From: Hyphomicrobiaceae bacterium
GTDB lineage: Bacteria > Pseudomonadota > Alphaproteobacteria > Rhizobiales > Methyloligellaceae
Reading direction: 5' to 3'
DNA length: 64,000 bases
Assembly (NCBI GenBank): GCA_028066055.1
Contig: JALCBY010000016.1
Span: forward strand, 2,833-66,832
Position numbers and translations under genes: made by a program. The notes beneath the pieces are model-generated. The model made no database searches. It worked only from the letters and a program-made list of their open reading frames with translations, and was not told the DNA's origin. Each line of letters opens with the position of its first letter. Positions within the stretch are counted from its first letter, which is position 1. Shown one piece after another: positions 1 through 64,000 of this stretch.

Positions 1-196
1 GTTCTGGCGAAGCCCGGTCGTCCTCCATGAACAAGTCAATGAGATAGACCAACAGGCTTTCGTTGTTGGACCAGTTGACAAAGAGATTGCCGATCAGAGC
101 CAAGACCATCGTACCGCGGTCGATACTATTCGCCGGCGCAGGCCGAGGTGTTTGATGCTCTGATATTTCAGTTGGAACATCTGCCATTGCTGACAT
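1..196 (-). CDS. hypothetical protein, N-terminal part only (gene runs off left edge)
   Basis: My own reverse-strand translation from ATG (complement of 194-196) gives MSAMADVPTEISEHQTPRPAPANSIDRGTMVLALIGNLFVNWSNNESLLVYLIDLFMEDDRASPE... It stays open to position 1. It is absent from the ORF track because no stop lies in the window. The RBS is weak and I recognise no family. Confidence 0.3.
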   Translation of the reverse strand, partial: MSAMADVPTEISEHQTPRPAPANSIDRGTMVLALIGNLFVNWSNNESLLVYLIDLFMEDDRASPE

Positions 197-253
197 GTTA
201 AACGATCTCGGTGTAACAATTGCAACCCTGAGAGGATTGATCGTTCGCAGCGC

Positions 254-793
254 ATGGAGAATATGGTTTCCTGCGGACGGTTACAGACGAGGCGAGCACC
301 CATGTGGCAGCTTCTGCGGGCGCGCCGGGGAAAGAAGGCGGCTGTTGCATTCATCGCGCCGCTGGTTGCGGCCAGCCGGCACGGCGCGCTGAGAGAAATC
401 CCCGAGCGGGCCTGGCTCACGCCCTACATGGTTGGCTTCATGGGGATGCTGATTTCACTTGTCGCGCAACGCGCAGCGAGCGGTCTCAACTCCGACGTCC
501 TCGGCATCGTGCAGGTCGAGGCCTGGCGGAGCATAACCGGTGATAAACAGCATCCGATAGGCGAAGATATCTGCCTGTTGAGTACCGACGGGAACCATGA
601 ATTTGAAGACGGATGCTCCAGCGCCCGGCGCTTCCTGGCCGCGTTGGACGAAGCCGGAGTGCATATGTATCCGGACGTGCTGTCACACCACGGCGAGGCT
701 CACGGGGCCGGTTTCGATCACTCTACCGCGCAGACTTTATGGGCAGATTATTTCGAAGCTCATATCGATTCATCGTCGGAGCCTCAGGGCTAG
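254..793 (+). CDS. hypothetical protein
   Basis: 179-aa ORF in the track. Third-position G+C is enriched by eye. It has one hydrophobic stretch (YMVGFMGMLISLVAQ). An alternative start is ATG 302 (MWQLLRARRGKK...). No family recognised. Confidence 0.4.
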   Translation: MENMVSCGRLQTRRAPMWQLLRARRGKKAAVAFIAPLVAASRHGALREIPERAWLTPYMVGFMGMLISLVAQRAASGLNSDVLGIVQVEAWRSITGDKQHPIGEDICLLSTDGNHEFEDGCSSARRFLAALDEAGVHMYPDVLSHHGEAHGAGFDHSTAQTLWADYFEAHIDSSSEPQG

Positions 794-1151
794 AGCGCGG
801 TGACTGGGCCGCGGACAGGGCGAACCGTGTCGGCCTTAACAGGGTTCTGGGTGAACCGGGAATGTTCTTCACAGCAGGATTACCGTTGGTAGCAGGGTGT
901 TTCATGCGGCCATTCACAAGATGTCTGAAAATCAGATCGAACTGCTCAAGCGGCAGTTCGTCCTCCGCTACTCCCATCGCCTCCAGAAAACGCTTGAACT
1001 GAATTTCCCGCGGACTTTTGTGACATGACGGTGGTGACATTCGTACAACGACCCCTTGTACCAACTACCCACTTACACGCATTACGTTAGCACGCTATCG
1101 CAGTTCCTTGACAGTATTGTTTCGATTGTGTTGGCGGGAGTGATATTTTTA

Positions 1152-1514
1152 CTACTGCCGGTCAGTGACCCGCTGCAGCATCGCGGCGGCCGTCTTGTAT
1201 GTCACGCCAAGTATGGTGCTTGCGGCATTTGCATTAAGCCGCCGTTTGGAGTCGCTGGCGAGTAGTATGAGCTGCAACCACTTGTGCATCGGGATTTTGC
1301 TGTCTTCGAAGATTGTGCCGATCTTCACGGTGAAGGGCTTGCGGCAATGGTAGCATTTGTAGGTGTGTATTCGCGTGCTGTCGCCCCGTAGCCTTCCGAT
1401 CCGGTCAGACGCATCGCAACGGGGGCACACAGGTCCGTCCGGCCAGACATGCCGTTCCACATAGTCGTATGCGGCCTCTTCGTCGCGAAACTTCTCGATC
1501 GCGTCCCGTTCCAT
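1152..1514 (-). mobile_element. IS1595/ISXO2-like transposase remnant: N-terminal zinc-ribbon domain only, DDE catalytic domain absent
   Basis: The sequence ...EEAAYDYVERHVWPDGPVCPRCDASDRIGRLRGDSTRIHTYKCYHCRKPFTVKIGTIFEDSKIPMHKWLQLILL... matches the CxxC...CxxC zinc-ribbon plus HTH N-terminus of IS1595-family transposases as I remember it. The ORF stops after about 120 aa and no DDE-like ORF follows. Preferred start is ATG at 1514 (MERDAIEKF); the track start at 1535 is a GTG. I saw no terminal inverted repeats. Confidence 0.7.
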
Positions 1515-1560
1515 ACCAACACCCCATCCTGGCACGGTCTCGCATCAGTCACCTGACGTT

Positions 1561-1860
1561 CGGCAGCATTACGAACGCCGATTTTTAATTTGCCAAAATG
1601 ACAGCGTTGTTACAATCCAAAAACTGGTTCACATATAGTTGATTGCTGGGTACGTGAAGTAAATATAAAGCTCTCATATGGGTACGTAATATAAGAGTTT
1701 CTTATTTGGCTATTCATGCAAACAAAGAATCCTTTATGAGATTCATATGTGTGGCAATTTTATTGAATAAATTCTGAAGTTATATGAATGACAATTTTAT
1801 TAATGAATACAATCGGGTACGTATAAGATAATTGACTGCCCTTTAATTAGGTTTTTACAT
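1561..1860 (+). promoter_or_regulatory. AT-rich leader/promoter region upstream of the T1SS cargo genes
   Basis: My hand count gives 96 G+C in 300 nt (about 32%), against a clearly G+C-rich flank. It contains direct and inverted repeats (see the repeat feature). A weak sigma70-like candidate is TTGACT (1832-1837), 17 nt, TTACAT (1855-1860). No ORF is supported here. Confidence 0.4.
1648..1822 (+). repeat. dispersed short repeats in the AT-rich leader (3x GGGTACGT, 2x CAATTTTATT, inverted ATTCATAT/ATATGAAT)
   Basis: GGGTACGT occurs at 1648-1655, 1680-1687 and 1815-1822, each followed by an A/T-rich ..ATAAG.. stretch. CAATTTTATT occurs at 1755-1764 and 1792-1801. ATTCATAT (1741-1748) is the reverse complement of ATATGAAT (1782-1789). 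Confidence 0.6.
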
Positions 1861-2018
1861 GACGCCTGTCGCTGGTGAAAACGAGACCACTGGCGATTGA
1901 CTCAAATAGACGTGAAACCGGAACGCTCAGCTCGGGTGTGACGATTGCCGACGTAGAAGATTGGCGATTGACGCTCTGGCGGTGCATCTCCGGTTCTAAA
2001 ACCTCGAAGGAGATGACC

Positions 2019-2774
2019 ATGTCGCAAGCACAGGCACAAGGCCAGCTGGAACTTCAAGCCCAAGCACAGGCCGAACTTCAGAAACAACTGCAGGGTCAAG
2101 GACAGGGCCAGGGTCAAGCTCAAGGGCAGGCCCAGTTTGCGCTTCAGGGCGTGCATCAGGAGAGCGAAAGCTACAACAAGAACGGCAACCTGAACGGCAA
2201 CAAGAACTACAATGAAGTCGATAACGAGGTCGACAACGAAGTCGACAACGAGGTCGAGAACACAGTCGAGAACACAGTCGAAAACGACGTGGACGTTGAT
2301 GTCGACGTTGACGTGGATTTGGATCTGTCCGGCTACATACCGGAAGACAATGATATCATCGATATCGACAACATCGACTTCGATGACGACCTCGATGGTG
2401 CGTTCACGGCCATTGCCAATGTGGTTGACCAGCGCGTTGACGGTGCCGGTGATGACGCGGCGTTCAACGTTCAGCAGATCAACAGCCTGGTCGACAATGA
2501 CTATGCCAAGGAAATCCAGATCAAGGACAACGAGATCGACACCGGTAACGGCAACTATTCCTTCTCGGGAACGGCCACCGGCGGTGAGACCAGCGTCGAC
2601 GACGTGCGAGCATCTATTGATGAGAACGGCAGCATTAGCTCCACGGGCAATGCGCAGGCTGATGCTTCGGTCAATAACGAGTCGTTCGTCCAGAATGTGA
2701 CTCAGGGCGCGAACATTCAGTTCAACGAGTCGTCCATGATCAACGATCAGGATGACGGACTGCTGTCAGGCTGA
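2019..2774 (+). CDS. hyper-acidic low-complexity protein, putative type I secretion cargo 1 (no family recognised)
   Basis: The track ORF is 1875-2774. I prefer ATG 2019 because it is preceded by GAAGGAG (2006-2012), and the residues upstream of it are unlike the rest of the protein. The product is 251 aa with no Cys and no signal peptide. It has (QA/QG)n, NEVD/NTVE/DV arrays and a D/N-rich C-terminal half. It is co-directional with the T1SS genes downstream. Confidence 0.75.
   Translation: MSQAQAQGQLELQAQAQAELQKQLQGQGQGQGQAQGQAQFALQGVHQESESYNKNGNLNGNKNYNEVDNEVDNEVDNEVENTVENTVENDVDVDVDVDVDLDLSGYIPEDNDIIDIDNIDFDDDLDGAFTAIANVVDQRVDGAGDDAAFNVQQINSLVDNDYAKEIQIKDNEIDTGNGNYSFSGTATGGETSVDDVRASIDENGSISSTGNAQADASVNNESFVQNVTQGANIQFNESSMINDQDDGLLSG
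2025..2135 (+). repeat. imperfect in-frame CAR/GSN trinucleotide-type repeat encoding Q-A/Q-G runs
   Basis: The stretch caagcacaggcacaaggccag...cagggtcaaggacagggccagggtcaagctcaagggcaggcccag encodes QAQAQGQLELQAQAQAELQKQLQGQGQGQGQAQGQAQ. Confidence 0.7.
2211..2327 (+). repeat. tandem 12-bp in-frame repeat array (about 9.75 units)
   Basis: The units are aatgaagtcgat, aacgaggtcgac, aacgaagtcgac, aacgaggtcgag, aacacagtcgag, aacacagtcgaa, aacgacgtggac, gttgatgtcgac, gttgacgtggat and ttggatctg. They encode NEVD NEVD NEVD NEVE NTVE NTVE NDVD VDVD VDVD LDL. Confidence 0.9.
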
Positions 2775-2807
2775 CGAGGCTTTGCCTTTATCAAGCACGA
2801 CGGGATC

Positions 2808-2830
2808 CGCGCGGCATCACGCCGCGCGGA
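2808..2830 (+). other. GC-rich stem-loop between the two cargo genes
   Basis: CCGCGCGG (2808-2815), a 7-nt loop (catcacg), then CCGCGCGG (2823-2830). The 8-mer is self-complementary. No U-tract follows, so it is not a canonical intrinsic terminator. It may act as an mRNA stabiliser or attenuator. Confidence 0.4.
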
Positions 2831-2959
2831 CACCCGATCCGACTGGGCACACGGGGCTGAAGGGGCACAACTGAAACGGGGAACGGAGACGACAAAATGA
2901 AATAAGGGGCCTCGACCGGGGCCCGAGAGGCCGATGTAACAGGCTGGGTGGAGACGGCA

Positions 2960-4936
2960 ATGAGCACTGGCGCGGTTACGGAGATTCTCTATCACTTCGC
3001 GGGTTATCTTCATACACTCGGTGAAGCTTCGCGCATCCGCATTGAGTATGAAGAGTATTCTTTTCAGCAAAAGAAACATGAGCTTGAGCTCGACGCGGCC
3101 GTCTCGGTTAGCAAGCGTCATGAGCTGGAGGAGCTAAGCGACAAGCGGATCCCTTTCCAATATTCGGAGAAACCTGCTTTGCCGCTCCGTGACGTGGCGG
3201 GTGACAGGCTGCGGCTGGATCGCCCCGATCCTCTGAATTCCGAGCCTTACGACTTTTTCAAGGCGCCACTCCAGCTGAAGCCTGCTGGGTTCCCCCTCAC
3301 TGTCACGGTAAGCGCGGAGGTGCCGGAGGTTGCCGTCTCCTTCAAGGCCGGCGGTGGCCAAGCCGTAAGCCAGGTCCAGCAGGTCAATTATCTGGTGGAC
3401 AATGACCGTTTCGGGATTCCCGATGGGACGACCGCCGGCGCGTATGATCAGGGCGAGATCGAAGACGCCGTCCTTGAAATGAAGAAGACGGCCGATGCGG
3501 AAACGCCGGAGGATCTTGCAATAACCGAGTTCGACGCGGTGTCTCTCGGCGAAGTCATTGCAAACCGCAACGCGGAATCGAAGCAAGGAGAAGAGACCAG
3601 CGGGGGTCAGGTGGATGCGGGCACCTACGTCAATGGGGTCTTGCTGCCGGAAGGTGGAGAAGTACCCGAGGTGCCTGACAAAGATGAGAGCGAGGCCCCA
3701 AACAAACTCATTGATCAGGCGACACAGTCCGATATCGAAGCCGTGGGGCAAATTGCTGAAACCGGCGGCAACGTATCGGCAAACGTTGCCGGCATTGTCG
3801 ACGTCAACCACACCACCGGGACCATGGCGATCTCCGGTGACTTCCACTCAACCGATGCGATTGTCCAGGTCACCGTCCTCATGGACGATGATGACGTGAT
3901 TCATGCCGGCTACAGGAATATCACCACCGAAACACACGCCAACGAAATGAACAACGTCGCGAAACTGCTCGAGACTGATATTGGCATGTCGAGTTTTGCG
4001 GGCAGCAATGTATTTGCGGGCCTGGAATGGAATGTCGATGTATTCGACGGCGATCTTTACGATGTCCACGCCGTCACCCAGTCGAACTGGCTCCATGACA
4101 ACGATGTCGTCTTTCAGGAGAACACGGCAAGCACCGTCCAGGTATTTGTGGGCGACAACGGCCAGTTCAATGTATCGACGCTCGAGTCCTGGGGCGGGAA
4201 CTACGACCTTGTCGTTGTGAACGGCGACTACCATCAGGCAAATCTCATTTACCAGAAGATCGTGCTGTTCGACGCTGACACGGTCAAGGTTCTCGGAAAC
4301 GGCGTTGGAACAGAAGGACCTGACATTGCTGGTCCGGCCATCTCCACTGGCGAAAACTGGCTTCAGAATGATGCGACGATCAACAATTTTGCGACCGGCT
4401 CCATCAACGATCTGAGCGAGGACTGGGAAGAGTTGATTGGCGATCTGGGCAATCAGCCAGGTGTGATGGATCTCTTCGCGGGCGTGGGCATACCCAATTT
4501 CGGAGACGAGTCGTTCGATGTGCTGGTAATCGGCGGAAACTACTACGACATCAACGTGATCAACCAGGAGATCGTCGTTGCGGATGCCGACACCGTCATG
4601 CAGTTCCTGCCCGGCGAAGGAGAAACCGGTGGGGACGTTGTGCAATCCGCGGAGACAGGCGGCAACATCCTCTCCAATCTTGCCGTGATCGAAACGACGG
4701 GTCCCGTCGCCGACTACTATGTGGGCGGTGACCATTATGACGACGAGATCCTCATCCAGGTCGAGATCCTGGTTTCTGACGATGACGACATTGTTCAAGA
4801 GGACCCCGATGCGCTGGCAACCGAGTTGGCCGTTTTTGCATCGTTGCAGACGGACGATGAGGACGAGACGCACGAGACGTTCCTTCCTGTGAATGACAGC
4901 GCCGGGTCGGACATGCTGGGAGGCGTTCTGACCTAG
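2960..4936 (+). CDS. acidic repeat protein, putative type I secretion cargo 2 (no family recognised)
   Basis: The track ORF is 2948-4936 (GTG). ATG 2960 lies 7 nt after GGTGGAG. The product is 658 aa with no Cys and no signal peptide. It has internal repeat pairs (ETGGN..DDDD(V/I) twice, GGNY..(F/A)DADTV twice) and an acidic C-terminus. The long antisense ORFs inside it are shadows. Confidence 0.85.
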   Translation: MSTGAVTEILYHFAGYLHTLGEASRIRIEYEEYSFQQKKHELELDAAVSVSKRHELEELSDKRIPFQYSEKPALPLRDVAGDRLRLDRPDPLNSEPYDFFKAPLQLKPAGFPLTVTVSAEVPEVAVSFKAGGGQAVSQVQQVNYLVDNDRFGIPDGTTAGAYDQGEIEDAVLEMKKTADAETPEDLAITEFDAVSLGEVIANRNAESKQGEETSGGQVDAGTYVNGVLLPEGGEVPEVPDKDESEAPNKLIDQATQSDIEAVGQIAETGGNVSANVAGIVDVNHTTGTMAISGDFHSTDAIVQVTVLMDDDDVIHAGYRNITTETHANEMNNVAKLLETDIGMSSFAGSNVFAGLEWNVDVFDGDLYDVHAVTQSNWLHDNDVVFQENTASTVQVFVGDNGQFNVSTLESWGGNYDLVVVNGDYHQANLIYQKIVLFDADTVKVLGNGVGTEGPDIAGPAISTGENWLQNDATINNFATGSINDLSEDWEELIGDLGNQPGVMDLFAGVGIPNFGDESFDVLVIGGNYYDINVINQEIVVADADTVMQFLPGEGETGGDVVQSAETGGNILSNLAVIETTGPVADYYVGGDHYDDEILIQVEILVSDDDDIVQEDPDALATELAVFASLQTDDEDETHETFLPVNDSAGSDMLGGVLT

Positions 4937-4986
4937 CGGTCATGCGGGTACTGACGGGCGAACTGATTTAGTGCGGGGTTGGGTTA

Positions 4987-7398
4987 ATGGACGGAGAGCG
5001 GGACACACCAAAATCTGACGTGAATATTCCGGGATCGGAGAGACGCGGCAAAACGGGCGCGCGGCTGAATGGTGAATTTGCCGCCGCCGAACACGACGGA
5101 AGGTTGGTGAAGCACAACGGGCACACCCAAGAGCCGCGCGATGCGCACCTCGCTGCAGGACATACAGTTCACTCCAATGGCGTCGGTGAAAATGGCAATG
5201 GTACGTTCTTGGCGCATGTCGCAGCCGGCGGCGCCAGTGGCCGTGAAGATCGGGCACATAGCGCCAACGGTTCAAGCGATGTAGAGCAGACCGAACGTGT
5301 CCGTCAGGCGTCCGGGGAACGTGGGAACCTATCGGAGCGTGCCGACGGGTTTAATAACGGTTCAGATGAATCCAAAATGCACCGGAACGATGCGGATGGC
5401 GGCGATTCCGAAACCGGCAATGACGTTGTCGAAATCCGGACCAGCGACAACGCCGGTGAATTTCAGCCGCGCGGTCACGACGGCGGCTCAAGCGGACAAA
5501 TTCCCGAAACCGAAGAAGACGAGACGCTCAAGGCCCGGGGCAAGCCGAACGGCGCGTCCGGCATCAATGGATCCGGCGGAGGAAAGAACGGTACAAACGG
5601 GAGTGCCGCGGGTTCGAACGGCGCAAACGGTTCCGGCGGCGCGTCGACCATGGAAAGGCGCACCTCGAACGCCGACTTCCGGGAAATCCTCAGCAAGGGG
5701 TTGGCCGTGTGCCGCCGTAACCTGGTGACCGTCGGCATATTTTCCTTCATCGTCAATATTCTCGTTCTCGCGATTCCAATCTACCTCTTCAACATCGCCG
5801 ACCGCGTCCTCTCCAGTCAGAGCATCGATACGCTTGTGATGCTGAGCATCGTCGTCGCGGGGGCGATCCTGATGCATGTGCTGCTCGATATCGCCCGACG
5901 GATCATCCTGTTGCGGGTTGCGGTCGATATGGAAAGCAAACTCGGCGCTCCGGTGCTCAGTGCGGCGGCGCGTGCGGCACAGGACGGATCGAGCCGCGAG
6001 TTTCAGATCCTCGGTGAGTTGCAGAATTTGCGTGCATTCATTACCGGGCCGGTCATCCTGACCATGTTCGACGCACCCGTAGCGCCGCTCTACCTGCTGG
6101 CGATCTTTATGATCCATCCGCATTTGGGATTTATCGTTTGCGGGACGGTCGTCCTGTTGCTGGTTATCGCGGGTCTGAACCAGCGAACGACGGCGGTGCC
6201 CTTCGGACGTGCGAACGCATTCGCGGCGCGCGCCAACCTTCAGGCAGATGCCATGGCCAGAAACGCGCAGGCGATGAACGCCATGGGCATGATCCCGGAG
6301 GGCGTGAACATCTGGGGCGGCGAGACGGCGCAGTCCCTCAAGTCACAGGTCATCGCTCAGGACCGCAACATACTGCTCGCGGGAACATCGAAGTTCATCC
6401 GGCTGGGCACGCAGATCGCGGTTCTCGGCTGGGGCGGCTATCTGGCCATTCTCGGTGAAGTGACCGGTGGCATGATCATCGCTGCATCGATCGTCGGCAG
6501 CCGCGCCCTTCAGCCGATCGAGGGCTCCATCGAAGGATGGCGCACCTTCGTACAGGCCCGTTCCGCCTACTCGCGCATCAAGGCCCTGCTGCTCAACTCG
6601 CCGCTCAATTTTGACCGGCTTCGGCTGCCGCGTCCCATGGGCCACCTCAATGTCGATCGGGTTCTGTATGTACCTCCGCCGAACAAAAAGGTCATCCTGA
6701 ACGGGGTGTCGTTTGAGCTGCAGCCCGGCGAGTCGCTGGGCATCGTCGGTGCCTCGGGCACGGGCAAATCGACGTTGGGCAAGATGCTCGTGGGTTCGGT
6801 ATTCCCGACATCAGGCAGCGTGCGTCTCGACAGTATGGATTTGCGCAACTGGGATGCTCGGCAGTTCGGCGAGAATGTCGGCTACCTGCCGCAGGATGTT
6901 CAGCTTTTCCCCGCTTCCATCAAGGACAACATCGCCCGCATGCGCAAGGATGCGAGTGATCAGGATATTTTCGATGCCGCAGAGATGGCGGACGTCCACG
7001 GGATGATCTCCGAGTTCGCGCAGGGGTATGAGACGCAGGTGGCGATGGACGGCAGTCCGCTTTCCGGCGGACAGAAGCAGCGCATCGGTCTCGCCCGCGC
7101 CTTCTTCGGCGATCCCCGCCTTGTGGTTCTGGATGAACCCAACTCGAACCTGGATTCGCCGGGCGAGCGGGCGCTCGCCAAGGCGCTGGATGTGGCCAAG
7201 GAGAAACAGATCACGGTGGTTGCCATCACCCAGCGCCCGTCCCTACTCAAGAGCGTCGACAAGATCATGATCCTGAAGAACGGCACCGTTCAGGCGCTGG
7301 GCAGCAGGGACGACCTGATTCCCTTGATCATCAAGGGTAAGCGGGCCAACGGCTCGGCCCAACCGGACGATGACGTGAAATTGATCGATGCAAACTAG
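4987..7398 (+). CDS. type I secretion system permease/ATPase (PrtD/HasD-type) with a ~220-aa low-complexity N-terminal extension
   Basis: The core begins near FREILSKGLAVCRRNLVTVGIFSFIVNILVLAIPIYLFNIADRVL. It has Walker A GASGTGKST, signature LSGGQKQRIGLARAFFGDPRLVVLDEPNSNLD, and a multi-helix TMD. The frame is open from ATG 4987, only 50 nt after the cargo stop. An internal alternative start is ATG 5650 (MERRTSNADF). Confidence 0.9.
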   Translation: MDGERDTPKSDVNIPGSERRGKTGARLNGEFAAAEHDGRLVKHNGHTQEPRDAHLAAGHTVHSNGVGENGNGTFLAHVAAGGASGREDRAHSANGSSDVEQTERVRQASGERGNLSERADGFNNGSDESKMHRNDADGGDSETGNDVVEIRTSDNAGEFQPRGHDGGSSGQIPETEEDETLKARGKPNGASGINGSGGGKNGTNGSAAGSNGANGSGGASTMERRTSNADFREILSKGLAVCRRNLVTVGIFSFIVNILVLAIPIYLFNIADRVLSSQSIDTLVMLSIVVAGAILMHVLLDIARRIILLRVAVDMESKLGAPVLSAAARAAQDGSSREFQILGELQNLRAFITGPVILTMFDAPVAPLYLLAIFMIHPHLGFIVCGTVVLLLVIAGLNQRTTAVPFGRANAFAARANLQADAMARNAQAMNAMGMIPEGVNIWGGETAQSLKSQVIAQDRNILLAGTSKFIRLGTQIAVLGWGGYLAILGEVTGGMIIAASIVGSRALQPIEGSIEGWRTFVQARSAYSRIKALLLNSPLNFDRLRLPRPMGHLNVDRVLYVPPPNKKVILNGVSFELQPGESLGIVGASGTGKSTLGKMLVGSVFPTSGSVRLDSMDLRNWDARQFGENVGYLPQDVQLFPASIKDNIARMRKDASDQDIFDAAEMADVHGMISEFAQGYETQVAMDGSPLSGGQKQRIGLARAFFGDPRLVVLDEPNSNLDSPGERALAKALDVAKEKQITVVAITQRPSLLKSVDKIMILKNGTVQALGSRDDLIPLIIKGKRANGSAQPDDDVKLIDAN

Positions 7399-7423
7399 GC
7401 CAAGCGCGACGGGAGCATCCTGA

Positions 7424-8770
7424 ATGGAAAGAAGCGCACACAATCCCGAATGGTATTCCGAAGTTCCGCGCTCGGCGCGCGGAGCCACGCTGTTCGGAAT
7501 AGCCATAGTTGCCGTAACGATTCTCGGATTTGGAATTTGGGGCTCGACGGCCTTGATCGCCGGTGCGATCGTCTCGACCGGATCTTTCGTCGCGACAGGC
7601 GAAAACAAGATCGTTCAGCACCTGGAAGGCGGCGTGATCGACAAGATCCTGGTTCGTGAGGGTGACGTTGTCGAAAAGGGGCAGGTGCTCGTTCGTCTTG
7701 ACGGGACCGCGTCGAGGACCGAGTTGAGACGGCTTGAACTGCGCGAAGCCACGATGATGGCAATGGAGGCGCGCCTCAAGGCTGAAATGGATGAGAAGGA
7801 CGTCGTCGTCTTTCCCCAGAAACTTCTCTCCCAGGAAATCGATCCCGACTTTTCCGAAATACTGGCGACCCAGCGCCAAGTGTTGAAGGCGCGCCGCAAC
7901 AGCGTGAAGCAGGAGATTGCCACGCTCAAGGAAGGCATGGACGCGCTGGAGCAGAGGGTGAAAGGCGGACGGGTTCAGCTTCAGTCCGTTCACACCCAGC
8001 TTGAGATCTTCGAGCAGGAGCTGGAGTCCAAGTCTGACCTCCTCAAACGCGGGCTGATCCGCAAGCCGGAAGTGCTTGCGCTGAAGCGGGCCAAGGCGAG
8101 CATGCAGGGTGAAATCGGACGTCTGAATGGCGATATCGGCGATGCCCGCGAGCGCATCGCACGCATCCAGGAACAGATCATGAGTGTGCGCAATGATGCC
8201 ATCAAGAGCGTCATCGAGAAGATGCATGAGGTTACGGCCGAGTTGAAGGATGTGCGCGAACGGATCCGCGCGGCGCGGGATGTCTTGGACAGAGTCAATA
8301 TCATCGCGCCGGTGAAGGGCGCGGTTATCCGGCTGAGTTATCACACGCCCGGTGGCGTCATCGAAGCCGGCAAGAACATCATGGAAATTCTGCCGCTGCA
8401 GGAGGAGCTGATCATCGAAGCGCGAATCCAGCCCAAGAACATCGATGGCGTGAAAGTGGGGCAGAGGGCAGCGGTCCGGCTGACGGCGCTGAACCGTCGC
8501 ATTACGCCCATGATTGCCGGTGAGGTGATCTATGTTTCAGCCGACTCGGTTGGTGGCAGCAAACAACAAACAAGCACCGGCGGTGACCCGACGGACGAGT
8601 ACGTCGCACGTATCAAACTGAACGCGCGCGAAGCAGCCGACATTCCCGGTTTCTCGCCCACGCCGGGCATGCCGGCGGAGGTCTATATCAAGACGGCCGA
8701 CCGGACGTTCCTGGAGTATCTGACGAAGCCGTTGCTCGACAGTATGGCACGCGCGTTTCGCGAGTCCTGA
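7424..8770 (+). CDS. type I secretion membrane fusion protein (HlyD family)
   Basis: It has an N-terminal TM helix (TLFGIAIVAVTILGFGIWGSTALIAG), a lipoyl-like VQHLEGGVIDKILVREGDVVEKGQVLVRLD segment, a long coiled coil, and C-terminal IIAPVKGAVIRL...PGMPAEVYIKT. It starts 25 nt after the ABC gene. Confidence 0.9.
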   Translation: MERSAHNPEWYSEVPRSARGATLFGIAIVAVTILGFGIWGSTALIAGAIVSTGSFVATGENKIVQHLEGGVIDKILVREGDVVEKGQVLVRLDGTASRTELRRLELREATMMAMEARLKAEMDEKDVVVFPQKLLSQEIDPDFSEILATQRQVLKARRNSVKQEIATLKEGMDALEQRVKGGRVQLQSVHTQLEIFEQELESKSDLLKRGLIRKPEVLALKRAKASMQGEIGRLNGDIGDARERIARIQEQIMSVRNDAIKSVIEKMHEVTAELKDVRERIRAARDVLDRVNIIAPVKGAVIRLSYHTPGGVIEAGKNIMEILPLQEELIIEARIQPKNIDGVKVGQRAAVRLTALNRRITPMIAGEVIYVSADSVGGSKQQTSTGGDPTDEYVARIKLNAREAADIPGFSPTPGMPAEVYIKTADRTFLEYLTKPLLDSMARAFRES

Positions 8771-8885
8771 CTGGTCACTTCGCAAGAACCGCCAATATCG
8801 GAATGCCGGTCGGCCGCACACGAGGCCAATTCCGGGAGGATGAGCAGCATTCAATGATGCCAGGTTCACGTGCGGTACAACAGAG

Positions 8886-9503
8886 CTATGCTTGTGCGCC
8901 ATTTCTCGCAAACGAGATTTTGCGGCGTGCCCACAAGAAAAACCGCAGTCCCGCTCCCGACACAAGGACCACGATGAAAACTGCGGACATCGCCGCCTTG
9001 TGCGTCGTCAGGCTTAGCTGATTTTGCAGCGCAACGGCGTAGGAGACCAAGAACAGGAACCACAGATAGTGCATGCCGACGCGATGCAGCCGTTTCCACC
9101 AGCGTCCGAGGAGCTGCATTGCGGTATTGCTGGATGTCGCGGCCATCGCGTAGATCACGACGACGCCAAGTGAGTTTCCGATCAGGCGCGGCATGTTCTC
9201 GAAGACTGATTCAGAAGAGACGGCAAAGAACGCAATGACGAAACCGAAATGAACGCTCAGTGCGATCGCGACACAGAGGCCGAGCGTCCGCCGGCTCGCC
9301 ATCAATTCCTTGTATCCGGTCAGTTCACGCACGGGTCGGGCGAGATAGACCATGAGGAAGCACAAAAAGGCGACGCAGGCGGTCATCCGAACGCCATTGG
9401 TTATGTCATGCAGCGTAAGTCCATGAACGCTCAACACAATCGACAATATGATACCCGCTGACGCCGCCAGGTAGATCGCGGGCGTTTTCGAGATTCTCGA
9501 CAT
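8886..9503 (-). CDS. integral membrane protein (multi-pass; possibly ferric-reductase/MsrQ-like, uncertain)
   Basis: The track ORF is 8886-9572. I prefer ATG 9503 (MSRISKT...), which has GAAGGAG 7 nt upstream. There are several hydrophobic helices with conserved-looking His residues. The functional call is weak. Confidence 0.6.
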   Translation of the reverse strand: MSRISKTPAIYLAASAGIILSIVLSVHGLTLHDITNGVRMTACVAFLCFLMVYLARPVRELTGYKELMASRRTLGLCVAIALSVHFGFVIAFFAVSSESVFENMPRLIGNSLGVVVIYAMAATSSNTAMQLLGRWWKRLHRVGMHYLWFLFLVSYAVALQNQLSLTTHKAAMSAVFIVVLVSGAGLRFFLWARRKISFARNGAQA

Positions 9504-9599
9504 CTGATCAGCTCCTTCAACGGGGCGCAATTCACGACCCGCGGGCGGTGAAATCATGTCGCCGCCGGTCACTTTGTCGTTATTTCAGGGGTCCAGGCT

Positions 9600-11765
9600 C
9601 TATGACATAGAACTTGCCGCGACGGGCACCGCGGCGTTGTTTGCGACATCTGAAGGTACTTCGACCTCTTCAAGATCGAAATAGAATGTCGATCCTTTGC
9701 CGACTTCCGACTCGACATGGATTTCGCTGCCGTGCTTCTCGACGATCGCCTTCACGATCGACAGTCCGAGGCCGGTTCCGCGTCTTGCTCTCGAATCCGA
9801 CGCATCGATCTGGACGAAGCGCTCAAACAACTCGGACCGCTTCGCCGGTGGAATTCCACAACCCTTGTCGATCACAGCGCAGCGCAGGAGGCCATCTGAG
9901 CGCGCGATACGCACGACGACTCTTGAGTTTGGTGGAGAGAATTTTGCCGCGTTGGAGAGAAGGTTCGCGAAAACTTGCGTCAGGCGATTTGGGTCGATAC
10001 GGGCATGGGCCGTCCCGAGACACCCCTGAAGCTCGAACCTGACATTGTGCTCCGCCGCGTATGCGGCATTGTCTGTAATCGCGTCACGCGCAACGGCGAC
10101 AACGTCTTCCACGGCGAAGGCAAACTCCAGTTTGTTGGAGCGAATCTTTTCAACGTCGAGAATGTCATCCACCAATATGGCCAGGCGTTTGGAGTTGCGG
10201 ATTGCCACGTCAAGCAGTGATTTGGCCTCATCCGGCAAATCTCCGATCTCATTGGAATTCAAAAGAAGAAGCGAGCCAGACAGGGAGGTAAGCGGCGTTC
10301 GCAACTCATGGCTGACCACAGAAACGAACTCGTTTTTCACCCGCTCCATGCGCTTGGCTTCCGTAATGTCCTCATGGGTTGTTACCCAACCGCCGTTCGA
10401 AAGTGCCTGGCGGGAAATGCGAATGAAGCGGCCGTCAGTCAGTTCGTGAGTTACGGACGTGTCACCATGTTTGCGATTCCCCCAGGTCAAGCGGTCGTCG
10501 AGATAGGCTTGCGGATTGCCGTCAGCGTAAATCCCGTTGGCGATCCGTCTTTCGACGATCTGTTCTATCGTCATCCCTTGTGTGATCGCGTCGGGGGAAA
10601 GACCATACAGTGTCGCGTAGCGCTCGTTGAAAACGATCAGCCGGTTCTCCCGATCAAACACGCAGACGCCGTGCGACATGTTTTGCAACGCCACATTGAA
10701 ACGCTCGTTCTGATCCCGAAGTTCGTGCTCCGCCCTCATCCGGTGCTCATTTTCGACGGCGAGCTGTTCATGGGAGACCACCGTTTTTTTCAAGCGGTCA
10801 AGCATCGCGTTGAAGGCTTCCGCCAACTCCCGTAACTCTGCGGCGCCTTCGGCGGGAAGCCGCCGGTCGAGGTCGCGCGCCTCGCTTATTTTTCTGAGTT
10901 CCATTGTGAATTTCGAAAGCGGCCTGGTCGTCAGATAGGCAACAAAAAAAGTACCGGCTGCCAGAGCGGCCAGTGCAAGCAAAAGTGCGAAGTAGAGAGA
11001 TCTTTCCAAGGCATTGATGGGTGCCAGCGCGGAAGCCTTTGACTCGGCGACGACAATCGTGAGGTCATAGCCGGGTATCTCGGCGGTTGAGAGGACCCAG
11101 CCCGATATTTCCTTTGCATCGCGTTCGTAGCGACGCGCGAAGCTCAGGTCCGACGCGAAAACCTCACCCGCTTCATCGCGAATCAGCACTGCGTGTGTCC
11201 CAAGTGAAATGGACAGCAACTTTGAAAGTTCCGGTTTGCCGAGCTCAACGACAATCATGCCCTCGGCGAAGCCCTGGTAAACAACCGGTACAGCAAGGGT
11301 AGCACCGCGGGTATCTATGCGAACGTAGTCTTTCTTCTCCTCCATGAGCTTTTTGAGCCAAGGCGCGCCAACAAAGTTGCCGTTCAGCGCGTTCGATGCG
11401 ATCCGGCGTCCTCGATAGTCCGCAAAGCTGATCTTCTCGCCGGATCCCAGACCTGCAACCTGAAGCTGGTTGAAATAAAGCGGGATGTGTACCTCGCGCG
11501 CCTCCATATCGACGAGCCCGTTTATGACGAGGTCATTCGCCGCGACGCTTCTGGCAGCCTGCAGAACAGCGTTCAGTTTGGCCGCGGTTGCGTGTGCGCC
11601 GAACTCCGCATCCTGTTCCAGATTGGATTGCATCTGCTGCAGGAACGAGTGCTCAACCTTCATCTTGGTGACAAGACCGATGATGAGCATTGCCAGGGCG
11701 GCAACGGGCAGAACCCGGAGAAGTACGCGTGGCAGCAACCTTCCGGATTTTCTCCCGGCAATCAT
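9600..11765 (-). CDS. sensor histidine kinase (periplasmic sensor domain - HAMP - PAS - HisKA - HATPase_c)
   Basis: It has two TM segments flanking a ~230-aa periplasmic region. It has a HAMP-like [21 protein letters not shown] segment and a PAS-like [31 protein letters not shown] segment. The H-box is [13 protein letters not shown], and N/G boxes are NLLSNAAKF and [10 protein letters not shown]. Confidence 0.9.
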   Translation of the reverse strand: [721 protein letters not shown]

Positions 11766-12997
11766 TGGGTCGCCGGTTCCGCCATTGGCACGATGGCGCC
11801 GCGCTTGTCGTAGCGGCAGAGCCTGAAGTCAGACCGGTCGAGAGCATCGTGGCGGGAGGTGGTGAAGGGCGGATCGTAGGTCCGAACCAATCCCTCATAC
11901 CGGCCAAGCCGCTCAAGTGCGGATCGGACTTTTCCCCGGTCTGTGGTTCCCGCCTTTTGAATCGCAAGCTTTAGAATGTGAACGAGATCGTAGGCATGGG
12001 CCGAACCGACCGGTGAAACGATTTTCGCGTTTGATCCGCAAACCCCGAAATTTGCACAATAGGCCTTTTTGAATTTCTCCGCCTTGCGTGGAAAGGGAGG
12101 CTGGTAGAAGGAGTAAGTCTGGAGGAAGGTCAGTTCGACATTGTGAAACGCCTTCGGATCCTTTTTTACGATATTGGCGCCGGTAATGCCCCAGTGAGAT
12201 ATGATGGGGACCCGCTTGTTTGCCGGACGTGCGGCCATATCCCGGATGACTGTCAGTCCCTCCGGCGCGTTGGCGACGAGCATGATCACATCTGCGCCAG
12301 CATCAAGAAGGGCATTGATCTCGCGCGTGACACTTTTCTGGCTGGTATTGAACCATTGGATGCCCGCGGGCTGCATGCTCTTTTTTGACATGGCTGCGAC
12401 CATCGCCTTCCGGTTCGATCGACCCCACCCTGTTCGCCACAGCAGCAGTCCGGGTTTGCGGAAACCTCGTTCCAGCGCCTTGTCGATGAGATACCCGCCG
12501 GCAAACTGGTCGCGGGCCGAGACCCGAAAGACGAAATTGGGCTCAAATCCGTTGTCCACGATCGGCGTACCCGCGGCCCACGGCCCCAGGTAGATCAGTT
12601 TGTGTTCGTGGATCGCTTTGAGCTCCGCCAGGGCGACGGGCGTGTGTAGTCCGCCCAGAATGGCAACAAGGTTCTGATGCTCGGCGAAAGCGTGGATGTT
12701 GTCGACGCCGCGCGCCGGGATGCCGCGATGATCCTTGATTGAAAGCTTGAGCTTACGTCCCAGTACGCCACCCGATTGGTTGATTTCCTGAATGGCAATC
12801 TGAGCACCCCGTCTGATCGCTTCTCCCGACTGGCCGATTTCGCCGCTCATGGCCGCGTCAAGACCGATGACGATGGGGAGTTGACTTTGCGCTTCGGCAG
12901 CGCGTGCAAGCAAGAGAGCCCCTGCGGAGATGCAGAGTGCTAGGAGGGCAATCGCCGTATCGGTAAGGAAATCGTTGATGGATTTGGCCGGTGTCAT
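11762..12997 (-). CDS. periplasmic binding protein, Leu/Ile/Val-binding (type 1 PBP) family, embedded in the two-component operon
   Basis: The sequence PIVIGLDAAMSGEIGQSGEAIRRGAQIAIQEINQSGGVLGRKLKL... is typical of LivK-like PBPs. There is a signal/anchor segment (AIALLALCISAGALLLARAAEA). I prefer ATG 12997 (GAGGGG RBS) over the track start 13093, which removes the overlap with the Hpt gene. Its stop overlaps the kinase start (ATGA at 11762-11765). Confidence 0.85.
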   Translation of the reverse strand: MTPAKSINDFLTDTAIALLALCISAGALLLARAAEAQSQLPIVIGLDAAMSGEIGQSGEAIRRGAQIAIQEINQSGGVLGRKLKLSIKDHRGIPARGVDNIHAFAEHQNLVAILGGLHTPVALAELKAIHEHKLIYLGPWAAGTPIVDNGFEPNFVFRVSARDQFAGGYLIDKALERGFRKPGLLLWRTGWGRSNRKAMVAAMSKKSMQPAGIQWFNTSQKSVTREINALLDAGADVIMLVANAPEGLTVIRDMAARPANKRVPIISHWGITGANIVKKDPKAFHNVELTFLQTYSFYQPPFPRKAEKFKKAYCANFGVCGSNAKIVSPVGSAHAYDLVHILKLAIQKAGTTDRGKVRSALERLGRYEGLVRTYDPPFTTSRHDALDRSDFRLCRYDKRGAIVPMAEPATQ

Positions 12998-13061
12998 TGA
13001 ATATCCCCTCTTGAGTGGCACCCCGGAATCCGGCCCAGTTTCGAGGCGAGGTGCATCGGTT

Positions 13062-13451
13062 TCAGGTCTGATGCGTTCCTTTGAGTTGGGCAATGTCGAG
13101 CTGATACAGGGTTGAGTCCTCAGGTACCGTTCGACCCGCGACTACCTTCATCTCTTCCAGCAGACCGTAGAGTGACCGAATCTGCTTCTCATCGGGCTCC
13201 GTCTCCGCGGCCCGGCTTTCAATCAGCGCGTCTTCGAAATCTCGTGCTGCAGTGCTCAACGGCCCGAAACCGAGAGATCCGCTGGAACCGTTTATCTTAT
13301 GAACAATTTCAATGACTTTGCACGTCAGCGCGTTGTAGGAATCGCGTCTTAGGACAGCTTCCGCGAACGTCGCGGCCGCGGTCTCAACCTCGTCTGGCAA
13401 GGAGGCGCAATGTCTGGCCAGTATGGCGCGGAGCTGATCGTTTCCGGACAT
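13062..13451 (-). CDS. histidine phosphotransfer (Hpt) domain protein
   Basis: 129 aa. It carries the Hpt signature IVHKINGSSGSLGF (HxxKG-type phospho-His). Confidence 0.8.
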   Translation of the reverse strand: MSGNDQLRAILARHCASLPDEVETAAATFAEAVLRRDSYNALTCKVIEIVHKINGSSGSLGFGPLSTAARDFEDALIESRAAETEPDEKQIRSLYGLLEEMKVVAGRTVPEDSTLYQLDIAQLKGTHQT

Positions 13452-13461
13452 CCGTTGCTCG

Positions 13462-13848
13462 CTACACCTGCCCGTTCCAGATTGACTGTACCTGCTCGGG
13501 CAGCGTCACCGGATCGAACGGTTTGACAATAACCCCCGCACACCCCAGAGCGGTGTAGCGTTCCACTTCGCTTGGCTGGGCTTTCGCCGTCATGAAGATG
13601 ATCGGGGTGTTCTGAAGTTCGGGAAGTTCCCGTAGCGCCTTGAATGTTTCGATGCCGTCCATACCGGGCATCATCACGTCCAGCAGTATCAGATCGGGTC
13701 TGAAGCCGGGGGCCTTCCGTACCGCTTCCGTGCCGTCCACGCAGACATCGACATCAAAGCTGCCGAGCGTCTCCAGCCCAATCCGCGCGACCTCGCGAAT
13801 ATCGGGCTCATCCTCGACATAGGTGATGCGTTTCAGTGCTTTCGCCAT
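13462..13848 (-). CDS. single-domain response regulator (CheY-like receiver)
   Basis: 128 aa. It has the acidic pocket YVEDEPD, the phospho-acceptor context LILLDVMMPGMDG, and the T and K residues (FMTAK, VKPF). Confidence 0.9.
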   Translation of the reverse strand: MAKALKRITYVEDEPDIREVARIGLETLGSFDVDVCVDGTEAVRKAPGFRPDLILLDVMMPGMDGIETFKALRELPELQNTPIIFMTAKAQPSEVERYTALGCAGVIVKPFDPVTLPEQVQSIWNGQV

Positions 13849-13990
13849 TGTCGCGCCGCGTGCTCCCTCCAGCCGATATCGAACTCTGTATTCGGTTCTG
13901 GTGAGGGAGACTCGTCGAGTCGCAATAAGAATCAGTTAGCGCATGCGTGTGGACTGAGCGGTTGCGGCAAGACTGCCGGAAAGAAACGTC

Positions 13991-14014
13991 ATTCCGCGGG
14001 AAAAATCGCGGAAT
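13991..14014. promoter_or_regulatory. inverted repeat in the divergent promoter region (candidate operator)
   Basis: ATTCCGCG (13991-13998), 8 nt, CGCGGAAT (14007-14014). It lies in the 331-bp gap between the REC gene (-) and the REC/TackOD1 gene (+). Further CGGAAT copies follow at 14019 and near 14108. Confidence 0.3.
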
Positions 14015-14179
14015 TCCTCGGAATGCAGCGGTTTAACGGGTTCGTAACCACGATTTCACATATCCACTAAACCGATGGTTGCAGTGCCAATTCATGCTCG
14101 CGTTTTACGGAATCCTTCCAGTTGCACTCTATTGTCTCGCCCCTGAACCAATCGGGATGCGAGGGAAGGGGTTCACTTG

Positions 14180-15994
14180 ATGACGGCGGCGAAGCGGAAA
14201 GCCATTTCCGGCAACGAATCAACTGCGCGTTCGAAGAGCAAGACAAAATCTTCCAGTGAGGGCTGTGCGGAGGTCGCGCAGCGAATCCTTGTTGCCGAGG
14301 ACAGCCCGGTTACGCAGGACCTGCTGAAACTGGTCCTTGAACAGCGTGGGCATCAGGTCGACGTGGTCGCAGACGGTGAAGCGGCGATAAGAGCTCTGCA
14401 GGGCGGGTCCTACGATACGGTTCTGCTCGATTTTCACCTCCCCAAGGTCGACGGGCTGGAAGTGGCAACCCGGTTCCGCCGGGATAATGCCGGAAAGACC
14501 GCTGCACGGTTTGTTGCGATAACCGCGGATATCAAGGGTCTGCTCAGCCACTCGGCGAACTGCGAAAACTTCGACGAGGTGATCCCCAAGCCGCTGGACC
14601 TGCAGGAGGTTCTCGGCGTAATCGAGCGCGAGCAATCGGACGCGCTCAATGTTGCGAAGACAACCGTCCGCGAAGTCGGGGCCGGGAAAGCGAATGCGCC
14701 CGCAAGTGCGCTATCGGCGAAGTACGAGTATCTGCGTTGGCCGGAGGATTTCAATTCCGAGCGGCTCTCTGCGCGGGGAATGCATGCGAGCCTCTCTGAC
14801 GGTTCCTACGATGCCATCGTGCTGAATGAACCGGCCACCGTTCGTGATCTTTCGGTTATCTGGACCACAAAAACCCTGCACCTGTTGCCGATCATCGACA
14901 TGACGGGTTCGCTGGCGAAGCAGGCTGATGTTGACGGTACAGGTCTGAGCGTCGGAGAGACGGGCGAAATCGACCGTGTGATCGAGGCGTTCAAGTCCCG
15001 GCGGGCGGAATTGCACGACGACCTCGTCTTCAGTGATGATATCGGCGAGAAGCTGATCGGGCGCGTTTTCGTGAGCGGCGGGTCACTGACCGCACGTCAT
15101 GATCACACCAGCCGCGAACTGGTATCTTTCAATACGGTCCTTGATTTCCGCAGCGCCGACAAGGAAATCAGGGATCTCCTGACACGCGGGCTTCTGGCTC
15201 AGGACTTCTTTGATCGTTTCCATGTCTGCGACAGATGCGGGTCCTCGCACTTCAACGTTCGTGAGGAATGCGCCGACTGCGGGTCCTCTCATCTCGAGGA
15301 AGAGGCCTATCTGCATCATTTTAAATGCGCTTATCAGGGGCCGGAGTCGGATTTCCGGCAGGGCGATGATCTCGTTTGTCCGAAATGCCGGATGGAGCTT
15401 TCGCACTTCAGTGTGGACTATGACAAGCCGGGCTCGATGCTGCAGTGCGGAGGATGCGGACACGCCACGTCCGAGCCCGCAGTCGGGTTTGTCTGCATGG
15501 AGTGTGACGCGCACTATGACGGCGATTCGGTTCGGACCCGCGATGTCTTCTCATACGAAATGACGCCGCGCGGGATCGAGTTTGCGAAAGGCGGGCACGC
15601 GCTGCAGGACGGCGGCAATACGGCGCTGCGTTTTGCGGATCTGCCGCTTGCCCTGATCGTCGCGATCAATACCGAGCTGAAAAAACACGAGGCGGACGGG
15701 ACGCAATTTTCGCTGCTGAACATTTCATACCGGAATGGACGCGAGATCGAACAGGCAGAGGGCGTTCGGGCTTTTGAGAAATCGCGCGAGTTTCTGCTGG
15801 AGATTTTCCGCAATACGGTGCGCAAGGGGGATGACGTGGTCAAAGGCAACGCGTCCGACTTCATCCTGCTGAAACAAACGCCCAATGGCGAAGCGCGTGC
15901 CGGACTGGAAGATTTGAAGGCCGAAGCGTCCTCGTCCTTGCGCGTGGATCTCGGTTTGGAGTTTGAACTCTTCGGGCCTGAGGACTTCAGCTAG
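14180..15994 (+). CDS. response regulator: REC - linker region - multi-CxxC zinc-ribbon (TackOD1-like) - degenerate GGDEF-like domain
   Basis: REC: RILVAEDSPVTQ..VLLDFHLPKVDG..IPKPL. There are five CxxC pairs between 15227 and 15505 (CDRC, CADC, CPKC, CGGC, CMEC), as in the TackOD1 output domain. The C-terminus is GGDEF-like, with GNASDF in place of GGDEF and RKGD (RxxD) five residues upstream. I prefer ATG 14180 (the track gives TTG 14177). Confidence 0.8.
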   Translation: MTAAKRKAISGNESTARSKSKTKSSSEGCAEVAQRILVAEDSPVTQDLLKLVLEQRGHQVDVVADGEAAIRALQGGSYDTVLLDFHLPKVDGLEVATRFRRDNAGKTAARFVAITADIKGLLSHSANCENFDEVIPKPLDLQEVLGVIEREQSDALNVAKTTVREVGAGKANAPASALSAKYEYLRWPEDFNSERLSARGMHASLSDGSYDAIVLNEPATVRDLSVIWTTKTLHLLPIIDMTGSLAKQADVDGTGLSVGETGEIDRVIEAFKSRRAELHDDLVFSDDIGEKLIGRVFVSGGSLTARHDHTSRELVSFNTVLDFRSADKEIRDLLTRGLLAQDFFDRFHVCDRCGSSHFNVREECADCGSSHLEEEAYLHHFKCAYQGPESDFRQGDDLVCPKCRMELSHFSVDYDKPGSMLQCGGCGHATSEPAVGFVCMECDAHYDGDSVRTRDVFSYEMTPRGIEFAKGGHALQDGGNTALRFADLPLALIVAINTELKKHEADGTQFSLLNISYRNGREIEQAEGVRAFEKSREFLLEIFRNTVRKGDDVVKGNASDFILLKQTPNGEARAGLEDLKAEASSSLRVDLGLEFELFGPEDFS

Positions 15995-17262
15995 TGTGGG
16001 CGAGCGCGGCAGACGGGTATAACTTCCTCACCTCCCAGAGCTGGGTGGGGATCCTCGGCCTGTTCTGGTTCACCCTTGTTTTCGACATTCCGAGATACGC
16101 TCTGGCGTTCGTCGCAGCCGCATTTTTCGGGCGGGTTGGCGCAGCTCGAACCGATGTTCAGGGTTTTGCCGGACGGGTCAGCGTCGTCATCGCCGGCCAC
16201 AACGAGGCGGATGCAATCGAGCGTTGCGTCAAGTCGTTCCAGGAGCAGAGTCGGCCGCCGGACGAGATCGTTGTTGTCAGCGATGGCTCGACCGATGGCA
16301 TGGAGAACACCCTACGCGAATTGCAGCGGAGGGGTGCCGTGGATCAGGTGCATTGCACCCACCTGCGCGCCGGAAAATCCGCCGCGTGCAACCTTGGTGA
16401 GCGCTACGCGACCGGCGAAATCATCGTCATCGCGGACTGCGACTGCACCTACGAGCGACATGCTCTCAAGGAAATACTGGCGCCATTCGAAGACCCCGCG
16501 ATCGGTGCGGTCTCTGGCAACATCCTCGTCCGCAACGCCTCCGAAACCCTCATCGCAACCTTCACGGCGATCGAGTATCTGATCAGCATCTCTCTCGGCA
16601 AACAGGCGGCGGCTCTGACGGACCACGTGACCTGCGTTTCCGGTGCATTTGGAGCCTTTCGCAAGACGGCCTTGGATCAGGTTCAGGGCAACGACGTTGG
16701 CGGCGGCGAGGATCTCGACATGACCCTGCGGCTGCGCAAGGCGGGCTGGAAGATCGCCTTCGAGCCGGATTCAATTTGCTACACCGATACGCCCGCCACG
16801 TTCAGCGCGCTCGTGCGCCAGCGCTTCCGCTGGGAGCGCGACGCGGTGCGCATCCGGTACAGGAAGCACGCCGATCTGATGAACCCCTTCTCGGCGAACT
16901 TTCAGTTGCACGAACTCTATCACGAGGTTGAATTCCTGATCTTCCACATTCTCGGGGCGATTCTCCTTCCCGTTTATGTGATCTGGCTGTTTCTGGCCTA
17001 CGGGGAAATGGCGGTCGTCATTCTTCTGTCGGTTCAGATTGGCCTGTTCTCTCTGGACCTGCTCTCGTTCATTCTTGCCGCATGGGCGACGCCGAAAGCG
17101 AACAGTCTGGGACTGCTGCCCTACACCTTCGGCTACAGCTTCTTCAACGGCTTCGTCATGCGCAACGTCAGGCTCGCCGCCTACCTGCAGGAATGGCTCT
17201 TCAACGCTTCCGCGGAAGATGAGTATCTGCCGCAGAAGGTCAGACTTACACGGAGATGGTAA
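15994..17262 (+). CDS. processive family-2 glycosyltransferase (PgaC/NodC/cellulose-synthase-like membrane synthase)
   Basis: It has N- and C-terminal TM helices. The motifs are VVSDGSTDG (D), IADCDC (DxD), GGGEDLDMT (TED-like) and QRFRWERD (QxxRW). The GTG start overlaps the upstream stop by 1 nt (TAGTG). Confidence 0.9.
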   Translation: MWASAADGYNFLTSQSWVGILGLFWFTLVFDIPRYALAFVAAAFFGRVGAARTDVQGFAGRVSVVIAGHNEADAIERCVKSFQEQSRPPDEIVVVSDGSTDGMENTLRELQRRGAVDQVHCTHLRAGKSAACNLGERYATGEIIVIADCDCTYERHALKEILAPFEDPAIGAVSGNILVRNASETLIATFTAIEYLISISLGKQAAALTDHVTCVSGAFGAFRKTALDQVQGNDVGGGEDLDMTLRLRKAGWKIAFEPDSICYTDTPATFSALVRQRFRWERDAVRIRYRKHADLMNPFSANFQLHELYHEVEFLIFHILGAILLPVYVIWLFLAYGEMAVVILLSVQIGLFSLDLLSFILAAWATPKANSLGLLPYTFGYSFFNGFVMRNVRLAAYLQEWLFNASAEDEYLPQKVRLTRRW

Positions 17263-18263
17263 TGGTCAAGTCACTGAGGAAACGTCCACGGCCAGACGCG
17301 CTGAAAACGGAACAGCGCAAGGCAACGAACAGGACGGGGCGCCTCGTCTATCTGTTCATGCTCGGTGCCCTCGCGCTCGCAGGCGTCAATTTCCTGTTCG
17401 GCGATCTGGTCTTCTTGCGTGCCGACGGCCTCGTTCTGCGCGACAAGACGACGGTCTCGACGACCTATCTGGCGCGTGTGGAAAGCGTCGATGTCGAGCC
17501 GGGGCAGATGGTGTCGGCGGGAAGCCCCATACTGCACGTCCAGTCGTCGGAAATTCTGGAGCGGCTGGCGGAACTCTCCTCAAAGAAGGCTTCGCTGACA
17601 GCCCAGGCCGCGGAGTTCAAGATGCGGGCGGCGAAGGCTACCAGTCTGCTTCCGCTGGCGAAGAAGCGCGAAAGCGAATCGGCGAAGATGCTGGAAAAGG
17701 TCGGCGATCTGTCCGGACGGAATGTTCTCACATTGGCGCAGTATGGCGACGCCCTGCGTGCACGCTTCGATGCGCGGCAGTCGTTCGTTGAGATCGAGGC
17801 CCAGGAGCGCGCGCTCAAGGGAGAGCTCGAAGCCATTGATTCAGCGCGGGACGATGCGGATAAGGCGCTCGACCGGCTGCGCGATCACTATGCCGATGGC
17901 GTTGTCCAGGCGCCGGTGGACGGTGCGATCGGAACGTCGGTTCCGTCCCGCGGTGACGTCTACCGTCCCGGCGAGACCATTCTCGAAATCTATTCCGGCA
18001 AGGCGTATGTCCTAGCATATCTGCCGCGCCGTTATCTTTTTGGGGTAAAGGTGGGAACCGAGGTTAAGGTCAAAAGCGGCCGCCACAAGGCGACGGGCGT
18101 CATTTCCGATATTCTTCCCGTGACGGCTGCCCTGCCGAACGAATTCCAGAACAGTTTCAAACCGCGGGACCGCAACCAGCTGGCGCGGATCACATTCGAC
18201 AATCCGACTTCATTCCCGCTGCATGAGAAGGTTTCGATCGGTCTGGATTACGATCTGTTCTAG
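17256..18263 (+). CDS. HlyD-family periplasmic adaptor-like protein partnered with the GT2 synthase
   Basis: It has an N-terminal TM (LVYLFMLGALALAGVNFLF), a lipoyl-like VESVDVEPGQMVSAGSPILHVQS segment, a coiled coil, then VVQAPVDGAIGT..GETILEIY. The start is ATG 17256 or ATG 17262; the latter overlaps the GT2 stop (TAATG). Confidence 0.85.
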   Translation: MVMVKSLRKRPRPDALKTEQRKATNRTGRLVYLFMLGALALAGVNFLFGDLVFLRADGLVLRDKTTVSTTYLARVESVDVEPGQMVSAGSPILHVQSSEILERLAELSSKKASLTAQAAEFKMRAAKATSLLPLAKKRESESAKMLEKVGDLSGRNVLTLAQYGDALRARFDARQSFVEIEAQERALKGELEAIDSARDDADKALDRLRDHYADGVVQAPVDGAIGTSVPSRGDVYRPGETILEIYSGKAYVLAYLPRRYLFGVKVGTEVKVKSGRHKATGVISDILPVTAALPNEFQNSFKPRDRNQLARITFDNPTSFPLHEKVSIGLDYDLF

Positions 18264-18281
18264 GAGGATTGGCCCTACGCC

Positions 18282-19505
18282 TCAGGCCGATGCGCGGGAT
18301 GGAACCGCAGCACTTTGCTGTGCGGCCTCCGGCAGCTCGAAGTAGAATACCGACCCCTTGCCCACTTCGGACTCAACGCCGATCCGGCCGTCATGTTGTT
18401 CGATGATGGATTTGCTGACGCTCAGACCGAGACCGGTGCCCTGTTTGTTGCGACCGGAACTATCCTCGACTTGAACGAACTTCTCGAACACCTTCCCCTG
18501 CTGTTCGGCCGGAATGCCCGGTCCGTGATCTCGCACCGACACCCGAATGCGTCCCTCATGCCGTTCGACGATCACGTCGACGGCGCGGCCTTCGGGCGAA
18601 AATTTGGCGGCGTTGGAGAGAAAGTTCGTGAGCACCTGTTCCAGTCTTTGCGCATCGGCATGCACATGGGCTTCGCCGAGCCGATCGTCCAGGCGGAACC
18701 AGACACCATGTTCTGCCGCATAGGGTTTGTTGTTCTCGATTGCCGTCTTCGCGAGCCCGACAATCTCGGTCTTTGCGAGGTCGAGCTGCATTTTTCCTGC
18801 CTCGGCCTTTCCTAGATCCAGCAGGTCGTTGACCATCGACTTCAGCTTCTCCGCGTTCCGCTGCGCGACGTCGAACAGTGCCGTGGCATTTGCGGGCAGT
18901 GCCTTTCCGAGGCCATGCCGGATCAGACTGAGCGAACCGAGAAGCGATGTGAGCGGCGTCCTGAATTCGTGGACAACCATCGAGAGCGCGTCCGATACAG
19001 GGTTCTTCTTTTCCGTTTCCTGCCGTGCTTCCGGTCTGCGTTGCGGCGCGGCTTTGCGTTTCGGAGCGAAAAACGTTTTGAACCTGTCGGCAAACCCTCT
19101 TCGCGGCTCTTTCTGGCGGATGGACGCTTTGTCGATGATCGAGGAGTGTTCTCCGCTTGCCTTGGAGCCGATGGGATCGATCAGGAGGCCTTCATCCTGC
19201 GAATTGGTCAGGAACTCGACGCCAGCCATGTGCTTGTCGCGCCAAACGATACGCCCGGCAATGACCTTGTCGAATCCCTCCGGCAACAGGTGAATAATCT
19301 CCGGCAGATCGTCGAGAGCATTGGTGACGATCCGGCAACCGGTGCGCGATACCTCGCGGATAATGCACTTCACCTCATATTTTTCATCAACGTCCGACGC
19401 AAACGCATGAATCGCGGTTTTTCTGCGACGCTCACCTCGGGCGCTGGACTCAGCGACCGTCGGATCGACTGATTCTGGAGACTTGGCGTGGCCCAACTGT
19501 CTCAT
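18282..19505 (-). CDS. PilZ domain-containing histidine kinase (PilZ - HisKA - HATPase_c, cytoplasmic)
   Basis: The N-terminus has PilZ-type motifs RGERR (RxxxR) and EVSRTG ((D/N)xSxxG-like), then GRIVWRDKHMAGVEFL. The H-box is MVVHEFRTPLTS, and the N/G boxes are NFLSNAAKF and GTGLGLSVSK. I saw no TM helices. Confidence 0.8.
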   Translation of the reverse strand: MRQLGHAKSPESVDPTVAESSARGERRRKTAIHAFASDVDEKYEVKCIIREVSRTGCRIVTNALDDLPEIIHLLPEGFDKVIAGRIVWRDKHMAGVEFLTNSQDEGLLIDPIGSKASGEHSSIIDKASIRQKEPRRGFADRFKTFFAPKRKAAPQRRPEARQETEKKNPVSDALSMVVHEFRTPLTSLLGSLSLIRHGLGKALPANATALFDVAQRNAEKLKSMVNDLLDLGKAEAGKMQLDLAKTEIVGLAKTAIENNKPYAAEHGVWFRLDDRLGEAHVHADAQRLEQVLTNFLSNAAKFSPEGRAVDVIVERHEGRIRVSVRDHGPGIPAEQQGKVFEKFVQVEDSSGRNKQGTGLGLSVSKSIIEQHDGRIGVESEVGKGSVFYFELPEAAQQSAAVPSRASA

Positions 19506-19790
19506 CCTCGCAAAAATCTGGTGTTTTGCGCATTCTGCGCCAACTCGCCATGCTCCTTCGGAGCGGCCAGAGCATTCCCGCGCAGTATTTCGCAGTTTCG
19601 CTAATGCGTGATTAATGAGCGGCGGTACGAATAGAAGTGACGAGCCGGGCTCTCAGCGCAACGTCGCTCCCGCGTCGAACTCGCGGACATGGCTGACCCG
19701 ACATCTGGAATCCGATCTTTCACAAGTGACATTTGCGACCGCCTGCTCCACGCTTGGGGTCGGGAAGCGAGTTTTTGCAATAGGAGACAG

Positions 19791-20633
19791 ATGGCTGAAC
19801 CTCGGCATATGGCGGCGCGGGCGCTCACCGTCGGGTCAATTACACATCTTGGCGAGGATCATACCGGGGCTCATGTCTGCACCGGCTCGCACGGCGGCCT
19901 GGCTGTGGGCAGATATGCGTTGTTCCGCCGGGTTTGCTCGTTGATCTGCCACGACGCCGGAATCGGCATGGATGACGCAGGTATCCGCGCTCTGGAGTTT
20001 CTTGATACGTACGGGTTGGCGGCCGCTGCGGTCGATCATCGGACGGCCCGGATCGGCGACAGTGACGACATGGTCGCACGCGGCATCATCTCCTGCGTTA
20101 ACCGGATAGCAACGGACTGTGGTGTCGCCGGTGGTATGTCGTGTGCGCGGGCTTTTGAAATCATGCAAAAGAATGCGCCGGCCCCGGAAATTCCTGAGAA
20201 TATCGTATCGGGGGTATTCAGGCGCATTGCCGTGCAGGGCTCGTGTGAGATCGGCGTTCACGCGCTTGATTCGGCATCGAGCATCACCGACGAGGATGCG
20301 GGTCATGTCGTCGTAACGGGGTCGCACGGCGGTCTTCCGGGGGCGGTGCGCGGCAATGCGATCAAGGCAAAGGTGATGTTTGCTGCGTTCAATGACGCGG
20401 GTGTCGGCATCGATGAGGCGGGCATCGCGCGTCTGGCTGCACTGGATGATGTGGGCGTCGCGGCGGTGGCCGTCTGCTGCCGGAGCGCGCGCATCGGCGA
20501 TGGCCTGTCGACCTACGAAACCGGAACCGTTTCCCATGCCAATCATCGCGCCCGCTCCTTGGGTGCGGCTCACGGTATTCCGCTGCGCGATTACATCGAT
20601 CAGCTCTTGCGAAAGCTGCCAAAGAACGATTGA
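19791..20633 (+). CDS. hypothetical protein with an internal tandem duplication (2x GSHGG...DAG(I/V)G..AGI...ARIGD module)
   Basis: The track ORF is 19689-20633. I prefer ATG 19791, which is preceded by AGGAG (19782-19786). The two halves align by eye. No family recognised. Confidence 0.65.
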   Translation: MAEPRHMAARALTVGSITHLGEDHTGAHVCTGSHGGLAVGRYALFRRVCSLICHDAGIGMDDAGIRALEFLDTYGLAAAAVDHRTARIGDSDDMVARGIISCVNRIATDCGVAGGMSCARAFEIMQKNAPAPEIPENIVSGVFRRIAVQGSCEIGVHALDSASSITDEDAGHVVVTGSHGGLPGAVRGNAIKAKVMFAAFNDAGVGIDEAGIARLAALDDVGVAAVAVCCRSARIGDGLSTYETGTVSHANHRARSLGAAHGIPLRDYIDQLLRKLPKND

Positions 20634-20720
20634 ACGGTCAATCCGGTGACATGCCGCTTCGAACCTGCGTGATCACGGGGTAATCTCTCGCCGGAACACC
20701 GTTGCACAGGAGGCATGCCG

Positions 20721-21314
20721 ATGGCACGCGTAAGAGATATCGAGATTGATGAAGTGCCGGAAGACGCCCGACCGGTCTATCAACGCTTCGCGACCGAGTA
20801 CGGACCGTTTCTCAACCAGGTGAAGGTTTTCGCTCACCGCCCGCCGGCGCTGCGGCACGTTATGGGAATGCTGCTCGAGCTCGCCGAGGAACAGGTGCTT
20901 CCGAAACGATATCTGGAGATCGCGCTGGTCGTGGTCTCGAAGCTCAACGAGTGCCGGTATTGCGTGGCTCACCATACGCCGCGACTGATTGAGCAGGGTT
21001 TGCCGCCGGAGTCGGTTGAAAACATCCTCGAGCCGGAAGTGCCAGGATTTGACGAAGTTGACCTGCTTGTCCGCGACTATGCGGTGCAGGTCACGAACAA
21101 CTTCCAGTATATCCGCGACAAGATGTTTGACGACCTGAGAGAGCACTTCAGCGAAGAGCAGATCGTCGAGCTGACGCTGCGGACGGCGCTGTGCGGGTTC
21201 TTCAACCGGTTCAACGACGCGTTGCAGATCGGCATGGAGGAAGGCGTTGTCGCCGACATGCTGGTTCATGGCGCTCGCGAGGAAAGCCTGCCGGTTGCTG
21301 GTCCAGATGCATAG
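20721..21314 (+). CDS. carboxymuconolactone decarboxylase / AhpD-like family protein
   Basis: It has the CxxC-H motif in context, SKLNECRYCVAHH. I prefer ATG 20721, 7 nt after AGGAGG; the track start 20715 is too close to the RBS. Confidence 0.75.
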   Translation: MARVRDIEIDEVPEDARPVYQRFATEYGPFLNQVKVFAHRPPALRHVMGMLLELAEEQVLPKRYLEIALVVVSKLNECRYCVAHHTPRLIEQGLPPESVENILEPEVPGFDEVDLLVRDYAVQVTNNFQYIRDKMFDDLREHFSEEQIVELTLRTALCGFFNRFNDALQIGMEEGVVADMLVHGAREESLPVAGPDA

Positions 21315-21503
21315 AATGGCGGTGCATGAGGACAATTTCCTGCTGTTGCCCCGGCTTTTCCGGGCGTAATCGATCTGGTTTTCAGAAGCGCCGTCTGCCG
21401 GATTCTCCGAGGTCCGGCGACGCTTGCTGTTGCATTGCCGGTCGGTCAGAGGGCAAAAGAAAGAACGTTCGCATTCGCGCAAGAGTAGATTTTGCATTCG
21501 GCA

Positions 21504-23270
21504 ATGACATCACCTGATCAAGAAGAACCGCTGTTCACCTTCGCCATCGTGACGGATACGCATATCCGCCCGCCGGACGGCGACGATTCCTCGCCCTTCG
21601 CCGTCAACGATCTGGCAAACGATCGCGCCCGTTACGCGATCGCCGCCATTGCCAGGCATGGGCCTGAGTTCACCATTCATCTCGGTGATATGGTCCATCC
21701 GCTGCCGCATCTGCCGACCTACGGTCCTGCGGCGGAAGAAGCTCTGTCCATATTCGAACCTCTGCGCGAGGAAATGCGCTTCGTGCCAGGCAATCATGAC
21801 ATCGGCGACAAGCCCATGGCGGGCTCGCCGGCCGGTGCGGTGGATGAAGCGAGTACCGAGATCTACAGGAAATATTTCGGGCCCGGCACGTTCAGCTTCG
21901 ATCACAAGGGCCTGCACGTGGTTGTGATGAACTCTTCGCTGGTCAATTCCGGAACCGAAATGGAAGTCCAGCAGAGCAAGTGGCTGGAGGCGGATCTGGC
22001 GGCGCACAGGGATGAACGCGTGTTTCTCTTCTCGCACTACCCGCCGTTCATCAACACGCCCGACGAACAATTGCACTACGACAATTACGAAGAACCGGGT
22101 CGCTCCTGGCTTCTGGAGCTCGTTCAGAGGTGCAACGTCGAGGCGGTGTTTTCCGGTCACGTACACCAGTTCTTCTACAACCGGCTCAGCGATACGAAAC
22201 TCTACTGCCTGCCGCCGACGAGTTTCACGCGCCAGGACTACAGCGAATTGTACGAGATCGGTCCGGCGCCTGAGTTCGGGCGCAACGATTCCGGTAAGTT
22301 CAGTTACGCACTGGTCGATTTTTTCCCGTCCGGTCACCGGTTGCGGGTGATTCCGACAGAAGGCCGCACGCTCGGAGTTGATGAGACACTGGAGGTTCCG
22401 GATCCCGTTGCAGCGAACCCGGAAAGAGAACCTTTGACCGTGCATCTCCGCCATGCCTGGGCGCGCGCAACCGACATGCCCTACAACGGGCCGATGGAGG
22501 AGTTTGCCCGCAAGCGCGCCCGCGACGACTATGTTCTGCTGCGGCTTTGGCAGATGGGAATTGCGAGGGTCCGAACACCCTTGAGCGACCTCACTGACGG
22601 CGAGTACGGACGCCGCGTGCGCGACTATCACGCTTCCGGCGTCCGTTTCACGTTCTTCTGTCCCGGCGTTCCCTCGGCACCCGCATGGGAAGCTTGCAAG
22701 GCGGATGCAGGCATGATCGATGTGGTCGAGTTTGTGTCGAACCAGGCAGATCTGTCGGACCTGGCTGACGACCTCGCGGGTTTCGACGGATCGGGCGGTC
22801 CGCCGGTGCATATCGGCAAGTTTCACTCCTCGGCCCATGAGCCGAAGCAGGGGTCGAAATTCGCCCACAGTGTGAGCTTCGGCTTCAAATGGGAGGATAG
22901 GGACACGCTGCTCGCGGCCTTGTGGCAGGCGGACAGGAACCGGGTAGTCAGCGGTGCCGCGTTTCAGGTGAACATGGAAGACGATCTGATGACGCGCCTC
23001 AACGAAATGAATGATTGGGCGAAGAACGCTGTGCTTTCCGCGGTCGCCGTTATCCGGCTGGCGGACGTGAACCCCGCGGAACCGAACTTCGATGACGATG
23101 CGATCCTGGGGCGCGTGCGCGATGCGACCGCTTTGACCGCCCCATTGGATCACGTCACCCTGCAGCTCGATACATACGCCGACATCGATCGCGGCTATCA
23201 TCCAAGGCACGGGCTGCTGGACGGGCGTTCGAACTTCCGGCCTGCGGGCCGCTTTCTCGCGCTGCGATGA
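21504..23270 (+). CDS. metallophosphoesterase (calcineurin-like) fused to a ~300-aa C-terminal domain of unknown function
   Basis: The motifs are FAIVTDTHIRP, IHLGDMVH, VPGNHDIGD and FSHYPP...SGHVH. The C-terminal half is not recognised. The track start is TTG 21492; I prefer ATG 21504. Confidence 0.8.
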   Translation: MTSPDQEEPLFTFAIVTDTHIRPPDGDDSSPFAVNDLANDRARYAIAAIARHGPEFTIHLGDMVHPLPHLPTYGPAAEEALSIFEPLREEMRFVPGNHDIGDKPMAGSPAGAVDEASTEIYRKYFGPGTFSFDHKGLHVVVMNSSLVNSGTEMEVQQSKWLEADLAAHRDERVFLFSHYPPFINTPDEQLHYDNYEEPGRSWLLELVQRCNVEAVFSGHVHQFFYNRLSDTKLYCLPPTSFTRQDYSELYEIGPAPEFGRNDSGKFSYALVDFFPSGHRLRVIPTEGRTLGVDETLEVPDPVAANPEREPLTVHLRHAWARATDMPYNGPMEEFARKRARDDYVLLRLWQMGIARVRTPLSDLTDGEYGRRVRDYHASGVRFTFFCPGVPSAPAWEACKADAGMIDVVEFVSNQADLSDLADDLAGFDGSGGPPVHIGKFHSSAHEPKQGSKFAHSVSFGFKWEDRDTLLAALWQADRNRVVSGAAFQVNMEDDLMTRLNEMNDWAKNAVLSAVAVIRLADVNPAEPNFDDDAILGRVRDATALTAPLDHVTLQLDTYADIDRGYHPRHGLLDGRSNFRPAGRFLALR

Positions 23271-26200
23271 TCAGTGCGAGGCCGGTTCGCCGATCCCGCC
23301 GCCCCCCGGCAGTTCGAGTACCAACCGTTCGCCACTCGGGACGACCTGTTTGCCCTTGCCCTTGAGCTTCTTGCCGCTCGCCAGTGAGACCGCACCGGGC
23401 GTGCCGGCTTCCCCGCCACCGCGTCCGCGCGCCGGGTGGTCGATCCGGTCGAACAAGGCATAGACGGCGAAGGGCGCGCCGGTTGCACTCTCGATTTCGA
23501 TCACTTGGCCGTCGCCACCGTTGTGACGGCCCCGGCCGCCCGATCCGATGCGGTATTCCTTGCGCGCAAAAATGAGCGGCGCAACGGACTCGGTGATCTC
23601 GACCGGCGTGTTGCGCACGCCCGACGGGTAGGCCGTCGCCGACAGACCGTTCTTGCCGGGCCGTGCGCCGGTTCCGCCGGCGTGGAAGATCGTGACCGAG
23701 AAGGGCTGAGTGTTTCCGTATTCATGGCCTTCGACGAGACCATGGCCTCCCGTCATCATCGGATTCCATAGACTCGAACTCCCTTCCGCCGGTACTTGTC
23801 CTGGCAATGCTTTGTCGAGGCAGCCGAGTACGACGTCGGGCAGCATCTGACCGATCACATGCCGCACGGCGACAGCGCACGGCCGCGGCGCGTTGAGGAT
23901 CGAGCCTTCGGGAGCCGTGACACGGATAGGCGCGAGCGAACCCGCATTGTTGGGCACCCGTGAGCCGACGATGCAGCGGATGCCGAAGGAGGCATAGGCG
24001 ATCGTATAGGTGTAGGGCACATTGATGCCGTAGGCCGATGAACGGGACGATCCGCTGAAATCGACGTCGATGCCGTCGTTTCCGACGGTAAGTTTCGCTC
24101 TGAGCTCCACCGGGTTGCCGTAGCCGTCGACCGTCATCTCGTTTTCGTAGGTGCCCGGCGGCAACGCGCGGATCTCGTCGAGCATGGCATTGCGGGATGT
24201 CTCGATAATGTGCTTGCTCACATCCTCCAGACCCTTGAGCTCGAACTCCTGCATGGTCTCGATGAGCCGACGGCCGCCGACTTCGTTGCATGCCGCGAGC
24301 GAATAGAGATCGCCGACGACCTGCAGGGGTTCGCGCACGTTGGCGCGTACAATCTCGAAAATGTCCTCGTTCGCCTCACCCGCCCTGAAGAGCGGCAGAA
24401 TCGGAATACAGATACCTTCTTCGAACACCTGTCCCGCATCCGGTGAGAATCCGCGCCCGCCGATGTCGACCACATGGACAGTCGACGCGAACAGGGCGAT
24501 TGGCTCGCCCTCGAGAAACACCGGCGAGACGACCGTGAAATCGAAAAGATGTCCGGTCCCGAGCCAGGGGTCGTTGGTCACATACACGTCGCCTTCCGAC
24601 ATGCATTCAACCGGATACTTCTCCAGAAAATAGGTGACCGATGCGGCCATGGCGTTGACGTGACCGGGTGTTCCGGTGACGGCCTGGGCAAGCATCCGCC
24701 CCTCGAGATCGAACACGCCGGCCGAAAGGTCACCTGCCTCGCGCACGGTTGTGGATAGGGCTGTGCGGATCAGAACCTGCGCCTGCTCCTCCACGACGGC
24801 GAGGAGCCGGTTCCAGATGAGCTGCATCCTGAGTTCGCTGTCGGCACTCGACTTCGTCTGGGCGGTGTCCACTTGCTCGCGCGCGAGGACGAGATCACGA
24901 CGCGGGTTGACGCTTGCAACGAAGCCCTCGGGCAGGAGAGATGATGTTTGCGGCTCGGTGATGATGGCGGGGCCCTGCATACGGCTCGCGGTTGCAAGGT
25001 TGAGCCGGTCATAGACGGCTACCTCTTCCGGGTCGCCGGATGTCACCAGATGTACCGACCTTTGCCCGGTCGGGCTCGGTGTGGCGATATCCGAGATATC
25101 CTCAGGCAGCACGGAAACTGGTCGCGTGCGTTCGCTCAGCGAAAGCGTCCATGTCAGGATCTCGATATCGAGCCCCGGGACCGTGCGACCGAAATAGGTG
25201 GTGTATTCGCGCTCGAAGATTGCGCGCAGCGTTTCGTCGTCATCCGGCGTAAGCGCACGTTCGGGCATCTCGAGCTTGATCTCATGGCCCTGGCCGACAT
25301 AGCGGGCGAAGGCAAAACGCTGCTCGCTGAGATCCGCATCTGCAATTGCAGAGGTAACAACGGCAAGCGCTTCTTCGCGCATTGCGTCGAAGGTCGCGTT
25401 CAGCCCGTCGCTGTCGAATTGGGACAGGCGGACATAGCGGCTGCGGACCACTTCATAGGAGACGGGAGCCAGAAGAAATCCGACCGCCGATCCGACGCTT
25501 GCATCGGCGGGCACGACGACCCGGTCTATGCCGAGCTTGTCGGCGATTGCGGTTGCATGAAGCGGAGCCGCCCCGCCGAATGCGATCATTGTCCGCCCTG
25601 CCAGCTCCTTGCCGCGCTCTGCGGCGTGGACTTTGGCCGCGTTGGCCATGTTCTCATTGACGATCTCGATGATCCCGGCAGCGGAAGAGACTGCATCCTT
25701 GCCGAGCAGGCCGCCGATATGGGTGTCTAACGCTCGCGTTGCCGCCGGCGTATCGAGCTGCATCTGGCCCGATGCGAAGTTTTCTCCGTCGATGCGCCCG
25801 AGCGCCAGATTGGCGTCTGTAACGGTCGGGCGGTCGCCACCCTCGCCATAACAGGCAGGGCCGGGCTCCGACCCCGCGCTCTCCGGGCCGACGGCAATCC
25901 TCTTCAGCGCGTCGACCATGGCGATCGAACCGCCGCCTGCGCCAATCTCGACCATCTCAACAACAGGAATTTTGACGGGCATTCCGCTGCCCTTCATGAA
26001 ACGATGCGCGCGGTCAACCTCGAATACGCGGGAAAGGAGCGGCTCTCCATCGTCAATCAGGCAGATCTTTGCCGTTGTTCCGCCCATGTCGAAGGAAATC
26101 ACGCGGTCTTCGCCGAGCAATCGTGACAGGTGCGAGGCAAGAATGGCGCCGCCGGCGGGTCCTGATTCCATCAAACGAACCGGGAACGTGGCCGCCGTCT

Positions 26201-26951
26201 CGATCGTGACGAGACCGCCTGCGGACGTCATGAGCAGGCAGGGAGCGTTAAAGCCCTCATCGCCGAGGCGCGTCTGCAGATCGTTCAGATAAGAAGAAAC
26301 GATGGGCTGGACATAGGCATTCGCGCAGGTTGTCGTCTGGCGCTCATATTCGCGGATCTCGGGACAGACCTCGCTCGCCAGCGTGATCGGCAGTCCCGGA
26401 TGAGCGGCACGCAGGATCTCCGCGATCCGGTTTTCATGGTCGGGGTTCGCGTAGGCGTGCAGCAGCCCGACTGCAATGCTCTCGACGCCATGCTCCTCGA
26501 TCTTCGGAATGAGCGCGTCGACGCTTGCCTCGTCCAGCGGTGTCAGCACCTGCCCCTGCCAGTTCATGCGTTCCGTAACCGGCCAGCGCCGTTCCCGCGG
26601 CACGAGCGGCGGCAGGCGGTCGGCATTGATGTCGTACTGATCGAAGCGGTTTTCGTATGCGATCTCGACTGAGTCCCGATGCCCCTCGGTGACGATGAGT
26701 GCTGTCTTTGCGCCCGAACGCTCGATCAGCGCATTCGTCGCAAGCGTCGTACCGTGAATTATGAGGTCGATCTCGCCGGGCGCGGTTCCGGTTTCAGACA
26801 GCACCAGGCGAACCCCTTCCATGAAACCCTTGGCGGGAGCGGAACTCGTCGTCAGGACCTTGGCAGTCGCGTGTGTTCCGTCCTTTTCCAGAACCACGTC
26901 TGTAAAGGTTCCGCCAATGTCGACTGCAAGTCTGGTTCGCCCGGATGTCAT
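23271..26951 (-). CDS. fused hydantoinase A/B (HyuA-HyuB) enzyme, 5-oxoprolinase / N-methylhydantoinase (ATP-hydrolysing) family
   Basis: 1226 aa. The N-terminus is RLAVDIGGTFTDVV (HyuA ATPase fold), with a second actin-like motif FDMGGTTAKI. The C-terminal half is HyuB-like. The length and architecture match the eukaryotic OPLAH-type fusion. Confidence 0.9.
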   Translation of the reverse strand: MTSGRTRLAVDIGGTFTDVVLEKDGTHATAKVLTTSSAPAKGFMEGVRLVLSETGTAPGEIDLIIHGTTLATNALIERSGAKTALIVTEGHRDSVEIAYENRFDQYDINADRLPPLVPRERRWPVTERMNWQGQVLTPLDEASVDALIPKIEEHGVESIAVGLLHAYANPDHENRIAEILRAAHPGLPITLASEVCPEIREYERQTTTCANAYVQPIVSSYLNDLQTRLGDEGFNAPCLLMTSAGGLVTIETAATFPVRLMESGPAGGAILASHLSRLLGEDRVISFDMGGTTAKICLIDDGEPLLSRVFEVDRAHRFMKGSGMPVKIPVVEMVEIGAGGGSIAMVDALKRIAVGPESAGSEPGPACYGEGGDRPTVTDANLALGRIDGENFASGQMQLDTPAATRALDTHIGGLLGKDAVSSAAGIIEIVNENMANAAKVHAAERGKELAGRTMIAFGGAAPLHATAIADKLGIDRVVVPADASVGSAVGFLLAPVSYEVVRSRYVRLSQFDSDGLNATFDAMREEALAVVTSAIADADLSEQRFAFARYVGQGHEIKLEMPERALTPDDDETLRAIFEREYTTYFGRTVPGLDIEILTWTLSLSERTRPVSVLPEDISDIATPSPTGQRSVHLVTSGDPEEVAVYDRLNLATASRMQGPAIITEPQTSSLLPEGFVASVNPRRDLVLAREQVDTAQTKSSADSELRMQLIWNRLLAVVEEQAQVLIRTALSTTVREAGDLSAGVFDLEGRMLAQAVTGTPGHVNAMAASVTYFLEKYPVECMSEGDVYVTNDPWLGTGHLFDFTVVSPVFLEGEPIALFASTVHVVDIGGRGFSPDAGQVFEEGICIPILPLFRAGEANEDIFEIVRANVREPLQVVGDLYSLAACNEVGGRRLIETMQEFELKGLEDVSKHIIETSRNAMLDEIRALPPGTYENEMTVDGYGNPVELRAKLTVGNDGIDVDFSGSSRSSAYGINVPYTYTIAYASFGIRCIVGSRVPNNAGSLAPIRVTAPEGSILNAPRPCAVAVRHVIGQMLPDVVLGCLDKALPGQVPAEGSSSLWNPMMTGGHGLVEGHEYGNTQPFSVTIFHAGGTGARPGKNGLSATAYPSGVRNTPVEITESVAPLIFARKEYRIGSGGRGRHNGGDGQVIEIESATGAPFAVYALFDRIDHPARGRGGGEAGTPGAVSLASGKKLKGKGKQVVPSGERLVLELPGGGGIGEPASH

Positions 26952-27001
26952 TTTTCTGTCCTGTTGTTTTTCATCCAGCGCAAAGACTTAAAGGTGAATC
27001 T

Positions 27002-27042
27002 CAAAAAAAGAAACGCCGGACCGCAATGGAAGCGATCCGGCG
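27002..27042 (-). terminator. rho-independent terminator of the binding-protein gene 27070-28332
   Basis: On the minus strand, an 11-bp stem (27032-27042 pairs with 27014-27024, one mismatch) encloses a 7-nt loop. It is followed by TTTCTTTTTTT (complement of 27003-27013). Confidence 0.7.
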
Positions 27043-27069
27043 CTCAACTTGCGATGCGTATTGATGCGA

Positions 27070-28332
27070 TTACTTGGCCTTTTCCGCCCAGGTCGGCATC
27101 GGGTATTTCAGCTCGCAGGCGGCGAACTCGAACGGATAGACCGTGCAGTATTTTCCGCCCTGAGCCTGCATCAGGATACCGCGGGTAAGCTCGTTCTGGC
27201 CGTTTGCCGCGAACTTGATCCCCTTGTAAGGCACGATGAGCTGGCTGCCCGGAATATTCGTTTCAGTCAGCGCCTTGCGGATCGCTTCCGGGTCGGTCGA
27301 CCCTGCACGATTGATGGCATCGGCCAGCGCGATGAAGCCGGTGAAGGCGCGCGCGGGCACGTCGGAGAGATCGCGTCCGCCGGAGTGCTTCTTGAACAAG
27401 GCGTTGACCTTGCCGATGAGCGGGATGCGCTTTGCAAGATCGGTGTTGAATGGTGAACGCGTGATAACGCCATCGGCATCCTTGCCCATGGTCTTCAGGA
27501 AGCTCGGATCGGTGTAACCGGCATTCTGAGCAACCAGTAGTGCAGGATTGTAGTCGAGCTCCTTCGCGGTGCGCATGAACAGAACGGCGTCGGAGGTGTA
27601 GGATGACGGCAGCAGCATGTCGGCCTTCGATGCCTTCAGCCGTTGCACCTCGGCCGTCAGGGAGGTGGTCTTCGCCTTGTAGGCGATATCCTCGACGACC
27701 TTGTAGCCCTGATCCTTCGCCATCTTTTCCTGAACGCTGCCGCTGTCAGATCCCCACAGCGAATCCTCATGCAGGATGGCCACGCTCTCCAGCTTCTTGC
27801 CGTGCTTCTTCTGGAAATCACCGGCAAACTCGAACATCAGCTTGGTGAATTCCCCGTCGTGCGGTGTGACACGGAAGAAAAATTTGAAACCGCGTTCGGT
27901 GAGCTTCGGAGACGTCGACTCGCCATTGACCCACGGAATGCCTGCGCGCTCGGCGACCTGGCTGCCCGCCGCGGTGACCGAGGAGTAATAGGCGCCGTAC
28001 ATGGAGTGCACCTTCTCCTGATTGATCATGCGCTCGGCTTCGCCCTGTCCGACGTCCGGCTTGCCCTGATGATCGCCAACGATGACGCGGAGCTTTGCAC
28101 CGCTCAGTCCCGTCAGCCCTTCACCTTTGGCGAGCGGCATGTCGAGGTCATGCTTGTTGTTGATGATTTCCAGCGCCGTGTTGACGGCGGCGACGGCGTC
28201 CTTGCCAACCTGCGCCACGGGTCCGCTCAGCGGATACAGAACTCCGACCACAACTTCCTTGGTTTGGGCGGCTGCCGTAGTTGCCCCCGCAACCAGTGCA
28301 GCGGCGGCCATTCCCAAGATGCGTTTGTACAT
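27070..28332 (-). CDS. ABC transporter substrate-binding protein (Leu/Ile/Val-binding type 1 PBP family)
   Basis: The track ORF extends to 28542, but the signal peptide MYKRILGMAAAALVAGATTAAAQ starts at ATG 28332, which has a GGGAG RBS. The sequence VVVGVLYPLSGPVAQVGKDAVAAVNTALEIIN is typical of the family. Confidence 0.9.
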   Translation of the reverse strand: MYKRILGMAAAALVAGATTAAAQTKEVVVGVLYPLSGPVAQVGKDAVAAVNTALEIINNKHDLDMPLAKGEGLTGLSGAKLRVIVGDHQGKPDVGQGEAERMINQEKVHSMYGAYYSSVTAAGSQVAERAGIPWVNGESTSPKLTERGFKFFFRVTPHDGEFTKLMFEFAGDFQKKHGKKLESVAILHEDSLWGSDSGSVQEKMAKDQGYKVVEDIAYKAKTTSLTAEVQRLKASKADMLLPSSYTSDAVLFMRTAKELDYNPALLVAQNAGYTDPSFLKTMGKDADGVITRSPFNTDLAKRIPLIGKVNALFKKHSGGRDLSDVPARAFTGFIALADAINRAGSTDPEAIRKALTETNIPGSQLIVPYKGIKFAANGQNELTRGILMQAQGGKYCTVYPFEFAACELKYPMPTWAEKAK

Positions 28333-28419
28333 AACTCTTACTCCCTGCTGAATTTTCCGTCGCGCATGATCCGGCAGTTCACTATGGTAAGTCAAATCAT
28401 TAGCTTCGGGCGGGTGGGC

Positions 28420-29286
28420 ATGTCTTCCGATGTTATCATTCAGGCCATTGTCAGTGGCCTCCTCATGGGTCTCGTCTACGCACTGGTTGCGGTCGGCCTG
28501 AGTCTCATCTTCGGGCTCATGGAAATCGTGAACTTCGCGCATGGCGAGTTTCTCATGCTTTCCATGTTTTTCAGCTTCTGGTTGTGGGCGCTCCTCGGCA
28601 TGGATCCGCTCCTGTCGCTACCGATCGTGGTTCTGGCGCTTGCGGTGCTCGGGTTCGCCACCCATTACGGGGTCATACGCCATGTGCTCAATGCGCCCAT
28701 GCTGGCGCAGATCTGTGCCACGTTCGGCCTCGCGATTGCCATCCGGTCCGGGGCCCAGTTTCTCTGGACGCCGGATTTCCGGTCTGTTCAGGATCCGCTG
28801 GTTGCGGGGCGCCTCGAAATTGCCGGTATCTTCATCGGACAACCGCAACTGGTAGCCGGGCTCGTCTGTTTCGCGGCCTTCATCGCCCTGTGGCTGTTCG
28901 TGACGAGGACCGAAACCGGACTCGCCCTTCAGGCCACCGCGCAGGACCGTCAGGCCGCCGCCGTGATGGGCATCCCGACGGACCGCATGTTCGCGCTGGG
29001 GTGGGCCATTGGCCTTGGATGCGTCGGAGTGGCCGGAGCCATGCTGTCTTCTTTCTATTTCGTGTTTCCTGATGTGGGCATCAATTTCGCGCTGCTGGCC
29101 TTCGTTGCCGTCGCGCTTGGCGGGTTCGGCAGCATTCTCGGCAGTCTTGTCGCCGGGGTTGCGATCGGTCTGGTTGAATCGCTCGGCGGGGTTCTCATTT
29201 CCCCGTCCTACAAGTTGTTGATTGTCTTTTCTCTCTATTTCGCCGTGGTTCTGGTACGGCCGATGGGTCTGTTCGGGAGGTATTAG
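28420..29286 (+). CDS. branched-chain-amino-acid-type ABC permease (LivH family)
   Basis: MSSDVIIQAIVSGLLMGLVYALVAVGLSLIFGLMEIVNFAHGEF is a canonical LivH N-terminus. The track ORF (27643-) overextends upstream. Confidence 0.9.
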   Translation: MSSDVIIQAIVSGLLMGLVYALVAVGLSLIFGLMEIVNFAHGEFLMLSMFFSFWLWALLGMDPLLSLPIVVLALAVLGFATHYGVIRHVLNAPMLAQICATFGLAIAIRSGAQFLWTPDFRSVQDPLVAGRLEIAGIFIGQPQLVAGLVCFAAFIALWLFVTRTETGLALQATAQDRQAAAVMGIPTDRMFALGWAIGLGCVGVAGAMLSSFYFVFPDVGINFALLAFVAVALGGFGSILGSLVAGVAIGLVESLGGVLISPSYKLLIVFSLYFAVVLVRPMGLFGRY

Positions 29287-29290
29287 GATC

Positions 29291-30319
29291 ATGTCGAAGA
29301 AGTCCAACGCGGCGCTCGAGGCCGCGCTCGCCGAGCCGGTCTGGCCTGCCGCGCCCCCCGCCTTTACCTGGTTGGGCTTTGGCGTGTTTGCGTTGCTTGC
29401 CGTCTATCCGTTCATCTTCACCGGCACCTTTTCCCATCACCTGATGATCATGGTGTTCCTGCATGCCATCATGGCCCAGTCCTGGAACGTGGTTGCGGGC
29501 ATGTCCGGTCAGATCAGCCTTGGTCACGCCGTGTTTTTCGGCCTCGGGGCCTATGCCAGCGCGCTGCTTTACATCAAATGGGGCATCACGCCCTGGATCG
29601 GTCTGCTTGCGGGCATGGCAATTTCGGCACTCGCGGCCGCAGCGATCGGTATTCCGACTTTGCGCCTGCGCGGCCACTATTTTGCGATTGCGACCCTGCT
29701 TTTCGGGATCAGTGTCCAGATCGTTTTCCAGCGCTGGGACTGGGTCGGGGCCGCATCGGGCATCTTCATGCCCATCGTGCGCGACGATCCGTGGCTGGTG
29801 CTTCAGTTCCACGGCAGCAAGCTGCCTTACTACTATCTGAGTTTCGGGCTGTGCGTGATTGCATTCGCGGTCGTCTGGGATCTGCAGCGCCGAAGGTTGG
29901 GAATGCGCCTGCTCGCCGTGCGCGACGAGCCGGAAGCGGCTGCCAGCCTCGGCATCGACGTGGCGTGGCACAAGGTGATCGCTTTCATGATCTCCGGCGC
30001 CATGATGTCCACGGCGGGAACCTTCTTTGCGCAATATGTGCTGGTGGTTGATCCGGACAGGGTATTCAATTTCGAAATTTCCGTGCTCGCCCTGTTGATG
30101 GTTGTGCTTGGCGGGATCGGAACCTTGTGGGGTCCGGCGCTCGGTGCGGCAATACTCGTTCCCTTGTCGGAATTCACCCGGACCTGGTTCGGCGGCACGG
30201 GCGGCACGGTGGATCTCATCATTTACGGCATTCTCATTCTGCTCATCTGCATCTATCAGCCGCGCGGACTGCTGAGCATCGTGACGGAGCGTCTGCGCCG
30301 AAGGGTTGACACAAAATGA
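29291..30319 (+). CDS. branched-chain-amino-acid-type ABC permease (LivM family)
   Basis: It has the LivM-like GQISLGHAVFFGLGAYASA motif. ATG 29291 lies after GGGAGG; the track start 29222 overlaps the LivH gene. Confidence 0.9.
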   Translation: MSKKSNAALEAALAEPVWPAAPPAFTWLGFGVFALLAVYPFIFTGTFSHHLMIMVFLHAIMAQSWNVVAGMSGQISLGHAVFFGLGAYASALLYIKWGITPWIGLLAGMAISALAAAAIGIPTLRLRGHYFAIATLLFGISVQIVFQRWDWVGAASGIFMPIVRDDPWLVLQFHGSKLPYYYLSFGLCVIAFAVVWDLQRRRLGMRLLAVRDEPEAAASLGIDVAWHKVIAFMISGAMMSTAGTFFAQYVLVVDPDRVFNFEISVLALLMVVLGGIGTLWGPALGAAILVPLSEFTRTWFGGTGGTVDLIIYGILILLICIYQPRGLLSIVTERLRRRVDTK

Positions 30320-31041
30320 GTGAACTTCTGCTTGTAGAGGGCCTTACGAAACATTTTGGCGGCGTGACCGCGAATGACGGTATCTCATTCGATGTCCGCG
30401 AGGGCGAAATCATCGGCATCATCGGGCCAAACGGCGCCGGCAAGTCGACGCTTTTCGATCTGCTGACCGGTTTTCAGACGCCTGATTCAGGATCCGTCTT
30501 GTTGGATGGACACGACGTTACGGGCCTTCGCCCCGACCGGATCGCGCGTATGGGCGTGGGGCGTACGTTTCAGAAACTCAAACCTTTTCCGGATCTGACA
30601 CTTGTAGAGAATGTGATGGTGGGCGCGCTTGCGCACACGTCGCATGTTCATGAAGCGCGAGACAAGGCGCTCGAAGCCATCGCTTTTGTCGACCTGCTGG
30701 AGAAACGCCACAGTTTCGCGCGTGAACTCAGTACAGGGCAGCGTAAACGGCTGGAAATGGCGCGTGCGCTCGCCACCGATCCACGATTGCTGTTGATGGA
30801 TGAGGTAACGGGAGGCGTCGACCAGAAGACGATACCGGGCCTGATCGAGCTCGTTCTGGCCCTGCGTGACAAGGGCATCACCATCCTTACCATCGAGCAC
30901 AATATGAAAGTGATGATGGACGTTTCCAGCCGGATTCTCGCGCTGCAGTTCGGCAAGCGCATCGCCTTCGGCAAGCCTGAAAAAGTCCGCAACGATCCGC
31001 ATGTGGTCGATGCCTACCTGGGGCGTGCCGATGCTGCTTGA
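30316..31041 (+). CDS. ABC transporter ATP-binding protein (LivG family)
   Basis: It has Walker A GPNGAGKST and signature LSTGQRKRLEMARAL. There is an ATGA overlap with the LivM stop. Confidence 0.9.
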   Translation: MSELLLVEGLTKHFGGVTANDGISFDVREGEIIGIIGPNGAGKSTLFDLLTGFQTPDSGSVLLDGHDVTGLRPDRIARMGVGRTFQKLKPFPDLTLVENVMVGALAHTSHVHEARDKALEAIAFVDLLEKRHSFARELSTGQRKRLEMARALATDPRLLLMDEVTGGVDQKTIPGLIELVLALRDKGITILTIEHNMKVMMDVSSRILALQFGKRIAFGKPEKVRNDPHVVDAYLGRADAA

Positions 31042-31738
31042 GGTGAAGGATCTCGAAGTGGCCTATGGTGACTTTCAGGTCGTCTGGGGCGTATCGCTGA
31101 ACATCGACGAGGGAGAGGTCGTCACGCTGCTCGGCCCGAACGGATCGGGAAAGAGTACGGTTATCAACACGGTCAGCGGGCTGGTGCCGGTTCTGCGCGG
31201 CGATATCCTGGTGGACGGAGCAAGCATCGCTGGCCAGCCGACGCACAACCGGGCCCATCTCGGCATTGCCCACGTGCTCGAGCGCCGCCGCGTGTTTCCC
31301 TATCTCACGGTTCAGCAGAACCTCATCCTCGGTGCCTGGCACCGCGACGCCAAGGCGGCGCGCGACGAAACCTACGAACATGTGTGCGACATGTTTCCCA
31401 TACTGCGCGATCGCAGTGGTCAACTTGCACATACGCTTTCCGGCGGTGAGCAGCAGATGCTGGCATTGGCGCGTGGGCTCATGGCCAAGCCGCGGCTTTT
31501 GATGGTTGACGAACCATTTCTGGGGCTCGCGCCGCAGATCATCGAGCAGATGAAGCAGGCGTTTGAAGATATCCGCTCGACCGGAATTGCCATTCTGTTT
31601 ATCGAACAGAATGTGCGGTTGGCCCTGTCCATGGCGGATCGGGGTTATGTTCTGGAAAGCGGTCGCATGGCGGTGTCGGGCAAGGCAAAATCGCTCATGA
31701 ATCACAAGACCGTACGACGGGTCTTCCTCGGCGCCTGA
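31031..31738 (+). CDS. ABC transporter ATP-binding protein (LivF family)
   Basis: The sequence starts MLLEVKDLEVAYG, with Walker A GPNGSGKST and signature LSGGEQQMLALARGL. I prefer ATG 31031 (the track gives 31001). Confidence 0.9.
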   Translation: MLLEVKDLEVAYGDFQVVWGVSLNIDEGEVVTLLGPNGSGKSTVINTVSGLVPVLRGDILVDGASIAGQPTHNRAHLGIAHVLERRRVFPYLTVQQNLILGAWHRDAKAARDETYEHVCDMFPILRDRSGQLAHTLSGGEQQMLALARGLMAKPRLLMVDEPFLGLAPQIIEQMKQAFEDIRSTGIAILFIEQNVRLALSMADRGYVLESGRMAVSGKAKSLMNHKTVRRVFLGA

Positions 31739-31742
31739 TCCG

Positions 31743-32576
31743 CTAGAGCGCCGCCAGTTCGATATTTTTCTTGTCCGTGATCAGCATGGAGCCCGGTTTG
31801 TGGGTGATGCAGAGCGACGGTTTCGCCTGCTCCACTGCCACTTGCGGTGTCACGCCGCACGCCCAGAAAACGGCAAGCTGATCGTCATTCATTGCCGGAG
31901 GGTCGCCGAAATCCGGCTTGTACACGTCTTCCACGCCGATTTGCTCCGGCAGACCGATATGCACCGGCGCGCCGTGAACACCCGGGAACCGGCTCGTGAT
32001 CTGCACGGCGCGAATGGCGTCGGCCGGGCGCAGCGGACGCATGGAGACAACCATGTCGCTGTTGAATTTTCCTGCCGGTGTGCAGGCGATGTTCGTGCGG
32101 TACATGGGCACGACCGTGTCACGCTCAACGTGCTGAAGTGAAATATCCTCCTCGATCAACGGCAGTTCGAAGGAAAAGGAACAGCCGAGAATGAATGTGA
32201 CAAGGTCGTCCCGCCACAGTTCGAGGACGTCGTCGCGTTCTTCGACCAGTTCGCCGTCGCGGAATACCCGGTATTGCGGCACATCTGTGCGAATATCGAT
32301 ATCGCCGAGATCGGGGAGGGCCGGATCGCCTGCCGCGCCCATGCCAATAAGGGGGCAGGGCTTCGGATTGCGCTGGCAGAAGGCCGCGAATTCCATGGCA
32401 TCATCTCGCGGCAGAATACAAACATTGCCCTGGACAAAATCAGGGGCCACGCCTGCCGTATGCCCGGTATACGCACCCCGGCGAATGACCGCGCGTGCTT
32501 CTGCCGGATCGGTGATCGTCATCATCGGCGGCGTGTCGTGAATTTTCTGCGGTTCGCTCATCTCGGCCTCGAACAT
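31743..32576 (-). CDS. DUF1445 / UPF0317 putative hydro-lyase (D-glutamate cyclase family)
   Basis: The segments [43 protein letters not shown] and FWACGVTPQ match my recollection of the family. An alternative start is ATG 32561. Confidence 0.8.
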
Positions 32577-32641
32577 GTTTCAGCAGGCATCTGAGCGTAT
32601 CCGGTCGCCGGATGCAATGGGGCAGAGAGATCCCGCGGCAC

Positions 32642-33304
32642 TTACGCGTGGAGGTATCCCAGGATGATATCCCTGACATGGTCGCGCCGTGCCGCCAGCC
32701 AGGCTTTGTCGCTCAGGTCCTGGCCAAACGTGATCGACAGCGTGTAGCGGTTGGAAATGTGCACGTAACTCAGCGACAGGATCGAAATGTAAAGCTGCAC
32801 CGGATCGATGTTCATGCGGAAAAGCCCACGCTCCTGACCCTGTCGCACCAGACTCTCTATGGATTTCACCAAGGGCATGGCACGCTGGGGAACCACTTTC
32901 GATCGGCGCAGGAAGCGGCCCTGCTGGATGTTTTCAATACCGATCATCTTGATGAACTCACGGTGTGCAAGCATGTGGTCGAAGGTGAACTCGACCAGGG
33001 CCGCCATCCCTTCGATTGGATCGAGGTGAAGCAGATCGAGCTTCTCTTCTTCGGCGCGCAGCTGTGCATAGACATGTTCAAGCGCGGCCAGATAGATGCC
33101 CTCCTTGTTTCCGAAATAATGGTAGAGCATCCGGATATTGCATTTCGCGCGGGCAGCAATTGCGGCGGTTCGCGCGCCGCCGTATCCCTTCTCGCAAAAT
33201 TCCGCAAGCGCGGCGCGCAGCACGCGTTCCCGCGTCGCCACCGCATTGCGCTTCTGCCCGGGGAGTGGCCGGTGTTGACGCTTTTTCTGAACGGCGACTG
33301 CCAT
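32642..33304 (-). CDS. TetR/AcrR family transcriptional regulator
   Basis: It has the N-terminal HTH RERVLRAALAEFCEKGYGGARTAAIAARAKCNIRMLYHYFGNKEGIY. Confidence 0.9.
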   Translation of the reverse strand: MAVAVQKKRQHRPLPGQKRNAVATRERVLRAALAEFCEKGYGGARTAAIAARAKCNIRMLYHYFGNKEGIYLAALEHVYAQLRAEEEKLDLLHLDPIEGMAALVEFTFDHMLAHREFIKMIGIENIQQGRFLRRSKVVPQRAMPLVKSIESLVRQGQERGLFRMNIDPVQLYISILSLSYVHISNRYTLSITFGQDLSDKAWLAARRDHVRDIILGYLHA

Positions 33305-33339
33305 CGCTCAACCATGTGTCATATTGACTCAAAATGCAA

Positions 33340-33363
33340 TTAAGTAATAAGTTGCTTACTTAA
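33340..33363. promoter_or_regulatory. palindrome, candidate TetR operator
   Basis: TTAAGTAA (33340-33347), 8 nt, TTACTTAA (33356-33363). It lies in the 162-bp divergent region between the TetR gene and the binding-protein gene. Confidence 0.35.
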
Positions 33364-33466
33364 CGTATCGCAAGGTGGGGCGGAGTCTTGGGTACGAGAG
33401 CGCTTCTATTCGACGGGATCGAGGCCGAGTTGAGGCCCGTCGAGCAGGTCTTAGGGAGGGAAGTAA

Positions 33467-34654
33467 ATGTCCGCAATCCACTCAATTTCACGTCGCGGCT
33501 TTGTTGCCGTGCTTTCAGGTTTCGTATCGGCGATTGTGCTGAGCGTCGGTGCATACGCCGCCGATCCGGTGAAGATCGGTCTTGTAGCGGCGCTGTCGGG
33601 TCAGTCGGCCAAGTCGGGGGAAGCGATCACCCGCGGGCTGACCGTGGCCATCGAGGAAATCAACAGCAAAGGCGGTGTGCTTGGCGGTCGCAAGATCGAA
33701 CTTATCCGGCGCGATGACGAATCCAATCCGGCCAAGGGCCAGATCGCGGCGCGCGAGCTGATCTTCAAGGAGAAGGTGGCGGTGTTTTTCGGTGGACTGG
33801 ATTCGCCGGTATCGCTTGCCATCGTTCCTGTCGCCAACAAGGCCAAGGTTCCCTTCATCGGTGTCTGGGCGGCGGCCACGCCGATCACGCGCAACGGCGC
33901 TAATCCCAACTATGTGTTCCGGGTCTCCGCTGTTGACGCGATCGTCGACCGTGCCCTGATGCAGTACGCCAAGAAGACCTACAGCACAAAAAAGGCCGGT
34001 CTCATTCTGATCAACAACCCGTGGGGTGAATCGAACGAGAAGGGGCTCAAAGCGGCGAGCAAGATCGAGAATGTCGAAATCGTCGGCATCGAAAAGTTCG
34101 AAAGCAAGGATGTGGACGTCGTCCCGCAGCTTCTGCGGCTCAAAAAGGCAGGCGCGGATACCCTGTTCCTGGTGGCCAATGCCGCACCCGGCGCCCAGAT
34201 GATGAAATCGCTTGGCCGGATGGGCTGGGATGTGCCGGTGGTGTCGCACTGGGGTATCTCCGGCGGACGGTTTCCGGAACTCGCCGGCAACATGGCCGAG
34301 AAGGTCCACTTCGTTCAGACCTACAGTTTTTTCGGTGAGCAGAACGAGGTCGGCAAAAAGCTGCTGAAGCGCCTGATCGACAAATATGACGACATCAAGG
34401 GGCCGGAGGATGTGATCCCGCCTGTAGGCGTGGCAAATGCGTATGACGCAATGCATCTGGTCGCAATGGCCATCGACAAGGCCGGCAGCACCGATGGTGA
34501 TGCGATCCGCAAGGCGCTGACGGAAATCGGTCCCTACAACGGGTTGATCAAGAATTACGACAAACCGTTTACCGACGACAATCATGACGCGCTGAGCCAC
34601 AACGACTACGTCATGGTGCGCTACTACGGCAATCAGATCAAAGCAGTGAAGTAG
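33467..34654 (+). CDS. ABC transporter substrate-binding protein (Leu/Ile/Val-binding type 1 PBP family)
   Basis: It has a GGGAGGGAAG RBS and the signal sequence RRGFVAVLSGFVSAIVLSVGAYA. The sequence VKIGLVAALSGQSAKSGEAITRGLTVAIEEINSKGGVLG is typical of the family. Confidence 0.9.
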   Translation: MSAIHSISRRGFVAVLSGFVSAIVLSVGAYAADPVKIGLVAALSGQSAKSGEAITRGLTVAIEEINSKGGVLGGRKIELIRRDDESNPAKGQIAARELIFKEKVAVFFGGLDSPVSLAIVPVANKAKVPFIGVWAAATPITRNGANPNYVFRVSAVDAIVDRALMQYAKKTYSTKKAGLILINNPWGESNEKGLKAASKIENVEIVGIEKFESKDVDVVPQLLRLKKAGADTLFLVANAAPGAQMMKSLGRMGWDVPVVSHWGISGGRFPELAGNMAEKVHFVQTYSFFGEQNEVGKKLLKRLIDKYDDIKGPEDVIPPVGVANAYDAMHLVAMAIDKAGSTDGDAIRKALTEIGPYNGLIKNYDKPFTDDNHDALSHNDYVMVRYYGNQIKAVK

Positions 34655-34667
34655 CTGCACCTCTCTT

Positions 34668-34701
34668 CAGCCGGATGGTTTTTTGGATCGCCATCCGGCT
34701 G
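34668..34701 (+). other. intercistronic stem-loop after the binding-protein gene
   Basis: CAGCCGGATGG (34668-34678), a 12-nt loop, then CCATCCGGCTG (34691-34701). This is a perfect 11-bp stem with no clear U-tract downstream. Confidence 0.5.
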
Positions 34702-34794
34702 AATCCTTCGGCGTCATCGCAACAGGCGGCTCGGTGACGCCACACGTCTCACTTTTCCGATTGGCCTCCTGAGCAGCAGGGTTTCGAAGACGCC

Positions 34795-35667
34795 ATGCTC
34801 ATCGTGTCATCCATCATTACCGGGCTCGGCCTTGGCAGCATGTATGGCCTGCTGGCGCTCGGCTTTTACATCACATACTCCGTGTCCCAGACGGTGAATT
34901 TCGCGCAAGGCTCCTCGATGATGCTTGGCGCCGTTATCTGCTACAGCGTCGGGGTCACGCACGGCTGGCCGATGCCGCTGGCGATGGCGGTCGCACTTCT
35001 CGTCTGCGCGGGGTGGGGGTGGATCGTGGAGCGGTTTGTCGTTCGTCCCTTTGCCAGCCGCGGGTCGAACTCCTGGCTGATGGCGACAGTTGCAGCCGGG
35101 ATCGTACTTGAGAATGTCGTGCTCTTCACGTTCGGCAAGGAGCCACGCAGTCTGCCCTCGCCGCTGGCGCAGGAGCCTATTCTGATCGGCGATCTTGGCA
35201 TTTATCCTCTGCAGTTTCTGATCCCCGTCGTGGGGCTGGCCATCGCTTTCGGTCTGCACATTGTCTCCAAACGGACAAAGCTCGGCAAAGCACAGCTTGC
35301 GGTCGTACAGAACCCGGATGCGGCAAGGCTGCTCGGCATCGACGTCAAGCGGGCGATCGTCGGGGCGTTCATGGTGTCGACGGTGTTCGCCGGTGTTGCC
35401 GGTATCCTCATCGCGCCGCTGTTCAATGTCGCATCGGACATGGGGACGCTGTTCGGCATCAAGGCGTTCGCCGTTGCCATTATCGGCGGCATCATGAGCC
35501 CATGGGGCGTGATGATTGCGGGCCTCGCCTACGGCGTCGTCGAAGCTCTTGTTACGGCGACGCTAGGGTCCGTCTACACGCAGATCATGACTTTCGCGCT
35601 GGTGATCGTGGTGCTTGCAGCCATGCCCAACGGCATTTTCGGAAAAGCGGAGGTGAAGAAGGTATGA
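34795..35667 (+). CDS. branched-chain-amino-acid-type ABC permease (LivH family)
   Basis: The N-terminus IITGLGLGSMYGLLALGFYITYSVSQTVNFAQGS is LivH-like. Confidence 0.85.
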   Translation: MLIVSSIITGLGLGSMYGLLALGFYITYSVSQTVNFAQGSSMMLGAVICYSVGVTHGWPMPLAMAVALLVCAGWGWIVERFVVRPFASRGSNSWLMATVAAGIVLENVVLFTFGKEPRSLPSPLAQEPILIGDLGIYPLQFLIPVVGLAIAFGLHIVSKRTKLGKAQLAVVQNPDAARLLGIDVKRAIVGAFMVSTVFAGVAGILIAPLFNVASDMGTLFGIKAFAVAIIGGIMSPWGVMIAGLAYGVVEALVTATLGSVYTQIMTFALVIVVLAAMPNGIFGKAEVKKV

Positions 35668-38162
35668 CCCCGCTCAAACTCGCGCTTTCCCTTCTCCCGG
35701 CTGTCGCCGCGATCGGCTATGCAAGTGTCGCCAACAGCTATGAGCTGTACATTCTCGCTACCGTCGGCTTCTACACGATGGTGGGAGTCGGTTTGAACAT
35801 TCTGCTGGGTTTGACCGGACAGGTATCGCTCGGCCATGTGGGCTTCTATGCAATCGGCGCGTATGCGGTGGCAATCCTGACGACCGATGTGGGGCTCGGC
35901 TTCTGGCCGTCGCTGATTTTTGCGATCGCGTTGACCGGTGTTGTCGGGATTTTGCTGTCCATTCCGGCGCTGCGCGTTAGCGGGCCTTATCTGGCGATGA
36001 TCACCATCGCTTTTGCCTTTATCATCGAGCATGGCGCGGTCGAGTGGCGTGAGCTGACGGGCGGTGCTAACGGCATGATGAACATTCCCCCGGTCAGCTT
36101 GTTCGGATTCGAGTTCAGCGAACTGGCGACAATCTATCTGGTCATTGTGATGACCGCGCTGACACTGTTCCTCTATTGGCGGTTTGCCGACGGGACATGG
36201 GGGCTCGCCATGCGTGCGGTTCGTGATTCCGAAGTCGCGGGGCAATCGCTCGGGCTTAACCCGGTAATGATCCGTGCGGCGGCCTTCGGGCTCTCGGCCA
36301 TGGCGGCGGGTCTCGCGGGCGGACTGTTTTCGCCGATCATAGCTTTCGTCAGCCCCAGCTCCTTCTCCTTCTTCCAGTCGATCCTGTTCCTGCTGGTCGT
36401 CATCATCGGCGGTAGCGGGACCGTTTTCGGGCCATTGGTTGGGGCCCTGATTGTCGGGCTTCTTCCCGAATTCTTGTCCGACTTTGCCGAATACCGTCTG
36501 CTGTTCTTCGGCGGGTTATTGCTGGTGGTGATGTGGCTCGCACCCGCGGGGATCGTCGGCGCCCTGACGAGTTGGCTCGGACGTGGCGACACCCGCATTC
36601 CGGATCGGGACCGTGAGAATGACGTCGATGTTGATGCCTTCTTGAGCCGCGAGGCGCGGGCCGACCAGTTGAACGTTGCTGACCTGGCTATTTCGTTCGG
36701 CGGCGTGCGCGCTGTCGAGAGCCTCGACTTCACGGCGAAAGCGGGGAAGATCACCAGCATCATCGGACCCAACGGCGCCGGAAAAACAACCGTGCTGAAT
36801 GTGATCGGCGGCTTCTACAAGCCGGATCGCGGCACGGTGCGCATGGGCGACGTTGATCTCGCCGGAAAACCATCGCACGTTGTTTCGCGCGCGGGTGTCT
36901 CTCGCACTTACCAGACGACGGAGCTTTTCGGCGATCTGACCGTTCTTGAGAATCTTCTCGTGGCCTTGGGGCAAGGCCGGCTCGGCGGCTTCAAGTCGGC
37001 GCTGACCCACATGCAAAGCGACGCGCAGGCCTGCAGCCAGTGCGAGGCCTTGCTGGATTTTGTCGGTTTCAAAGGCGATCCCGGCGTGCTCGCCAAGCAT
37101 CTCGCTCATGTCGACAAGAGGTTGGTTGAAATCGCGCGGGCGCTGGCCACCCGGCCAGACATGCTGTTGCTCGATGAACCGGCTGCCGGATTGAGCGCCC
37201 AGGACACCGAATTGCTCATTCCGTTGCTGCGGAAAATTGCCGCTGCCGGGGTGATCGTCATTCTGGTCGAGCATGACATGGGCCTCGTCATGGAGGTGTC
37301 CGACCACATCATCGTGCTCGATGCCGGAGCACCTATAGCTGCGGGCCGGCCCGCCGCCATTCGCAAGAACAAGAAGGTCCGCGAAGCCTATCTCGGCACC
37401 GGAGAGGTCATCGACAGGGCGCGACAGACTGCGATTCCGGAAGCGGATCGCCCGGTGCTGGATATCTCGCAACTGGTCGCCGGGTATGGTGCGGCGCCGG
37501 TTCTTCAGGACATCGATCTCAAGGTCGGCGAGGGTGAATTCGTGACCGTTCTCGGTGCAAATGGAGCGGGCAAGTCCACGCTCATGCGGGCGTTGAGCGG
37601 CCTGCACCGTCCGGTAGAGGGACGAATTCTCTTTATCGGTGACGACATCACCTCTTGGAACGCGTACCGCGTGGCACGTCGTGGCCTCGTGCTCGTCCCC
37701 GAGGGCCGTCAGGTGTTCCCCGAACTGGGTGTCGACGACAATATCCGTCTGGGCGCTTATGCCCGCGACGACTTCGACGATGCAGCCGAGCTGGAGGAGA
37801 TGCTCGATCGATTCCCGGCCCTGCGGCAGCGCCGTACGAGCCGGGCGGGACTTTTGTCGGGCGGCGAACAGCAGATGCTGGCCATCGCCCGTGGGCTCGT
37901 GGCGCGGCCCGATGTCATCATGCTCGATGAACCCTCCCTCGGCCTGGCGCCCGCCCTGATCGAGGATTTGTTCTCGGTCCTTGCGGAACTGCGGGACGAG
38001 GAGCGGACCATCCTGCTTGTCGATCAGATGGCGGCGCTTGCGCTGTCCGTGGCGGATCGCGGCTATGTGCTCGAGTCCGGCCGCGTTGTCCATCAAGGCT
38101 CGGCTAAGGATCTGAAGAAGGACAAGTCCGTGGAACAGGCCTATCTCGGTGGTGGCCGTTGA
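35664..38162 (+). CDS. triple-fusion ABC component: LivM-like permease + LivG-like ATPase + LivF-like ATPase
   Basis: ATG 35664 overlaps the LivH stop (ATGA); the track ORF starts too early at 35502. The permease part carries GQVSLGHVGFYAIGAYAV. The first NBD (from about 36668) has GPNGAGKTT...LSAQDTELL. The second NBD (from about 37456) has GANGAGKST...LSGGEQQMLAIARGL. Confidence 0.85.
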   Translation: MTPLKLALSLLPAVAAIGYASVANSYELYILATVGFYTMVGVGLNILLGLTGQVSLGHVGFYAIGAYAVAILTTDVGLGFWPSLIFAIALTGVVGILLSIPALRVSGPYLAMITIAFAFIIEHGAVEWRELTGGANGMMNIPPVSLFGFEFSELATIYLVIVMTALTLFLYWRFADGTWGLAMRAVRDSEVAGQSLGLNPVMIRAAAFGLSAMAAGLAGGLFSPIIAFVSPSSFSFFQSILFLLVVIIGGSGTVFGPLVGALIVGLLPEFLSDFAEYRLLFFGGLLLVVMWLAPAGIVGALTSWLGRGDTRIPDRDRENDVDVDAFLSREARADQLNVADLAISFGGVRAVESLDFTAKAGKITSIIGPNGAGKTTVLNVIGGFYKPDRGTVRMGDVDLAGKPSHVVSRAGVSRTYQTTELFGDLTVLENLLVALGQGRLGGFKSALTHMQSDAQACSQCEALLDFVGFKGDPGVLAKHLAHVDKRLVEIARALATRPDMLLLDEPAAGLSAQDTELLIPLLRKIAAAGVIVILVEHDMGLVMEVSDHIIVLDAGAPIAAGRPAAIRKNKKVREAYLGTGEVIDRARQTAIPEADRPVLDISQLVAGYGAAPVLQDIDLKVGEGEFVTVLGANGAGKSTLMRALSGLHRPVEGRILFIGDDITSWNAYRVARRGLVLVPEGRQVFPELGVDDNIRLGAYARDDFDDAAELEEMLDRFPALRQRRTSRAGLLSGGEQQMLAIARGLVARPDVIMLDEPSLGLAPALIEDLFSVLAELRDEERTILLVDQMAALALSVADRGYVLESGRVVHQGSAKDLKKDKSVEQAYLGGGR

Positions 38163-39388
38163 TGGACCTGATACTCAAGAACGCAACAGTGCTCGGCAGA
38201 GAGGATGAGCGTCAGGCGGATATCGGAATCTCCGGCGGAAAGATCGCAGCAATCGAGCCGGAACTCTCAAGCGATGCGGAAACCATCGACGTCGAGGGAC
38301 GGCTGGTGGCTCCCGGGTTCGTGGAATCGCATATTCATCTCGACAAGGCGTGTATCCTCGACCGCTGTGCCAACGACGAGGGCACGCTTGATGAAGCCAT
38401 TCGCGAGGTTTCGGCGGCGAAGAAGGATTTTACCGTCGAAGATATACGCGAGCGGGCGGTCAAGGTACTGGAGAAATGCATCCTGCAGGGCACGACACGG
38501 ATGCGTACCCATCTGGAGGTCGATCCGGTTATCGGCATGAAGGGCATCGACGCGGTCATGCCGCTCGTTGATGAATATGCCTGGGCTATCGATCTGGAAA
38601 TCTGCGTCTTTCCGCAGGAAGGTTTGCTGAACAATCCAGGCACGGACGAGTTGTTGGTCGAGGCGCTGGAGCGCGGCGCCGGTGTCGTCGGCGGTTGTCC
38701 CTACACCGATTCTGATCCACGCGGGCAAATCGGGCGCGTGTTTGAACTCGCGCGCGAGTATGACGTCGATATCGATTTTCACCTCGACTTTGACACCAAC
38801 CCTGACGGCATGACGGTTCACGACGTTTGCGAGCTCACCGAGCGCTATGACTACGGTGGCCGTGTGGCGGTAGGCCATGTCAGCAAGCTCTCCGCTCTGC
38901 CAAAGGACAGATTCGAGGAGGTTTCAAAACGCCTCGCCGACACCGGTGTTGCCGTCACCGTTCTGCCGTCGACCGACCTGCACCTCATGGGTGCGGACCG
39001 GGACCACAACATCGTACGCGGGGTCGCACCCGTACACCGTCTCGTCGAGCACGGTGTAAATTGCGCGCTTGCCACCAACAATGTGCTCAATCCCTTCACG
39101 CCGTTTGGCGACTGCTCGATGGTCCGAATGGCCAATCTCTATGCCAACATTGCCCAGATCGGGACGGGCGCGGGCTTCCGCGAATGCATGGATTTGATTA
39201 CGCACCGGCCCGCGAAGCTGATGCGGCTCGACGGCTATGGCATCGAGGTCGGGAATCCGGCCGATTTCGTCGTGCTGGATTGTCCGTCCGGCCCGGCAGC
39301 CGTTCAGGAAATTGCGCCGCCGCTCTGCGGTTACAAGAACGGGCGGCGGACATTCACGCGCGACGCCGCGATGCTACACCGGCCGTGA
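38162..39388 (+). CDS. amidohydrolase superfamily protein (cytosine deaminase / AtzC-like)
   Basis: The N-terminus has the metal-binding motif GFVESHIHLDKA after DIGISGGKIAAI..IDVEGRLVAPG. ATG 38162 overlaps the upstream stop (TGATG). Confidence 0.8.
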   Translation: MDLILKNATVLGREDERQADIGISGGKIAAIEPELSSDAETIDVEGRLVAPGFVESHIHLDKACILDRCANDEGTLDEAIREVSAAKKDFTVEDIRERAVKVLEKCILQGTTRMRTHLEVDPVIGMKGIDAVMPLVDEYAWAIDLEICVFPQEGLLNNPGTDELLVEALERGAGVVGGCPYTDSDPRGQIGRVFELAREYDVDIDFHLDFDTNPDGMTVHDVCELTERYDYGGRVAVGHVSKLSALPKDRFEEVSKRLADTGVAVTVLPSTDLHLMGADRDHNIVRGVAPVHRLVEHGVNCALATNNVLNPFTPFGDCSMVRMANLYANIAQIGTGAGFRECMDLITHRPAKLMRLDGYGIEVGNPADFVVLDCPSGPAAVQEIAPPLCGYKNGRRTFTRDAAMLHRP

Positions 39389-39404
39389 GGAAAAGGATCG
39401 TGAC

Positions 39405-39584
39405 ATGAGCGAAACGAAAATCAAATCCCTGCTCGAGAAACCGGTGAAGGTCGTGAATGTCGGTCTTGAGGGGTTTTCGAGGGAGTTGGAACAACAGGGC
39501 GTCCGGGTCGTCCAGGTGGATTGGGTGCCACCGGCGGGTGGCGATCCGAAACTGGCTGACCTGTTGTCCAAGCTCGGCACGTAA
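39405..39584 (+). CDS. small hypothetical protein (59 aa) preceding the DUF1116 gene
   Basis: The sequence is MSETKIKSLLEKPVKVVNVGLEGFSRELEQQGVRVVQVDWVPPAGGDPKLADLLSKLGT. ATG 39405 lies after AAAGGA, and the spacing within the operon is tight. The track ORF (39237-) overextends. Confidence 0.55.
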   Translation: MSETKIKSLLEKPVKVVNVGLEGFSRELEQQGVRVVQVDWVPPAGGDPKLADLLSKLGT

Positions 39585-39602
39585 ACGGACTGACAGAGTA
39601 TT

Positions 39603-40856
39603 GTGATGAAACAGATTGACGAGGCCAACCAGGAAGCGCTGCGCCGGATGTTGTCCGGCGACCCCGTCCTTGTGGACGTTGTCCCGGCGGCGCAAGCGAT
39701 TCCCGCCCTCAAGGACCGGATGATCCTGCATGCCGGGCCTCCCGTGACCTGGGAGCGCATGTGCGGCCCGATGCGCGGCGCGGTGATGGGCATTGCCGTC
39801 TTCGAAGGCTGGGCGAACGATCTAGAGGCGGCAGCGGCATTGGCGTCGGACGGCGCGTTTGAGTTGCACCCCAATCACCATTTCGACGCGGTTGGCCCTA
39901 TGACCGGTATGACCACGCTCAGCCAGTCCGTCATGGTGGTGGAGAACCGGACCTTCGGGAACCGTGCCTACTGCACCATCAACGAGGGCCTGGGCAAGGT
40001 TATGCGGTTTGGCGGCAATGATGAGGAGGTGCTTGAGAGGCTGGCATGGCTTCGCGACGTACTCGGTCCGGCCATGGGCGAGGCGCTGCGGGCGGGCGAC
40101 GGCCTGCCGCTGAAAAACCTCATCGCGCGTGGCCTGTCCATGGGCGATGAAATGCATCAGCGAAACGTCGCCTGTTCCGGCCTGACGTTGCGTGAGCTCT
40201 CACCCGCCTTGGCGGCGACGTCGAGCAGCACCGAGGATCTCTCGAAGGCGCTCGCCTTTATCGGCGGCAATGACCAGTTCTTTCTCAATATCGCCATGGC
40301 CATGGGCAAGGCGGTCATGGACCCGGTGCGCGATATCGATGGTTCGAGCCTCGTCACCGCCATGTCCCGCAACGGTACGGACTTCGGCATCCGGGTCAGC
40401 GGCACGGGTGATCAGTGGTTCACTGCTCCTGTGGAAATGCCGGAGGGACTGTATTTCCCCGGCTTCACGGAAGACGACGCGAATCCCGATATGGGCGATT
40501 CGACCATTGTCGAGACGGTCGGCCTCGGTGGCTTTGCGATGGGTGCGGCGCCCGCAGTCGCTGGTTTCGTTGGCGCGGGCGCGGCATCGGATGCCGCCAA
40601 CTACACCCGCACCATGGGCGAGATCACAATCGGTGAAAACCCGGAATGGACGATCCCCGCGCTCGATTATCTCGGCGTACCTTCGGGGATCGATATCCGG
40701 CTAGTCGTTGAAACCGGCTTGGCGCCGACCATCAATACCGGCATCGCCCACAAGGAACCGGGTGTCGGGCAGGTGGGCGCAGGCGTTGTCCGCGCGCCGA
40801 TGGCCTGCTTCACCCAGGCGCTCGAAGCGTTCGCGGAAAGCGTGGGTGTGTCATGA
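39603..40856 (+). CDS. DUF1116 protein (YlbE/AllG-like)
   Basis: 417 aa. Its position between the small ORF and fdrA, and an ATGA overlap with fdrA, support the call. The assignment rests on the conserved fdrA-ylbE-ylbF-carbamate kinase gene neighbourhood plus a general sequence impression. The start is GTG 39603 or ATG 39606. Confidence 0.7.
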   Translation: MMKQIDEANQEALRRMLSGDPVLVDVVPAAQAIPALKDRMILHAGPPVTWERMCGPMRGAVMGIAVFEGWANDLEAAAALASDGAFELHPNHHFDAVGPMTGMTTLSQSVMVVENRTFGNRAYCTINEGLGKVMRFGGNDEEVLERLAWLRDVLGPAMGEALRAGDGLPLKNLIARGLSMGDEMHQRNVACSGLTLRELSPALAATSSSTEDLSKALAFIGGNDQFFLNIAMAMGKAVMDPVRDIDGSSLVTAMSRNGTDFGIRVSGTGDQWFTAPVEMPEGLYFPGFTEDDANPDMGDSTIVETVGLGGFAMGAAPAVAGFVGAGAASDAANYTRTMGEITIGENPEWTIPALDYLGVPSGIDIRLVVETGLAPTINTGIAHKEPGVGQVGAGVVRAPMACFTQALEAFAESVGVS

Positions 40857-42352
40857 GCACCGTAATCGTCAACGACGTGCGCCGGGGCTTCTATCTCGAT
40901 TCCGTAGCGCTCATGCGCTTCTCGCGCACCATTTCAGGCCTCGACGGTGTCGAGGAAGCGGCGCTGATGATGGGTACGCCTGCAAACCGGGAGATCATGA
41001 GTGATGCGGGGTTGCTCGACGATGCCGGTCGCGCTGCCGAAGGCGGCGACCTGATCATTGGTATCCGCGCTGAAAACAAGTCGAGCGCGGAACGCGCTCT
41101 GGCGGAGTCGAAAGCCCTGCTGGATCAGCCGACTGCACGAGACGCCGAAGGGGTGGCTTGGCACCCGCGGACTTTGCGGGCGGCACTCAAGCAGGAGCCG
41201 GACGCCAGTCTGGCGCTCATTTCGGTGCCGGGGGACTTTGCCATTGCCGAGGCGCGCAAGGCGATCCGCCGTGGTCTGCACGCGATGATTTTCAGCGACA
41301 ATGTGGATGTCCAGGAAGAAGCATCACTGAAGCAGGAAGCTCGAGATCTCGGGCTGCTCGTGATGGGGCCGGATTGCGGGACAGCGATCGTTAATGGAAC
41401 GCCGCTCGCCTTCGCCAACCGCGTCAGTCGGGGCGGGGTCGGCATCGTCGGCGCGTCGGGAACGGGCACGCAGGAAGTCTCCTGCCTCATCAGTCAGTAT
41501 GGCGGCGGCATTTCGCATGCCATCGGCGTCGGCGGCCGTGATCTGGCTCCTGAAGTCGGGGCAATCTCGACCTTGATGGCGATTGACGCGCTCGATGACG
41601 ATCCGGCGACGGAGCATATCGTGCTGGTGTCGAAGCCGCCGGAATCCGATGTCGCGATGAGCGTTCTGAGCCGGATCGGAAAGAGCACGAAGCCGGTGAC
41701 CATCTGTTTCATCGGTGCTGGCGAAATGCAGATGCCGGCGAATGCAGCGCAGGTCTTCACGCTGAAGGACGCGGCACGGTCCGCGCTTGCGCTTGGCACC
41801 GACGCTGTTGAAAACGCGGGTGCCGCAACCATCGAGGTTCCAAAAGGCCGTGGCCGCGTGAGCGGGCTTTTCTCCGGCGGGACGCTGTGCGCCGAAGCGC
41901 AGGTGATCTTCGCTGCCGCTGGTGAGGACGTAACCTCCAATGCGCCGGTGCCGGGTGTGCCGAAGACCGATAAAGGGTCGGAGGGGCATATCCTGCTCGA
42001 TCTGGGCGCGGATGAATATACCCGTGGAAAGCCGCACCCCATGATCGATCCGAGCGTACGCGACGAGGCCATGATCGAAGCGTTGAAGGAGAAAAGTGTG
42101 GGGGTGATCCTGGCTGATATCGTCATTGGATTCGGTGCCCATGACGACCCGGCCGGTCATTTCGCCAAGCTGTTGCAGGAGAATGCTACGGACATCTGCC
42201 CGGCAATTGTCGCGTCCGTGACAGGAACGGAAGAGGATCCTCAGGTGCGCTCGTCGCAGATCGCGAAGCTTGAGGCCGTTGGTGTCCATGTTGCGCCGAC
42301 GAACGCGGATGCCGCGCGGTGGGCTCTTTCTACGATGCGGGCGAGAGGCTGA
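40853..42352 (+). CDS. fdrA: FdrA-like acyl-CoA synthetase/succinyl-CoA-synthetase-alpha-like protein (AllF-like)
   Basis: The N-terminus, RRGFYLDSVALMRFSRTISGLDGVEEAALMMGTPANREIM, closely parallels E. coli FdrA as I recall it (..FQDSVSLMIISRKL....VSVMMGTPANK). Confidence 0.85.
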   Translation: MSTVIVNDVRRGFYLDSVALMRFSRTISGLDGVEEAALMMGTPANREIMSDAGLLDDAGRAAEGGDLIIGIRAENKSSAERALAESKALLDQPTARDAEGVAWHPRTLRAALKQEPDASLALISVPGDFAIAEARKAIRRGLHAMIFSDNVDVQEEASLKQEARDLGLLVMGPDCGTAIVNGTPLAFANRVSRGGVGIVGASGTGTQEVSCLISQYGGGISHAIGVGGRDLAPEVGAISTLMAIDALDDDPATEHIVLVSKPPESDVAMSVLSRIGKSTKPVTICFIGAGEMQMPANAAQVFTLKDAARSALALGTDAVENAGAATIEVPKGRGRVSGLFSGGTLCAEAQVIFAAAGEDVTSNAPVPGVPKTDKGSEGHILLDLGADEYTRGKPHPMIDPSVRDEAMIEALKEKSVGVILADIVIGFGAHDDPAGHFAKLLQENATDICPAIVASVTGTEEDPQVRSSQIAKLEAVGVHVAPTNADAARWALSTMRARG

Positions 42353-42361
42353 AGGTGCGGC

Positions 42362-43330
42362 ATGCTTCCCCCATTCGAGATTCCCGACAAGATCCTCGTT
42401 GCTATTGGCGGCAATGCCACGCATCCCGAAGATATTGAGGGTACATCACGGGAGCAGAAGGCAATTGCCGCGAATACGGCGCAGGCGCTTTTGCCTCTGG
42501 CCTCGCTCGACAACGAGCTGATCATCACCCATGGCAACGGGCCTGTGGTGGGGAAAATCCTCATGCGCCAGGCGCTGACCCGCGACACGATCGCGCCGAT
42601 GCCGCTCGATATCTGCGTCGCGCATTCACAGGGCGGGATCGCCTATCTTCTCGTGCAGGCGCTTGAAAACGCTCTGCGCGAAATCGACAATCCGAGGCAC
42701 GTCGCTTGCCTCCTGACTCAGGTCGAAGTGGACGCCGACGATCCAGCGTTCGAAAATCCGAGCAAGCCGATCGGCGCTTTCTATGACGAGGAAGAGGCGC
42801 GGCAGATCAATGAGGAGTTGGGTTGGGAAATGAAGGAAGACTCGGGTCGGGGGTGGCGTCACGTCGTTCCGTCCCCCAAACCGCGGCACGTCTGCGATAT
42901 TTCCCTGGTTCAGGTTCTGGCGCGGCGCGGAACCGTGGTCGTTGCAGGCGGTGGTGGCGGGATTCCAGTCGTCCGTGGCGCAAAAGGTGTGCGGCGCGGT
43001 GTACAGGCCGTCATCGACAAGGATCTGACCTCGGCGCATATGGCCAACGTACTCGGCATCGAATTGTTGATGATCCTGACCGCCGTCGACCGGGTCGCCA
43101 TCAATTTCGGATCGGCCAATCAGCAGGAACTCGATTTTGTGACCATGCGCGAATTGCGCGGCCTGCAGAAGGAGGGACATTTTCCTCCCGGCAGCATGGG
43201 GCCGAAGATCGATGCGGCCCTGAGGTTCCTCGAAGGAGGCGGTGAACGCGTCATCATCGCCCATCTCGACAAGGCTATGCCGGCGCTGCGCGGTGAAACG
43301 GGGACACATGTTGTGGCCGGCGATGAATAG
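42362..43330 (+). CDS. carbamate kinase
   Basis: It has ILVAIGGNAT...ITHGNGPVVG...VVAGGGGGIPV..AVIDKDL. These are typical of the carbamate kinase / amino-acid kinase fold. Confidence 0.85.
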   Translation: MLPPFEIPDKILVAIGGNATHPEDIEGTSREQKAIAANTAQALLPLASLDNELIITHGNGPVVGKILMRQALTRDTIAPMPLDICVAHSQGGIAYLLVQALENALREIDNPRHVACLLTQVEVDADDPAFENPSKPIGAFYDEEEARQINEELGWEMKEDSGRGWRHVVPSPKPRHVCDISLVQVLARRGTVVVAGGGGGIPVVRGAKGVRRGVQAVIDKDLTSAHMANVLGIELLMILTAVDRVAINFGSANQQELDFVTMRELRGLQKEGHFPPGSMGPKIDAALRFLEGGGERVIIAHLDKAMPALRGETGTHVVAGDE

Positions 43331-44246
43331 CATTCCCGACCGCTTCCATTTCTCAAGCAGACTGGCAGGCGGCGTTGTATCGACCGTCCTGGAAGACGCG
43401 CAACAAGGCCGTGTCGCAGCGGTATTTCGGTCGACATTTTATGTCGATACGCCAGCGGGATTGTTTTGCGTCGGCAACGAGGCGCTGACCCCATCTCCAC
43501 TCAATCTCGTCACTGCCGCGCCCGTGCGTACCGACTGGCGGGCCAGTGGCGTTCGGCGGGGCACGGCAGTGCGGGTTTCGGCAGGCGATATCAAAATCGG
43601 CGGCTGCTTTTCCTTCTGCTATTCGAATGCCGCACGCTGGACGCCCGCTCCGCTTCCTCGCTCGTGGACCACCATGGACCTTGAGCGGGGACTTCAGGCG
43701 TTCCGGCGGCAGGTCCGAATTTGTGTTCCCGAGGACGGATTTGGACGGTTCCTAGTTTCCGGCACCGTCACATGCGGAGGGAGCACACTGACAGATGCGG
43801 CGCGTTATTCGGTATCCGGAGCAAGGGCCTGGATCGCGGCAGCGATTGCCGGCGGTAAGAAAAGCGCGGGAGATTGCGTCTGGGTCCGTTCCCTGTCCGG
43901 GTTTGGTCCGGGGCTTACGCCGTCGGGAGATGATTTTATCGGTGGAGCCATGATCGCCTTGCGCGCATTGGGCGAGCACGAAATCTGCGATCGAATCTGG
44001 AGTGAAACGCAACGCCAATCCGATATCCGGAGCAATCCGATTTCATACGCGCATTTGCGCGCAGCCTCGGATGGTGAAGGCTGCGCCGCCATTCACGATT
44101 TTCTCAATCATGTGGTGACGGGACAAACCAGCCGGGTCGCCGACAGCCTTGCGGACGTCACCGGCATCGGCCACTCATCAGGTTGGGATGTGGTTGTCGG
44201 CATGGAAGCCGTCCTGGACGGTCGGCTCCGGGCGGATCGGCGCTAA
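43323..44246 (+). CDS. DUF2877 protein (YlbF/AllH-like)
   Basis: It has the GFGPGLTPSGDDFIGGAMIAL motif. ATG 43323 overlaps the carbamate kinase end by 8 nt; the track start is 43242. Confidence 0.7.
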   Translation: MNSIPDRFHFSSRLAGGVVSTVLEDAQQGRVAAVFRSTFYVDTPAGLFCVGNEALTPSPLNLVTAAPVRTDWRASGVRRGTAVRVSAGDIKIGGCFSFCYSNAARWTPAPLPRSWTTMDLERGLQAFRRQVRICVPEDGFGRFLVSGTVTCGGSTLTDAARYSVSGARAWIAAAIAGGKKSAGDCVWVRSLSGFGPGLTPSGDDFIGGAMIALRALGEHEICDRIWSETQRQSDIRSNPISYAHLRAASDGEGCAAIHDFLNHVVTGQTSRVADSLADVTGIGHSSGWDVVVGMEAVLDGRLRADRR

Positions 44247-44525
44247 GCGCATTTTTCCCGGAATAGGCGGGCCAAAACGCAAATCTCTGCGATATCGATT
44301 TCCTCAATCCTAATCAGTGTATTTTCGATTTAGACGATAATATCGTTAATGCTAGCCTTTCATCGGTTGGGACTGAAAACGCGGTTTTCGTAGCGCGAAA
44401 AGAAGGTGTGTGTAGCACTCATTAAAACTATAGGTTGCAGATCGTTTTCAGCCCTGGCGCCGTTTCTGGAAAGCGCAAGCTCAGCCGGCACTACGCCGGA
44501 ACCAGCTCAGTTAGGGAGGAGATAC

Positions 44526-45494
44526 ATGATCCGCAGTCAAAAGAAACCATTGCAAACGGCCGATTCTCACACGGCTCCAAAAGTTACCCGTCGCAGCGCG
44601 GTCGTCACTCTGACCGCGGCCGCGGCAGCCCTCGGGATGGCATCCGCCACGCAGGCCGCGGAATGCGAGAACCCGAAGGAACTGACCTTCGCGATGGTGC
44701 CGACCGAGGAGACTGTTGCGGAACTGCAGCTCTACAAGCCCGTGACGGACCGGCTCGCCAAGGAGACGGGCAAGAAGATCCAGTTCTTTATGCCGACATC
44801 GTATGCATCGGTGGTTGAGGGGCTCTTGAGTAAATTCGTCGACGTGGCGGTTCTCGGACCCTACAGCTATGTCATCGCCAACTCGAAGGACCCCTCGATC
44901 GAGGTGTTCGCGACCTACGCCAAGCGGCCGGGCCACATGCAGGAAGAGGGTCCCGGCTACAAGGCGGCCCTGGTCACCAAGAAGGGATCGAAATACAAAG
45001 ACATCGATTCACTCAAGGGCAAGACCCTCGGGCTGGTGGATCCGGGAAGCACGTCAGGAAATCTGTTTCCGCGTGTCGTGTTTGCTCCCAAAGTTGGCGG
45101 TGATCTCGACAAGTATTTCGGCAAGGTGGTCTACACCGGCAGCCATGAGCTCTCTACCGTCGCGGTCGACAAGGGTAAGGTCGATGCCGCATTCGTCGCC
45201 ACCCACCGATTCGACAATGTTGTGAACAAGGGCGACGTCAAGTTGGAGGACTTCAACATCCTCTGGAAGTCTCCAGCCATTCCGCAGGATCCGTTCGTCT
45301 ACCGCGCCACGCTCTGCCAGGATCTGAAGGACAAGATCAAGGCGACATTCCTTGGGCTTTCCGCCAGCAACCCGGGCGAGAAGAAGTTCCTCGACAACGT
45401 CAAGTCCAACAAGTTCGTGGGCATGACGTCGAAGGACTATGACGTCATCCGGGATCTGAAGAAGGCCAAGGACGCACGCAAAAAGAAAAAGTAG
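44526..45494 (+). CDS. phnD: phosphonate/phosphite ABC transporter substrate-binding protein
   Basis: ATG 44526 lies after GGGAGGAG. It has a Tat-like/signal region TRRSAVVTLTAAAAALGMASATQA. The segments LTFAMVPTEE, GLVDPGSTSG and SPAIPQDPFVYR are PhnD-like. Confidence 0.85.
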   Translation: MIRSQKKPLQTADSHTAPKVTRRSAVVTLTAAAAALGMASATQAAECENPKELTFAMVPTEETVAELQLYKPVTDRLAKETGKKIQFFMPTSYASVVEGLLSKFVDVAVLGPYSYVIANSKDPSIEVFATYAKRPGHMQEEGPGYKAALVTKKGSKYKDIDSLKGKTLGLVDPGSTSGNLFPRVVFAPKVGGDLDKYFGKVVYTGSHELSTVAVDKGKVDAAFVATHRFDNVVNKGDVKLEDFNILWKSPAIPQDPFVYRATLCQDLKDKIKATFLGLSASNPGEKKFLDNVKSNKFVGMTSKDYDVIRDLKKAKDARKKKK

Positions 45495-45532
45495 TGCGAG
45501 CCGACCGGCGCAAGCCGGATGTGCGACTATGT

Positions 45533-45558
45533 GGGACGGGCGTTTGACCGCCCGTCCC
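45533..45558 (+). other. intercistronic stem-loop between phnD and phnC
   Basis: GGGACGGGCG (45533-45542), a 6-nt loop, then CGCCCGTCCC (45549-45558). This is a perfect 10-bp stem immediately before the phnC RBS (AGGGGGA). Confidence 0.55.
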
Positions 45559-45571
45559 GGCAGGGGGACCT

Positions 45572-46324
45572 ATGCCTATACTTTCCGTAAGAGATCTGCG
45601 GGTGCGCTATTCATCGTCGGGCCCGGAAATCCTCAAAGGCATCAGTTTTGATGTCGAGGAGGATGATTTCTTTGCCATCATCGGGCCGAGCGGTGCCGGC
45701 AAGTCGACGCTGATCCGCTGTATCAATCGCCTTGTCACACCGACGGACGGTGAGATCATTCTATACGGGACGGATGTGCTGTCGCTCAACGCCCGCCACC
45801 TGCGCCGTCTGCGCCGCGACATCGGCATGATATTCCAGGAGTTCAACCTGGTGAACCGCATGTCGGTGATGGACAACGTTCTGTCCGGGCGGCTCGGATA
45901 TATGGGCAACTTCGCCGGTCTTTTCCGCCTGTTCTCAAAAAAGGATATTTCACGCGCACTGTCGGTCCTGGACCGGGTCGGATTGTCCGATCATGTGGAC
46001 AAGCGCGCCGATGAGCTCTCGGGCGGGCAGCGTCAGCGCGTTGGAATCGCGCGCGCCCTGATGCAGGACCCGAAGCTGCTGCTCCTGGACGAGCCGACCT
46101 CGAGCCTCGATCCGAAAATTTCCCGCGAGGTCATGGCGCTGATCATGGAAATCGCGGCCGAATACGGCGTGCCGGTCCTGTGCAACATCCACGATGTGCA
46201 GCTCGCCATGGAATTCTGCAACAAGATCATTGGATTGCAGGACGGGATCAAGATGTTCGACGGGCCGACCACGAAAATGAACAAGAAGAAACTCGACGAG
46301 ATCTACGCCATGGAGGTGCTGTAG
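45572..46324 (+). CDS. phnC: phosphonate ABC transporter ATP-binding protein
   Basis: It has Walker A GPSGAGKST, signature LSGGQRQRVGIARAL, and the PhnC-like LSGRLGY insert. Confidence 0.9.
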   Translation: MPILSVRDLRVRYSSSGPEILKGISFDVEEDDFFAIIGPSGAGKSTLIRCINRLVTPTDGEIILYGTDVLSLNARHLRRLRRDIGMIFQEFNLVNRMSVMDNVLSGRLGYMGNFAGLFRLFSKKDISRALSVLDRVGLSDHVDKRADELSGGQRQRVGIARALMQDPKLLLLDEPTSSLDPKISREVMALIMEIAAEYGVPVLCNIHDVQLAMEFCNKIIGLQDGIKMFDGPTTKMNKKKLDEIYAMEVL

Positions 46325-47145
46325 TGGCCGTCGCCGACGCCACCATCCGGAATGTGGATCGCATCATTGCGGCGCGTGCGAAGACGCGGACCATTCGCGC
46401 GCTCATCTACATGGTGGTCCTGCTCCTCGTTGTCTGGAGCGTCAAGACCACGATCGTCGACGACACGGACTGGGAGCGTATGGGCTCTGTGGGGAATGTT
46501 CTCCACGGGGTGGTTCAGTTTCTCGGAATCGACTGGGGTTTGGTTCCAAACCTCTGGCAACCCGCGGTCGAAACCATCATGGTGGCGACGCTCGGCACCT
46601 TGCTTGGCGTCATGATGTGTGTCCCGGCCATCTGGTTCGGCGCGCTCAATATCACTCCGTATCCGCCGATCACCTATCCGATCGCTCGTCTGATGATGAC
46701 CCTGAGCCGATCGATCCACGAAATCGTCTGGGCACTGTTTTTCGTTGCCGCAGTGGGCCTTGGTGCACTCGCCGGCGTCCTGGCAATTGCCGTGCGGTCC
46801 ATCGGCTTTATTGCCAAGATGACCGCCGAGGCAATCGAAGATCTGGATCCGAAACCGGTTGAGGCCATTCGGGCCGTCGGCGGTAGTGATTTTCAGGTTT
46901 TCGTCTATGCCATTCTGCCCCAGATCCTGCCGGTGATGATCGGCGTCATCATCTTCGAGTGGGAAATCAACATCCGCCGCTCGTCGGTCCTCGGGCTTGT
47001 CGGCGCAGGCGGTCTCGGGCTGGTGTTTTTCCGGCAACTCAACACATTCAACCATCCCGGTGTGACCACGGTGATTCTCGCCATTCTGGTGCTCATCCTG
47101 TTCGGCGAGGTGGTGTCCTACTATGTACGAAAGGCGATCATCTGA
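46324..47145 (+). CDS. phnE: phosphonate ABC transporter permease
   Basis: The GTG start overlaps the phnC stop (TAGTG); the track ORF 46180- overextends. It has the PhnE-like RSIHEIVWALFFVAAVGLG and EAIRAVGGS motifs. Confidence 0.85.
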   Translation: MAVADATIRNVDRIIAARAKTRTIRALIYMVVLLLVVWSVKTTIVDDTDWERMGSVGNVLHGVVQFLGIDWGLVPNLWQPAVETIMVATLGTLLGVMMCVPAIWFGALNITPYPPITYPIARLMMTLSRSIHEIVWALFFVAAVGLGALAGVLAIAVRSIGFIAKMTAEAIEDLDPKPVEAIRAVGGSDFQVFVYAILPQILPVMIGVIIFEWEINIRRSSVLGLVGAGGLGLVFFRQLNTFNHPGVTTVILAILVLILFGEVVSYYVRKAII

Positions 47146-47148
47146 GCG

Positions 47149-47997
47149 ATGAGCAGCACGGCCAATACAAGCGCCCGACCGCAGGGAGATCCCCCGCGCG
47201 AATGGCATCGTTTCCGGTTCCCGGAATCGCTCTATCGCTGGGGCGGTGTCATGCTGGCGCTGCTCTTCCTGAGCTATTCGTTCGTCTATCTGAATATACC
47301 GCTCGATCGGTTCCTCGGGATGTTCGGCCGGATCGGCCAGGTTATCGCCGATCGCTACTATCCGCCGGACATCGAATACGTTACCGAGCCCGACTATCTG
47401 GCATCCGTCGTGGACACCATCCAGATGGCCTATCTGGGGGCTTTGTTCGGGATGCTCATGGCGATCCCGCTCGGCTGGTTCGGCTCTTACAACATGACGC
47501 CGAGCCGGGGGTTCGTTTATCCGGTCGCCCGGCTGCTCACGATGGCCGCGCGCGCGGTGCACGAGACCATCTGGGCCATTCTCTTCGTCACCATCCTGGG
47601 GTTCGGGATGCTGGCCGGCGTTCTCGCGCTTACGATGTTCTGTACCGGCTTCGCCGGCAAACTGTTCGCCGAGGAAATCGAGGCGATCGATATGGGTCCC
47701 GTGGAGGCGATCCGGGCAACGGGTGCGAGCGAACTGAACGTGATGGCTTATGGTGTCTTTCCGCAGGTGCGTGTCGCCTTTACTGGTATCGGTATCTACA
47801 CTTGGGATGTCGCATTCCGCGCCGCTACAGTCGTGGGCTTTTTCGGTGCTGGCGGCATGGGCTGGTATCTGAAACGCAATGTCCTCCAGATTGAAACCGA
47901 ACGCGTCGCGGCGATCCTGCTGTCGATCATTGTGCTGGTTTTGATTTCTGAAGGCGTGTCGGCCTGGGCGCGCTCACGGGTCGCCAGGGCGAAATAG
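47149..47997 (+). CDS. phnE: phosphonate ABC transporter permease (second copy)
   Basis: It is a paralogue of the preceding gene (AVHETIWAILFVTILGFG, EAIRATGAS). Confidence 0.85.
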   Translation: MSSTANTSARPQGDPPREWHRFRFPESLYRWGGVMLALLFLSYSFVYLNIPLDRFLGMFGRIGQVIADRYYPPDIEYVTEPDYLASVVDTIQMAYLGALFGMLMAIPLGWFGSYNMTPSRGFVYPVARLLTMAARAVHETIWAILFVTILGFGMLAGVLALTMFCTGFAGKLFAEEIEAIDMGPVEAIRATGASELNVMAYGVFPQVRVAFTGIGIYTWDVAFRAATVVGFFGAGGMGWYLKRNVLQIETERVAAILLSIIVLVLISEGVSAWARSRVARAK

Positions 47998-47999
47998 CG

Positions 48000-48884
48000 C
48001 TATGGTGCCTTTTTGCGTTTCGCGACGAGCGTTTCAGCCAGTTTGAGAACTTCACGAATGAGCGGCCGGTTCCGGCGTGCCTTGAGGCAGGCAATGTAGG
48101 CGCGCGTGTTCATTTGCGCATCGGTCACCATAAGGGGATGCAGAGCCGGGTGCGGCGCAAATTCGGTTTCCGAAATCACGCCGATGCCGAGGTTGCGGAC
48201 AATCGCCTCGCGCAAACCCTCACGGCTCTCGATCTCGAATACGGGCTCGATCTCGATCCCCGCCTTCGCCGCCGCCTTGTCGAAAGCTTCCTGGGTCGTG
48301 GAGCTCGCGGTGCGAACGATCATCGCGTGACCGTCCAGCTCCTTCATTCTCACAGACCGGCGCTTCGAGAGCGGGTGCTCGCGGTTGACGATAACGAACA
48401 CCCGGTGCTGATTGTAAAACACCGAATGGATGGTGTCGCTCGCGCAGTCGCGCCCGGTAACGCCGATGTCCGCGCGAAAAGCCTCCAGGTCCTCGACCAC
48501 TTCCTCGATCAGCGTCAGTCGCACCGAGCACTTGATGCCAGGAAGCCGGTCCTGCATGGAGGCGATGACTTCCATGACGTCGTACGGACCGACTGCGCTG
48601 AAGTTGAGCTCGCCACGCGCCAACTCCTTTACCGACGTCAGGAACGCGATTGCCTCCTGCTCATGTCCGTACAGATCATGAGTGATGTCGAACAGCATCC
48701 GGCCCGCCGGTGTCAGCGTGATGGATCGGCCCTTGCGGTGAAACAGTTCCACCCCGAAGCGTCCCTCGAGGTTGCTTACATGCGAGGAAATGGTCGGCTG
48801 GCCGACATTCAGTTTTCGTGCAGCTCCGGTAAAACTGCCTTGGGTGGCAACCTGATGGAACGCTTCAAGCCATTTCTGATACAT
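48000..48884 (-). CDS. LysR family transcriptional regulator
   Basis: It has the N-terminal HTH FHQVATQGSFTGAARKLNVGQPTISSHVSNLE. It is divergent from phnA. Confidence 0.9.
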   Translation of the reverse strand: MYQKWLEAFHQVATQGSFTGAARKLNVGQPTISSHVSNLEGRFGVELFHRKGRSITLTPAGRMLFDITHDLYGHEQEAIAFLTSVKELARGELNFSAVGPYDVMEVIASMQDRLPGIKCSVRLTLIEEVVEDLEAFRADIGVTGRDCASDTIHSVFYNQHRVFVIVNREHPLSKRRSVRMKELDGHAMIVRTASSTTQEAFDKAAAKAGIEIEPVFEIESREGLREAIVRNLGIGVISETEFAPHPALHPLMVTDAQMNTRAYIACLKARRNRPLIREVLKLAETLVAKRKKAP

Positions 48885-48897
48885 AGATTAAATCGAT

Positions 48898-48918
48898 CAA
48901 TTGGTCTTGCTTTCCAAT
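48898..48918. promoter_or_regulatory. LysR-type (T-N11-A-like) inverted repeat
   Basis: AATTGG (48898-48903), 9 nt, CCAATT (48913-48918). It lies 14 nt upstream of the LysR start, in the 118-bp divergent region. Confidence 0.4.
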
Positions 48919-49002
48919 TTTACCAAATAGTATGGGAAATGCTAGATATCTTCATACAGCCTCCGATATGCCCAAAAGTTCAATGAGGCAGGACGGGAAA
49001 AC

Positions 49003-50259
49003 ATGACAGACAGCGCAACCGAACTGAATGGAGTCACATATGCAGTTCCGGTCGATCCGGTCGCAGTCGTGTGTATCGACGGGAGCGATCCGGAGTATTT
49101 CGAGGCGGCCAAAAAAGCGGGCGTTATTCCGAACATCGCACGTTACATGAACGAGGGATTCAACGGCATCGCCCATTGTGTGATCCCGAGCTTTACCTGT
49201 CCGAACAACATGTCAATTGCCACAGGCAGCCCACCCAAGGTGCATGGCATTTCGGGGAACTTCTATCTCGATCCGGACTCTGGAGAACCGGTTGTCATGA
49301 CCGGACCGGAACTGATGCGCTCGCGCACGATTTTCGACGTTCTGTCGAAGGCGGGTGCGCGCACGGTCGTCGTCACCGCAAAGGACAAGCTGCGCCGGCA
49401 ATTGGGTAAAGGGCTCGAGGTCGGCAACGGCAACGTCTGCTTCTCCTCCCAGGATGCCGACAAGACCACCATGGCGGAAAATGGCATCGACGATGCACTC
49501 GGTTTCGTCGGCCAGCCTTTGCCGGATATGTACTCCGAAGAACTGTCCCTGTTCGTGCTCGACGCGGGCATCAGGTTCCTCGAACAGGACAACCCTCCCG
49601 CGCTGCTGTATCTGTCGCTAACCGACTATGTGCAGCACAAATATGCGCCGGACCATCCAAAGGCGCTTGAGTTCTACAAGGTGCTGGACGACCGCTTTGC
49701 GCGGTTGGAGGAGCTGGGCGCGGTGGTGGCGCTGGTCGCCGATCACGGCATGAAGGACAAGTGCACCGCGGACGGCAGCTACAATATCGTCTACCTGCAG
49801 GACCTGCTGGATGAACGGTTTGGTGCCGGCAACACCAAGGTCATCTGCCCGATAACCGATGCTTTTGTCGGGCACCACGGATCGCTCGGCGGGTTTGTCC
49901 GGGTGCATTGCTTTAACGGTGTGAATGCGAGCGAAGTAATTGATTTCGTTCGGCCGATCGAAGGGATCGAAGAGGTGTTGGGGCGCGAGGACGCGGCGGC
50001 ACGGTTTGATCTGCCGTTCGATGTGGAAGCGGATGCGGTTGTCATTTCCGGCGAGAATTATTGCGTCGGCGCGGCGGAGGCGGATCATGATCTGGCCGGC
50101 CTGAACGGTGAGCGGTTGCGGACCCATGGCGGCATCTCGGAACGTGATGTCCCGTTCGTGATCAGCCGTCCACTCAATGAAACCTATCTGGCGAAAGCCC
50201 GGTCGAGCCAGCTCAAGAACTACAACATCTTCGAATTTGCCATTAACGGCACGACATAG
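49003..50259 (+). CDS. phnA: phosphonoacetate hydrolase (alkaline phosphatase superfamily)
   Basis: The stretch VVCIDGSDPEYF...CVIPSFTCPNNMSIATGSPPKVHGISGNFYLDP...VVVTAKDKLR parallels the Pseudomonas fluorescens 23F PhnA sequence as I recall it. Confidence 0.85.
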   Translation: MTDSATELNGVTYAVPVDPVAVVCIDGSDPEYFEAAKKAGVIPNIARYMNEGFNGIAHCVIPSFTCPNNMSIATGSPPKVHGISGNFYLDPDSGEPVVMTGPELMRSRTIFDVLSKAGARTVVVTAKDKLRRQLGKGLEVGNGNVCFSSQDADKTTMAENGIDDALGFVGQPLPDMYSEELSLFVLDAGIRFLEQDNPPALLYLSLTDYVQHKYAPDHPKALEFYKVLDDRFARLEELGAVVALVADHGMKDKCTADGSYNIVYLQDLLDERFGAGNTKVICPITDAFVGHHGSLGGFVRVHCFNGVNASEVIDFVRPIEGIEEVLGREDAAARFDLPFDVEADAVVISGENYCVGAAEADHDLAGLNGERLRTHGGISERDVPFVISRPLNETYLAKARSSQLKNYNIFEFAINGTT

Positions 50260-50261
50260 TC

Positions 50262-51377
50262 GTGCGAGGGGGAAATACAGTGAGTCAGCGTCAAGCGCGT
50301 GCAGCAGTATACGATGCGCCCAACACGCCATTTGTCATTCGGGATTATCCGCTTCGGGACGTACGGCCCGACGAAGTGCTGGTGCGCATTTCGATGTCGA
50401 CGATTTGCCGTTCGGACATCCATTCCTGGGAGGGACATCGGCCCAATCCCTGCCCCGGCATTCTCGGGCATGAGATCATCGGCGTGATCGATCAGCTGGG
50501 TTCCGATATCGAGAGGGATATGCGGGGAGATGCGCTGGCTGTTGGCGACCGGATCACATGGACGGAATATTTCCACCACGGCGAATCCTATTATCGCGAC
50601 GTTCACGACATGCCGCAAAAGTCGAACGGGGTACGCAAATACGGTCATGACCTGGTCGAGGAGGATCCGCATTTCCTCGGCGGCTTCGCGGAATATTGCT
50701 ACGTCGTTCCCGGTACCGGCATTCTCAAACTCCCCGACGACCTGAGCGACGAAGAGGCGACACCCCTCAATTGCGGCGTAGCCACCATGGTTTCGGTTAC
50801 GGAAGCGTCCGAGATCGGCCTGGGCGATGTGGTTGCCGTACAGGGGCTTGGGTTGCTTGGTCTTTACGGGTGCGCCATGGCAAAGGCGCGCGGTGCGCGG
50901 CGTGTCATCGGTCTGGATTCGGTTCCTGAGCGCCTTGAGGCGGCGATGAAGTTCGGTGCCGATGTCACGGTCGACGTCTCAAATCGTGATGAGGATGAGG
51001 TCATTGAAGAGGTGCGCGCGCTTGCGCCGCCGGACGGGGTCGACGTGGTTATCGAGGTGTGCGGCGTGCCCGACGTTATTCCGGCCGGGCTGAAGATGCT
51101 CCGCATCGGTGGCCGTTATACGCTTGGCGGGATCGTGACGCCGGATGCAGACGTAACAGTCGATGCCAATCTCTTCGTCAAGAAGTGGGTCACGCTCAAA
51201 GGTATCCACAACTACCACCCCCGGCATCTCATCCAGGCGCTCGACTTTGTGGTTACCAATCGCGACAGGTTTCCCTTCAAGGATATCGTGGATTCGAAAT
51301 TTTCCCTTGATGAGTTGAATGAGGCATTCAAGCGCGCGTCCGAACGCACCGTTTTGCGTGCGGCCGTCGTTCCGTAA
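50262..51377 (+). CDS. zinc-dependent alcohol dehydrogenase (MDR superfamily)
   Basis: It has CRSDIHSWEG..GHE (catalytic Zn ligands) and a Rossmann VAVQGLGLLGL segment. The start is GTG 50262, or GTG 50280 after GAGGGGGA. Confidence 0.8.
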   Translation: MRGGNTVSQRQARAAVYDAPNTPFVIRDYPLRDVRPDEVLVRISMSTICRSDIHSWEGHRPNPCPGILGHEIIGVIDQLGSDIERDMRGDALAVGDRITWTEYFHHGESYYRDVHDMPQKSNGVRKYGHDLVEEDPHFLGGFAEYCYVVPGTGILKLPDDLSDEEATPLNCGVATMVSVTEASEIGLGDVVAVQGLGLLGLYGCAMAKARGARRVIGLDSVPERLEAAMKFGADVTVDVSNRDEDEVIEEVRALAPPDGVDVVIEVCGVPDVIPAGLKMLRIGGRYTLGGIVTPDADVTVDANLFVKKWVTLKGIHNYHPRHLIQALDFVVTNRDRFPFKDIVDSKFSLDELNEAFKRASERTVLRAAVVP

Positions 51378-51396
51378 AAGCCACCGGAGGTATCCC

Positions 51397-52854
51397 ATGG
51401 CCGTCAGTTCACCGGATCTCGGATTCAAACCCAAGGGGTTGTTCATCGGCGGCGAATGGACGGCGGCGGGCTCCGGCGAAGCCATCACCACCACCAATCC
51501 GTCCAACGGCGAAACGCTTGGCGAGGTTCCGCTCGCCAACGAGGACGATGTTGACGCCGCTGTGGCGGCGGCCAAGGCCGCCTTTCCGGGGTGGGCGGGG
51601 ACGCCGCTGACCAAACGCGCGGAGTGTTTGGTCAAGCTGGCGGATGCGATCGATGCGCATGCGGAACAATTGGCGCTGATGGATGCCGTCGACAGCGGCA
51701 ATGCCTATTCCGGAATGCTCGGCGACATGACGTGGACGTCCGATACGTTTCGCTACTTCGCGGGTCTCGTTCTGGAAATCAAGGGCGAGACGCTGTCCCG
51801 CGAGCCGGGGCACCTCAACATGACGCTTCGGCAGCCCTATGGCGTCGTAGCGAAGATTAATCCGTTCAATCACCCGTTCCGCTTCTGCGCCGAAAAAGCC
51901 GCAGCTCCTTTGGCCGCCGGCAATACGGTCGTGATCAAGGGCCCCGAACAGGCGCCGCTGTCGAGCCTCAGGCTTGGCGAGTTGTGCGAAGAGATCTTTC
52001 CACCCGGCGTTGTCAATATCGTCACGGGCGACGGAAAGACGGGCTCCGCCATGGTCCGTCACAAGGATGTGCCGCGCATTGGCTTCGTCGGATCGGCCGA
52101 CACGGGCCGCATCATCGCGCGCGAGGCCGCTGACGGCCTGAAGCAGGTGACGCTTGAACTCGGCGGCAAGAACCCGATTGTCATCTTTCCCGATGCCGAC
52201 CCGAAGAAAGCCGCGGCGCAGGCGGTCAAGTCCATGAACATGAACCGGCAGGGTCAGTCCTGCTCTTCGACGTCGCGGGTCTTGGTGCATGAATCCCTGC
52301 ATGATGAGGTGGTCAACGAGCTGGTAAAAGCCGCGTCGGCGATCCCGATCGGGTTTCCGTGGCTCGAGGGCGCCGAAATGGGTCCGATCGTTTCGCAGCA
52401 ACAGTATGATCGGGTCATGCGCTATATCGGCTACGGCAGCGAGGATGGAGCCAATCTCCTGACCGGCGGAGGTGCGCCCGACGATGACAATCTCAAGAAC
52501 GGGTATTTTGTTGCACCGACCGTATTCGACGGCGTCACGCCGGACATGCGCATCGGTCAGGACGAGATTTTCGGACCCGTGATGTCGGTGATGACCTGGT
52601 CGGACTTCGACGAGATGATCGAAATCGCGAACGGGGTCATGTATGGGCTCACGGCGTCGATCGTCACCGGTGACTTTGCGACCGCCATGCGCGCGGCTGA
52701 ACGGATCGATGCCGGCTATGTCTGGATCAACTCTGGTGGCCGTTATCTCGGTGCGCCCTATGGGGGGTGGAAGCAGAGCGGTCTCGGCAAGGAAGAAACC
52801 TTCGAGGAGCTGCTCAGCTACACGCGCGTCAAGAACGTCAACATGCGCTGGTAG
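51397..52854 (+). CDS. NAD(P)-dependent aldehyde dehydrogenase (PhnY-like by context)
   Basis: ATG 51397 lies after GGAGG. It has the ALDH motifs ELGGKNP and catalytic-Cys context NRQGQSCSSTSR. The phosphonoacetaldehyde specificity is inferred from neighbours only. Confidence 0.8.
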   Translation: MAVSSPDLGFKPKGLFIGGEWTAAGSGEAITTTNPSNGETLGEVPLANEDDVDAAVAAAKAAFPGWAGTPLTKRAECLVKLADAIDAHAEQLALMDAVDSGNAYSGMLGDMTWTSDTFRYFAGLVLEIKGETLSREPGHLNMTLRQPYGVVAKINPFNHPFRFCAEKAAAPLAAGNTVVIKGPEQAPLSSLRLGELCEEIFPPGVVNIVTGDGKTGSAMVRHKDVPRIGFVGSADTGRIIAREAADGLKQVTLELGGKNPIVIFPDADPKKAAAQAVKSMNMNRQGQSCSSTSRVLVHESLHDEVVNELVKAASAIPIGFPWLEGAEMGPIVSQQQYDRVMRYIGYGSEDGANLLTGGGAPDDDNLKNGYFVAPTVFDGVTPDMRIGQDEIFGPVMSVMTWSDFDEMIEIANGVMYGLTASIVTGDFATAMRAAERIDAGYVWINSGGRYLGAPYGGWKQSGLGKEETFEELLSYTRVKNVNMRW

Positions 52855-53036
52855 AATCTCCGACATTCTTCAGCCGATGGTTGTAAGTTTGGCAATATCC
52901 GTAGGGCCGTTGCGCCTTTTCCGGACAATTTGACTTGTCTTCGGCCACCAAATCCATGTTTTGTAATGCGGGAATGCATATGCAGGTGCATATAAAGTAG
53001 CTTCTCGCCGAGACTAGCCCCCGCCGGAGACCTCCA

Positions 53037-54224
53037 ATGAAACTCAACCGAGGCCGAATGCTGACCTCAATGCCCGGACCTTCTGTGATCCCGGAGCGCG
53101 TGTTGAGCGCTATGCACACGGCAATGCCGAACATCTATGAAGGTGCGCTGATCGACACCAGCGTAAGCGTTTTCGACGAGCTGCCGGCAATCGCCAAAAC
53201 ATCCGGACGGGCCTTCATGGCGATCTCGAACGGTCACGGTGCGTGGGAGATGGCTCTGACCAACACGCTCTGTCGGGGCGACCATGTGCTGGTGCTGGAA
53301 TCGGGGCGTTTCGCCATTGGTTGGGGCAACCAGGCGAACGTGCTCGGCGCGGAGATCGAGGTGCTCAATGCGCCCGCGCGCGGCGCGATCGACCCCCAGG
53401 CAGTTGAGGAACGGCTGCGTGCGGACACGGATCACAAGATCAAGGCGGTTCTGGCGGTTCAGGTGGATACCGCATCGGGTGTCTGGAACGATATCGCGGA
53501 AATCGGCCGCGTCATTCGCGCCTCCGGTCATCCCGCGCTCTTCATGGTCGACTGCATTGCCTCGCTTGGTTGTGTGGAGTACCGAATGGACGACTGGAGT
53601 GTCGACGTTACGGTGGGTGGCAGTCAGAAGGGTCTGATGGTGCCCCCGGGTCTCGGCATCGTCTGGGCGGGCGAGAAGGCGATGTCCGCACACAAGCGCG
53701 CCGACATGCGCACGCCTTACTGGGACTGGACGGCGCGTCAGTCGAACGACGCGCATTACCTGCGCTATTGCGGAACGGCACCGATCCAGCACATCTACGC
53801 CATGCGAACCGCTCTCGACATGATCACCGAGGAGGGTCTTGAGGCGGTCTGGGCGCGCCATGCGGTCTTTGCGGATGCGGTGCGCGCCGCTGTGGAGGCC
53901 TGGTCGGCACCGGGCGGTCTGGAATTCAACATCATTGATCCCGCGCATCGTTCGGATTCAACGACAACCGTTCTGACGGGGTCGATCGATGCCGAACGTC
54001 TGTGCCGGGTTTGCGAGGATGGCGCCGGTCTGACACTTGGAATCGGACTCGGTGACTTCGCGGGACGCGCGTTCCGGATCGGCCATATGGGGCATCTGAA
54101 CCCGACCATGGTACTGGGAACGCTCGCGACAATCGAGGCTGCCCTCGGTGCAATGGATGCGCCGGTTGGGAGCTCGGGTGCCACCGCCGCTGCTCGCGTC
54201 GTTTCCGATGCACTGAAGTCCTGA
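53037..54224 (+). CDS. class V aminotransferase (serine-pyruvate/AGXT-like; candidate 2-aminoethylphosphonate transaminase)
   Basis: It has MLTSMPGPSVIPERVL, and GGSQKGLMVPPGLG with the PLP-lysine context SQK. The substrate is inferred from context. Confidence 0.75.
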   Translation: MKLNRGRMLTSMPGPSVIPERVLSAMHTAMPNIYEGALIDTSVSVFDELPAIAKTSGRAFMAISNGHGAWEMALTNTLCRGDHVLVLESGRFAIGWGNQANVLGAEIEVLNAPARGAIDPQAVEERLRADTDHKIKAVLAVQVDTASGVWNDIAEIGRVIRASGHPALFMVDCIASLGCVEYRMDDWSVDVTVGGSQKGLMVPPGLGIVWAGEKAMSAHKRADMRTPYWDWTARQSNDAHYLRYCGTAPIQHIYAMRTALDMITEEGLEAVWARHAVFADAVRAAVEAWSAPGGLEFNIIDPAHRSDSTTTVLTGSIDAERLCRVCEDGAGLTLGIGLGDFAGRAFRIGHMGHLNPTMVLGTLATIEAALGAMDAPVGSSGATAAARVVSDALKS

Positions 54225-54242
54225 AGCCCGCGCGGCGGGCTT
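54224..54242. terminator. short GC hairpin shared by convergent gene ends
   Basis: AAGCCCGC, gcg, GCGGGCTT spans the two stop codons (TGA 54222-54224, TTA 54241-54243). The loop is very short, so pairing is probably 6-7 bp. Confidence 0.35.
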
Positions 54243-55455
54243 AATCCTTCACGAGAGCGTTTGCTGCGGTCTGTATCCGCCGGCCCGCTTCTTCGAGCTC
54301 CTCCATGGATGCAGCGAAGGACACGCGGAAGTTGGGCGACATCCCGTATGCGGCACCGTGAACGAGCGCAACGCCATGATCATCCATCAGATGCATGACA
54401 AGATCCTGGTCGGTTTCGATCCTCTTGCCGGCAGGCGTGGTCGTACCCATCAGCCCAGCGCAGTCGGGAAAGGCATAAAAGGCACCTTCGGGCGTCCGAC
54501 AGGTAATGCCGGTCGTCTGGTTGAGCATGGATACGATCAGATCGCGCCGGTCCTGGTAGGCGCGTCGGCAGGTCTCGATGAAGTCCTGCGGGCCGGTGAG
54601 TGCGGCGAGCGCTGCGGCCTGTCCGACCGATGACGTTCCGGATGTCGATTGCGACTGGACTTTGACCATCTGCGAGGTGAGCGCTTTCGGTGCGCCCGCA
54701 AAGCCGATGCGGAAACCGGTCATGGAATATGCCTTGGAGACCCCGTTCACGGTGATGGTCCGGTCTTTCAGATCGGGTGCGACCACTGCCATCGTAGCGG
54801 CCTTTCGTCCGTCGAACACGATATGCTCGTAAATGTCGTCGGTGAGAATCCAGATCTGGGGATGTTTGCGGAGCACTTCCGCCAGCTCCTTGAGATTTCC
54901 TTCAGTGTAAACGGCGCCGCTCGGATTTGATGGCGTGTTGATCATCAGCAGCCGGGTTTGCGGGGTGATTGCGCCTTCAAGGGCCTCGGCGGAGAGTTTG
55001 AATCCGACATCGCCGCTGCACGGTACGACCTTCGCAGTGCCGTTCACCAATTGCACGATCTGTTCGTAGGATATCCAATAAGGAGCCGGGATGATGACTT
55101 CGTCGCCCTTCTCGACGGTCGCCATGACGGCGTTGTAGATCACCTGCTTCGCGCCGGTGGAGACGATGATCTCATCGGTCTCATACGCCAGCCCGTTCTC
55201 GCGACGGAATTTCTCCTGGATGGCGGTCTTGAGCTCCGGTGTTCCGGAAATGCTCGTATATTTCGTCTGTCCGTCGAGCATGGCCCGGTGCGCCGCCTCG
55301 ATGACGTGCGGTGGCGTCTGGAAGTCAGGCTCGCCCGCGCTCAAGGCGAGCATGTCATGGCCTTCCGCCCGCAACTCGCGCGCGCGTTGCGATGCGACTG
55401 CACTCGGCGACGTGCTGATTCTTCCCACTCTCTCCGTGACCTTTGGTCTGGTCAT
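54241..55455 (-). CDS. pyridoxal-phosphate-dependent aminotransferase, class I (aspartate aminotransferase-like)
   Basis: It has LSAGEPDFQTPPHV, NPSNPSG and VNGVSKAYSMTGFRIG (PLP Lys). I prefer ATG 55455, 8 nt after GGGGGA; the track start is 55518. Confidence 0.85.
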   Translation of the reverse strand: MTRPKVTERVGRISTSPSAVASQRARELRAEGHDMLALSAGEPDFQTPPHVIEAAHRAMLDGQTKYTSISGTPELKTAIQEKFRRENGLAYETDEIIVSTGAKQVIYNAVMATVEKGDEVIIPAPYWISYEQIVQLVNGTAKVVPCSGDVGFKLSAEALEGAITPQTRLLMINTPSNPSGAVYTEGNLKELAEVLRKHPQIWILTDDIYEHIVFDGRKAATMAVVAPDLKDRTITVNGVSKAYSMTGFRIGFAGAPKALTSQMVKVQSQSTSGTSSVGQAAALAALTGPQDFIETCRRAYQDRRDLIVSMLNQTTGITCRTPEGAFYAFPDCAGLMGTTTPAGKRIETDQDLVMHLMDDHGVALVHGAAYGMSPNFRVSFAASMEELEEAGRRIQTAANALVKD

Positions 55456-55561
55456 TCTCATTATCCCCCGTCTGCTGTTGGTTCGGTTCAGTGATGGCGT
55501 GCGAGCAATGGCCGGCACGCCTGTCTTGACTCTGCCGAACTATACATGATTGCTTGCTGGT

Positions 55562-56257
55562 ATGGCAGTGGTACCTCAGTTAGAGCGGGAACGGGCTTAT
55601 GACAAGCTCATCCGGTTGATTCTGTCGGGAAGTTTTGCTCCTGGTGATCCGATATCCGAGCGCGGTCTTTCCGAAAAACTCAAAATCGGCCGGACGCCGA
55701 TCCGCGAAGCATTGCGCGATCTGGAGCGCTCCGGACTGGTCGAGGTGGTGCCCGCGAGAGGGACGTTCGTAAAGCGTCCGTCCCTTTCCGACATGCGGGA
55801 AATCTTCGAAATTCGCTATGCGCTTGAAGGCATGGCGGCGTTCACTGCGGCCAAGCGTGGCGCAACGCCTGATCTGCTTGCATTCCGGGAAAAGTTCGAG
55901 GAGCTGATCCGCAATCCGGAAAAATCAACGGCTGCGGACATCGACGAACTCGGGGCCAGGTTCCATCAGAAGATTATCGAGGCAACAGGAAACCGGACTC
56001 TGCAGAAGGTGTTCAAACAGTTTCGCCTGCCGTTCCTTCTTGAGAGCAGTCTTGTCCATGTGAGGCGCCTGATCGTCATCAAACAGCTTGTGGACGAACA
56101 TCTCGCCATCCTCGACGCCATCGAACGCCGGGATGCGCCAGGAGCACAAAGCTTGATGTGCGCGCACCTTATGAGCGGATGGCGCATGCGGCTCGACATG
56201 TTCAACAGCCTGGAAGATTTCGAACCACTCGAGATAGAAGCGATGGACGCCGGTTGA
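55562..56257 (+). CDS. GntR family transcriptional regulator (FadR/FCD subfamily)
   Basis: It has the wHTH segment SERGLSEKLKIGRTPIREALRDLERSGLVEVVPARGTFV and a helical FCD-like C-terminus. The start is uncertain (TTG 55550 or ATG 55562). Confidence 0.8.
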   Translation: MAVVPQLERERAYDKLIRLILSGSFAPGDPISERGLSEKLKIGRTPIREALRDLERSGLVEVVPARGTFVKRPSLSDMREIFEIRYALEGMAAFTAAKRGATPDLLAFREKFEELIRNPEKSTAADIDELGARFHQKIIEATGNRTLQKVFKQFRLPFLLESSLVHVRRLIVIKQLVDEHLAILDAIERRDAPGAQSLMCAHLMSGWRMRLDMFNSLEDFEPLEIEAMDAG

Positions 56258-56425
56258 CGGAACATCGACCTGAGAAGCGCCGCCGCAGGTATGTGATATC
56301 ATTGTTGCGGCAGGGAACGGGCACGTCCACGCCGGGATTGCTTTTATAGAAAACCAGAACGGTTCAGACTGCTGCGCTACCAAGGTTCACCCGGTTGATT
56401 GCGGCCATTTGCTGGAGAATTTGAT

Positions 56426-57499
56426 ATGACATCCGAGATTCGCGTCGACCTCGTCAGCGACACCTCCACGAAGCCCGGCGCTGAAATGCGTGAGGCGATG
56501 GCCGCTGCCGAGGTCGGTGACGAGCAGCGTGGGGAAGACCCGACCACGCTGGCACTTTGCGAACGGGTAGCTGAACTGCTCGCAATGGAAGCAGGTATTT
56601 TCCTCCCCTCCGGCATCATGTGCAATCAGACCGCCATCGCCGTGCATTGCCGGCCCGGCGATGAAATCCTTGCTGCCGAAAACGCGCATATCGTTGGATC
56701 GGAGGGTGCAGGCGCTGCCGTTTTCGCGGGATCGTTTGTCCGGGCAGTTCCGTCCAGGCAGGATATTTTCGATGGTTCCAGTCTTGAGGCGGCAGTGCGG
56801 CCCCGGCGCCCCAAATCGCCACGCGCAAGTCTGGTGAGTGTGGAACAGACTGCCAATCGCGGGGGCGGTGCAATCTGGCCTCTCGATACGTTGGTCGAGG
56901 TCGCAGAAGTGGCGCGGGCGCATGATCTTGCCGTACATATGGATGGCGCGCGACTGCTCAACGCTGCCGTCGCTTCGGGCAACCCGGCGTCTGCCTACGC
57001 CGCACAGTGCGACAGTGCCTGGCTCGACCTGTCGAAGGGCCTGGGATGTCCGGTTGGGGGTGTCCTGGCGGGCTCGGCCGCGTTCATCGACGAGGCCTGG
57101 ATTTGGAAACACCGGTTCGGCGGCAGCATGCGGCAGTCTGGCATTCTCGCGGCTGCGGGGTTGTATGCTCTGGAGCATAATGTCGACCGGCTTCAGGACG
57201 ATCATGACAACGCCAAACGGCTCGCGAGACGGCTCGCGGACATCCCGGGGATATGTCTGGTTTTCGATGAAATACCGACAAACATGGTGTTTTTCGACGT
57301 CTCCGGCACAGGATTGAGCGCGCAGGCGATCTCGGAAAAGCTGTTGGCGAAGGGCATTCGTATTGGCGCGGAGACCGAAACGCGGATGCGCGCCGTGACG
57401 CATCTTGATGTCACGCGCGATGGCGTTGACGAAGCGTCGGATGCACTGCTCGCTCTGGTCCAGAGCGAAGGCGGTGGATCGGTTGCCGCGGCCGAGTAA
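56426..57499 (+). CDS. ltaE: low-specificity L-threonine aldolase
   Basis: The segments VDLVSDTSTKPGAEMREAM..VGDEQRGEDPT, HMDGARLLNA, LSKGLGCPVG, MRQSGILAAAGLYALEHNVDRLQDDHDNA and THLDV parallel E. coli LtaE. ATG 56426 lies after GGAGA. Confidence 0.85.
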   Translation: MTSEIRVDLVSDTSTKPGAEMREAMAAAEVGDEQRGEDPTTLALCERVAELLAMEAGIFLPSGIMCNQTAIAVHCRPGDEILAAENAHIVGSEGAGAAVFAGSFVRAVPSRQDIFDGSSLEAAVRPRRPKSPRASLVSVEQTANRGGGAIWPLDTLVEVAEVARAHDLAVHMDGARLLNAAVASGNPASAYAAQCDSAWLDLSKGLGCPVGGVLAGSAAFIDEAWIWKHRFGGSMRQSGILAAAGLYALEHNVDRLQDDHDNAKRLARRLADIPGICLVFDEIPTNMVFFDVSGTGLSAQAISEKLLAKGIRIGAETETRMRAVTHLDVTRDGVDEASDALLALVQSEGGGSVAAAE

Positions 57500-57637
57500 G
57501 GTTCAAGCCCTCACTAAAGGATTTTCGCCGTCACCATGACCGGCCAGAGCGCTGCTTTGGTGAAATGTATCGGTGGTGGGCCAACGGCCGTGAGACGTAT
57601 CCCTGCGTCTCCATCAGGACGGGCGTCGGTTAGCCGA

Positions 57638-58969
57638 TCATCGCTTGCGCTTCTGCTCCACCGTATAGATTTCGGTCGGCGTCTCCCGTCCGCGAACCGT
57701 CACCTCACCGACCCGTTTGAACCGGAATTTTGGCCCACAGGCTTCGACCGTGTTTTCCCCGACCAGAATATAGGACCCATACTGCTTGTTCTGCTGTTCA
57801 AGCCGGGCGGCAACATTCACCTGATCGCCATGAACCGTGAAGCAAAGCCGATCCTGCGAGCCGATCGCGCCGACGACAATCTCGCCGGTATTGACGCCGC
57901 AGCGCGTCGGGAGCTTGCCGCCGTGGCAGAACTTTTTCTTGAGCGTCAGTTTGCGGATTCCGATGGCCGTTTCCACGGCATTGATCGCGTGATTCTCATC
58001 GGGTGTCACGGCGTTGAAGGTGATCAGCATCAGGTCGCCCTGGAACTGGGTGATCACACCGCCATACTTGTCGATGATCTCGCATGTGGCTTCGAAATAC
58101 TCGTTCAGGAGTTCCGCCAGCTGCTGTGGCGTAAGTTTCTCCGCAACGGTCGAAAATCCCTCGATATCGGTGAACACGACCGTACCGATACGTGACTCAC
58201 CGTCGCCGGGCTGCACAGCCTGGTCCGACGATGTGATCCGGGCTGCCACCTCACGCGAAACGAAGCGCGAGAGGTCCCGCGCGGCGGTCGCGTCCAGCAC
58301 GGCTCGGTCGAGAATGCGCTGCGCCCGGAGGATGGCCACGAACAGAATGAACGTCACGGCGGCCATTGAAATAATTTTGTCGACCTCGGCCCCGATCAGC
58401 ACGGCATTTGACGTCAGATACTCCACATAGTTTTTCGTCCGCATCGGATTATCCGGATCCGCGAACAGCACGTAGCTGACCATGGCTGCCCAGCCGATGA
58501 TGGCCGTGAGGCCGGCCCAAATGATGAAACGCGGTTCGAAGCGAAGTGTCCGCAAGGCGATGAAAATGAACACATACATGAGCGTCGGCGCCTTCAGATA
58601 GAAAGAGGCCGGTTGCTCATACTGGATGTGAAAGCTCCAGATCAGGAACATCAGCAGTCCCATGTCGATGATCACCGAAGCGATCAGCAACCAATTCGGC
58701 AGGTAGTTCCGGTAGGCGGCAAACAGACGGACGATCGTGAACAGGAAATAGGCCGAGATCGCCCACGGCACGGGCTGCACCATGGCATGCGATCCTGTTT
58801 TGGGCGCCAGACCGTAAAGCGCGGCAAAAGTGACAACGAGCACAAGCTGCACCCAGCCGATCAGCTTCTCGCCTTCCTGCTGCTGCCGCGAAATGTCTTC
58901 CTGAACCCGTCGCGGCAGACCGTCGGACAGTCTTTCGCCGAAAATGAATTGCCTAAGTTCTGAAAGCAT
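57638..58969 (-). CDS. membrane-anchored class III adenylate/guanylate cyclase
   Basis: It has about six N-terminal TM helices. The cyclase homology domain then follows (GTVVFTDIEGFSTVAEKL...FQGDLMLITFN...GVNTGEIVVGAIG...TVHGDQVNVAARLE). Confidence 0.85.
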   Translation of the reverse strand: MLSELRQFIFGERLSDGLPRRVQEDISRQQQEGEKLIGWVQLVLVVTFAALYGLAPKTGSHAMVQPVPWAISAYFLFTIVRLFAAYRNYLPNWLLIASVIIDMGLLMFLIWSFHIQYEQPASFYLKAPTLMYVFIFIALRTLRFEPRFIIWAGLTAIIGWAAMVSYVLFADPDNPMRTKNYVEYLTSNAVLIGAEVDKIISMAAVTFILFVAILRAQRILDRAVLDATAARDLSRFVSREVAARITSSDQAVQPGDGESRIGTVVFTDIEGFSTVAEKLTPQQLAELLNEYFEATCEIIDKYGGVITQFQGDLMLITFNAVTPDENHAINAVETAIGIRKLTLKKKFCHGGKLPTRCGVNTGEIVVGAIGSQDRLCFTVHGDQVNVAARLEQQNKQYGSYILVGENTVEACGPKFRFKRVGEVTVRGRETPTEIYTVEQKRKR

Positions 58970-59084
58970 TCATCTGTCTCCCTGCGATGCTTTCGCTTTT
59001 TCTATGTACGCATGGAAGCTGAGGAAATATGCACACAGTTTGATGATTGAACCGCTATATCTTGTGTGGTTCCGAATGTTGCAT

Positions 59085-60260
59085 CTATTTGTAGGGGTCA
59101 GCGGCATCGCGCAAACCATCCCCCAGAAAATTGAACGCGATAATCACAAGCACCACGGGTACCACGGGCAGGATCAGCCACGGGTAGAGCGCAACCACAT
59201 TGATGTTCTGCGCTTCGTTCAGCAGCACGCCCCAGCTGGTGATTGGCGGGCGCAGCCCCAGCCCGAGGAATGACAATGCGGTTTCGCCGAGAATGATCGT
59301 CGGGATCGACAGCGTGGCCGAGGCGATGAGATGGCTCATCAACCCGGGAAGGAGATGGCGGCCGATAATGCGTCTCGGCCGCGCGCCCATGAGCTGCGCG
59401 GCTAGACAGTAATCGTCCTCCCGCAGCGACAGGATCTTCGAGCGCACGGCGCGTGCAAGGCCCGTCCAGTCGAGCATGGCAAGAATGACCGTGATGGCGA
59501 AGTATATGAGCAGCGGGCTCCATGTCACCGGCAGAACTGCGGACAAGGCCATCCATAGCGGAATCTGCGGGAAGGACTGGATGACCTCGATCACCCGCTG
59601 GGTGATCAGGTCGACGATGCCGCCATAGTATCCGGCGATGCCGCCGATCACGAGGGCCAGGGAAAAGCTGATGGCGATGCCGAGAAGACCGATGGTAAGC
59701 GAGATGCGCGCACCGTAGACAATGCGTGACAGAATATCGCGTCCCAGCCGGTCGGTGCCGAGCAGGAACAGCGTTCCGCCCTTTTCCGGGCAGATCAGGT
59801 GGACGTTGCTTTTGAACAATCCCCAGAAGTCGTATTCATCCCCCCGGCAGAAAAATTTCAGCCGGTAGATTTTGCTTTTGTCTTCCGTATACACCCTTTG
59901 CAGGTTTTCCATATTGAGCCGGTAGTTGGTGCCGTAGACGAACGGGCCGATGAACGACCCTTCATCGAACAGGTGAACGCTCTGCGGTGGCGCGAAGATG
60001 AAATCGACGTTCCGGGTGTGCAGCGCATAAGGCGCCAGGAATTCGGAGATGAGGATCGAGAAATAGGTCAGAAGCAGAAAAATGCCCGAAATTACCGCCA
60101 GCCGATGGCGTGTGAACTTCCACCACATCAGCTTCCATTGCGACGCCAGGTAGTATTTTTCCTGAGCCGCCGAAACCGCGTGGTCCGGGACCTCCGGATC
60201 GAACGGTTCACTGGAAACGAAATGCTTCAGCTTTGCAGTTTTTCGGGGCGACGGGGTCAT
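59085..60260 (-). CDS. ABC transporter permease (DppC/OppC family)
   Basis: ATG 60260 overlaps the upstream permease stop (ATGA). It has an EAA-like region (AAQLMGARPRRIIGRHLLP). Confidence 0.85.
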   Translation of the reverse strand: MTPSPRKTAKLKHFVSSEPFDPEVPDHAVSAAQEKYYLASQWKLMWWKFTRHRLAVISGIFLLLTYFSILISEFLAPYALHTRNVDFIFAPPQSVHLFDEGSFIGPFVYGTNYRLNMENLQRVYTEDKSKIYRLKFFCRGDEYDFWGLFKSNVHLICPEKGGTLFLLGTDRLGRDILSRIVYGARISLTIGLLGIAISFSLALVIGGIAGYYGGIVDLITQRVIEVIQSFPQIPLWMALSAVLPVTWSPLLIYFAITVILAMLDWTGLARAVRSKILSLREDDYCLAAQLMGARPRRIIGRHLLPGLMSHLIASATLSIPTIILGETALSFLGLGLRPPITSWGVLLNEAQNINVVALYPWLILPVVPVVLVIIAFNFLGDGLRDAADPYK

Positions 60261-61255
60261 CTGGCCACGCCTCCGGCAAGACGAATCCTCGGATCGAGCC
60301 ACGCGAGCAACAGGTCGGAAATCAGCACGCCGACGACCGTCAGGGTGGCGAGGAACATGAGGAACGATCCCGCGAGATACATGTCCTGGCTTTGCAATGC
60401 GGCGATCAGGATCGGACCGGTTGTCGGCAGCGAGAGAACCACCGCCACCAGTTCCGCGCCGGAAATGATGCTGGGCAGAAGAGTACCGATGTCCGCGACG
60501 AAGAAGTTCAGGGCGGCGCGCAGCGGATATTTAACGAGCGCGCGGAACGGGGGAAGGCCCTTCGCCCGCGCCGTGACGACATACTGTTTCTGCAGTTCGT
60601 CCAGCAGGTTGGCGCGAAGACGGCGGATCATTCCTGCAGTGCCCGACGTGCCGATAACCACCACCGGGATCCACAGATGCTCAAGCACGGACATGGCCTT
60701 GTCCATGCTCCACGGCTGGTCGATATATTTCGCGTCCATCAGGCCGCCGATCGACGTGCCGAAAGTGACATTGGCAAAATAGAGCAGGATGAGAGCGAGC
60801 AGGAAATTGGGCGTGGCGAGCCCCAGAAGGCCGATGAAGGTCAGCCCGTAATCCCCCCAACTATACTGGTGCGTCGCGGAATAGATGCCGATTGGGAAGG
60901 CGATGATCCAGGTGAAAATGATTGTCGCCATCGACACCAGGATCGTCAGGAACAGCCGGTCTCCGACGACGTCCGACACCGGCAATCTGTATTCGAAGGA
61001 ATAGCCGAAATCCCCCTGCAGCATGCCGCCGACCCAGCGCAGATAGCGATCGACGGGAGATGCGTCGAAACCGTAGCGTTCGCGCAAAAACTCGATTTCC
61101 TGGGGGTCGACACTCTCGCCCTGCGCCTGCAGCTCGGCAACATAGCTCTCCAGATAGTCCCCCGGCGGCAGTTCGATGATGATGAACACGATCATGCTGA
61201 TCGCGAGCAGTGTCGGGATCATGATCAGAATGCGGCGAATGATATAGCCGATCAT
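60257..61255 (-). CDS. ABC transporter permease (DppB/OppB family)
   Basis: The N-terminus MIGYIIRRILIMIPTLLAISMIVFIIIELPPGDY is a canonical DppB-type N-terminus. Confidence 0.9.
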   Translation of the reverse strand: MIGYIIRRILIMIPTLLAISMIVFIIIELPPGDYLESYVAELQAQGESVDPQEIEFLRERYGFDASPVDRYLRWVGGMLQGDFGYSFEYRLPVSDVVGDRLFLTILVSMATIIFTWIIAFPIGIYSATHQYSWGDYGLTFIGLLGLATPNFLLALILLYFANVTFGTSIGGLMDAKYIDQPWSMDKAMSVLEHLWIPVVVIGTSGTAGMIRRLRANLLDELQKQYVVTARAKGLPPFRALVKYPLRAALNFFVADIGTLLPSIISGAELVAVVLSLPTTGPILIAALQSQDMYLAGSFLMFLATLTVVGVLISDLLLAWLDPRIRLAGGVAR

Positions 61256-61296
61256 GCCCTAACCCCCGTATATCCCTGCTCTCAGCCTCAACCCGA

Positions 61297-63195
61297 TCAT
61301 TCTGCCGCGAACCAGAAAGTGTCCGGCTTGTGGATGCCGAAGTACGCTCCGGGGCTCCAGTTGTAGAAGGCTTCTTCGGGCACATTCCGCAGCGCGTTGC
61401 TCACCACCACCGGCTGAAGCGTCGAGTTGACGATGCCGATGGTGAAGATCTGATCCGCGTGTATATCGAGCATTTTCTCCCAGGCCTTGCGTTGCTGGTC
61501 TTCGTTTTCCGCATAGAGCCAGTCACCGTAAAGTTTGGTGAGACGGTTCACCTCCGGCAGCTTGGGCGCTTCACCCATTTTGCCGCTGGTCTGGCCCCAC
61601 AGCCCCCATTGCGGCCATTGCAGCTGGAACCTGTTGGTCGGCGCGAATTCCTCCGGGCTCATCGAGGCGGTCGGTATTCCGTTCGAAATCCCGGAAAAGG
61701 TCGACATGATCGTCTGGCCGGCGACGATGCGCTGCCGAAACACTTCGCGTTGAGAGGGCTTGGTGAAAAGTTTGACGCCCGCCTTCAGCCAGCTGTCGTG
61801 AACCAGCTCCAGAACATCGACCTGATAAGTGCTCTCGCCCGCGGTATCGACAGTGATGATGAGAGGGCGCCCGCTCGGCATCAGCCGGACACCGTCTTCG
61901 TTGCGTTTGGTCAATCCAATCTCGTCCAGCAGGGCGTTTGCGCGCGTGAGGTCAAACTTGGCCCAGGCGGACTGCAGCCTCGGGCGATAGAGCGGGCTTG
62001 CAGGAAGGATCGTGTTGTTCCCCTCGCGTGCAAGCCCGTAATACACGACCTGGTTGATTTCGTGCCGGTCGATCGCCAGCGACAGGGCGCGGCGAAAACG
62101 GGCGTCCTGCAACAATTCGCGCCATTCGGGATTCTTGGCGTTCATATTCGGAAACAGGGCGATATGCGCGCCCTGGGAGCGTTTCCACAGGCGCACCGTG
62201 TAGTTGTGACGCTTCTCGCCTTCCTTCAGAAACGTGTAGTGGTCGAGACGGATGTACTTTGCCTGCAGATCGGATTCGCCGGTGCCGGCCTTGGCGGGAA
62301 TCACTTTTGTTTCACCGAGCGACATGACGACCCGGTCGATATAGGGCAGCTGCCGGCCGTTGGTGTCGATGCGGTGGTAATAGGGGTTGCGCTTGAACTT
62401 GAACCGGGTGGCTGGTGGCCAGGTGGTGTTCATCCACGGCTGCAAGGTCGGCAGGTCCGCGTTGTCCATGCGGTACCAGCGGTCACGGCTCAGATGCAGA
62501 TCAACCCAGTCGACCTTGTGACCCGCCTTTACGAGCGCATCGATCTGTTTCCTGTCGCCGTATTTGATGTGAAACTGCTTGAGATAGTGGGCCGGACGGT
62601 AAATCTCCAGCGGGCGAGAACCGGCGATCCAGGAAACAAACTCGCGGTTCGGCTTATGCCAGGTGTAGCGGACCGTAGCTTCGTCGATCACTTCAAATTT
62701 GGGCGGCTCGTTCTCGACCAGGAGTGCTTTGGGCAGGCCGCGCGGCGTCAGTTTCTTGTTGTTGGCGACATCTTCCCAATAATAGCGGAAGTCCTCGGAC
62801 GTAAAGGGCTTGCCGTCCGACCATTTATGTCCCTTGCGAAGCCGAAACGTGAATTCGCGGCTTTCCTTCACTTCGAAGCTTTTCAGGATATCGGGCGCGT
62901 ATCTTAGATCATCATCCAGGGCTATCAGCCGGGCATAGCCGTAGACGCTCATCATGCGGGTGTCTTTCTGCTTGCCCATCAACAGCCGCAGCTCCCCGCC
63001 GTAGCGGCCGATGGTCTTGCCCTCGGCATCGAGATCGATCACCGCCGGTTCGAGCGGCACGCGCTTGTCGATTGACGGAAGATGTCCATCGCGCACCTGA
63101 CTTTCCAGAGACGGCGGTTCGATCAGGCCCCCGGCGAAAGTTGGCCCGGTGGCGATAAGGGCGGCAAGAAGCACCGCGAAAAACCATTGGTTCAT
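61297..63195 (-). CDS. ABC transporter substrate-binding protein, family 5 (peptide/opine/nickel type)
   Basis: 632 aa with the signal peptide MNQWFFAVLLAALIATGPTFA. Its large size and operon position, with DppB/C-type permeases downstream, support the call. Confidence 0.85.
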   Translation of the reverse strand: MNQWFFAVLLAALIATGPTFAGGLIEPPSLESQVRDGHLPSIDKRVPLEPAVIDLDAEGKTIGRYGGELRLLMGKQKDTRMMSVYGYARLIALDDDLRYAPDILKSFEVKESREFTFRLRKGHKWSDGKPFTSEDFRYYWEDVANNKKLTPRGLPKALLVENEPPKFEVIDEATVRYTWHKPNREFVSWIAGSRPLEIYRPAHYLKQFHIKYGDRKQIDALVKAGHKVDWVDLHLSRDRWYRMDNADLPTLQPWMNTTWPPATRFKFKRNPYYHRIDTNGRQLPYIDRVVMSLGETKVIPAKAGTGESDLQAKYIRLDHYTFLKEGEKRHNYTVRLWKRSQGAHIALFPNMNAKNPEWRELLQDARFRRALSLAIDRHEINQVVYYGLAREGNNTILPASPLYRPRLQSAWAKFDLTRANALLDEIGLTKRNEDGVRLMPSGRPLIITVDTAGESTYQVDVLELVHDSWLKAGVKLFTKPSQREVFRQRIVAGQTIMSTFSGISNGIPTASMSPEEFAPTNRFQLQWPQWGLWGQTSGKMGEAPKLPEVNRLTKLYGDWLYAENEDQQRKAWEKMLDIHADQIFTIGIVNSTLQPVVVSNALRNVPEEAFYNWSPGAYFGIHKPDTFWFAAE

Positions 63196-64000
63196 CGGAT
63201 GAGCTCCTTGCGCGATGTGCCTTCGGCGGCCAGCACGTAATGCTCGCTGCCGAGATCGAACATGGCTTGCGGGTGACTTGGACCCATTGCGAAGGGCATC
63301 GGCCAGTCCTGGGGTTCATCGCCGCCCGGTTTGCCGAAACTCGAGAAATCGAGTTTTCGGTCGAGATCGGGATAGGGAACAGCGGCGATCAATCGGCGGG
63401 TGTAGTGATGAACCGGATTGCGGAACAGGACTTCGCGCGGGGCGATTTCGACAATACGGCCCTTGCACATCACCGCGATGCGGTCGGCGACATAATCGAC
63501 CACGGCGAGGTTGTGCGAAATGAAAAGATAGGTGAGATCGAGATCCTTCTGCAGGTCCTTGAACAGGTTCAGCACCTGCGCCTGGATGGAGACGTCGAGG
63601 GCGGACACCGGTTCATCGCAAATGAGCAGATCCGGTTTCAGCGCAAGCGCCCGCGCGAGGCCGATCCGCTGGCGCTGGCCTCCCGAAAAACTGTGCGGGT
63701 AGCGGCTGAGAAACCGGGGATCGAGACCGACGACCCGCATCAGTTCCTTCACCATCTCCGCTTGCTGGGCGGCGGTGCCGATCTGGTGGATGATCAACGG
63801 CTCACGGATGATGTCGAAGACCGTCATGCGTGGGTTCAGTGAGCTCTGTGGATCCTGGAAAATCATCTGGATTTTGCGGCGGAGCGCCAGCATCTGCTCA
63901 TCCGGCACGGCGAGGAGATCGACGTCCCGGCCGCGGTCGTTGAAGGTAATCGAACCCGCATCGGGGGTGATCGCGCGCATGATGAGCTTGCTGACTGACG
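63192..64000 (-). CDS. ABC transporter ATP-binding protein (Opp/Dpp D/F type), C-terminal part; gene continues beyond right edge
   Basis: It has IFQDPQSSLNPRM, LSGGQRQRIGLARAL and LLICDEPVSALD. The frame remains open upstream of the listed Met to position 64000 (..SVSKLIMRAITPD). The stop overlaps the SBP start (ATGA). Confidence 0.85.
   Translation of the reverse strand, partial: SVSKLIMRAITPDAGSITFNDRGRDVDLLAVPDEQMLALRRKIQMIFQDPQSSLNPRMTVFDIIREPLIIHQIGTAAQQAEMVKELMRVVGLDPRFLSRYPHSFSGGQRQRIGLARALALKPDLLICDEPVSALDVSIQAQVLNLFKDLQKDLDLTYLFISHNLAVVDYVADRIAVMCKGRIVEIAPREVLFRNPVHHYTRRLIAAVPYPDLDRKLDFSSFGKPGGDEPQDWPMPFAMGPSHPQAMFDLGSEHYVLAAEGTSRKELIR

Follow-up and report, generated by a model that had tools for sequence, protein, structure and literature searches.

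A four-gene block in the 64,000-nt stretch of DNA analysed here (the window) probably represents a dedicated type I secretion (T1SS) operon of the PrtD class, in which two proteins, A and B, would be exported and would fold or assemble outside the cell as structural material; we give this reading a probability of roughly 0.55. The block consists of the genes of candidate cargo A (2019-2774, ORF of 251 aa) and candidate cargo B (2960-4936, 658 aa), the gene of an ABC exporter (4987-7398, 803 aa) and that of an HlyD-family adaptor, or MFP (7424-8770, 448 aa). All four ORFs start with ATG and lie on the + strand, as do the other features given below unless stated, and the gaps between them are 185, 50 and 25 nt, in agreement with the co-directional genes and short gaps described in an earlier reading made from the letters alone (the sequence-only reading). 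Gene content, transporter family, the repeat architecture of B, conservation and synteny are firm.

The order A-B-ABC-MFP is kept in 13 of 13 related loci, and these cover six genera or more; the suggestion made earlier that conservation of the block be checked in related genomes is thereby answered. These loci belong to Bradyrhizobium, Nitrobacter, Blastochloris, Methyloceanibacter, Mesorhizobium and Hyphomicrobiaceae/Xanthobacteraceae MAGs, and in two of them, L008 and L012, the contig stops within or beside A or B. The operon is conserved over soil and aquatic Hyphomicrobiales. Between the window and the related locus L001, A and B are 55-58% identical, the ABC core 92% and the MFP 84%. A and B consequently diverge much faster than the transporter, which is the pattern expected for exposed cargo.

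The transporter is a PrtD-class T1SS exporter with an HlyD adaptor, an assignment that the profile matches make secure and that bears out the sequence-only reading. The ABC protein scores 682.3 bits against TIGR01842 (type_I_sec_PrtD; cutoff 510) over residues 239-778; it matches this PrtD model and neither that of LssB nor that of HlyB. Its core, composed of the transmembrane and nucleotide-binding domains (5692-7398), is 70-92% identical in 12 loci and 63% in L012; the alignment with PrtD of PDB 5L22 (E 1.5e-109) begins only at residue 232. Both motifs quoted previously for this protein were located, GASGTGKST at residue 588 and the second, of 32 letters, at residue 692. The reported lack of a C39 or C39-like domain also holds, as Pfam gave no match to one at E<=1 and HlyB aligns with the exporter only from HlyB residue 150, beyond the C39-like domain of HlyB. 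The MFP scores 387.9 bits against TIGR01843 (cutoff 208.65), contains HlyD_3 and HlyD_D23 domains and has a hydrophobic segment at its N-terminus, visible in the sequence. As had been noted for the window, no OEP/TolC family member was found among the 20 of its ORFs of at least 330 aa that were scanned, nor did one appear in the related loci. The system is to this extent incomplete here, but in T1SS the TolC gene is often unlinked, and its absence from the locus is compatible with a working system.

Residues 1-235 of the ABC protein (4987-5691) form a low-complexity N-terminal extension rich in G, N, S, D and E, in which no Pfam domain was found. In all 13 loci a disordered extension, 93-235 aa long, precedes the core. 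Its first ATG lies at most about 110 nt from the stop of B in 12 of the 13, and in L008 the ABC ORF as traced overlaps the 3' end of B. The extension terminates in a poly-G or N-G-A-type (GANG/NGH) tract in 10 of 13 loci. HasD and PrtD are without N-terminal domains (PMC8277102), whereas the exporter described here carries its G/N/S-rich extension in every locus. The 235-residue extension is an observation that the sequence-only reading did not contain.

A and B display the general traits of T1SS cargo: no signal peptide, an acidic pI, few Cys and a position adjacent to the transporter. No transmembrane segment or signal peptide was detected in either protein, and their N-termini (MSQAQAQ... 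in A, MSTGAVTEIL... in B) are not hydrophobic, as stated previously. The hyper-acidity described for both is reflected in a calculated pI of 4.05 for each and net charges of -45 (A) and -94 (B), the two families carrying approximately -0.11 to -0.12 charges per residue. Each has 0 Cys, again as described, but in the families this is a tendency and no fixed rule: Cys is absent from 56 of the 91 A members and from 70 of the 116 B members, with a median count of 0 in both families and a maximum of 5-6 across the two. Cargo of T1SS carries uncleaved C-terminal signals and crosses unfolded (PMC3034196; PMC8277102). In A and in B alike the C-terminal tail is disordered and closes on a conserved terminus, acidic at first and then hydrophobic, and the final residues read as quoted in the sequence-only reading. 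The nonapeptide GGxGxDxUx, which had been searched for by eye, is found by regular expression in neither protein, in 0 of 91 A members and in 1 of 116 B members, where it is a chance match. Neither protein matched anything in Pfam or NCBIfam at E<=1, so that the RTX repeat model, which we take to be PF00353, matched neither; searches of PDB and PADLOC were negative for both. No match to a characterised non-secreted family or to a regulator family was obtained for A or B, so the HMM searches proposed earlier returned neither of the two outcomes, RTX repeats or a non-secreted family, that would have counted against the idea of non-RTX cargo. Every member is a 'hypothetical protein' at NCBI, some B members are called only 'Type I secretion protein' in UniProt, and no paper was found that names the locus tags or accessions searched for. 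Synteny, divergence, the tails and the negative HMM searches for RTX and for non-secreted families support the view, already advanced in the sequence-only reading, that A and B are very probably dedicated T1SS cargo of an unrecognised class.

The family of B comprises 768 clusters at 50% identity, nearly all of about 650 aa. On sequence grounds, its beta repeat of about 55 residues is new and occurs as five modules and a half module. The five homologous all-beta modules of about 55-70 aa, M1-M5 (residues 258-616; 3731-4807), were delimited by hhalign and AF2; every module is made of four strands and shows the signature TGxNxLxNxAxI ... YDxxxxxGxY ... IxQxNxLxDxD, and pairwise hhalign probabilities are 92-99% (E 7e-7 to 4.5e-18). 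The half module M0 (residues 124-146; 3329-3397) is a beta hairpin ending in VQQVNYLVDND, with AF2 strands at 124-130 and 135-146, and it matches the last strand of M1-M4 with probabilities of 80-94%. Q303, Q374, Q432, Q536 and Q600 and the DxD pairs 309/311, 380/382, 438/440 and 542/544 are invariant in the ten closest homologues; in the 116-sequence alignment Q303, Q432 and Q536 remain invariant, and D311, D382, D438, D440, D542 and D544 nearly so. The AF2 model of B (mean pLDDT 78.8, pTM 0.77, modules mostly >90) predicts a solenoid-like fold, the topology of which may be that of a solenoid or of a meander. The sequence-only reading had suggested looking for beta-helix or beta-roll folds in both proteins: the core of the B model is indeed all-beta and appears solenoid-like, and the A model is disordered. 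Foldseek gave no significant structural neighbour of B (best E 0.066, TM ~0.05), and its nearest matches, none of them significant, were all beta-solenoids: CsgA, FapC, SufBD, tailspikes and AlgE4.

Two further parts of B are conserved outside the modules. Residues 1-31 (2960-3052; pLDDT <50) contain the motif TEI..HF.GY...R.R..YE, of which E8, F13, G15, R25, R27 and Y30 are invariant in alignment A1; across the 116 aligned sequences F13 stays invariant and G15 almost so. The first 120 residues are otherwise predicted to be disordered. The disordered tail (residues 617-658; 4808-4933; pLDDT <50 over 620-658) includes an 'ALxxELVAF' element and the terminal 'SDMLGGVLT', and is a putative uncleaved T1SS signal. 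In it L619, E622, F626 and D651 are nearly invariant, and the family-wide terminal motif is D-h-h-G-x-h-L-T.

A has at least 220 homologues, every one of them unnamed. ATG 2019 is the right start of A: it is preceded at 6 nt by a GGAG, and two related loci conserve this block together with the ATG. The lengths of 251 and 658 aa given earlier for A and B from preferred starts are those of the ORFs. The AF2 model of A (mean pLDDT 49.7) is without secondary structure and predicts a disordered chain for the monomer. Residues 3-101 (2025-2321) nevertheless form a single dipeptide-register tract in which QxQx, NxNx, V-D-N-x and VDVDVDLDL follow in succession, with Q at 89% of the odd and 0% of the even positions between residues 3 and 39, and the corresponding DNA consists of tandem repeats of 12 nt and 6 nt. 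In 88 of 89 family members Q, N and V/L/I keep to one parity, unbroken over about 100 residues, the tract being 99 to 134 residues long. Such conservation of the register in a protein predicted to be disordered as a monomer implies a structure formed only on assembly. At the C-terminus (residues 214-251; 2658-2771), an 'ADA..Q.AF.QNI..GANIQFN' block, with F223, G230, N232, Q234, F235 and N236 invariant, is followed by an acidic tail with a hydrophobic end, a putative C-terminal secretion signal; across the family, D makes up 24% of the last 12 residues and the terminal residue is of the L/I/V type.

The two proteins are related over a short distance. Residues 146-161 of A (2454-2501) correspond to the strand motif 'FNVQQINSLVDND' common to A and B by hhalign, the "QxNxLxDND" motif of B being also present in A. 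The A profile matches M0 with a probability of 91% (E 1e-6), the whole-profile comparison of A with B gives E 0.0036 over 18 columns, and the similarity is confined to 15-18 columns. The C-terminal block of A weakly matches the start of the B modules (E 1.5e-4). That A holds single copies of both signature elements of the B repeat, and is predicted to be fully disordered, would also suit a reading in which only B is a functional export and A is accessory: A might be secreted along with B to nucleate or cap it, in the way of CsgB with CsgA, or might remain in the cell as a holdase that keeps B from folding and presents it to the disordered extension of the exporter. A perfect 9-bp GC hairpin (2806-2828), present in the MFE and centroid folds of the A-B spacer (2775-2959; z = -2.3) and with no T-run 3' of it, could set a different A:B stoichiometry, and the requirement of HasA export by T1SS for SecB provides a precedent for chaperone-assisted export (PMC8277102). 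However, the conserved acidic tail of A, with its hydrophobic end, is cargo-like, the strong negative charge of A would hardly suit a holdase whose client is just as acidic, and a nucleating A would in fact fall within the structural-cargo reading. An accessory role for A is, in our opinion, unlikely.

According to the structural-cargo reading, A and B would be synthesised without signal peptides and kept unfolded in the cytoplasm by their extreme acidity and, for A, by intrinsic disorder. The ABC exporter would recognise their uncleaved disordered C-terminal tails, and both proteins would pass, with the C-terminus leading, through the ABC-MFP complex and a TolC-type channel encoded elsewhere. 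Once exported, B would fold so that its five and a half modules of about 55 residues form a beta-solenoid-like rod or plate; the stacked Q/N ladders and paired Asp (DxD) of the modules make cation-assisted folding likely, by a logic that would be analogous, not homologous, to that of RTX beta-rolls. A, with its register tract and one copy of the terminal strand motif of B, may dock onto or co-assemble with B, and the two could build structural material, for example a fibre, coat or matrix, on the cell surface or outside the cell. Secretion, a dependence on cations, the assembly of A with B and a structural function of the two proteins are the steps that we infer.

Two unannotated genes upstream, X and Y, belong to the locus. 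X (2-196, - strand), of which the window edge leaves only the 5' part, codes for a soluble protein of about 190-200 aa. It is 69% identical to its L001 counterpart over 65 aa (tblastn) and is a core locus member, present in 12 of the 12 loci with upstream sequence (41-91% identity). No Pfam or PDB match was found for X, which has the invariant blocks WSNNES, TLNTTRAR and RNExNH. Its divergent partner Y (302-793, about 163 aa, no Pfam match) is 67% identical to the L001 copy and 35-47% to those of Blastochloris, Nitrobacter and UBA7697, and tblastn found none in the two Bradyrhizobium-type loci L003 and L009. Neither X nor Y has a clear TM helix (maximum KD19 0.9-1.6).

The presence of two candidate cargo genes next to a T1SS of their own, and of further small conserved genes beside them, recalls the CdzAB-CdzC/D-CdzI system of Caulobacter. 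A and B could jointly be a secreted toxin of two components or a contact-dependent bacteriocin, with X and/or Y in immunity or neutralisation. Cdz, likewise a T1SS operon of an alphaproteobacterium and likewise coding for two cargo proteins, sets the precedent of a two-protein T1SS bacteriocin that forms surface aggregates (PMC5380434); the fast divergence of A and B relative to the transporter would be in keeping with such a role, and the amphipathic VDVDVDLDL strand of A could line a cation-selective beta pore. Cdz cargo, however, are hydrophobic glycine-zipper peptides of 84-86 aa with signal-peptide-like N-terminal regions, seen as unprocessed and mature forms, and the immunity protein CdzI is transmembrane (PMC5380434), whereas A and B, of 251 and 658 aa, are hyper-acidic, lack a glycine zipper and have a putative signal of C-terminal type. 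Size and acidity of A and B, and the lack of a clear TM helix in X and Y, contradict the definition of Cdz-like bacteriocins (PMC5380434), and membership in that group was rejected. In addition X, up to 91% identical between loci, is among the best-conserved genes of the locus, unlike a co-evolving immunity protein, Y is not detected in L003 and L009, and X and Y are mutually divergent and not transcribed with the cargo genes. A toxin function thus appears improbable. The preferred reading, of A and B as structural cargo, is itself incomplete in its simple form, leaving unexplained the N-terminal motif of B, X, Y and a FemAB-like GNAT-TPR gene found in most loci.

We know of no T1SS that requires accessory proteins such as A and B. 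It is very improbable that they stay inside the cell as cytoplasmic or inner-membrane-associated accessory or regulatory proteins with the true cargo encoded elsewhere: this could appeal to our having inferred secretion from sequence, to the conserved N-terminal motif of B, which T1SS signals do not require, and to the export of unlinked substrates by T1SS, as of Rap proteins by Rhizobium PrsDE (PMC9298526), but adjacency in 13 loci, acidity, low Cys, disordered tails and fast divergence fit cargo, not machinery, and A and B have neither TM segments nor regulator matches.

The locus resembles the PrtDEF, HasDEF and AprDEF systems in its ABC core, which fits TIGR01842 and Aquifex PrtD 5L22, in its MFP, which fits TIGR01843, and in its adjacent cargo genes, acidic cargo and C-terminal tails of the uncleaved type; that exporters of this class can also transport cargo without RTX repeats is demonstrated by HasA (PMC8277102). 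It differs from them in that A and B are not proteases, lipases or hemophores and have no RTX repeats, and in the lack of a linked outer-membrane factor gene. RTX proteins are likewise acidic, Cys-poor, repeat-containing and linked to T1SS; their beta-strand repeats also have conserved Asp, they too carry a signal at the C-terminus (putative here), and they probably share the logic of being unfolded inside the cell and folded outside. The B repeat, however, has about 55-70 aa with Q/N ladders and DxD pairs, against 9 aa with GGxGxD turns, and an RTX identity was rejected, A and B having no tandem GGxGxDxUx and no Pfam RTX-repeat match. LapA-like giant adhesins, exported by BTLCP-linked T1SS, are very large repeat proteins with a folded N-terminal retention module and a LapG/LapD pair; this identity was also rejected, since the first 120 residues of B are predicted to be disordered, the ABC protein is PrtD-type and no LapG/LapD was found among the scanned locus genes. 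The cargo genes of PrsDE are mostly dispersed in the genome, whereas those described here are strictly linked to the transporter. To our knowledge the Rap/Ply cargo of PrsDE has no RTX repeats; the Rap proteins carry Ra/CHDL cadherin-like domains, and A and B no Pfam domain. The likeness is that PrsDE of Rhizobium leguminosarum is a rhizobial PrtD-type T1SS exporting extracellular matrix proteins (PMC9298526).

Curli (CsgA/CsgB) and Fap also combine a major repeat subunit with a smaller partner sharing repeat elements, and have Q/N-rich beta-strand repeats of the form 'Q...G.N...N.A'. CsgA (8c50) and FapC (9u4u) were the top Foldseek matches of B, not significant (E 0.066-0.12, TM ~0.05), with E 0.066 and TM 0.04 for 8c50. 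Export, putatively by T1SS in our case, proceeds there by Sec and CsgG or FapF, and the B repeat is 2-3 times longer. A curli identity was rejected, as no Curlin_rpt Pfam match was found and the locus encodes a T1SS, not CsgG/E/F; hhalign against an approximate sequence of E. coli CsgA gave a probability below 1%.

A tentative and rather unlikely extension of the structural-cargo reading would make A and B subunits of a previously unknown, Hyphomicrobiales-specific, T1SS-exported and self-assembling beta material, either a functional-amyloid-like fibre or a surface lattice. The B modules would stack as a wide Q/N-ladder solenoid, the tract of A would extend as a polar zipper or an acidic beta ribbon and might bind cations or mineral, and the disordered extension of the exporter together with Y and with X, which may be a HEPN-like Rx4H protein, would control biogenesis. 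Ordered beta assemblies outside the cell would then have a new route of biogenesis, and the question of how cargo without RTX repeats is kept from folding before export would have a new answer.

The extra conserved upstream genes, like the exporter extension, the B repeats and the dipeptide register of A, were absent from the sequence-only reading. Divergent from A lies the gene of a candidate regulator (1152-1535, - strand), a small protein with only a Zn_ribbon_IS1595 domain (PF12760, E 5.7e-12) and without a transposase catalytic domain. It is syntenic in L001, L005, L006 and L007 (68-83% identity), and a GerE/LuxR gene occupies its position in L003, L004, L009, L010, L011 and L013. The AT-rich promoter and 5'UTR region of A (1536-2018), which includes a conserved leader block, has no Rfam match. 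It contains GGGTACGT boxes at 1648, 1680 and 1815, with no other copies in the 64 kb (0.7 expected by chance). A three-locus alignment of this region shows conserved boxes and a GTCGCCGACGTAGAAGATTGG leader, and the same GGGTACGT triple is found in L005 with the same spacing of 31-32 and 135 nt.

A and B, the two acidic unannotated proteins encoded at 2019-2774 (+ strand, 251 aa) and 2960-4936 (+ strand, 658 aa), are very probably the cargo of a dedicated type I secretion system (T1SS), whose ABC exporter (4987-7398, + strand, 803 aa) and HlyD-family adaptor (MFP; 7424-8770, + strand, 448 aa) are encoded downstream. All four genes start with ATG and are separated by gaps of 185, 50 and 25 nt. 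Their positions match those of the sequence-only reading, which had described 2019-8770 as a T1SS locus with two acidic, cysteine-free candidate cargo proteins lacking RTX repeats, an observation confirmed here. The ATG at 2019 is retained as the start of A because GGAG lies 6 nt upstream and this GGAG/ATG block is kept in two related loci. The transporter belongs to the PrtD/HasD class, the exporter reaching 682 bits on TIGR01842 (type_I_sec_PrtD, cutoff 510) and MFP 388 bits on TIGR01843 (cutoff 209). The exporter has Walker A (GASGTGKST) at residue 588 and a signature/Walker B stretch at residue 692, and a Pfam scan detected no C39 or C39-like domain in the protein. Its nearest solved structure is Aquifex PrtD (5L22, E 1.5e-109), the alignment beginning at ABC residue 232, and the alignment to HlyB is confined to the part downstream of the C39-like domain of HlyB. 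In line with the earlier reading, no TolC/OEP protein was found among 20 tested ORFs of at least 330 aa in the window.

The gene order A-B-ABC-MFP is preserved in 13 related loci; a locus search with a 10-sequence alignment returned 9 loci. The 13 include an ENA Hyphomicrobiales chromosome, Blastochloris tepida, Bradyrhizobium paxllaeri, Nitrobacter sp. Nb-311A, Methyloceanibacter marginalis, Mesorhizobium retamae (whose contig begins within the 3' end of the A-like gene) and several MAGs. Between the window and L001, one of these loci, identity is 92% for the ABC core and 84% for MFP, with 55% for A and 58% for B. A word-indexed search returned 10 relatives of B, and a profile search over 1.84 billion cluster representatives returned 768 at E<=1e-3; 517 of these 768 clusters (50% identity) score at E<=1e-30, and the members are almost all full length (~650 aa). 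Relatives of A number at least 220, measure ~260-290 aa and come from Bradyrhizobium, Nitrobacter, Afipia, Bosea, Blastochloris, Methyloceanibacter and Pseudorhodoplanes. The A/B class is found in cultivable Bradyrhizobium, Nitrobacter, Blastochloris, Afipia, Bosea and Mesorhizobium. NCBI names its members 'hypothetical protein' throughout, among them the protein of a Hyphomicrobiaceae MAG (MPJ78_11975) to which B is identical, and in UniProt a few members of the B family carry the label 'Type I secretion protein'. Literature searches on non-RTX T1SS of Bradyrhizobium, on T1SS functional amyloids and on locus tags and accessions of family members found no paper on the family in the library covered.

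As had been read from the sequence, both proteins lack cysteine and are strongly acidic, with net charges of -45 (A) and -94 (B) and a pI of 4.05 in each case. RTX identity is rejected for both, since the defining nonapeptide GGxGxDxUx was found in neither. They gave no match at E<=1 in Pfam or NCBIfam and none in PADLOC, and PDB profile searches returned noise only (E >0.19). The AlphaFold2 model of B, built from a 116-sequence alignment, has a mean pLDDT of 78.8 and a pTM of 0.77; residues 121-615, mostly above pLDDT 90, are predicted to be nearly all beta, and residues 1-120 and 620-658 to be disordered. The N-terminal region carries a conserved motif (E8, F13, G15, R25, R27, Y30). Profile-profile comparison of sub-alignments divides residues 258-616 into five homologous modules of ~55-70 aa, M1-M5 (pairwise probabilities 92-99%, E 7e-7 to 4.5e-18), and a half module, M0 (residues ~135-155), aligns with the final strand of M1-M4. 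Each module comprises four strands joined by turns of 2-4 residues and has the signature TGxNxLxNxAxI ... YDxxxxxGxY ... IxQxNxLxDxD. Equivalent module sites are occupied by Q303, Q374, Q432, Q536 and Q600 and by the Asp pairs 309/311, 380/382, 438/440 and 542/544, all invariant or nearly so across the B family.

Foldseek detected no significant neighbour of the B model in the PDB or BFVD. The best matches were CsgA (E 0.066) and a Tetraselmis virus protein (E 0.0046), with TM ~0.05. All of the top non-significant matches are beta-solenoids: curli CsgA (8c50), FapC (9u4u), SufBD, tapirin, tailspikes and AlgE4. The modelled fold of B appears solenoid-like. The repeat logic of the cargo is reminiscent of RTX and curli proteins, without homology to either; for curli, hhalign against CsgA gave a probability below 1%. 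A and B likewise belong neither to the Cdz-like peptides nor to the LapA-like adhesins. In its last 40 residues B has a conserved 'ALxxELVAF', then a variable acidic linker, and at the very end D-h-h-G-x-h-L-T, the kind of tail expected of T1SS cargo, which is in general disordered, uncleaved and acidic, then hydrophobic (PMC3034196). The tail of A is Asp-rich with hydrophobic residues at its end.

The architecture of A is of a different kind. AlphaFold2 assigned it no structure (91 sequences, pLDDT 49.7), and residues 3-101 form a single unbroken dipeptide register. Between residues 3 and 39, Q occupies 89% of the odd and 0% of the even positions; N follows on odd positions 53-65, then (V/L/I)-D/E-N-x tetrads, and the tract closes with VDVDVDVDLDL. 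Because positions are conserved, A is not a generic low-complexity sequence. Q, N and V/L/I have one common parity in 88 of the 89 members of the A family analysed, where independent phasing would give ~25%. As parity is kept over tract lengths of 99 to 134 residues, insertions and deletions must come in twos. Gene A carries tandem DNA repeats at window positions 2209-2314, with units of 12 nt (6.6 copies, encoding N-E-V-D) and 6 nt (4.8 copies, encoding V-D), which provide a ready mechanism for such even-numbered, register-preserving changes. Conservation of the register implies a structural constraint that is met in an assembled state only, which could be, for example, an extended beta ribbon, a polar zipper or an acidic sheet.

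Downstream of the register tract, A contains a single copy of the terminal strand motif of B, FNVQQINSLVDND, which aligns with M0 at 91% probability (E 1e-6). There is also a weak resemblance (E 1.5e-4) between the start of the B modules and a conserved C-terminal block of A, 'QNI..GANIQFN'. Global homology between A and B was rejected, as their common part is limited to a motif of 15-18 columns.

The exporter differs from the usual members of its class by an N-terminal extension. In the window this occupies 4987-5691 (+ strand) and encodes 235 disordered residues rich in G/N/S/D/E, ending in an (NGx)n/poly-G tract. An extension of 93-235 aa precedes the ABC core in 13/13 loci, and in 12 of them no more than ~110 nt separate its first ATG from the B stop; at the remaining locus, L008, the traced exporter ORF overlaps the 3' end of B. 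G/S/N/A/P/D/E/T/Q make up 63-79% of its residues, and a poly-G or N-G-A-type (GANG/NGH) tract closes it in 10 of the 13 loci, just before 'RRSxxxEFRDVL', the conserved entry to the ABC core. Maintenance of the open reading frame across divergent loci argues that the extension is translated. Since PrtD and HasD have no N-terminal domain (PMC8277102), the exporter represents a distinct subclass. One may speculate that the extension serves in cargo capture or in spacing for a bulky acidic cargo.

A and B constitute a real, conserved and unannotated class of probable T1SS cargo with an unusual sequence architecture, and the function that we infer for it is the following. Both proteins would leave the cell in an unfolded state, the C-terminus leading, by way of the ABC-MFP complex and an unlinked TolC, in a system working like the non-RTX T1SS of HasA and Rap/Ply. 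Once outside, B would fold into its repeat beta structure, possibly with the assistance of cations, as suggested by the stacked Asp pairs and Q/N ladders. A, disordered alone, would dock on or co-assemble with B, and the end product would be an extracellular or surface structural material. We give this mechanism as a whole a probability of about 0.55. That A instead serves B as helper or nucleator is a distinctly less probable arrangement.

A two-component toxin with immunity proteins encoded by X and Y, the two unannotated genes upstream of A, appears similarly unlikely. X (2-196, - strand, truncated by the window edge; ~190-200 aa) was found at all loci whose upstream sequence is available, and Y (302-793, + strand; ~165-195 aa) is its divergent partner; tblastn did not find Y in the Bradyrhizobium-type loci L003 and L009. 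Nearly all relatives keep the pair with the T1SS locus, and its orientation as a block is reversed between clades. The toxin explanation is weakened by the size and acidity of A and B, by the lack of glycine zippers and of transmembrane immunity proteins, and by the high conservation of X, which has the invariant blocks WSNNES, TLNTTRAR and RNExNH. Neither X nor Y has a match in Pfam or the PDB. RNExNH conforms to Rx4H, the HEPN RNase motif, and PADLOC gave a weak match to Csx1 (E 0.002), with no support for a HEPN identity from the Pfam or PDB profile searches; a HEPN protein is only a lead. That A and B are accessory proteins which are not exported at all is very improbable.

Present understanding of T1SS comes mostly from RTX cargo, for which Ca2+-driven folding of the beta-roll explains how a protein stays unfolded inside and folds outside; to our knowledge, few non-RTX cargo proteins have been well studied. 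The locus defines a sizeable class of probable cargo with neither annotation nor a solved relative. The ~55-residue beta repeat of B is new, the conserved 100-residue dipeptide register of A is very unusual among bacterial proteins, and the PrtD-type exporter of the class always bears a disordered N-terminal extension. Two questions arise: how non-RTX cargo is recognised and kept competent for export, and whether T1SS can build ordered extracellular beta assemblies. The locus is also a source of short sequences that are candidate secretion tags for use in alphaproteobacterial hosts.

Other genes accompany the locus in particular clades. A 127-aa protein with only a Zn_ribbon_IS1595 domain (1152-1535, - strand) is syntenic in related Hyphomicrobiaceae loci at 68-83% identity and is replaced by a GerE/LuxR regulator in Nitrobacteraceae and Xanthobacteraceae; it resembles a domesticated DNA-binding regulator more than the remnant of a transposase. 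A gene for a FemAB-like GNAT (Acetyltransf_6)-TPR fusion lies directly 3' of MFP in 9 of the 13 loci (for example at 16360-18267 in L002, 16488-18047 in L003 and 16458-17978 in L004), and its product may be a cargo-modifying enzyme. The gene is absent from the window, as searched by tblastn, and from the closest relatives of the window.

The 480 nt upstream of A (1536-2018) are AT-rich and contain the sole three copies of GGGTACGT in the 64 kb window (1648-1655, 1680-1687 and 1815-1822), against 0.7 expected by chance. L005 carries the triple with identical spacing, and a conserved leader block, GTCGCCGACGTAGAAGATTGG, also lies upstream of A; the boxes and the block are candidate operator and leader elements. 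No promoter was found by a sigma-70 scan, and Rfam had no match in the leader or operon. A perfect 9-bp GC hairpin, CCGCGCGGC-ATCAC-GCCGCGCGG (2806-2828), begins 32 nt past the A stop codon and is not followed by a T-run. A terminator scan did not rise above background and gave no convincing + strand terminator within the operon. The hairpin may be an mRNA stabiliser or an attenuator that sets, and perhaps raises, the A:B ratio.

Immediately downstream of MFP, the window encodes a ferric-reductase-like membrane protein (8886-9572, - strand) and a 721-aa ORF whose sequence resembles a membrane histidine kinase (9600-11765, - strand); as neither is conserved in related loci, both genes are probably outside the system. 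Further on lies a separate cluster (13062-19505) of signalling and exopolysaccharide-like genes, which comprises an HPt-like ORF, a response regulator, a second response regulator with a TackOD1 output domain, a family-2 glycosyltransferase, an HlyD-like adaptor and a PilZ-HisKA histidine kinase.

Follow-up and report, generated by a model that had tools for sequence, protein, structure and literature searches.

The operon at positions 14180-18263 of the window (the whole 64,000-nucleotide stretch analyzed, which derives from a metagenome-assembled genome of a Hyphomicrobiaceae bacterium) probably encodes an Mxd-type synthase-dependent exopolysaccharide system, in which an MxdA-like subunit, fed by a relay through a fused receiver (REC) domain, switches the synthase post-translationally. 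Mxd is an already known but poorly understood system, and the operon is an alphaproteobacterial relative of it with a REC-fused regulatory subunit. The operon comprises the following features:

14180..15994, + strand: mxdA-like regulator gene (open reading frame, Pfam, homology to MxdA)
14285..14620, + strand: REC domain with its phospho-acceptor set (E41, D42, D85, T116, K138) intact
14714..15034, + strand: conserved alpha/beta region, aa 180-286, without family assignment (structure model)
15035..15562, + strand: TackOD1 domain (Pfam), fitting the published domain definition (PMC5847659)
15647..15973, + strand: truncated, catalytically degenerate GGDEF-fold domain (Foldseek, motif register, Pfam GGDEF in an ortholog)
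15994..17262, + strand: mxdB-like membrane GT2 synthase, 422 aa (Pfam, NCBIfam, MxdB match, motifs, TM segments)
17256..18263, + strand: mxdC-like HlyD-type periplasmic adaptor (Pfam, MxdC profile match)

The three co-directional genes (14180-15994, 15994-17262 and 17256/17262-18263) are joined by overlapping stop and start codons, at TAGTG (15992-15996), where the GTG start of the GT2 gene shares 1 nt with the TAG of the regulator gene, and at ATGGTAATG (17256-17264), exactly as the sequence-only reading had placed them. The adaptor spans 335 aa from the ATG at 17256 or 333 aa from that at 17262; with either start the gene overlaps the GT2 stop codon, and an independent gene call selects the second ATG. 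The survey of co-occurrence proposed in that reading reveals strong co-conservation: the trio is kept in the order regulator-GT2-adaptor in about 65 of 80 loci, each from a different species, and the regulator stop codon overlaps the GT2 start at 50 of the 53 junctions examined. Since the order recurs in most of these loci and nearly all junctions overlap, the association of the trio goes beyond chance. Nine Rhodomicrobium-like loci present the regulator followed by the adaptor, with the GT2 gene neither between them nor within 8 kb. Operon order and overlapping junctions are common to Alpha- and Gammaproteobacteria, including S. oneidensis MR-1, S. khirikhana, V. parahaemolyticus and Plesiomonas.

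By sequence comparison, the trio can be shown to be colinear homologs of S. oneidensis mxdA, mxdB and mxdC. The regulator matches MxdA (SO_4180, AAN57153.1) with a pairwise E=8e-22 and, for profiles of the zinc-ribbon core, with a probability of 99.9% (E=1.6e-34); the GT2 aligns with MxdB at 31% identity over 378 aa (E=7e-47), and the adaptor with the MxdC profile over 290 columns (probability 98.9%, E=2.9e-17). MxdA itself contains a TackOD1 domain (E=4.7e-71) and a GGDEF region scoring just below the cut-off (22.5 bits). The combination had been thought uncharacterized, a view that the colinear mxdABC genes of Shewanella contradict, MxdA being TackOD1 plus a degenerate GGDEF. Nor is TackOD1 without functional context, as had been supposed: this "function-unknown" zinc-ribbon domain gains an experimentally studied relative in MxdA. 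Shewanella mxd is needed for three-dimensional biofilm and aggregation (PMC3691769), and MxdA binds c-di-GMP and has CheY3 and PdgA as interaction partners, a phospho-mimic CheY3 being required and CheY-MxdA binding tracking with biofilm rescue (PMC7666153; PMC11395469).

The second gene bears out its initial assignment as a processive-type membrane GT2. It matches Pfam Glyco_tranf_2_3 (E=6.4e-34) and carries VSDGS (aa 95-99, nt 16276-16290), DCD (148-150, 16435-16443), GED (238-240, 16705-16713) and QRFRW (276-280, 16819-16833), followed by C-terminal TM segments. The third product is, as first proposed, a single-TM HlyD-type adaptor (TM at aa 30-48; HlyD_3 E=3e-10, HlyD_D23 E=7e-8), with a conserved basic cytoplasmic tail (KRPRPD). 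Domain calls and co-conservation thus support the general picture of an exopolysaccharide synthase and adaptor whose operon opens with the gene for a dedicated cytoplasmic regulator. In sequence the GT2 appears nearer to the PgaC/HAS/NodC/chitin-synthase branch than to cellulose-synthase-like enzymes (about 30 bits against CelA), and lies far under every curated equivalog cut-off (145 vs 422 bits for PgaC, 78 vs 550 for NodC); its nearest solved relative is an archaeal GT2 of non-processive type (6yv7), with hyaluronan synthases next. The small size of the enzyme, its distance from the PgaC and NodC cut-offs and the 6yv7 relationship would also suit a different product, namely short oligosaccharides or a glycoconjugate of the membrane or periplasm, made by a GT2 of NodC-like or glycolipid type, with the adaptor forming part of an efflux-type exporter for it and no high-molecular-weight exopolysaccharide secreted. 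Neither mxdD nor an outer-membrane component was found at the window locus; the lack of an outer-membrane export gene fits such a product as well, and the Mxd product is only 'putative', the polymer being chemically undefined in the Shewanella papers (PMC7666153, PMC3691769, PMC3409153). This alternative is nevertheless unlikely, given the four processive-synthase motifs ahead of a C-terminal TM bundle, the pairing with a membrane-fusion protein, which mirrors BgsA/BgsB/TolC (PMC13438883), and the loss of aggregation and three-dimensional biofilm in mxd mutants, a matrix phenotype (PMC3691769).

The regulator reading frame extends from 14177 (TTG) or 14180 (ATG) to 15994, giving 605 or 604 aa, respectively; the deposited protein, 100% identical, begins at the ATG and has 604 aa. 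The receiver domain recognized in the sequence-only reading is recovered by Pfam (Response_reg, residues 37-148, E=1.6e-16), and its residues E41, D42, D85, T116 and K138 are invariant among 22 homologs, with D85 and K138 aligned in 60 of 71 alphaproteobacterial members. The middle region, previously described as unassigned and about 190 aa long, indeed has no Pfam match even at E<=10, but the stretch between REC and the Pfam start of TackOD1 amounts to about 137 aa. Residues 153-179 are predicted to form a disordered linker and residues 180-286 an alpha/beta fold, and hhalign gives the region a probability below 2% against both the MxdA N-terminal domain and REC. The cysteine cluster falls within TackOD1 (residues 287-462, Pfam E=8.7e-47): the five CxxC pairs lie at nt 15227-15505, as initially located (C351/354, C365/368, C401/404, C424/427 and C440/443), and are joined by H381xxC384. 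All six motifs are invariant in the 22 homologs, and the Cys/His ligands are conserved across 71 alphaproteobacterial and 116 gammaproteobacterial relatives; the 12 ligands would suffice for three predicted zinc sites. REC-less forms, in Microbulbifer, Aminobacter, Bosea and the gammaproteobacterial MxdA, keep the operon, and TackOD1 plus degenerate GGDEF therefore represents the core, with REC as an added input.

Nucleic acids are frequent ligands of multi-Cys zinc ribbons, and a response regulator encoded together with its likely targets could be a DNA-binding transcription factor, whose ribbons and preceding helical segment would bind the promoter and turn on operon transcription upon REC phosphorylation, with the GT2 and adaptor genes as regulon. 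The TackOD1 Cys arrangement resembles the PriA helicase insert, a REC-wHTH-TackOD1 architecture is known in archaea (PMC5847659), and relatives of the regulator show weak Pfam matches to TFIIB-type and double zinc ribbons. Pfam, however, detects no HTH or other DNA-binding family in the regulator, and a degenerate GGDEF at the C-terminus, such as it has, is a typical feature of receptors or scaffolds. In addition, Shewanella mxd transcription is controlled by ArcA and UvrY, MxdA not being reported as a controller (PMC3691769), and in the literature MxdA figures as a c-di-GMP effector binding CheY3 and a cyclase (PMC7666153; PMC11395469). Both the stop/start overlap in 50 of 53 loci and the retention of the operon by REC-less forms fit a stoichiometric subunit better, and a transcription factor is accordingly quite unlikely.

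For the regulatory subunit favored here, the proposed GGDEF-like C-terminus holds at the level of fold, whereas sequence methods do not detect it in the window protein: Pfam returns nothing for this domain at E<=10, and a family profile searched against PDB sequences does not find GGDEF. The isolated domain was modeled with a pLDDT of 82.9, and its top 50 Foldseek matches are all GGDEF domains (E=7.5e-6 to 1.7e-3, TM about 0.63), the alignments covering about 113 columns of targets that are about 160 residues long. The orthologous domain of Plesiomonas exceeds the Pfam GGDEF cut-off (41.6 vs 23.8 bits), and the C-terminal domains of the alpha- and gammaproteobacterial branches show weak sequence homology (hhalign E=1.3e-3, probability 18.6%). 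In the string RKGD-DVVKG-NASDF (15821-15862), RxxD stands in I-site register and NASDF replaces GG[DE]EF, the position being occupied by TRDGL in MxdA and RQDVL in Plesiomonas. GIL and PelD are degenerate-GGDEF/I-site modules of this same kind. It is highly improbable that the regulator is instead an enzyme or modulator of the c-di-GMP pool, as the GGDEF fold, the NCBI name 'diguanylate cyclase' of many gammaproteobacterial orthologs and an indirect effect of MxdA on c-di-GMP levels (as cited in passages of PMC3691769 and PMC3409153) might suggest, since the motif is degenerate in all three proteins, the domain is truncated and fails Pfam GGDEF in the window, and MxdA is termed an effector with 'indirect' influence on c-di-GMP (PMC7666153, PMC3691769, PMC11395469, PMC3409153). 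The RxxD motif is kept in 113 of 116 REC-less gammaproteobacterial members, compared with only about 13 of 71 alphaproteobacterial ones, all from the clade of the window, which is also the clade with a neighboring PilZ-kinase. Because most REC-fused members have lost RxxD, c-di-GMP binding is not family-wide; the window regulator retains RKGD.

Further signaling genes flank the operon:

18282..19505, - strand: convergent PilZ-HisKA-HATPase histidine kinase (Pfam PilZ E=1.8e-6, above cut-off)
13462..13848, - strand: divergent stand-alone receiver, 128 aa (Pfam E=1.2e-26)
13062..13451, - strand: Hpt phosphotransfer protein, 129 aa (Pfam Hpt E=5.2e-8)
11762-13093, - strand: periplasmic binding protein (Pfam)
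9600-11765, - strand: HAMP-PAS-HisKA-HATPase kinase (Pfam)

The PilZ-kinase lies 18 bp downstream of the operon, and its RxxxR and (D/E)xSxxG motifs are conserved in five orthologs, all adjoining the operon; it is a candidate c-di-GMP-sensing kinase feeding the system. With RKGD in register and this gene so close, c-di-GMP is probably still an input, and the contrast once drawn with synthases gated through PilZ or GIL becomes doubtful, the regulator itself carrying a GIL/PelD-type module and the PilZ-kinase adjoining. The stand-alone receiver is a candidate relay intermediate. A REC, Hpt and kinase relay is commonly encoded near the operon, its partners being assigned by gene neighborhood: stand-alone REC homologs (counted within 8 kb) occur in at least 37 loci, Hpt in at least 39 and kinase genes in at least 45, and the annotation of the Roseibium locus lists a hybrid kinase, a REC protein and an Hpt protein. 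The periplasmic binding protein and HAMP-PAS kinase genes (9600..13093), on the same strand as the REC and Hpt genes, have an association with the operon that is lineage-specific, the former occurring near only one other locus and the sensor part of the latter near three.

In the proposed mechanism, the MxdB-like GT2 would polymerize a sugar nucleotide and thread the chain through the inner membrane, as expected from its family, and the MxdC-like adaptor would span the periplasm and probably connect with a TolC-type channel whose gene lies elsewhere, as in the model of BgsA-BgsB-TolC. The MxdA-like protein would act as a stoichiometric cytoplasmic regulatory subunit turning the synthase on, with TackOD1 contacting the membrane machine, possibly at the GT2 cytoplasmic face or the basic tail of the adaptor. 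The Shewanella counterpart reportedly takes c-di-GMP and phospho-CheY3 as its two trans-acting inputs; in the window, the receiver is fused in cis and would be phosphorylated by a split relay (kinase or kinases to stand-alone REC to Hpt to fused REC), and c-di-GMP could enter through the retained RKGD site or through the PilZ-kinase. We infer post-translational gating both here and in Shewanella, where activation by MxdA is graded only 'probable'. The fusion of REC to an MxdA-like core mirrors the CheY3-P–MxdA interaction in "Rosetta-stone" fashion and is new, as are the commonly encoded relay and the retention, next to a PilZ-kinase, of an RxxD motif lost in most REC-fused members.

Among known systems, S. 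oneidensis MR-1 mxdABCD (SO_4180-SO_4177) is colinear with the operon, with MxdA, the MxdB GT2 and the membrane-fusion protein MxdC encoded at overlapping junctions. Both regulators have RxxD five residues before the degenerate motif and a receiver as partner of the core, CheY3-P in trans in Shewanella and a fused REC in the window. The window protein differs in this N-terminal REC, in its pre-TackOD1 region and in belonging to an alphaproteobacterial group in which most members have lost RxxD; its locus lacks mxdD and has REC, Hpt, kinase and PilZ-kinase genes nearby, and identities are low (22-31%). PleD-type proteins (REC-REC'-GGDEF), with PleD the best, are the closest structural matches of the full-length model (E about 6e-12 to 3e-10) and are organized in the same N-to-C order, with a phosphorylatable REC in control of a GGDEF-fold output. 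PleD, however, is an active cyclase with GGEEF, whereas the window protein has lost the motif, is truncated in this domain, contains an inserted 176-aa TackOD1 and has a second, 'adaptor' region that is not demonstrably REC-like by hhalign. PelD of Pseudomonas, a catalytically dead GGDEF-type c-di-GMP receptor with an I-site-like RxxD/RxGD, and BcsE/GIL of enterobacterial cellulose synthesis, a degenerate-GGDEF c-di-GMP receptor, serve polysaccharide machines as cytoplasmic regulatory parts with an RxxD-like motif (RKGD, a putative site, in the window), but their sequence relationship to the window regulator is undetectable and both lack TackOD1 zinc ribbons and an active receiver. In the alginate system, the GT2 polymerase Alg8 is paired with a membrane-fusion-type partner, Alg44, and c-di-GMP is sensed outside the GT2, by a PilZ sensor fused to the adaptor itself; the window adaptor has only its short basic tail and the sensor is a separate protein, the likeness being one of architecture. 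BgsA and BgsB, which make the mixed-linkage beta-glucan of Sinorhizobium meliloti, are similarly likened by architecture as a GT2 synthase with a membrane-fusion-type protein; the C-terminal region of BgsA senses c-di-GMP, whereas the window GT2, nearer to PgaC/HAS/NodC than to cellulose-synthase-like enzymes, ends directly after its TM bundle and leaves regulation to a separate MxdA-like protein. The BgsBA system is under c-di-GMP control and its glucan requires TolC, a tripartite complex with which has been proposed (PMC13438883).

The regulator, the GT2 and the adaptor are encoded by the following open reading frames, as called in the window.

14177 (TTG) or 14180 (ATG) to 15994, forward strand: regulator, with receiver (REC), TackOD1 and GGDEF-fold domains
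15994 to 17262, forward strand: GT2
17256 to 18263, forward strand: HlyD-type adaptor

The deposited proteins of the Hyphomicrobiaceae MAG are 100% identical to those of the window. Two in-frame starts are available to the regulator (TTG at 14177 and ATG at 14180, within 14177-14182), and the ATG at 14180 favored by the earlier sequence-only reading is also used by the deposited 604-aa protein; the junction strings it listed, TAGTG at 15992-15996 and ATGGTAATG at 17256-17264, are exact. The regulator and GT2 frames overlap by 1 nt, and the GT2 and adaptor frames by 7 nt, or by 1 nt from the second ATG (17262), which an independent gene call takes as the adaptor start; either start overlaps the GT2 stop. 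A promoter and terminator scan returned sites no more frequently than in shuffled sequence.

The conservation of this arrangement was analyzed in a locus scan using one genome per species, which yielded 80 loci with relatives of the regulator in Hyphomicrobiales, Rhodobacterales, some Rhodospirillales and the gammaproteobacterium Microbulbifer. Most of the 80 loci keep the genes in the order regulator, GT2, adaptor, and the trio is co-conserved. The overlap between regulator and GT2 is likewise conserved, being present in 50 of 53 assessable alphaproteobacterial junctions; its length is 1 nt in 32, 4 nt in 16 and another value in 2. The operon is also kept where the regulator has no REC domain, in Microbulbifer, Bosea, Rhodoblastus and Aminobacter. 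In nine Rhodomicrobium-like loci (L020, L022, L025, L026, L031, L032, L049, L063 and L066; e.g. L066:7911-10826) the adaptor directly follows the regulator, and no GT2 was found within 8 kb; the genes that come after the pair in L066 encode a porin-like protein, GlmU and GlmS. In Microbulbifer okhotskensis (L067:5164-9284) the GT2 and the adaptor are followed by a gap and then by a REC-less TackOD1 protein; the usual order is seen in two other species of Microbulbifer. Regulator and/or GT2 frames are fragmented or fused in four loci (L068, L069, L071 and L046), which suggests frameshifts, assembly errors or decaying operon copies. In Roseibium aggregatum (L082:1522-14250) the operon is carried by a plasmid of 349 kb. 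Its flanks encode a hybrid kinase (MASE1-CHASE-PAS), a stand-alone REC, two Hpt proteins and a REC-GGDEF cyclase whose GGDEF match in Pfam is intact, which makes a compact signaling island surrounding the synthase.

The regulator begins with an intact receiver (aa 37-148; Pfam PF00072, E=1.6e-16, 60.9 bits against a cut-off of 30.2), in which the phospho-acceptor set E41, D42, D85, T116 and K138 is invariant in 22 homologs. Its TackOD1 domain spans aa 287-462 (Pfam PF18551, E=8.7e-47, 159.5 bits against a gathering cut-off of 32) and contains a cysteine cluster of five CxxC pairs plus H381xxC384 (nt 15227-15505), motifs that are invariant in homologs; all 12 ligands are kept in relatives from both Alphaproteobacteria (71) and Gammaproteobacteria (116). 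Five CxxC motifs and one HxxC fit the published definition of TackOD1 (PMC5847659), and the assignment first made by eye therefore holds at both the profile and the motif level. Clustered at 50% identity, the family forms 2,217 groups, which fall into two main length classes, one having REC and the other lacking it, and its defining paper is the sole publication found that names the domain. Between REC and TackOD1 the chain runs through a disordered linker and then a conserved alpha/beta segment (aa 180-286), for which there was no Pfam match and for which hhalign comparisons with the MxdA N-terminal domain and with a REC profile both gave probabilities below 2%. The by-eye impression that this segment is a pseudo-receiver was dropped on these results.

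The C-terminal domain of the regulator (GGDEF*, 15647-15973) could be placed only through its fold. Its last 140 aa have no Pfam match even at E<=10, and a 15-sequence family profile searched against PDB sequences found no GGDEF domain, returning only spurious RF1 and designed-TIM matches; with GGDEF undetectable by sequence, a fold search was needed. An AlphaFold model of the full-length regulator (pLDDT 77.5) has as its best match full-length PleD (REC-REC'-GGDEF, E about 6e-12), and for a model of the isolated domain (pLDDT 82.9) the top 50 Foldseek matches are all GGDEF domains (E=7.5e-6 to 1.7e-3, TM about 0.63, 13-19% identity over about 113 aligned columns). The signature region reads RKGD-DVVKG-NASDF, with an RxxD motif, resembling the c-di-GMP I-site, in the I-site register and NASDF at the GG[DE]EF position. 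On these models the C-terminus is a truncated, catalytically dead GGDEF fold, a fold relative and not a member of the enzyme family (PF00990). The GGDEF-like C-terminus of the sequence-only reading thus survives as a fold but not as a GG[DE]EF motif or a Pfam-level sequence match, and the reading as an active diguanylate cyclase was rejected. Across the 64 kb of the window, a GG[DE]EF regular expression run over all open reading frames found no cyclase gene.

The GT2 (422 aa) carries the motifs VSDGS, DCD, GED and QRFRW and a C-terminal bundle of TM segments. It matches Chitin_synth_2 (Pfam, 44 bits against a cut-off of 27), among curated families PgaC/IcaA scores highest (145 bits, cut-off 422), with NodC, CelA and others far lower, and the solved structures nearest to it in sequence are those of an archaeal GT2 and hyaluronan synthases. 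The motifs and the sub-cut-off family scores place it in the processive PgaC/HAS/NodC/chitin-synthase neighborhood, as the ortholog of no named synthase; orthology to PgaC, NodC or cellulose synthase was rejected for lack of an equivalog score. The adaptor matches HlyD_3 (41.2 bits against 22.2) and HlyD_D23 (32.4 against 30) and has one TM segment (aa 30-48) as its N-terminal anchor, together with the barrel-sandwich and beta-barrel domains typical of membrane-fusion proteins, and its sequence predicts a long coiled-coil hairpin. Its cytoplasmic tail of about 28 aa (window 17256-17350) contains a basic KRPRPD motif, with the pattern L.KRPRPD...R......GR.iYL kept across 65 alphaproteobacterial orthologs, and is a candidate site at which the regulator or the GT2 could dock.

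The relationship to a known system emerged from a tblastn search of plasmids, which led to an operon of Plesiomonas, with the annotation 'diguanylate cyclase – glycosyltransferase – HlyD', and from there to Mxd. The first Plesiomonas protein combines TackOD1 (E=1.7e-61) with a GGDEF domain above the Pfam cut-off (41.6 bits), and related proteins are found widely in Vibrio, Photobacterium, Aliivibrio and Shewanella. MxdA of Shewanella oneidensis MR-1 (P0510) is itself a TackOD1 protein (aa 117-301, E=4.7e-71), with a GGDEF score of 22.5 bits, slightly under the cut-off; databases already name MxdA-type proteins 'TackOD1 domain-containing'. All three window proteins are homologous to their Mxd counterparts. 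The regulator matches MxdA at a pairwise E=8e-22, with a profile probability of 99.9% (E=1.6e-34) over the Zn-ribbon core; the GT2 and MxdB share 31% identity over 378 aa (E=7e-47); and the adaptor matches MxdC at E=5e-4 in full-length pairwise alignment and at a profile-profile probability of 98.9% (E=2.9e-17) over 290 columns. The C-terminal domains of the regulator and MxdA align colinearly, if only weakly (E=1.3e-3), and RKGD faces RVTD. In MxdA, the string NVDEF at 358-362 belongs to the first-strand region of the domain and is not the GGDEF position, which in the Pfam/hhalign alignment (RxxD+5 register) corresponds to TRDGL at 396-400, after RVTD at 387-390. Gammaproteobacterial MxdA-type proteins (e.g. 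L081:4557-5912 of Plesiomonas, L087:5001-6356 of V. parahaemolyticus, and P0392-P0509) are widely annotated as 'diguanylate cyclase'. Their GG[DE]EF position is degenerate (e.g. RQDVL, TRDGL), and the proteins so named in Vibrio, Photobacterium, Plesiomonas and Shewanella have probably been misannotated systematically.

In Shewanella, the only genus for which the phenotype is known, mxdABCD is needed for a monolayer to become a three-dimensional biofilm and for aggregation, MxdB being the presumed polysaccharide synthase and MxdC resembling an efflux-pump component (PMC3691769, PMC3409153). Two further papers describe a degenerate GGDEF domain in MxdA, which is reported to bind c-di-GMP, and, as partners, the cyclase PdgA and CheY3 (PMC7666153, PMC11395469). 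Phospho-mimetic CheY3 is required throughout biofilm formation, and heterologous CheY proteins restore biofilm only when they bind MxdA (PMC7666153, PMC11395469).

The inputs to the window regulator were approached through its gene neighborhood. Within 8 kb of the operon a stand-alone REC occurs in at least 37 loci, an Hpt in at least 39 and a kinase in at least 45. These counts come from targeted searches; de novo single-linkage clustering of open reading frames was discarded, being polluted by overlapping spurious high-GC frames. With partners assigned by gene neighborhood, these genes suggest a split relay running kinase, REC, Hpt, REC. The in-register RxxD motif is retained in 113 of 116 REC-less gammaproteobacterial proteins versus about 13 of 71 alphaproteobacterial ones, all in the clade of the window, and this same clade carries a PilZ-HisKA-HATPase kinase beside the operon.

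18282 to 19505, reverse strand: PilZ-HisKA-HATPase kinase of the window (Pfam PilZ 28.7 bits against a cut-off of 22.5)
L002:8092-9300, L006:5705-6811, L007:4427-5515, L045:4426-5514 and L068:6646-7836: orthologs of this kinase in other loci

The window kinase has the motifs RGERR and EVSRTG, of which R27, S53 and G56 are invariant in five orthologs; RxxxR is conserved, and the first residue of the second motif, (D/E)xSxxG, is E or D. The N-terminal PilZ is the sole sensor domain of these kinases, which always adjoin an mxd-like operon and occur only in the RxxD-keeping clade. The kinase may be gated directly by c-di-GMP. Since RxxD is kept in REC-less gammaproteobacterial proteins and lost in most fused ones, c-di-GMP binding seems to have given way to phosphorylation in most REC-fused forms, and the window regulator probably integrates both signals.

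In the mechanism we consider most likely, family knowledge suggests that the GT2 would polymerize and translocate a polysaccharide and that the adaptor would cross the periplasm to reach a TolC-like channel whose gene lies elsewhere. The MxdA-like protein would serve as a regulatory subunit in stoichiometric amount, and the receiver, which in Shewanella (CheY3) acts in trans, would here be fused in cis. A more speculative generalization, which we hold to be rather unlikely as it stands, is that the TackOD1 and GGDEF* core forms a general coincidence adaptor that docks on envelope-spanning polymer machines by its zinc ribbons and is switched by a phospho-receiver and c-di-GMP. Evolution would then have wired the receiver in trans in Shewanella (CheY3-P) and in cis in the alphaproteobacterial fusion, and the fused receiver would have made the I-site dispensable, leading to its loss in about 58 of 71 alphaproteobacterial members. 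The clade of the window would be an intermediate that kept both inputs and added the PilZ-kinase, c-di-GMP thereby acting twice, directly on the subunit and via phosphorylation. If true, this would be the first mechanistic role for TackOD1, and the same role would be predicted for the TackOD1 proteins of thaumarchaeal type IV pilus loci.

Whatever the fate of that generalization, TackOD1, described only bioinformatically, is now tied to MxdA, a protein studied genetically and biochemically. The REC fusion provides independent, 'Rosetta stone' evolutionary evidence for an unusual claim, namely that MxdA is acted on directly by a phosphorylated receiver of the CheY type, driving matrix production, and the pattern of RxxD retention and loss yields the testable hypothesis that c-di-GMP and phosphorylation inputs interchange on one regulatory subunit. 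The survey also shows Mxd-type polysaccharide systems to be spread widely through the Hyphomicrobiales and Rhodobacterales of marine and soil habitats.

Among known systems, the BgsA/BgsB pair also joins a synthase to an adaptor; TolC was recently shown to be essential for it, and a tripartite complex has been proposed (PMC13438883). BgsA differs, in a comparison of domain architecture only, by its c-di-GMP-binding C-terminal region, whereas the window GT2 ends after its TM bundle. A literature search for a synthase combined with an HlyD protein and a response regulator found no specific report, and the sequence-only reading knew of no characterization of the combination; its core is nevertheless known genetically as Mxd of Shewanella, and the machine is therefore not new in category. 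The MR-1 locus (mxdA; mxdB, a GT2 with a 4-nt overlap; mxdC, with a 1-nt overlap; mxdD) and the window share the A-B-C gene order with overlapping junctions. They differ in mxdD, encoding a small TM protein, which was not found in the window, where the next gene is the convergent kinase 18 bp away; it is likewise absent in V. parahaemolyticus and Plesiomonas, which places it outside the conserved core. What is new relative to Mxd is the receiver fused to the regulator, the relay and PilZ-kinase that accompany the operon, and the way in which RxxD loss is distributed.
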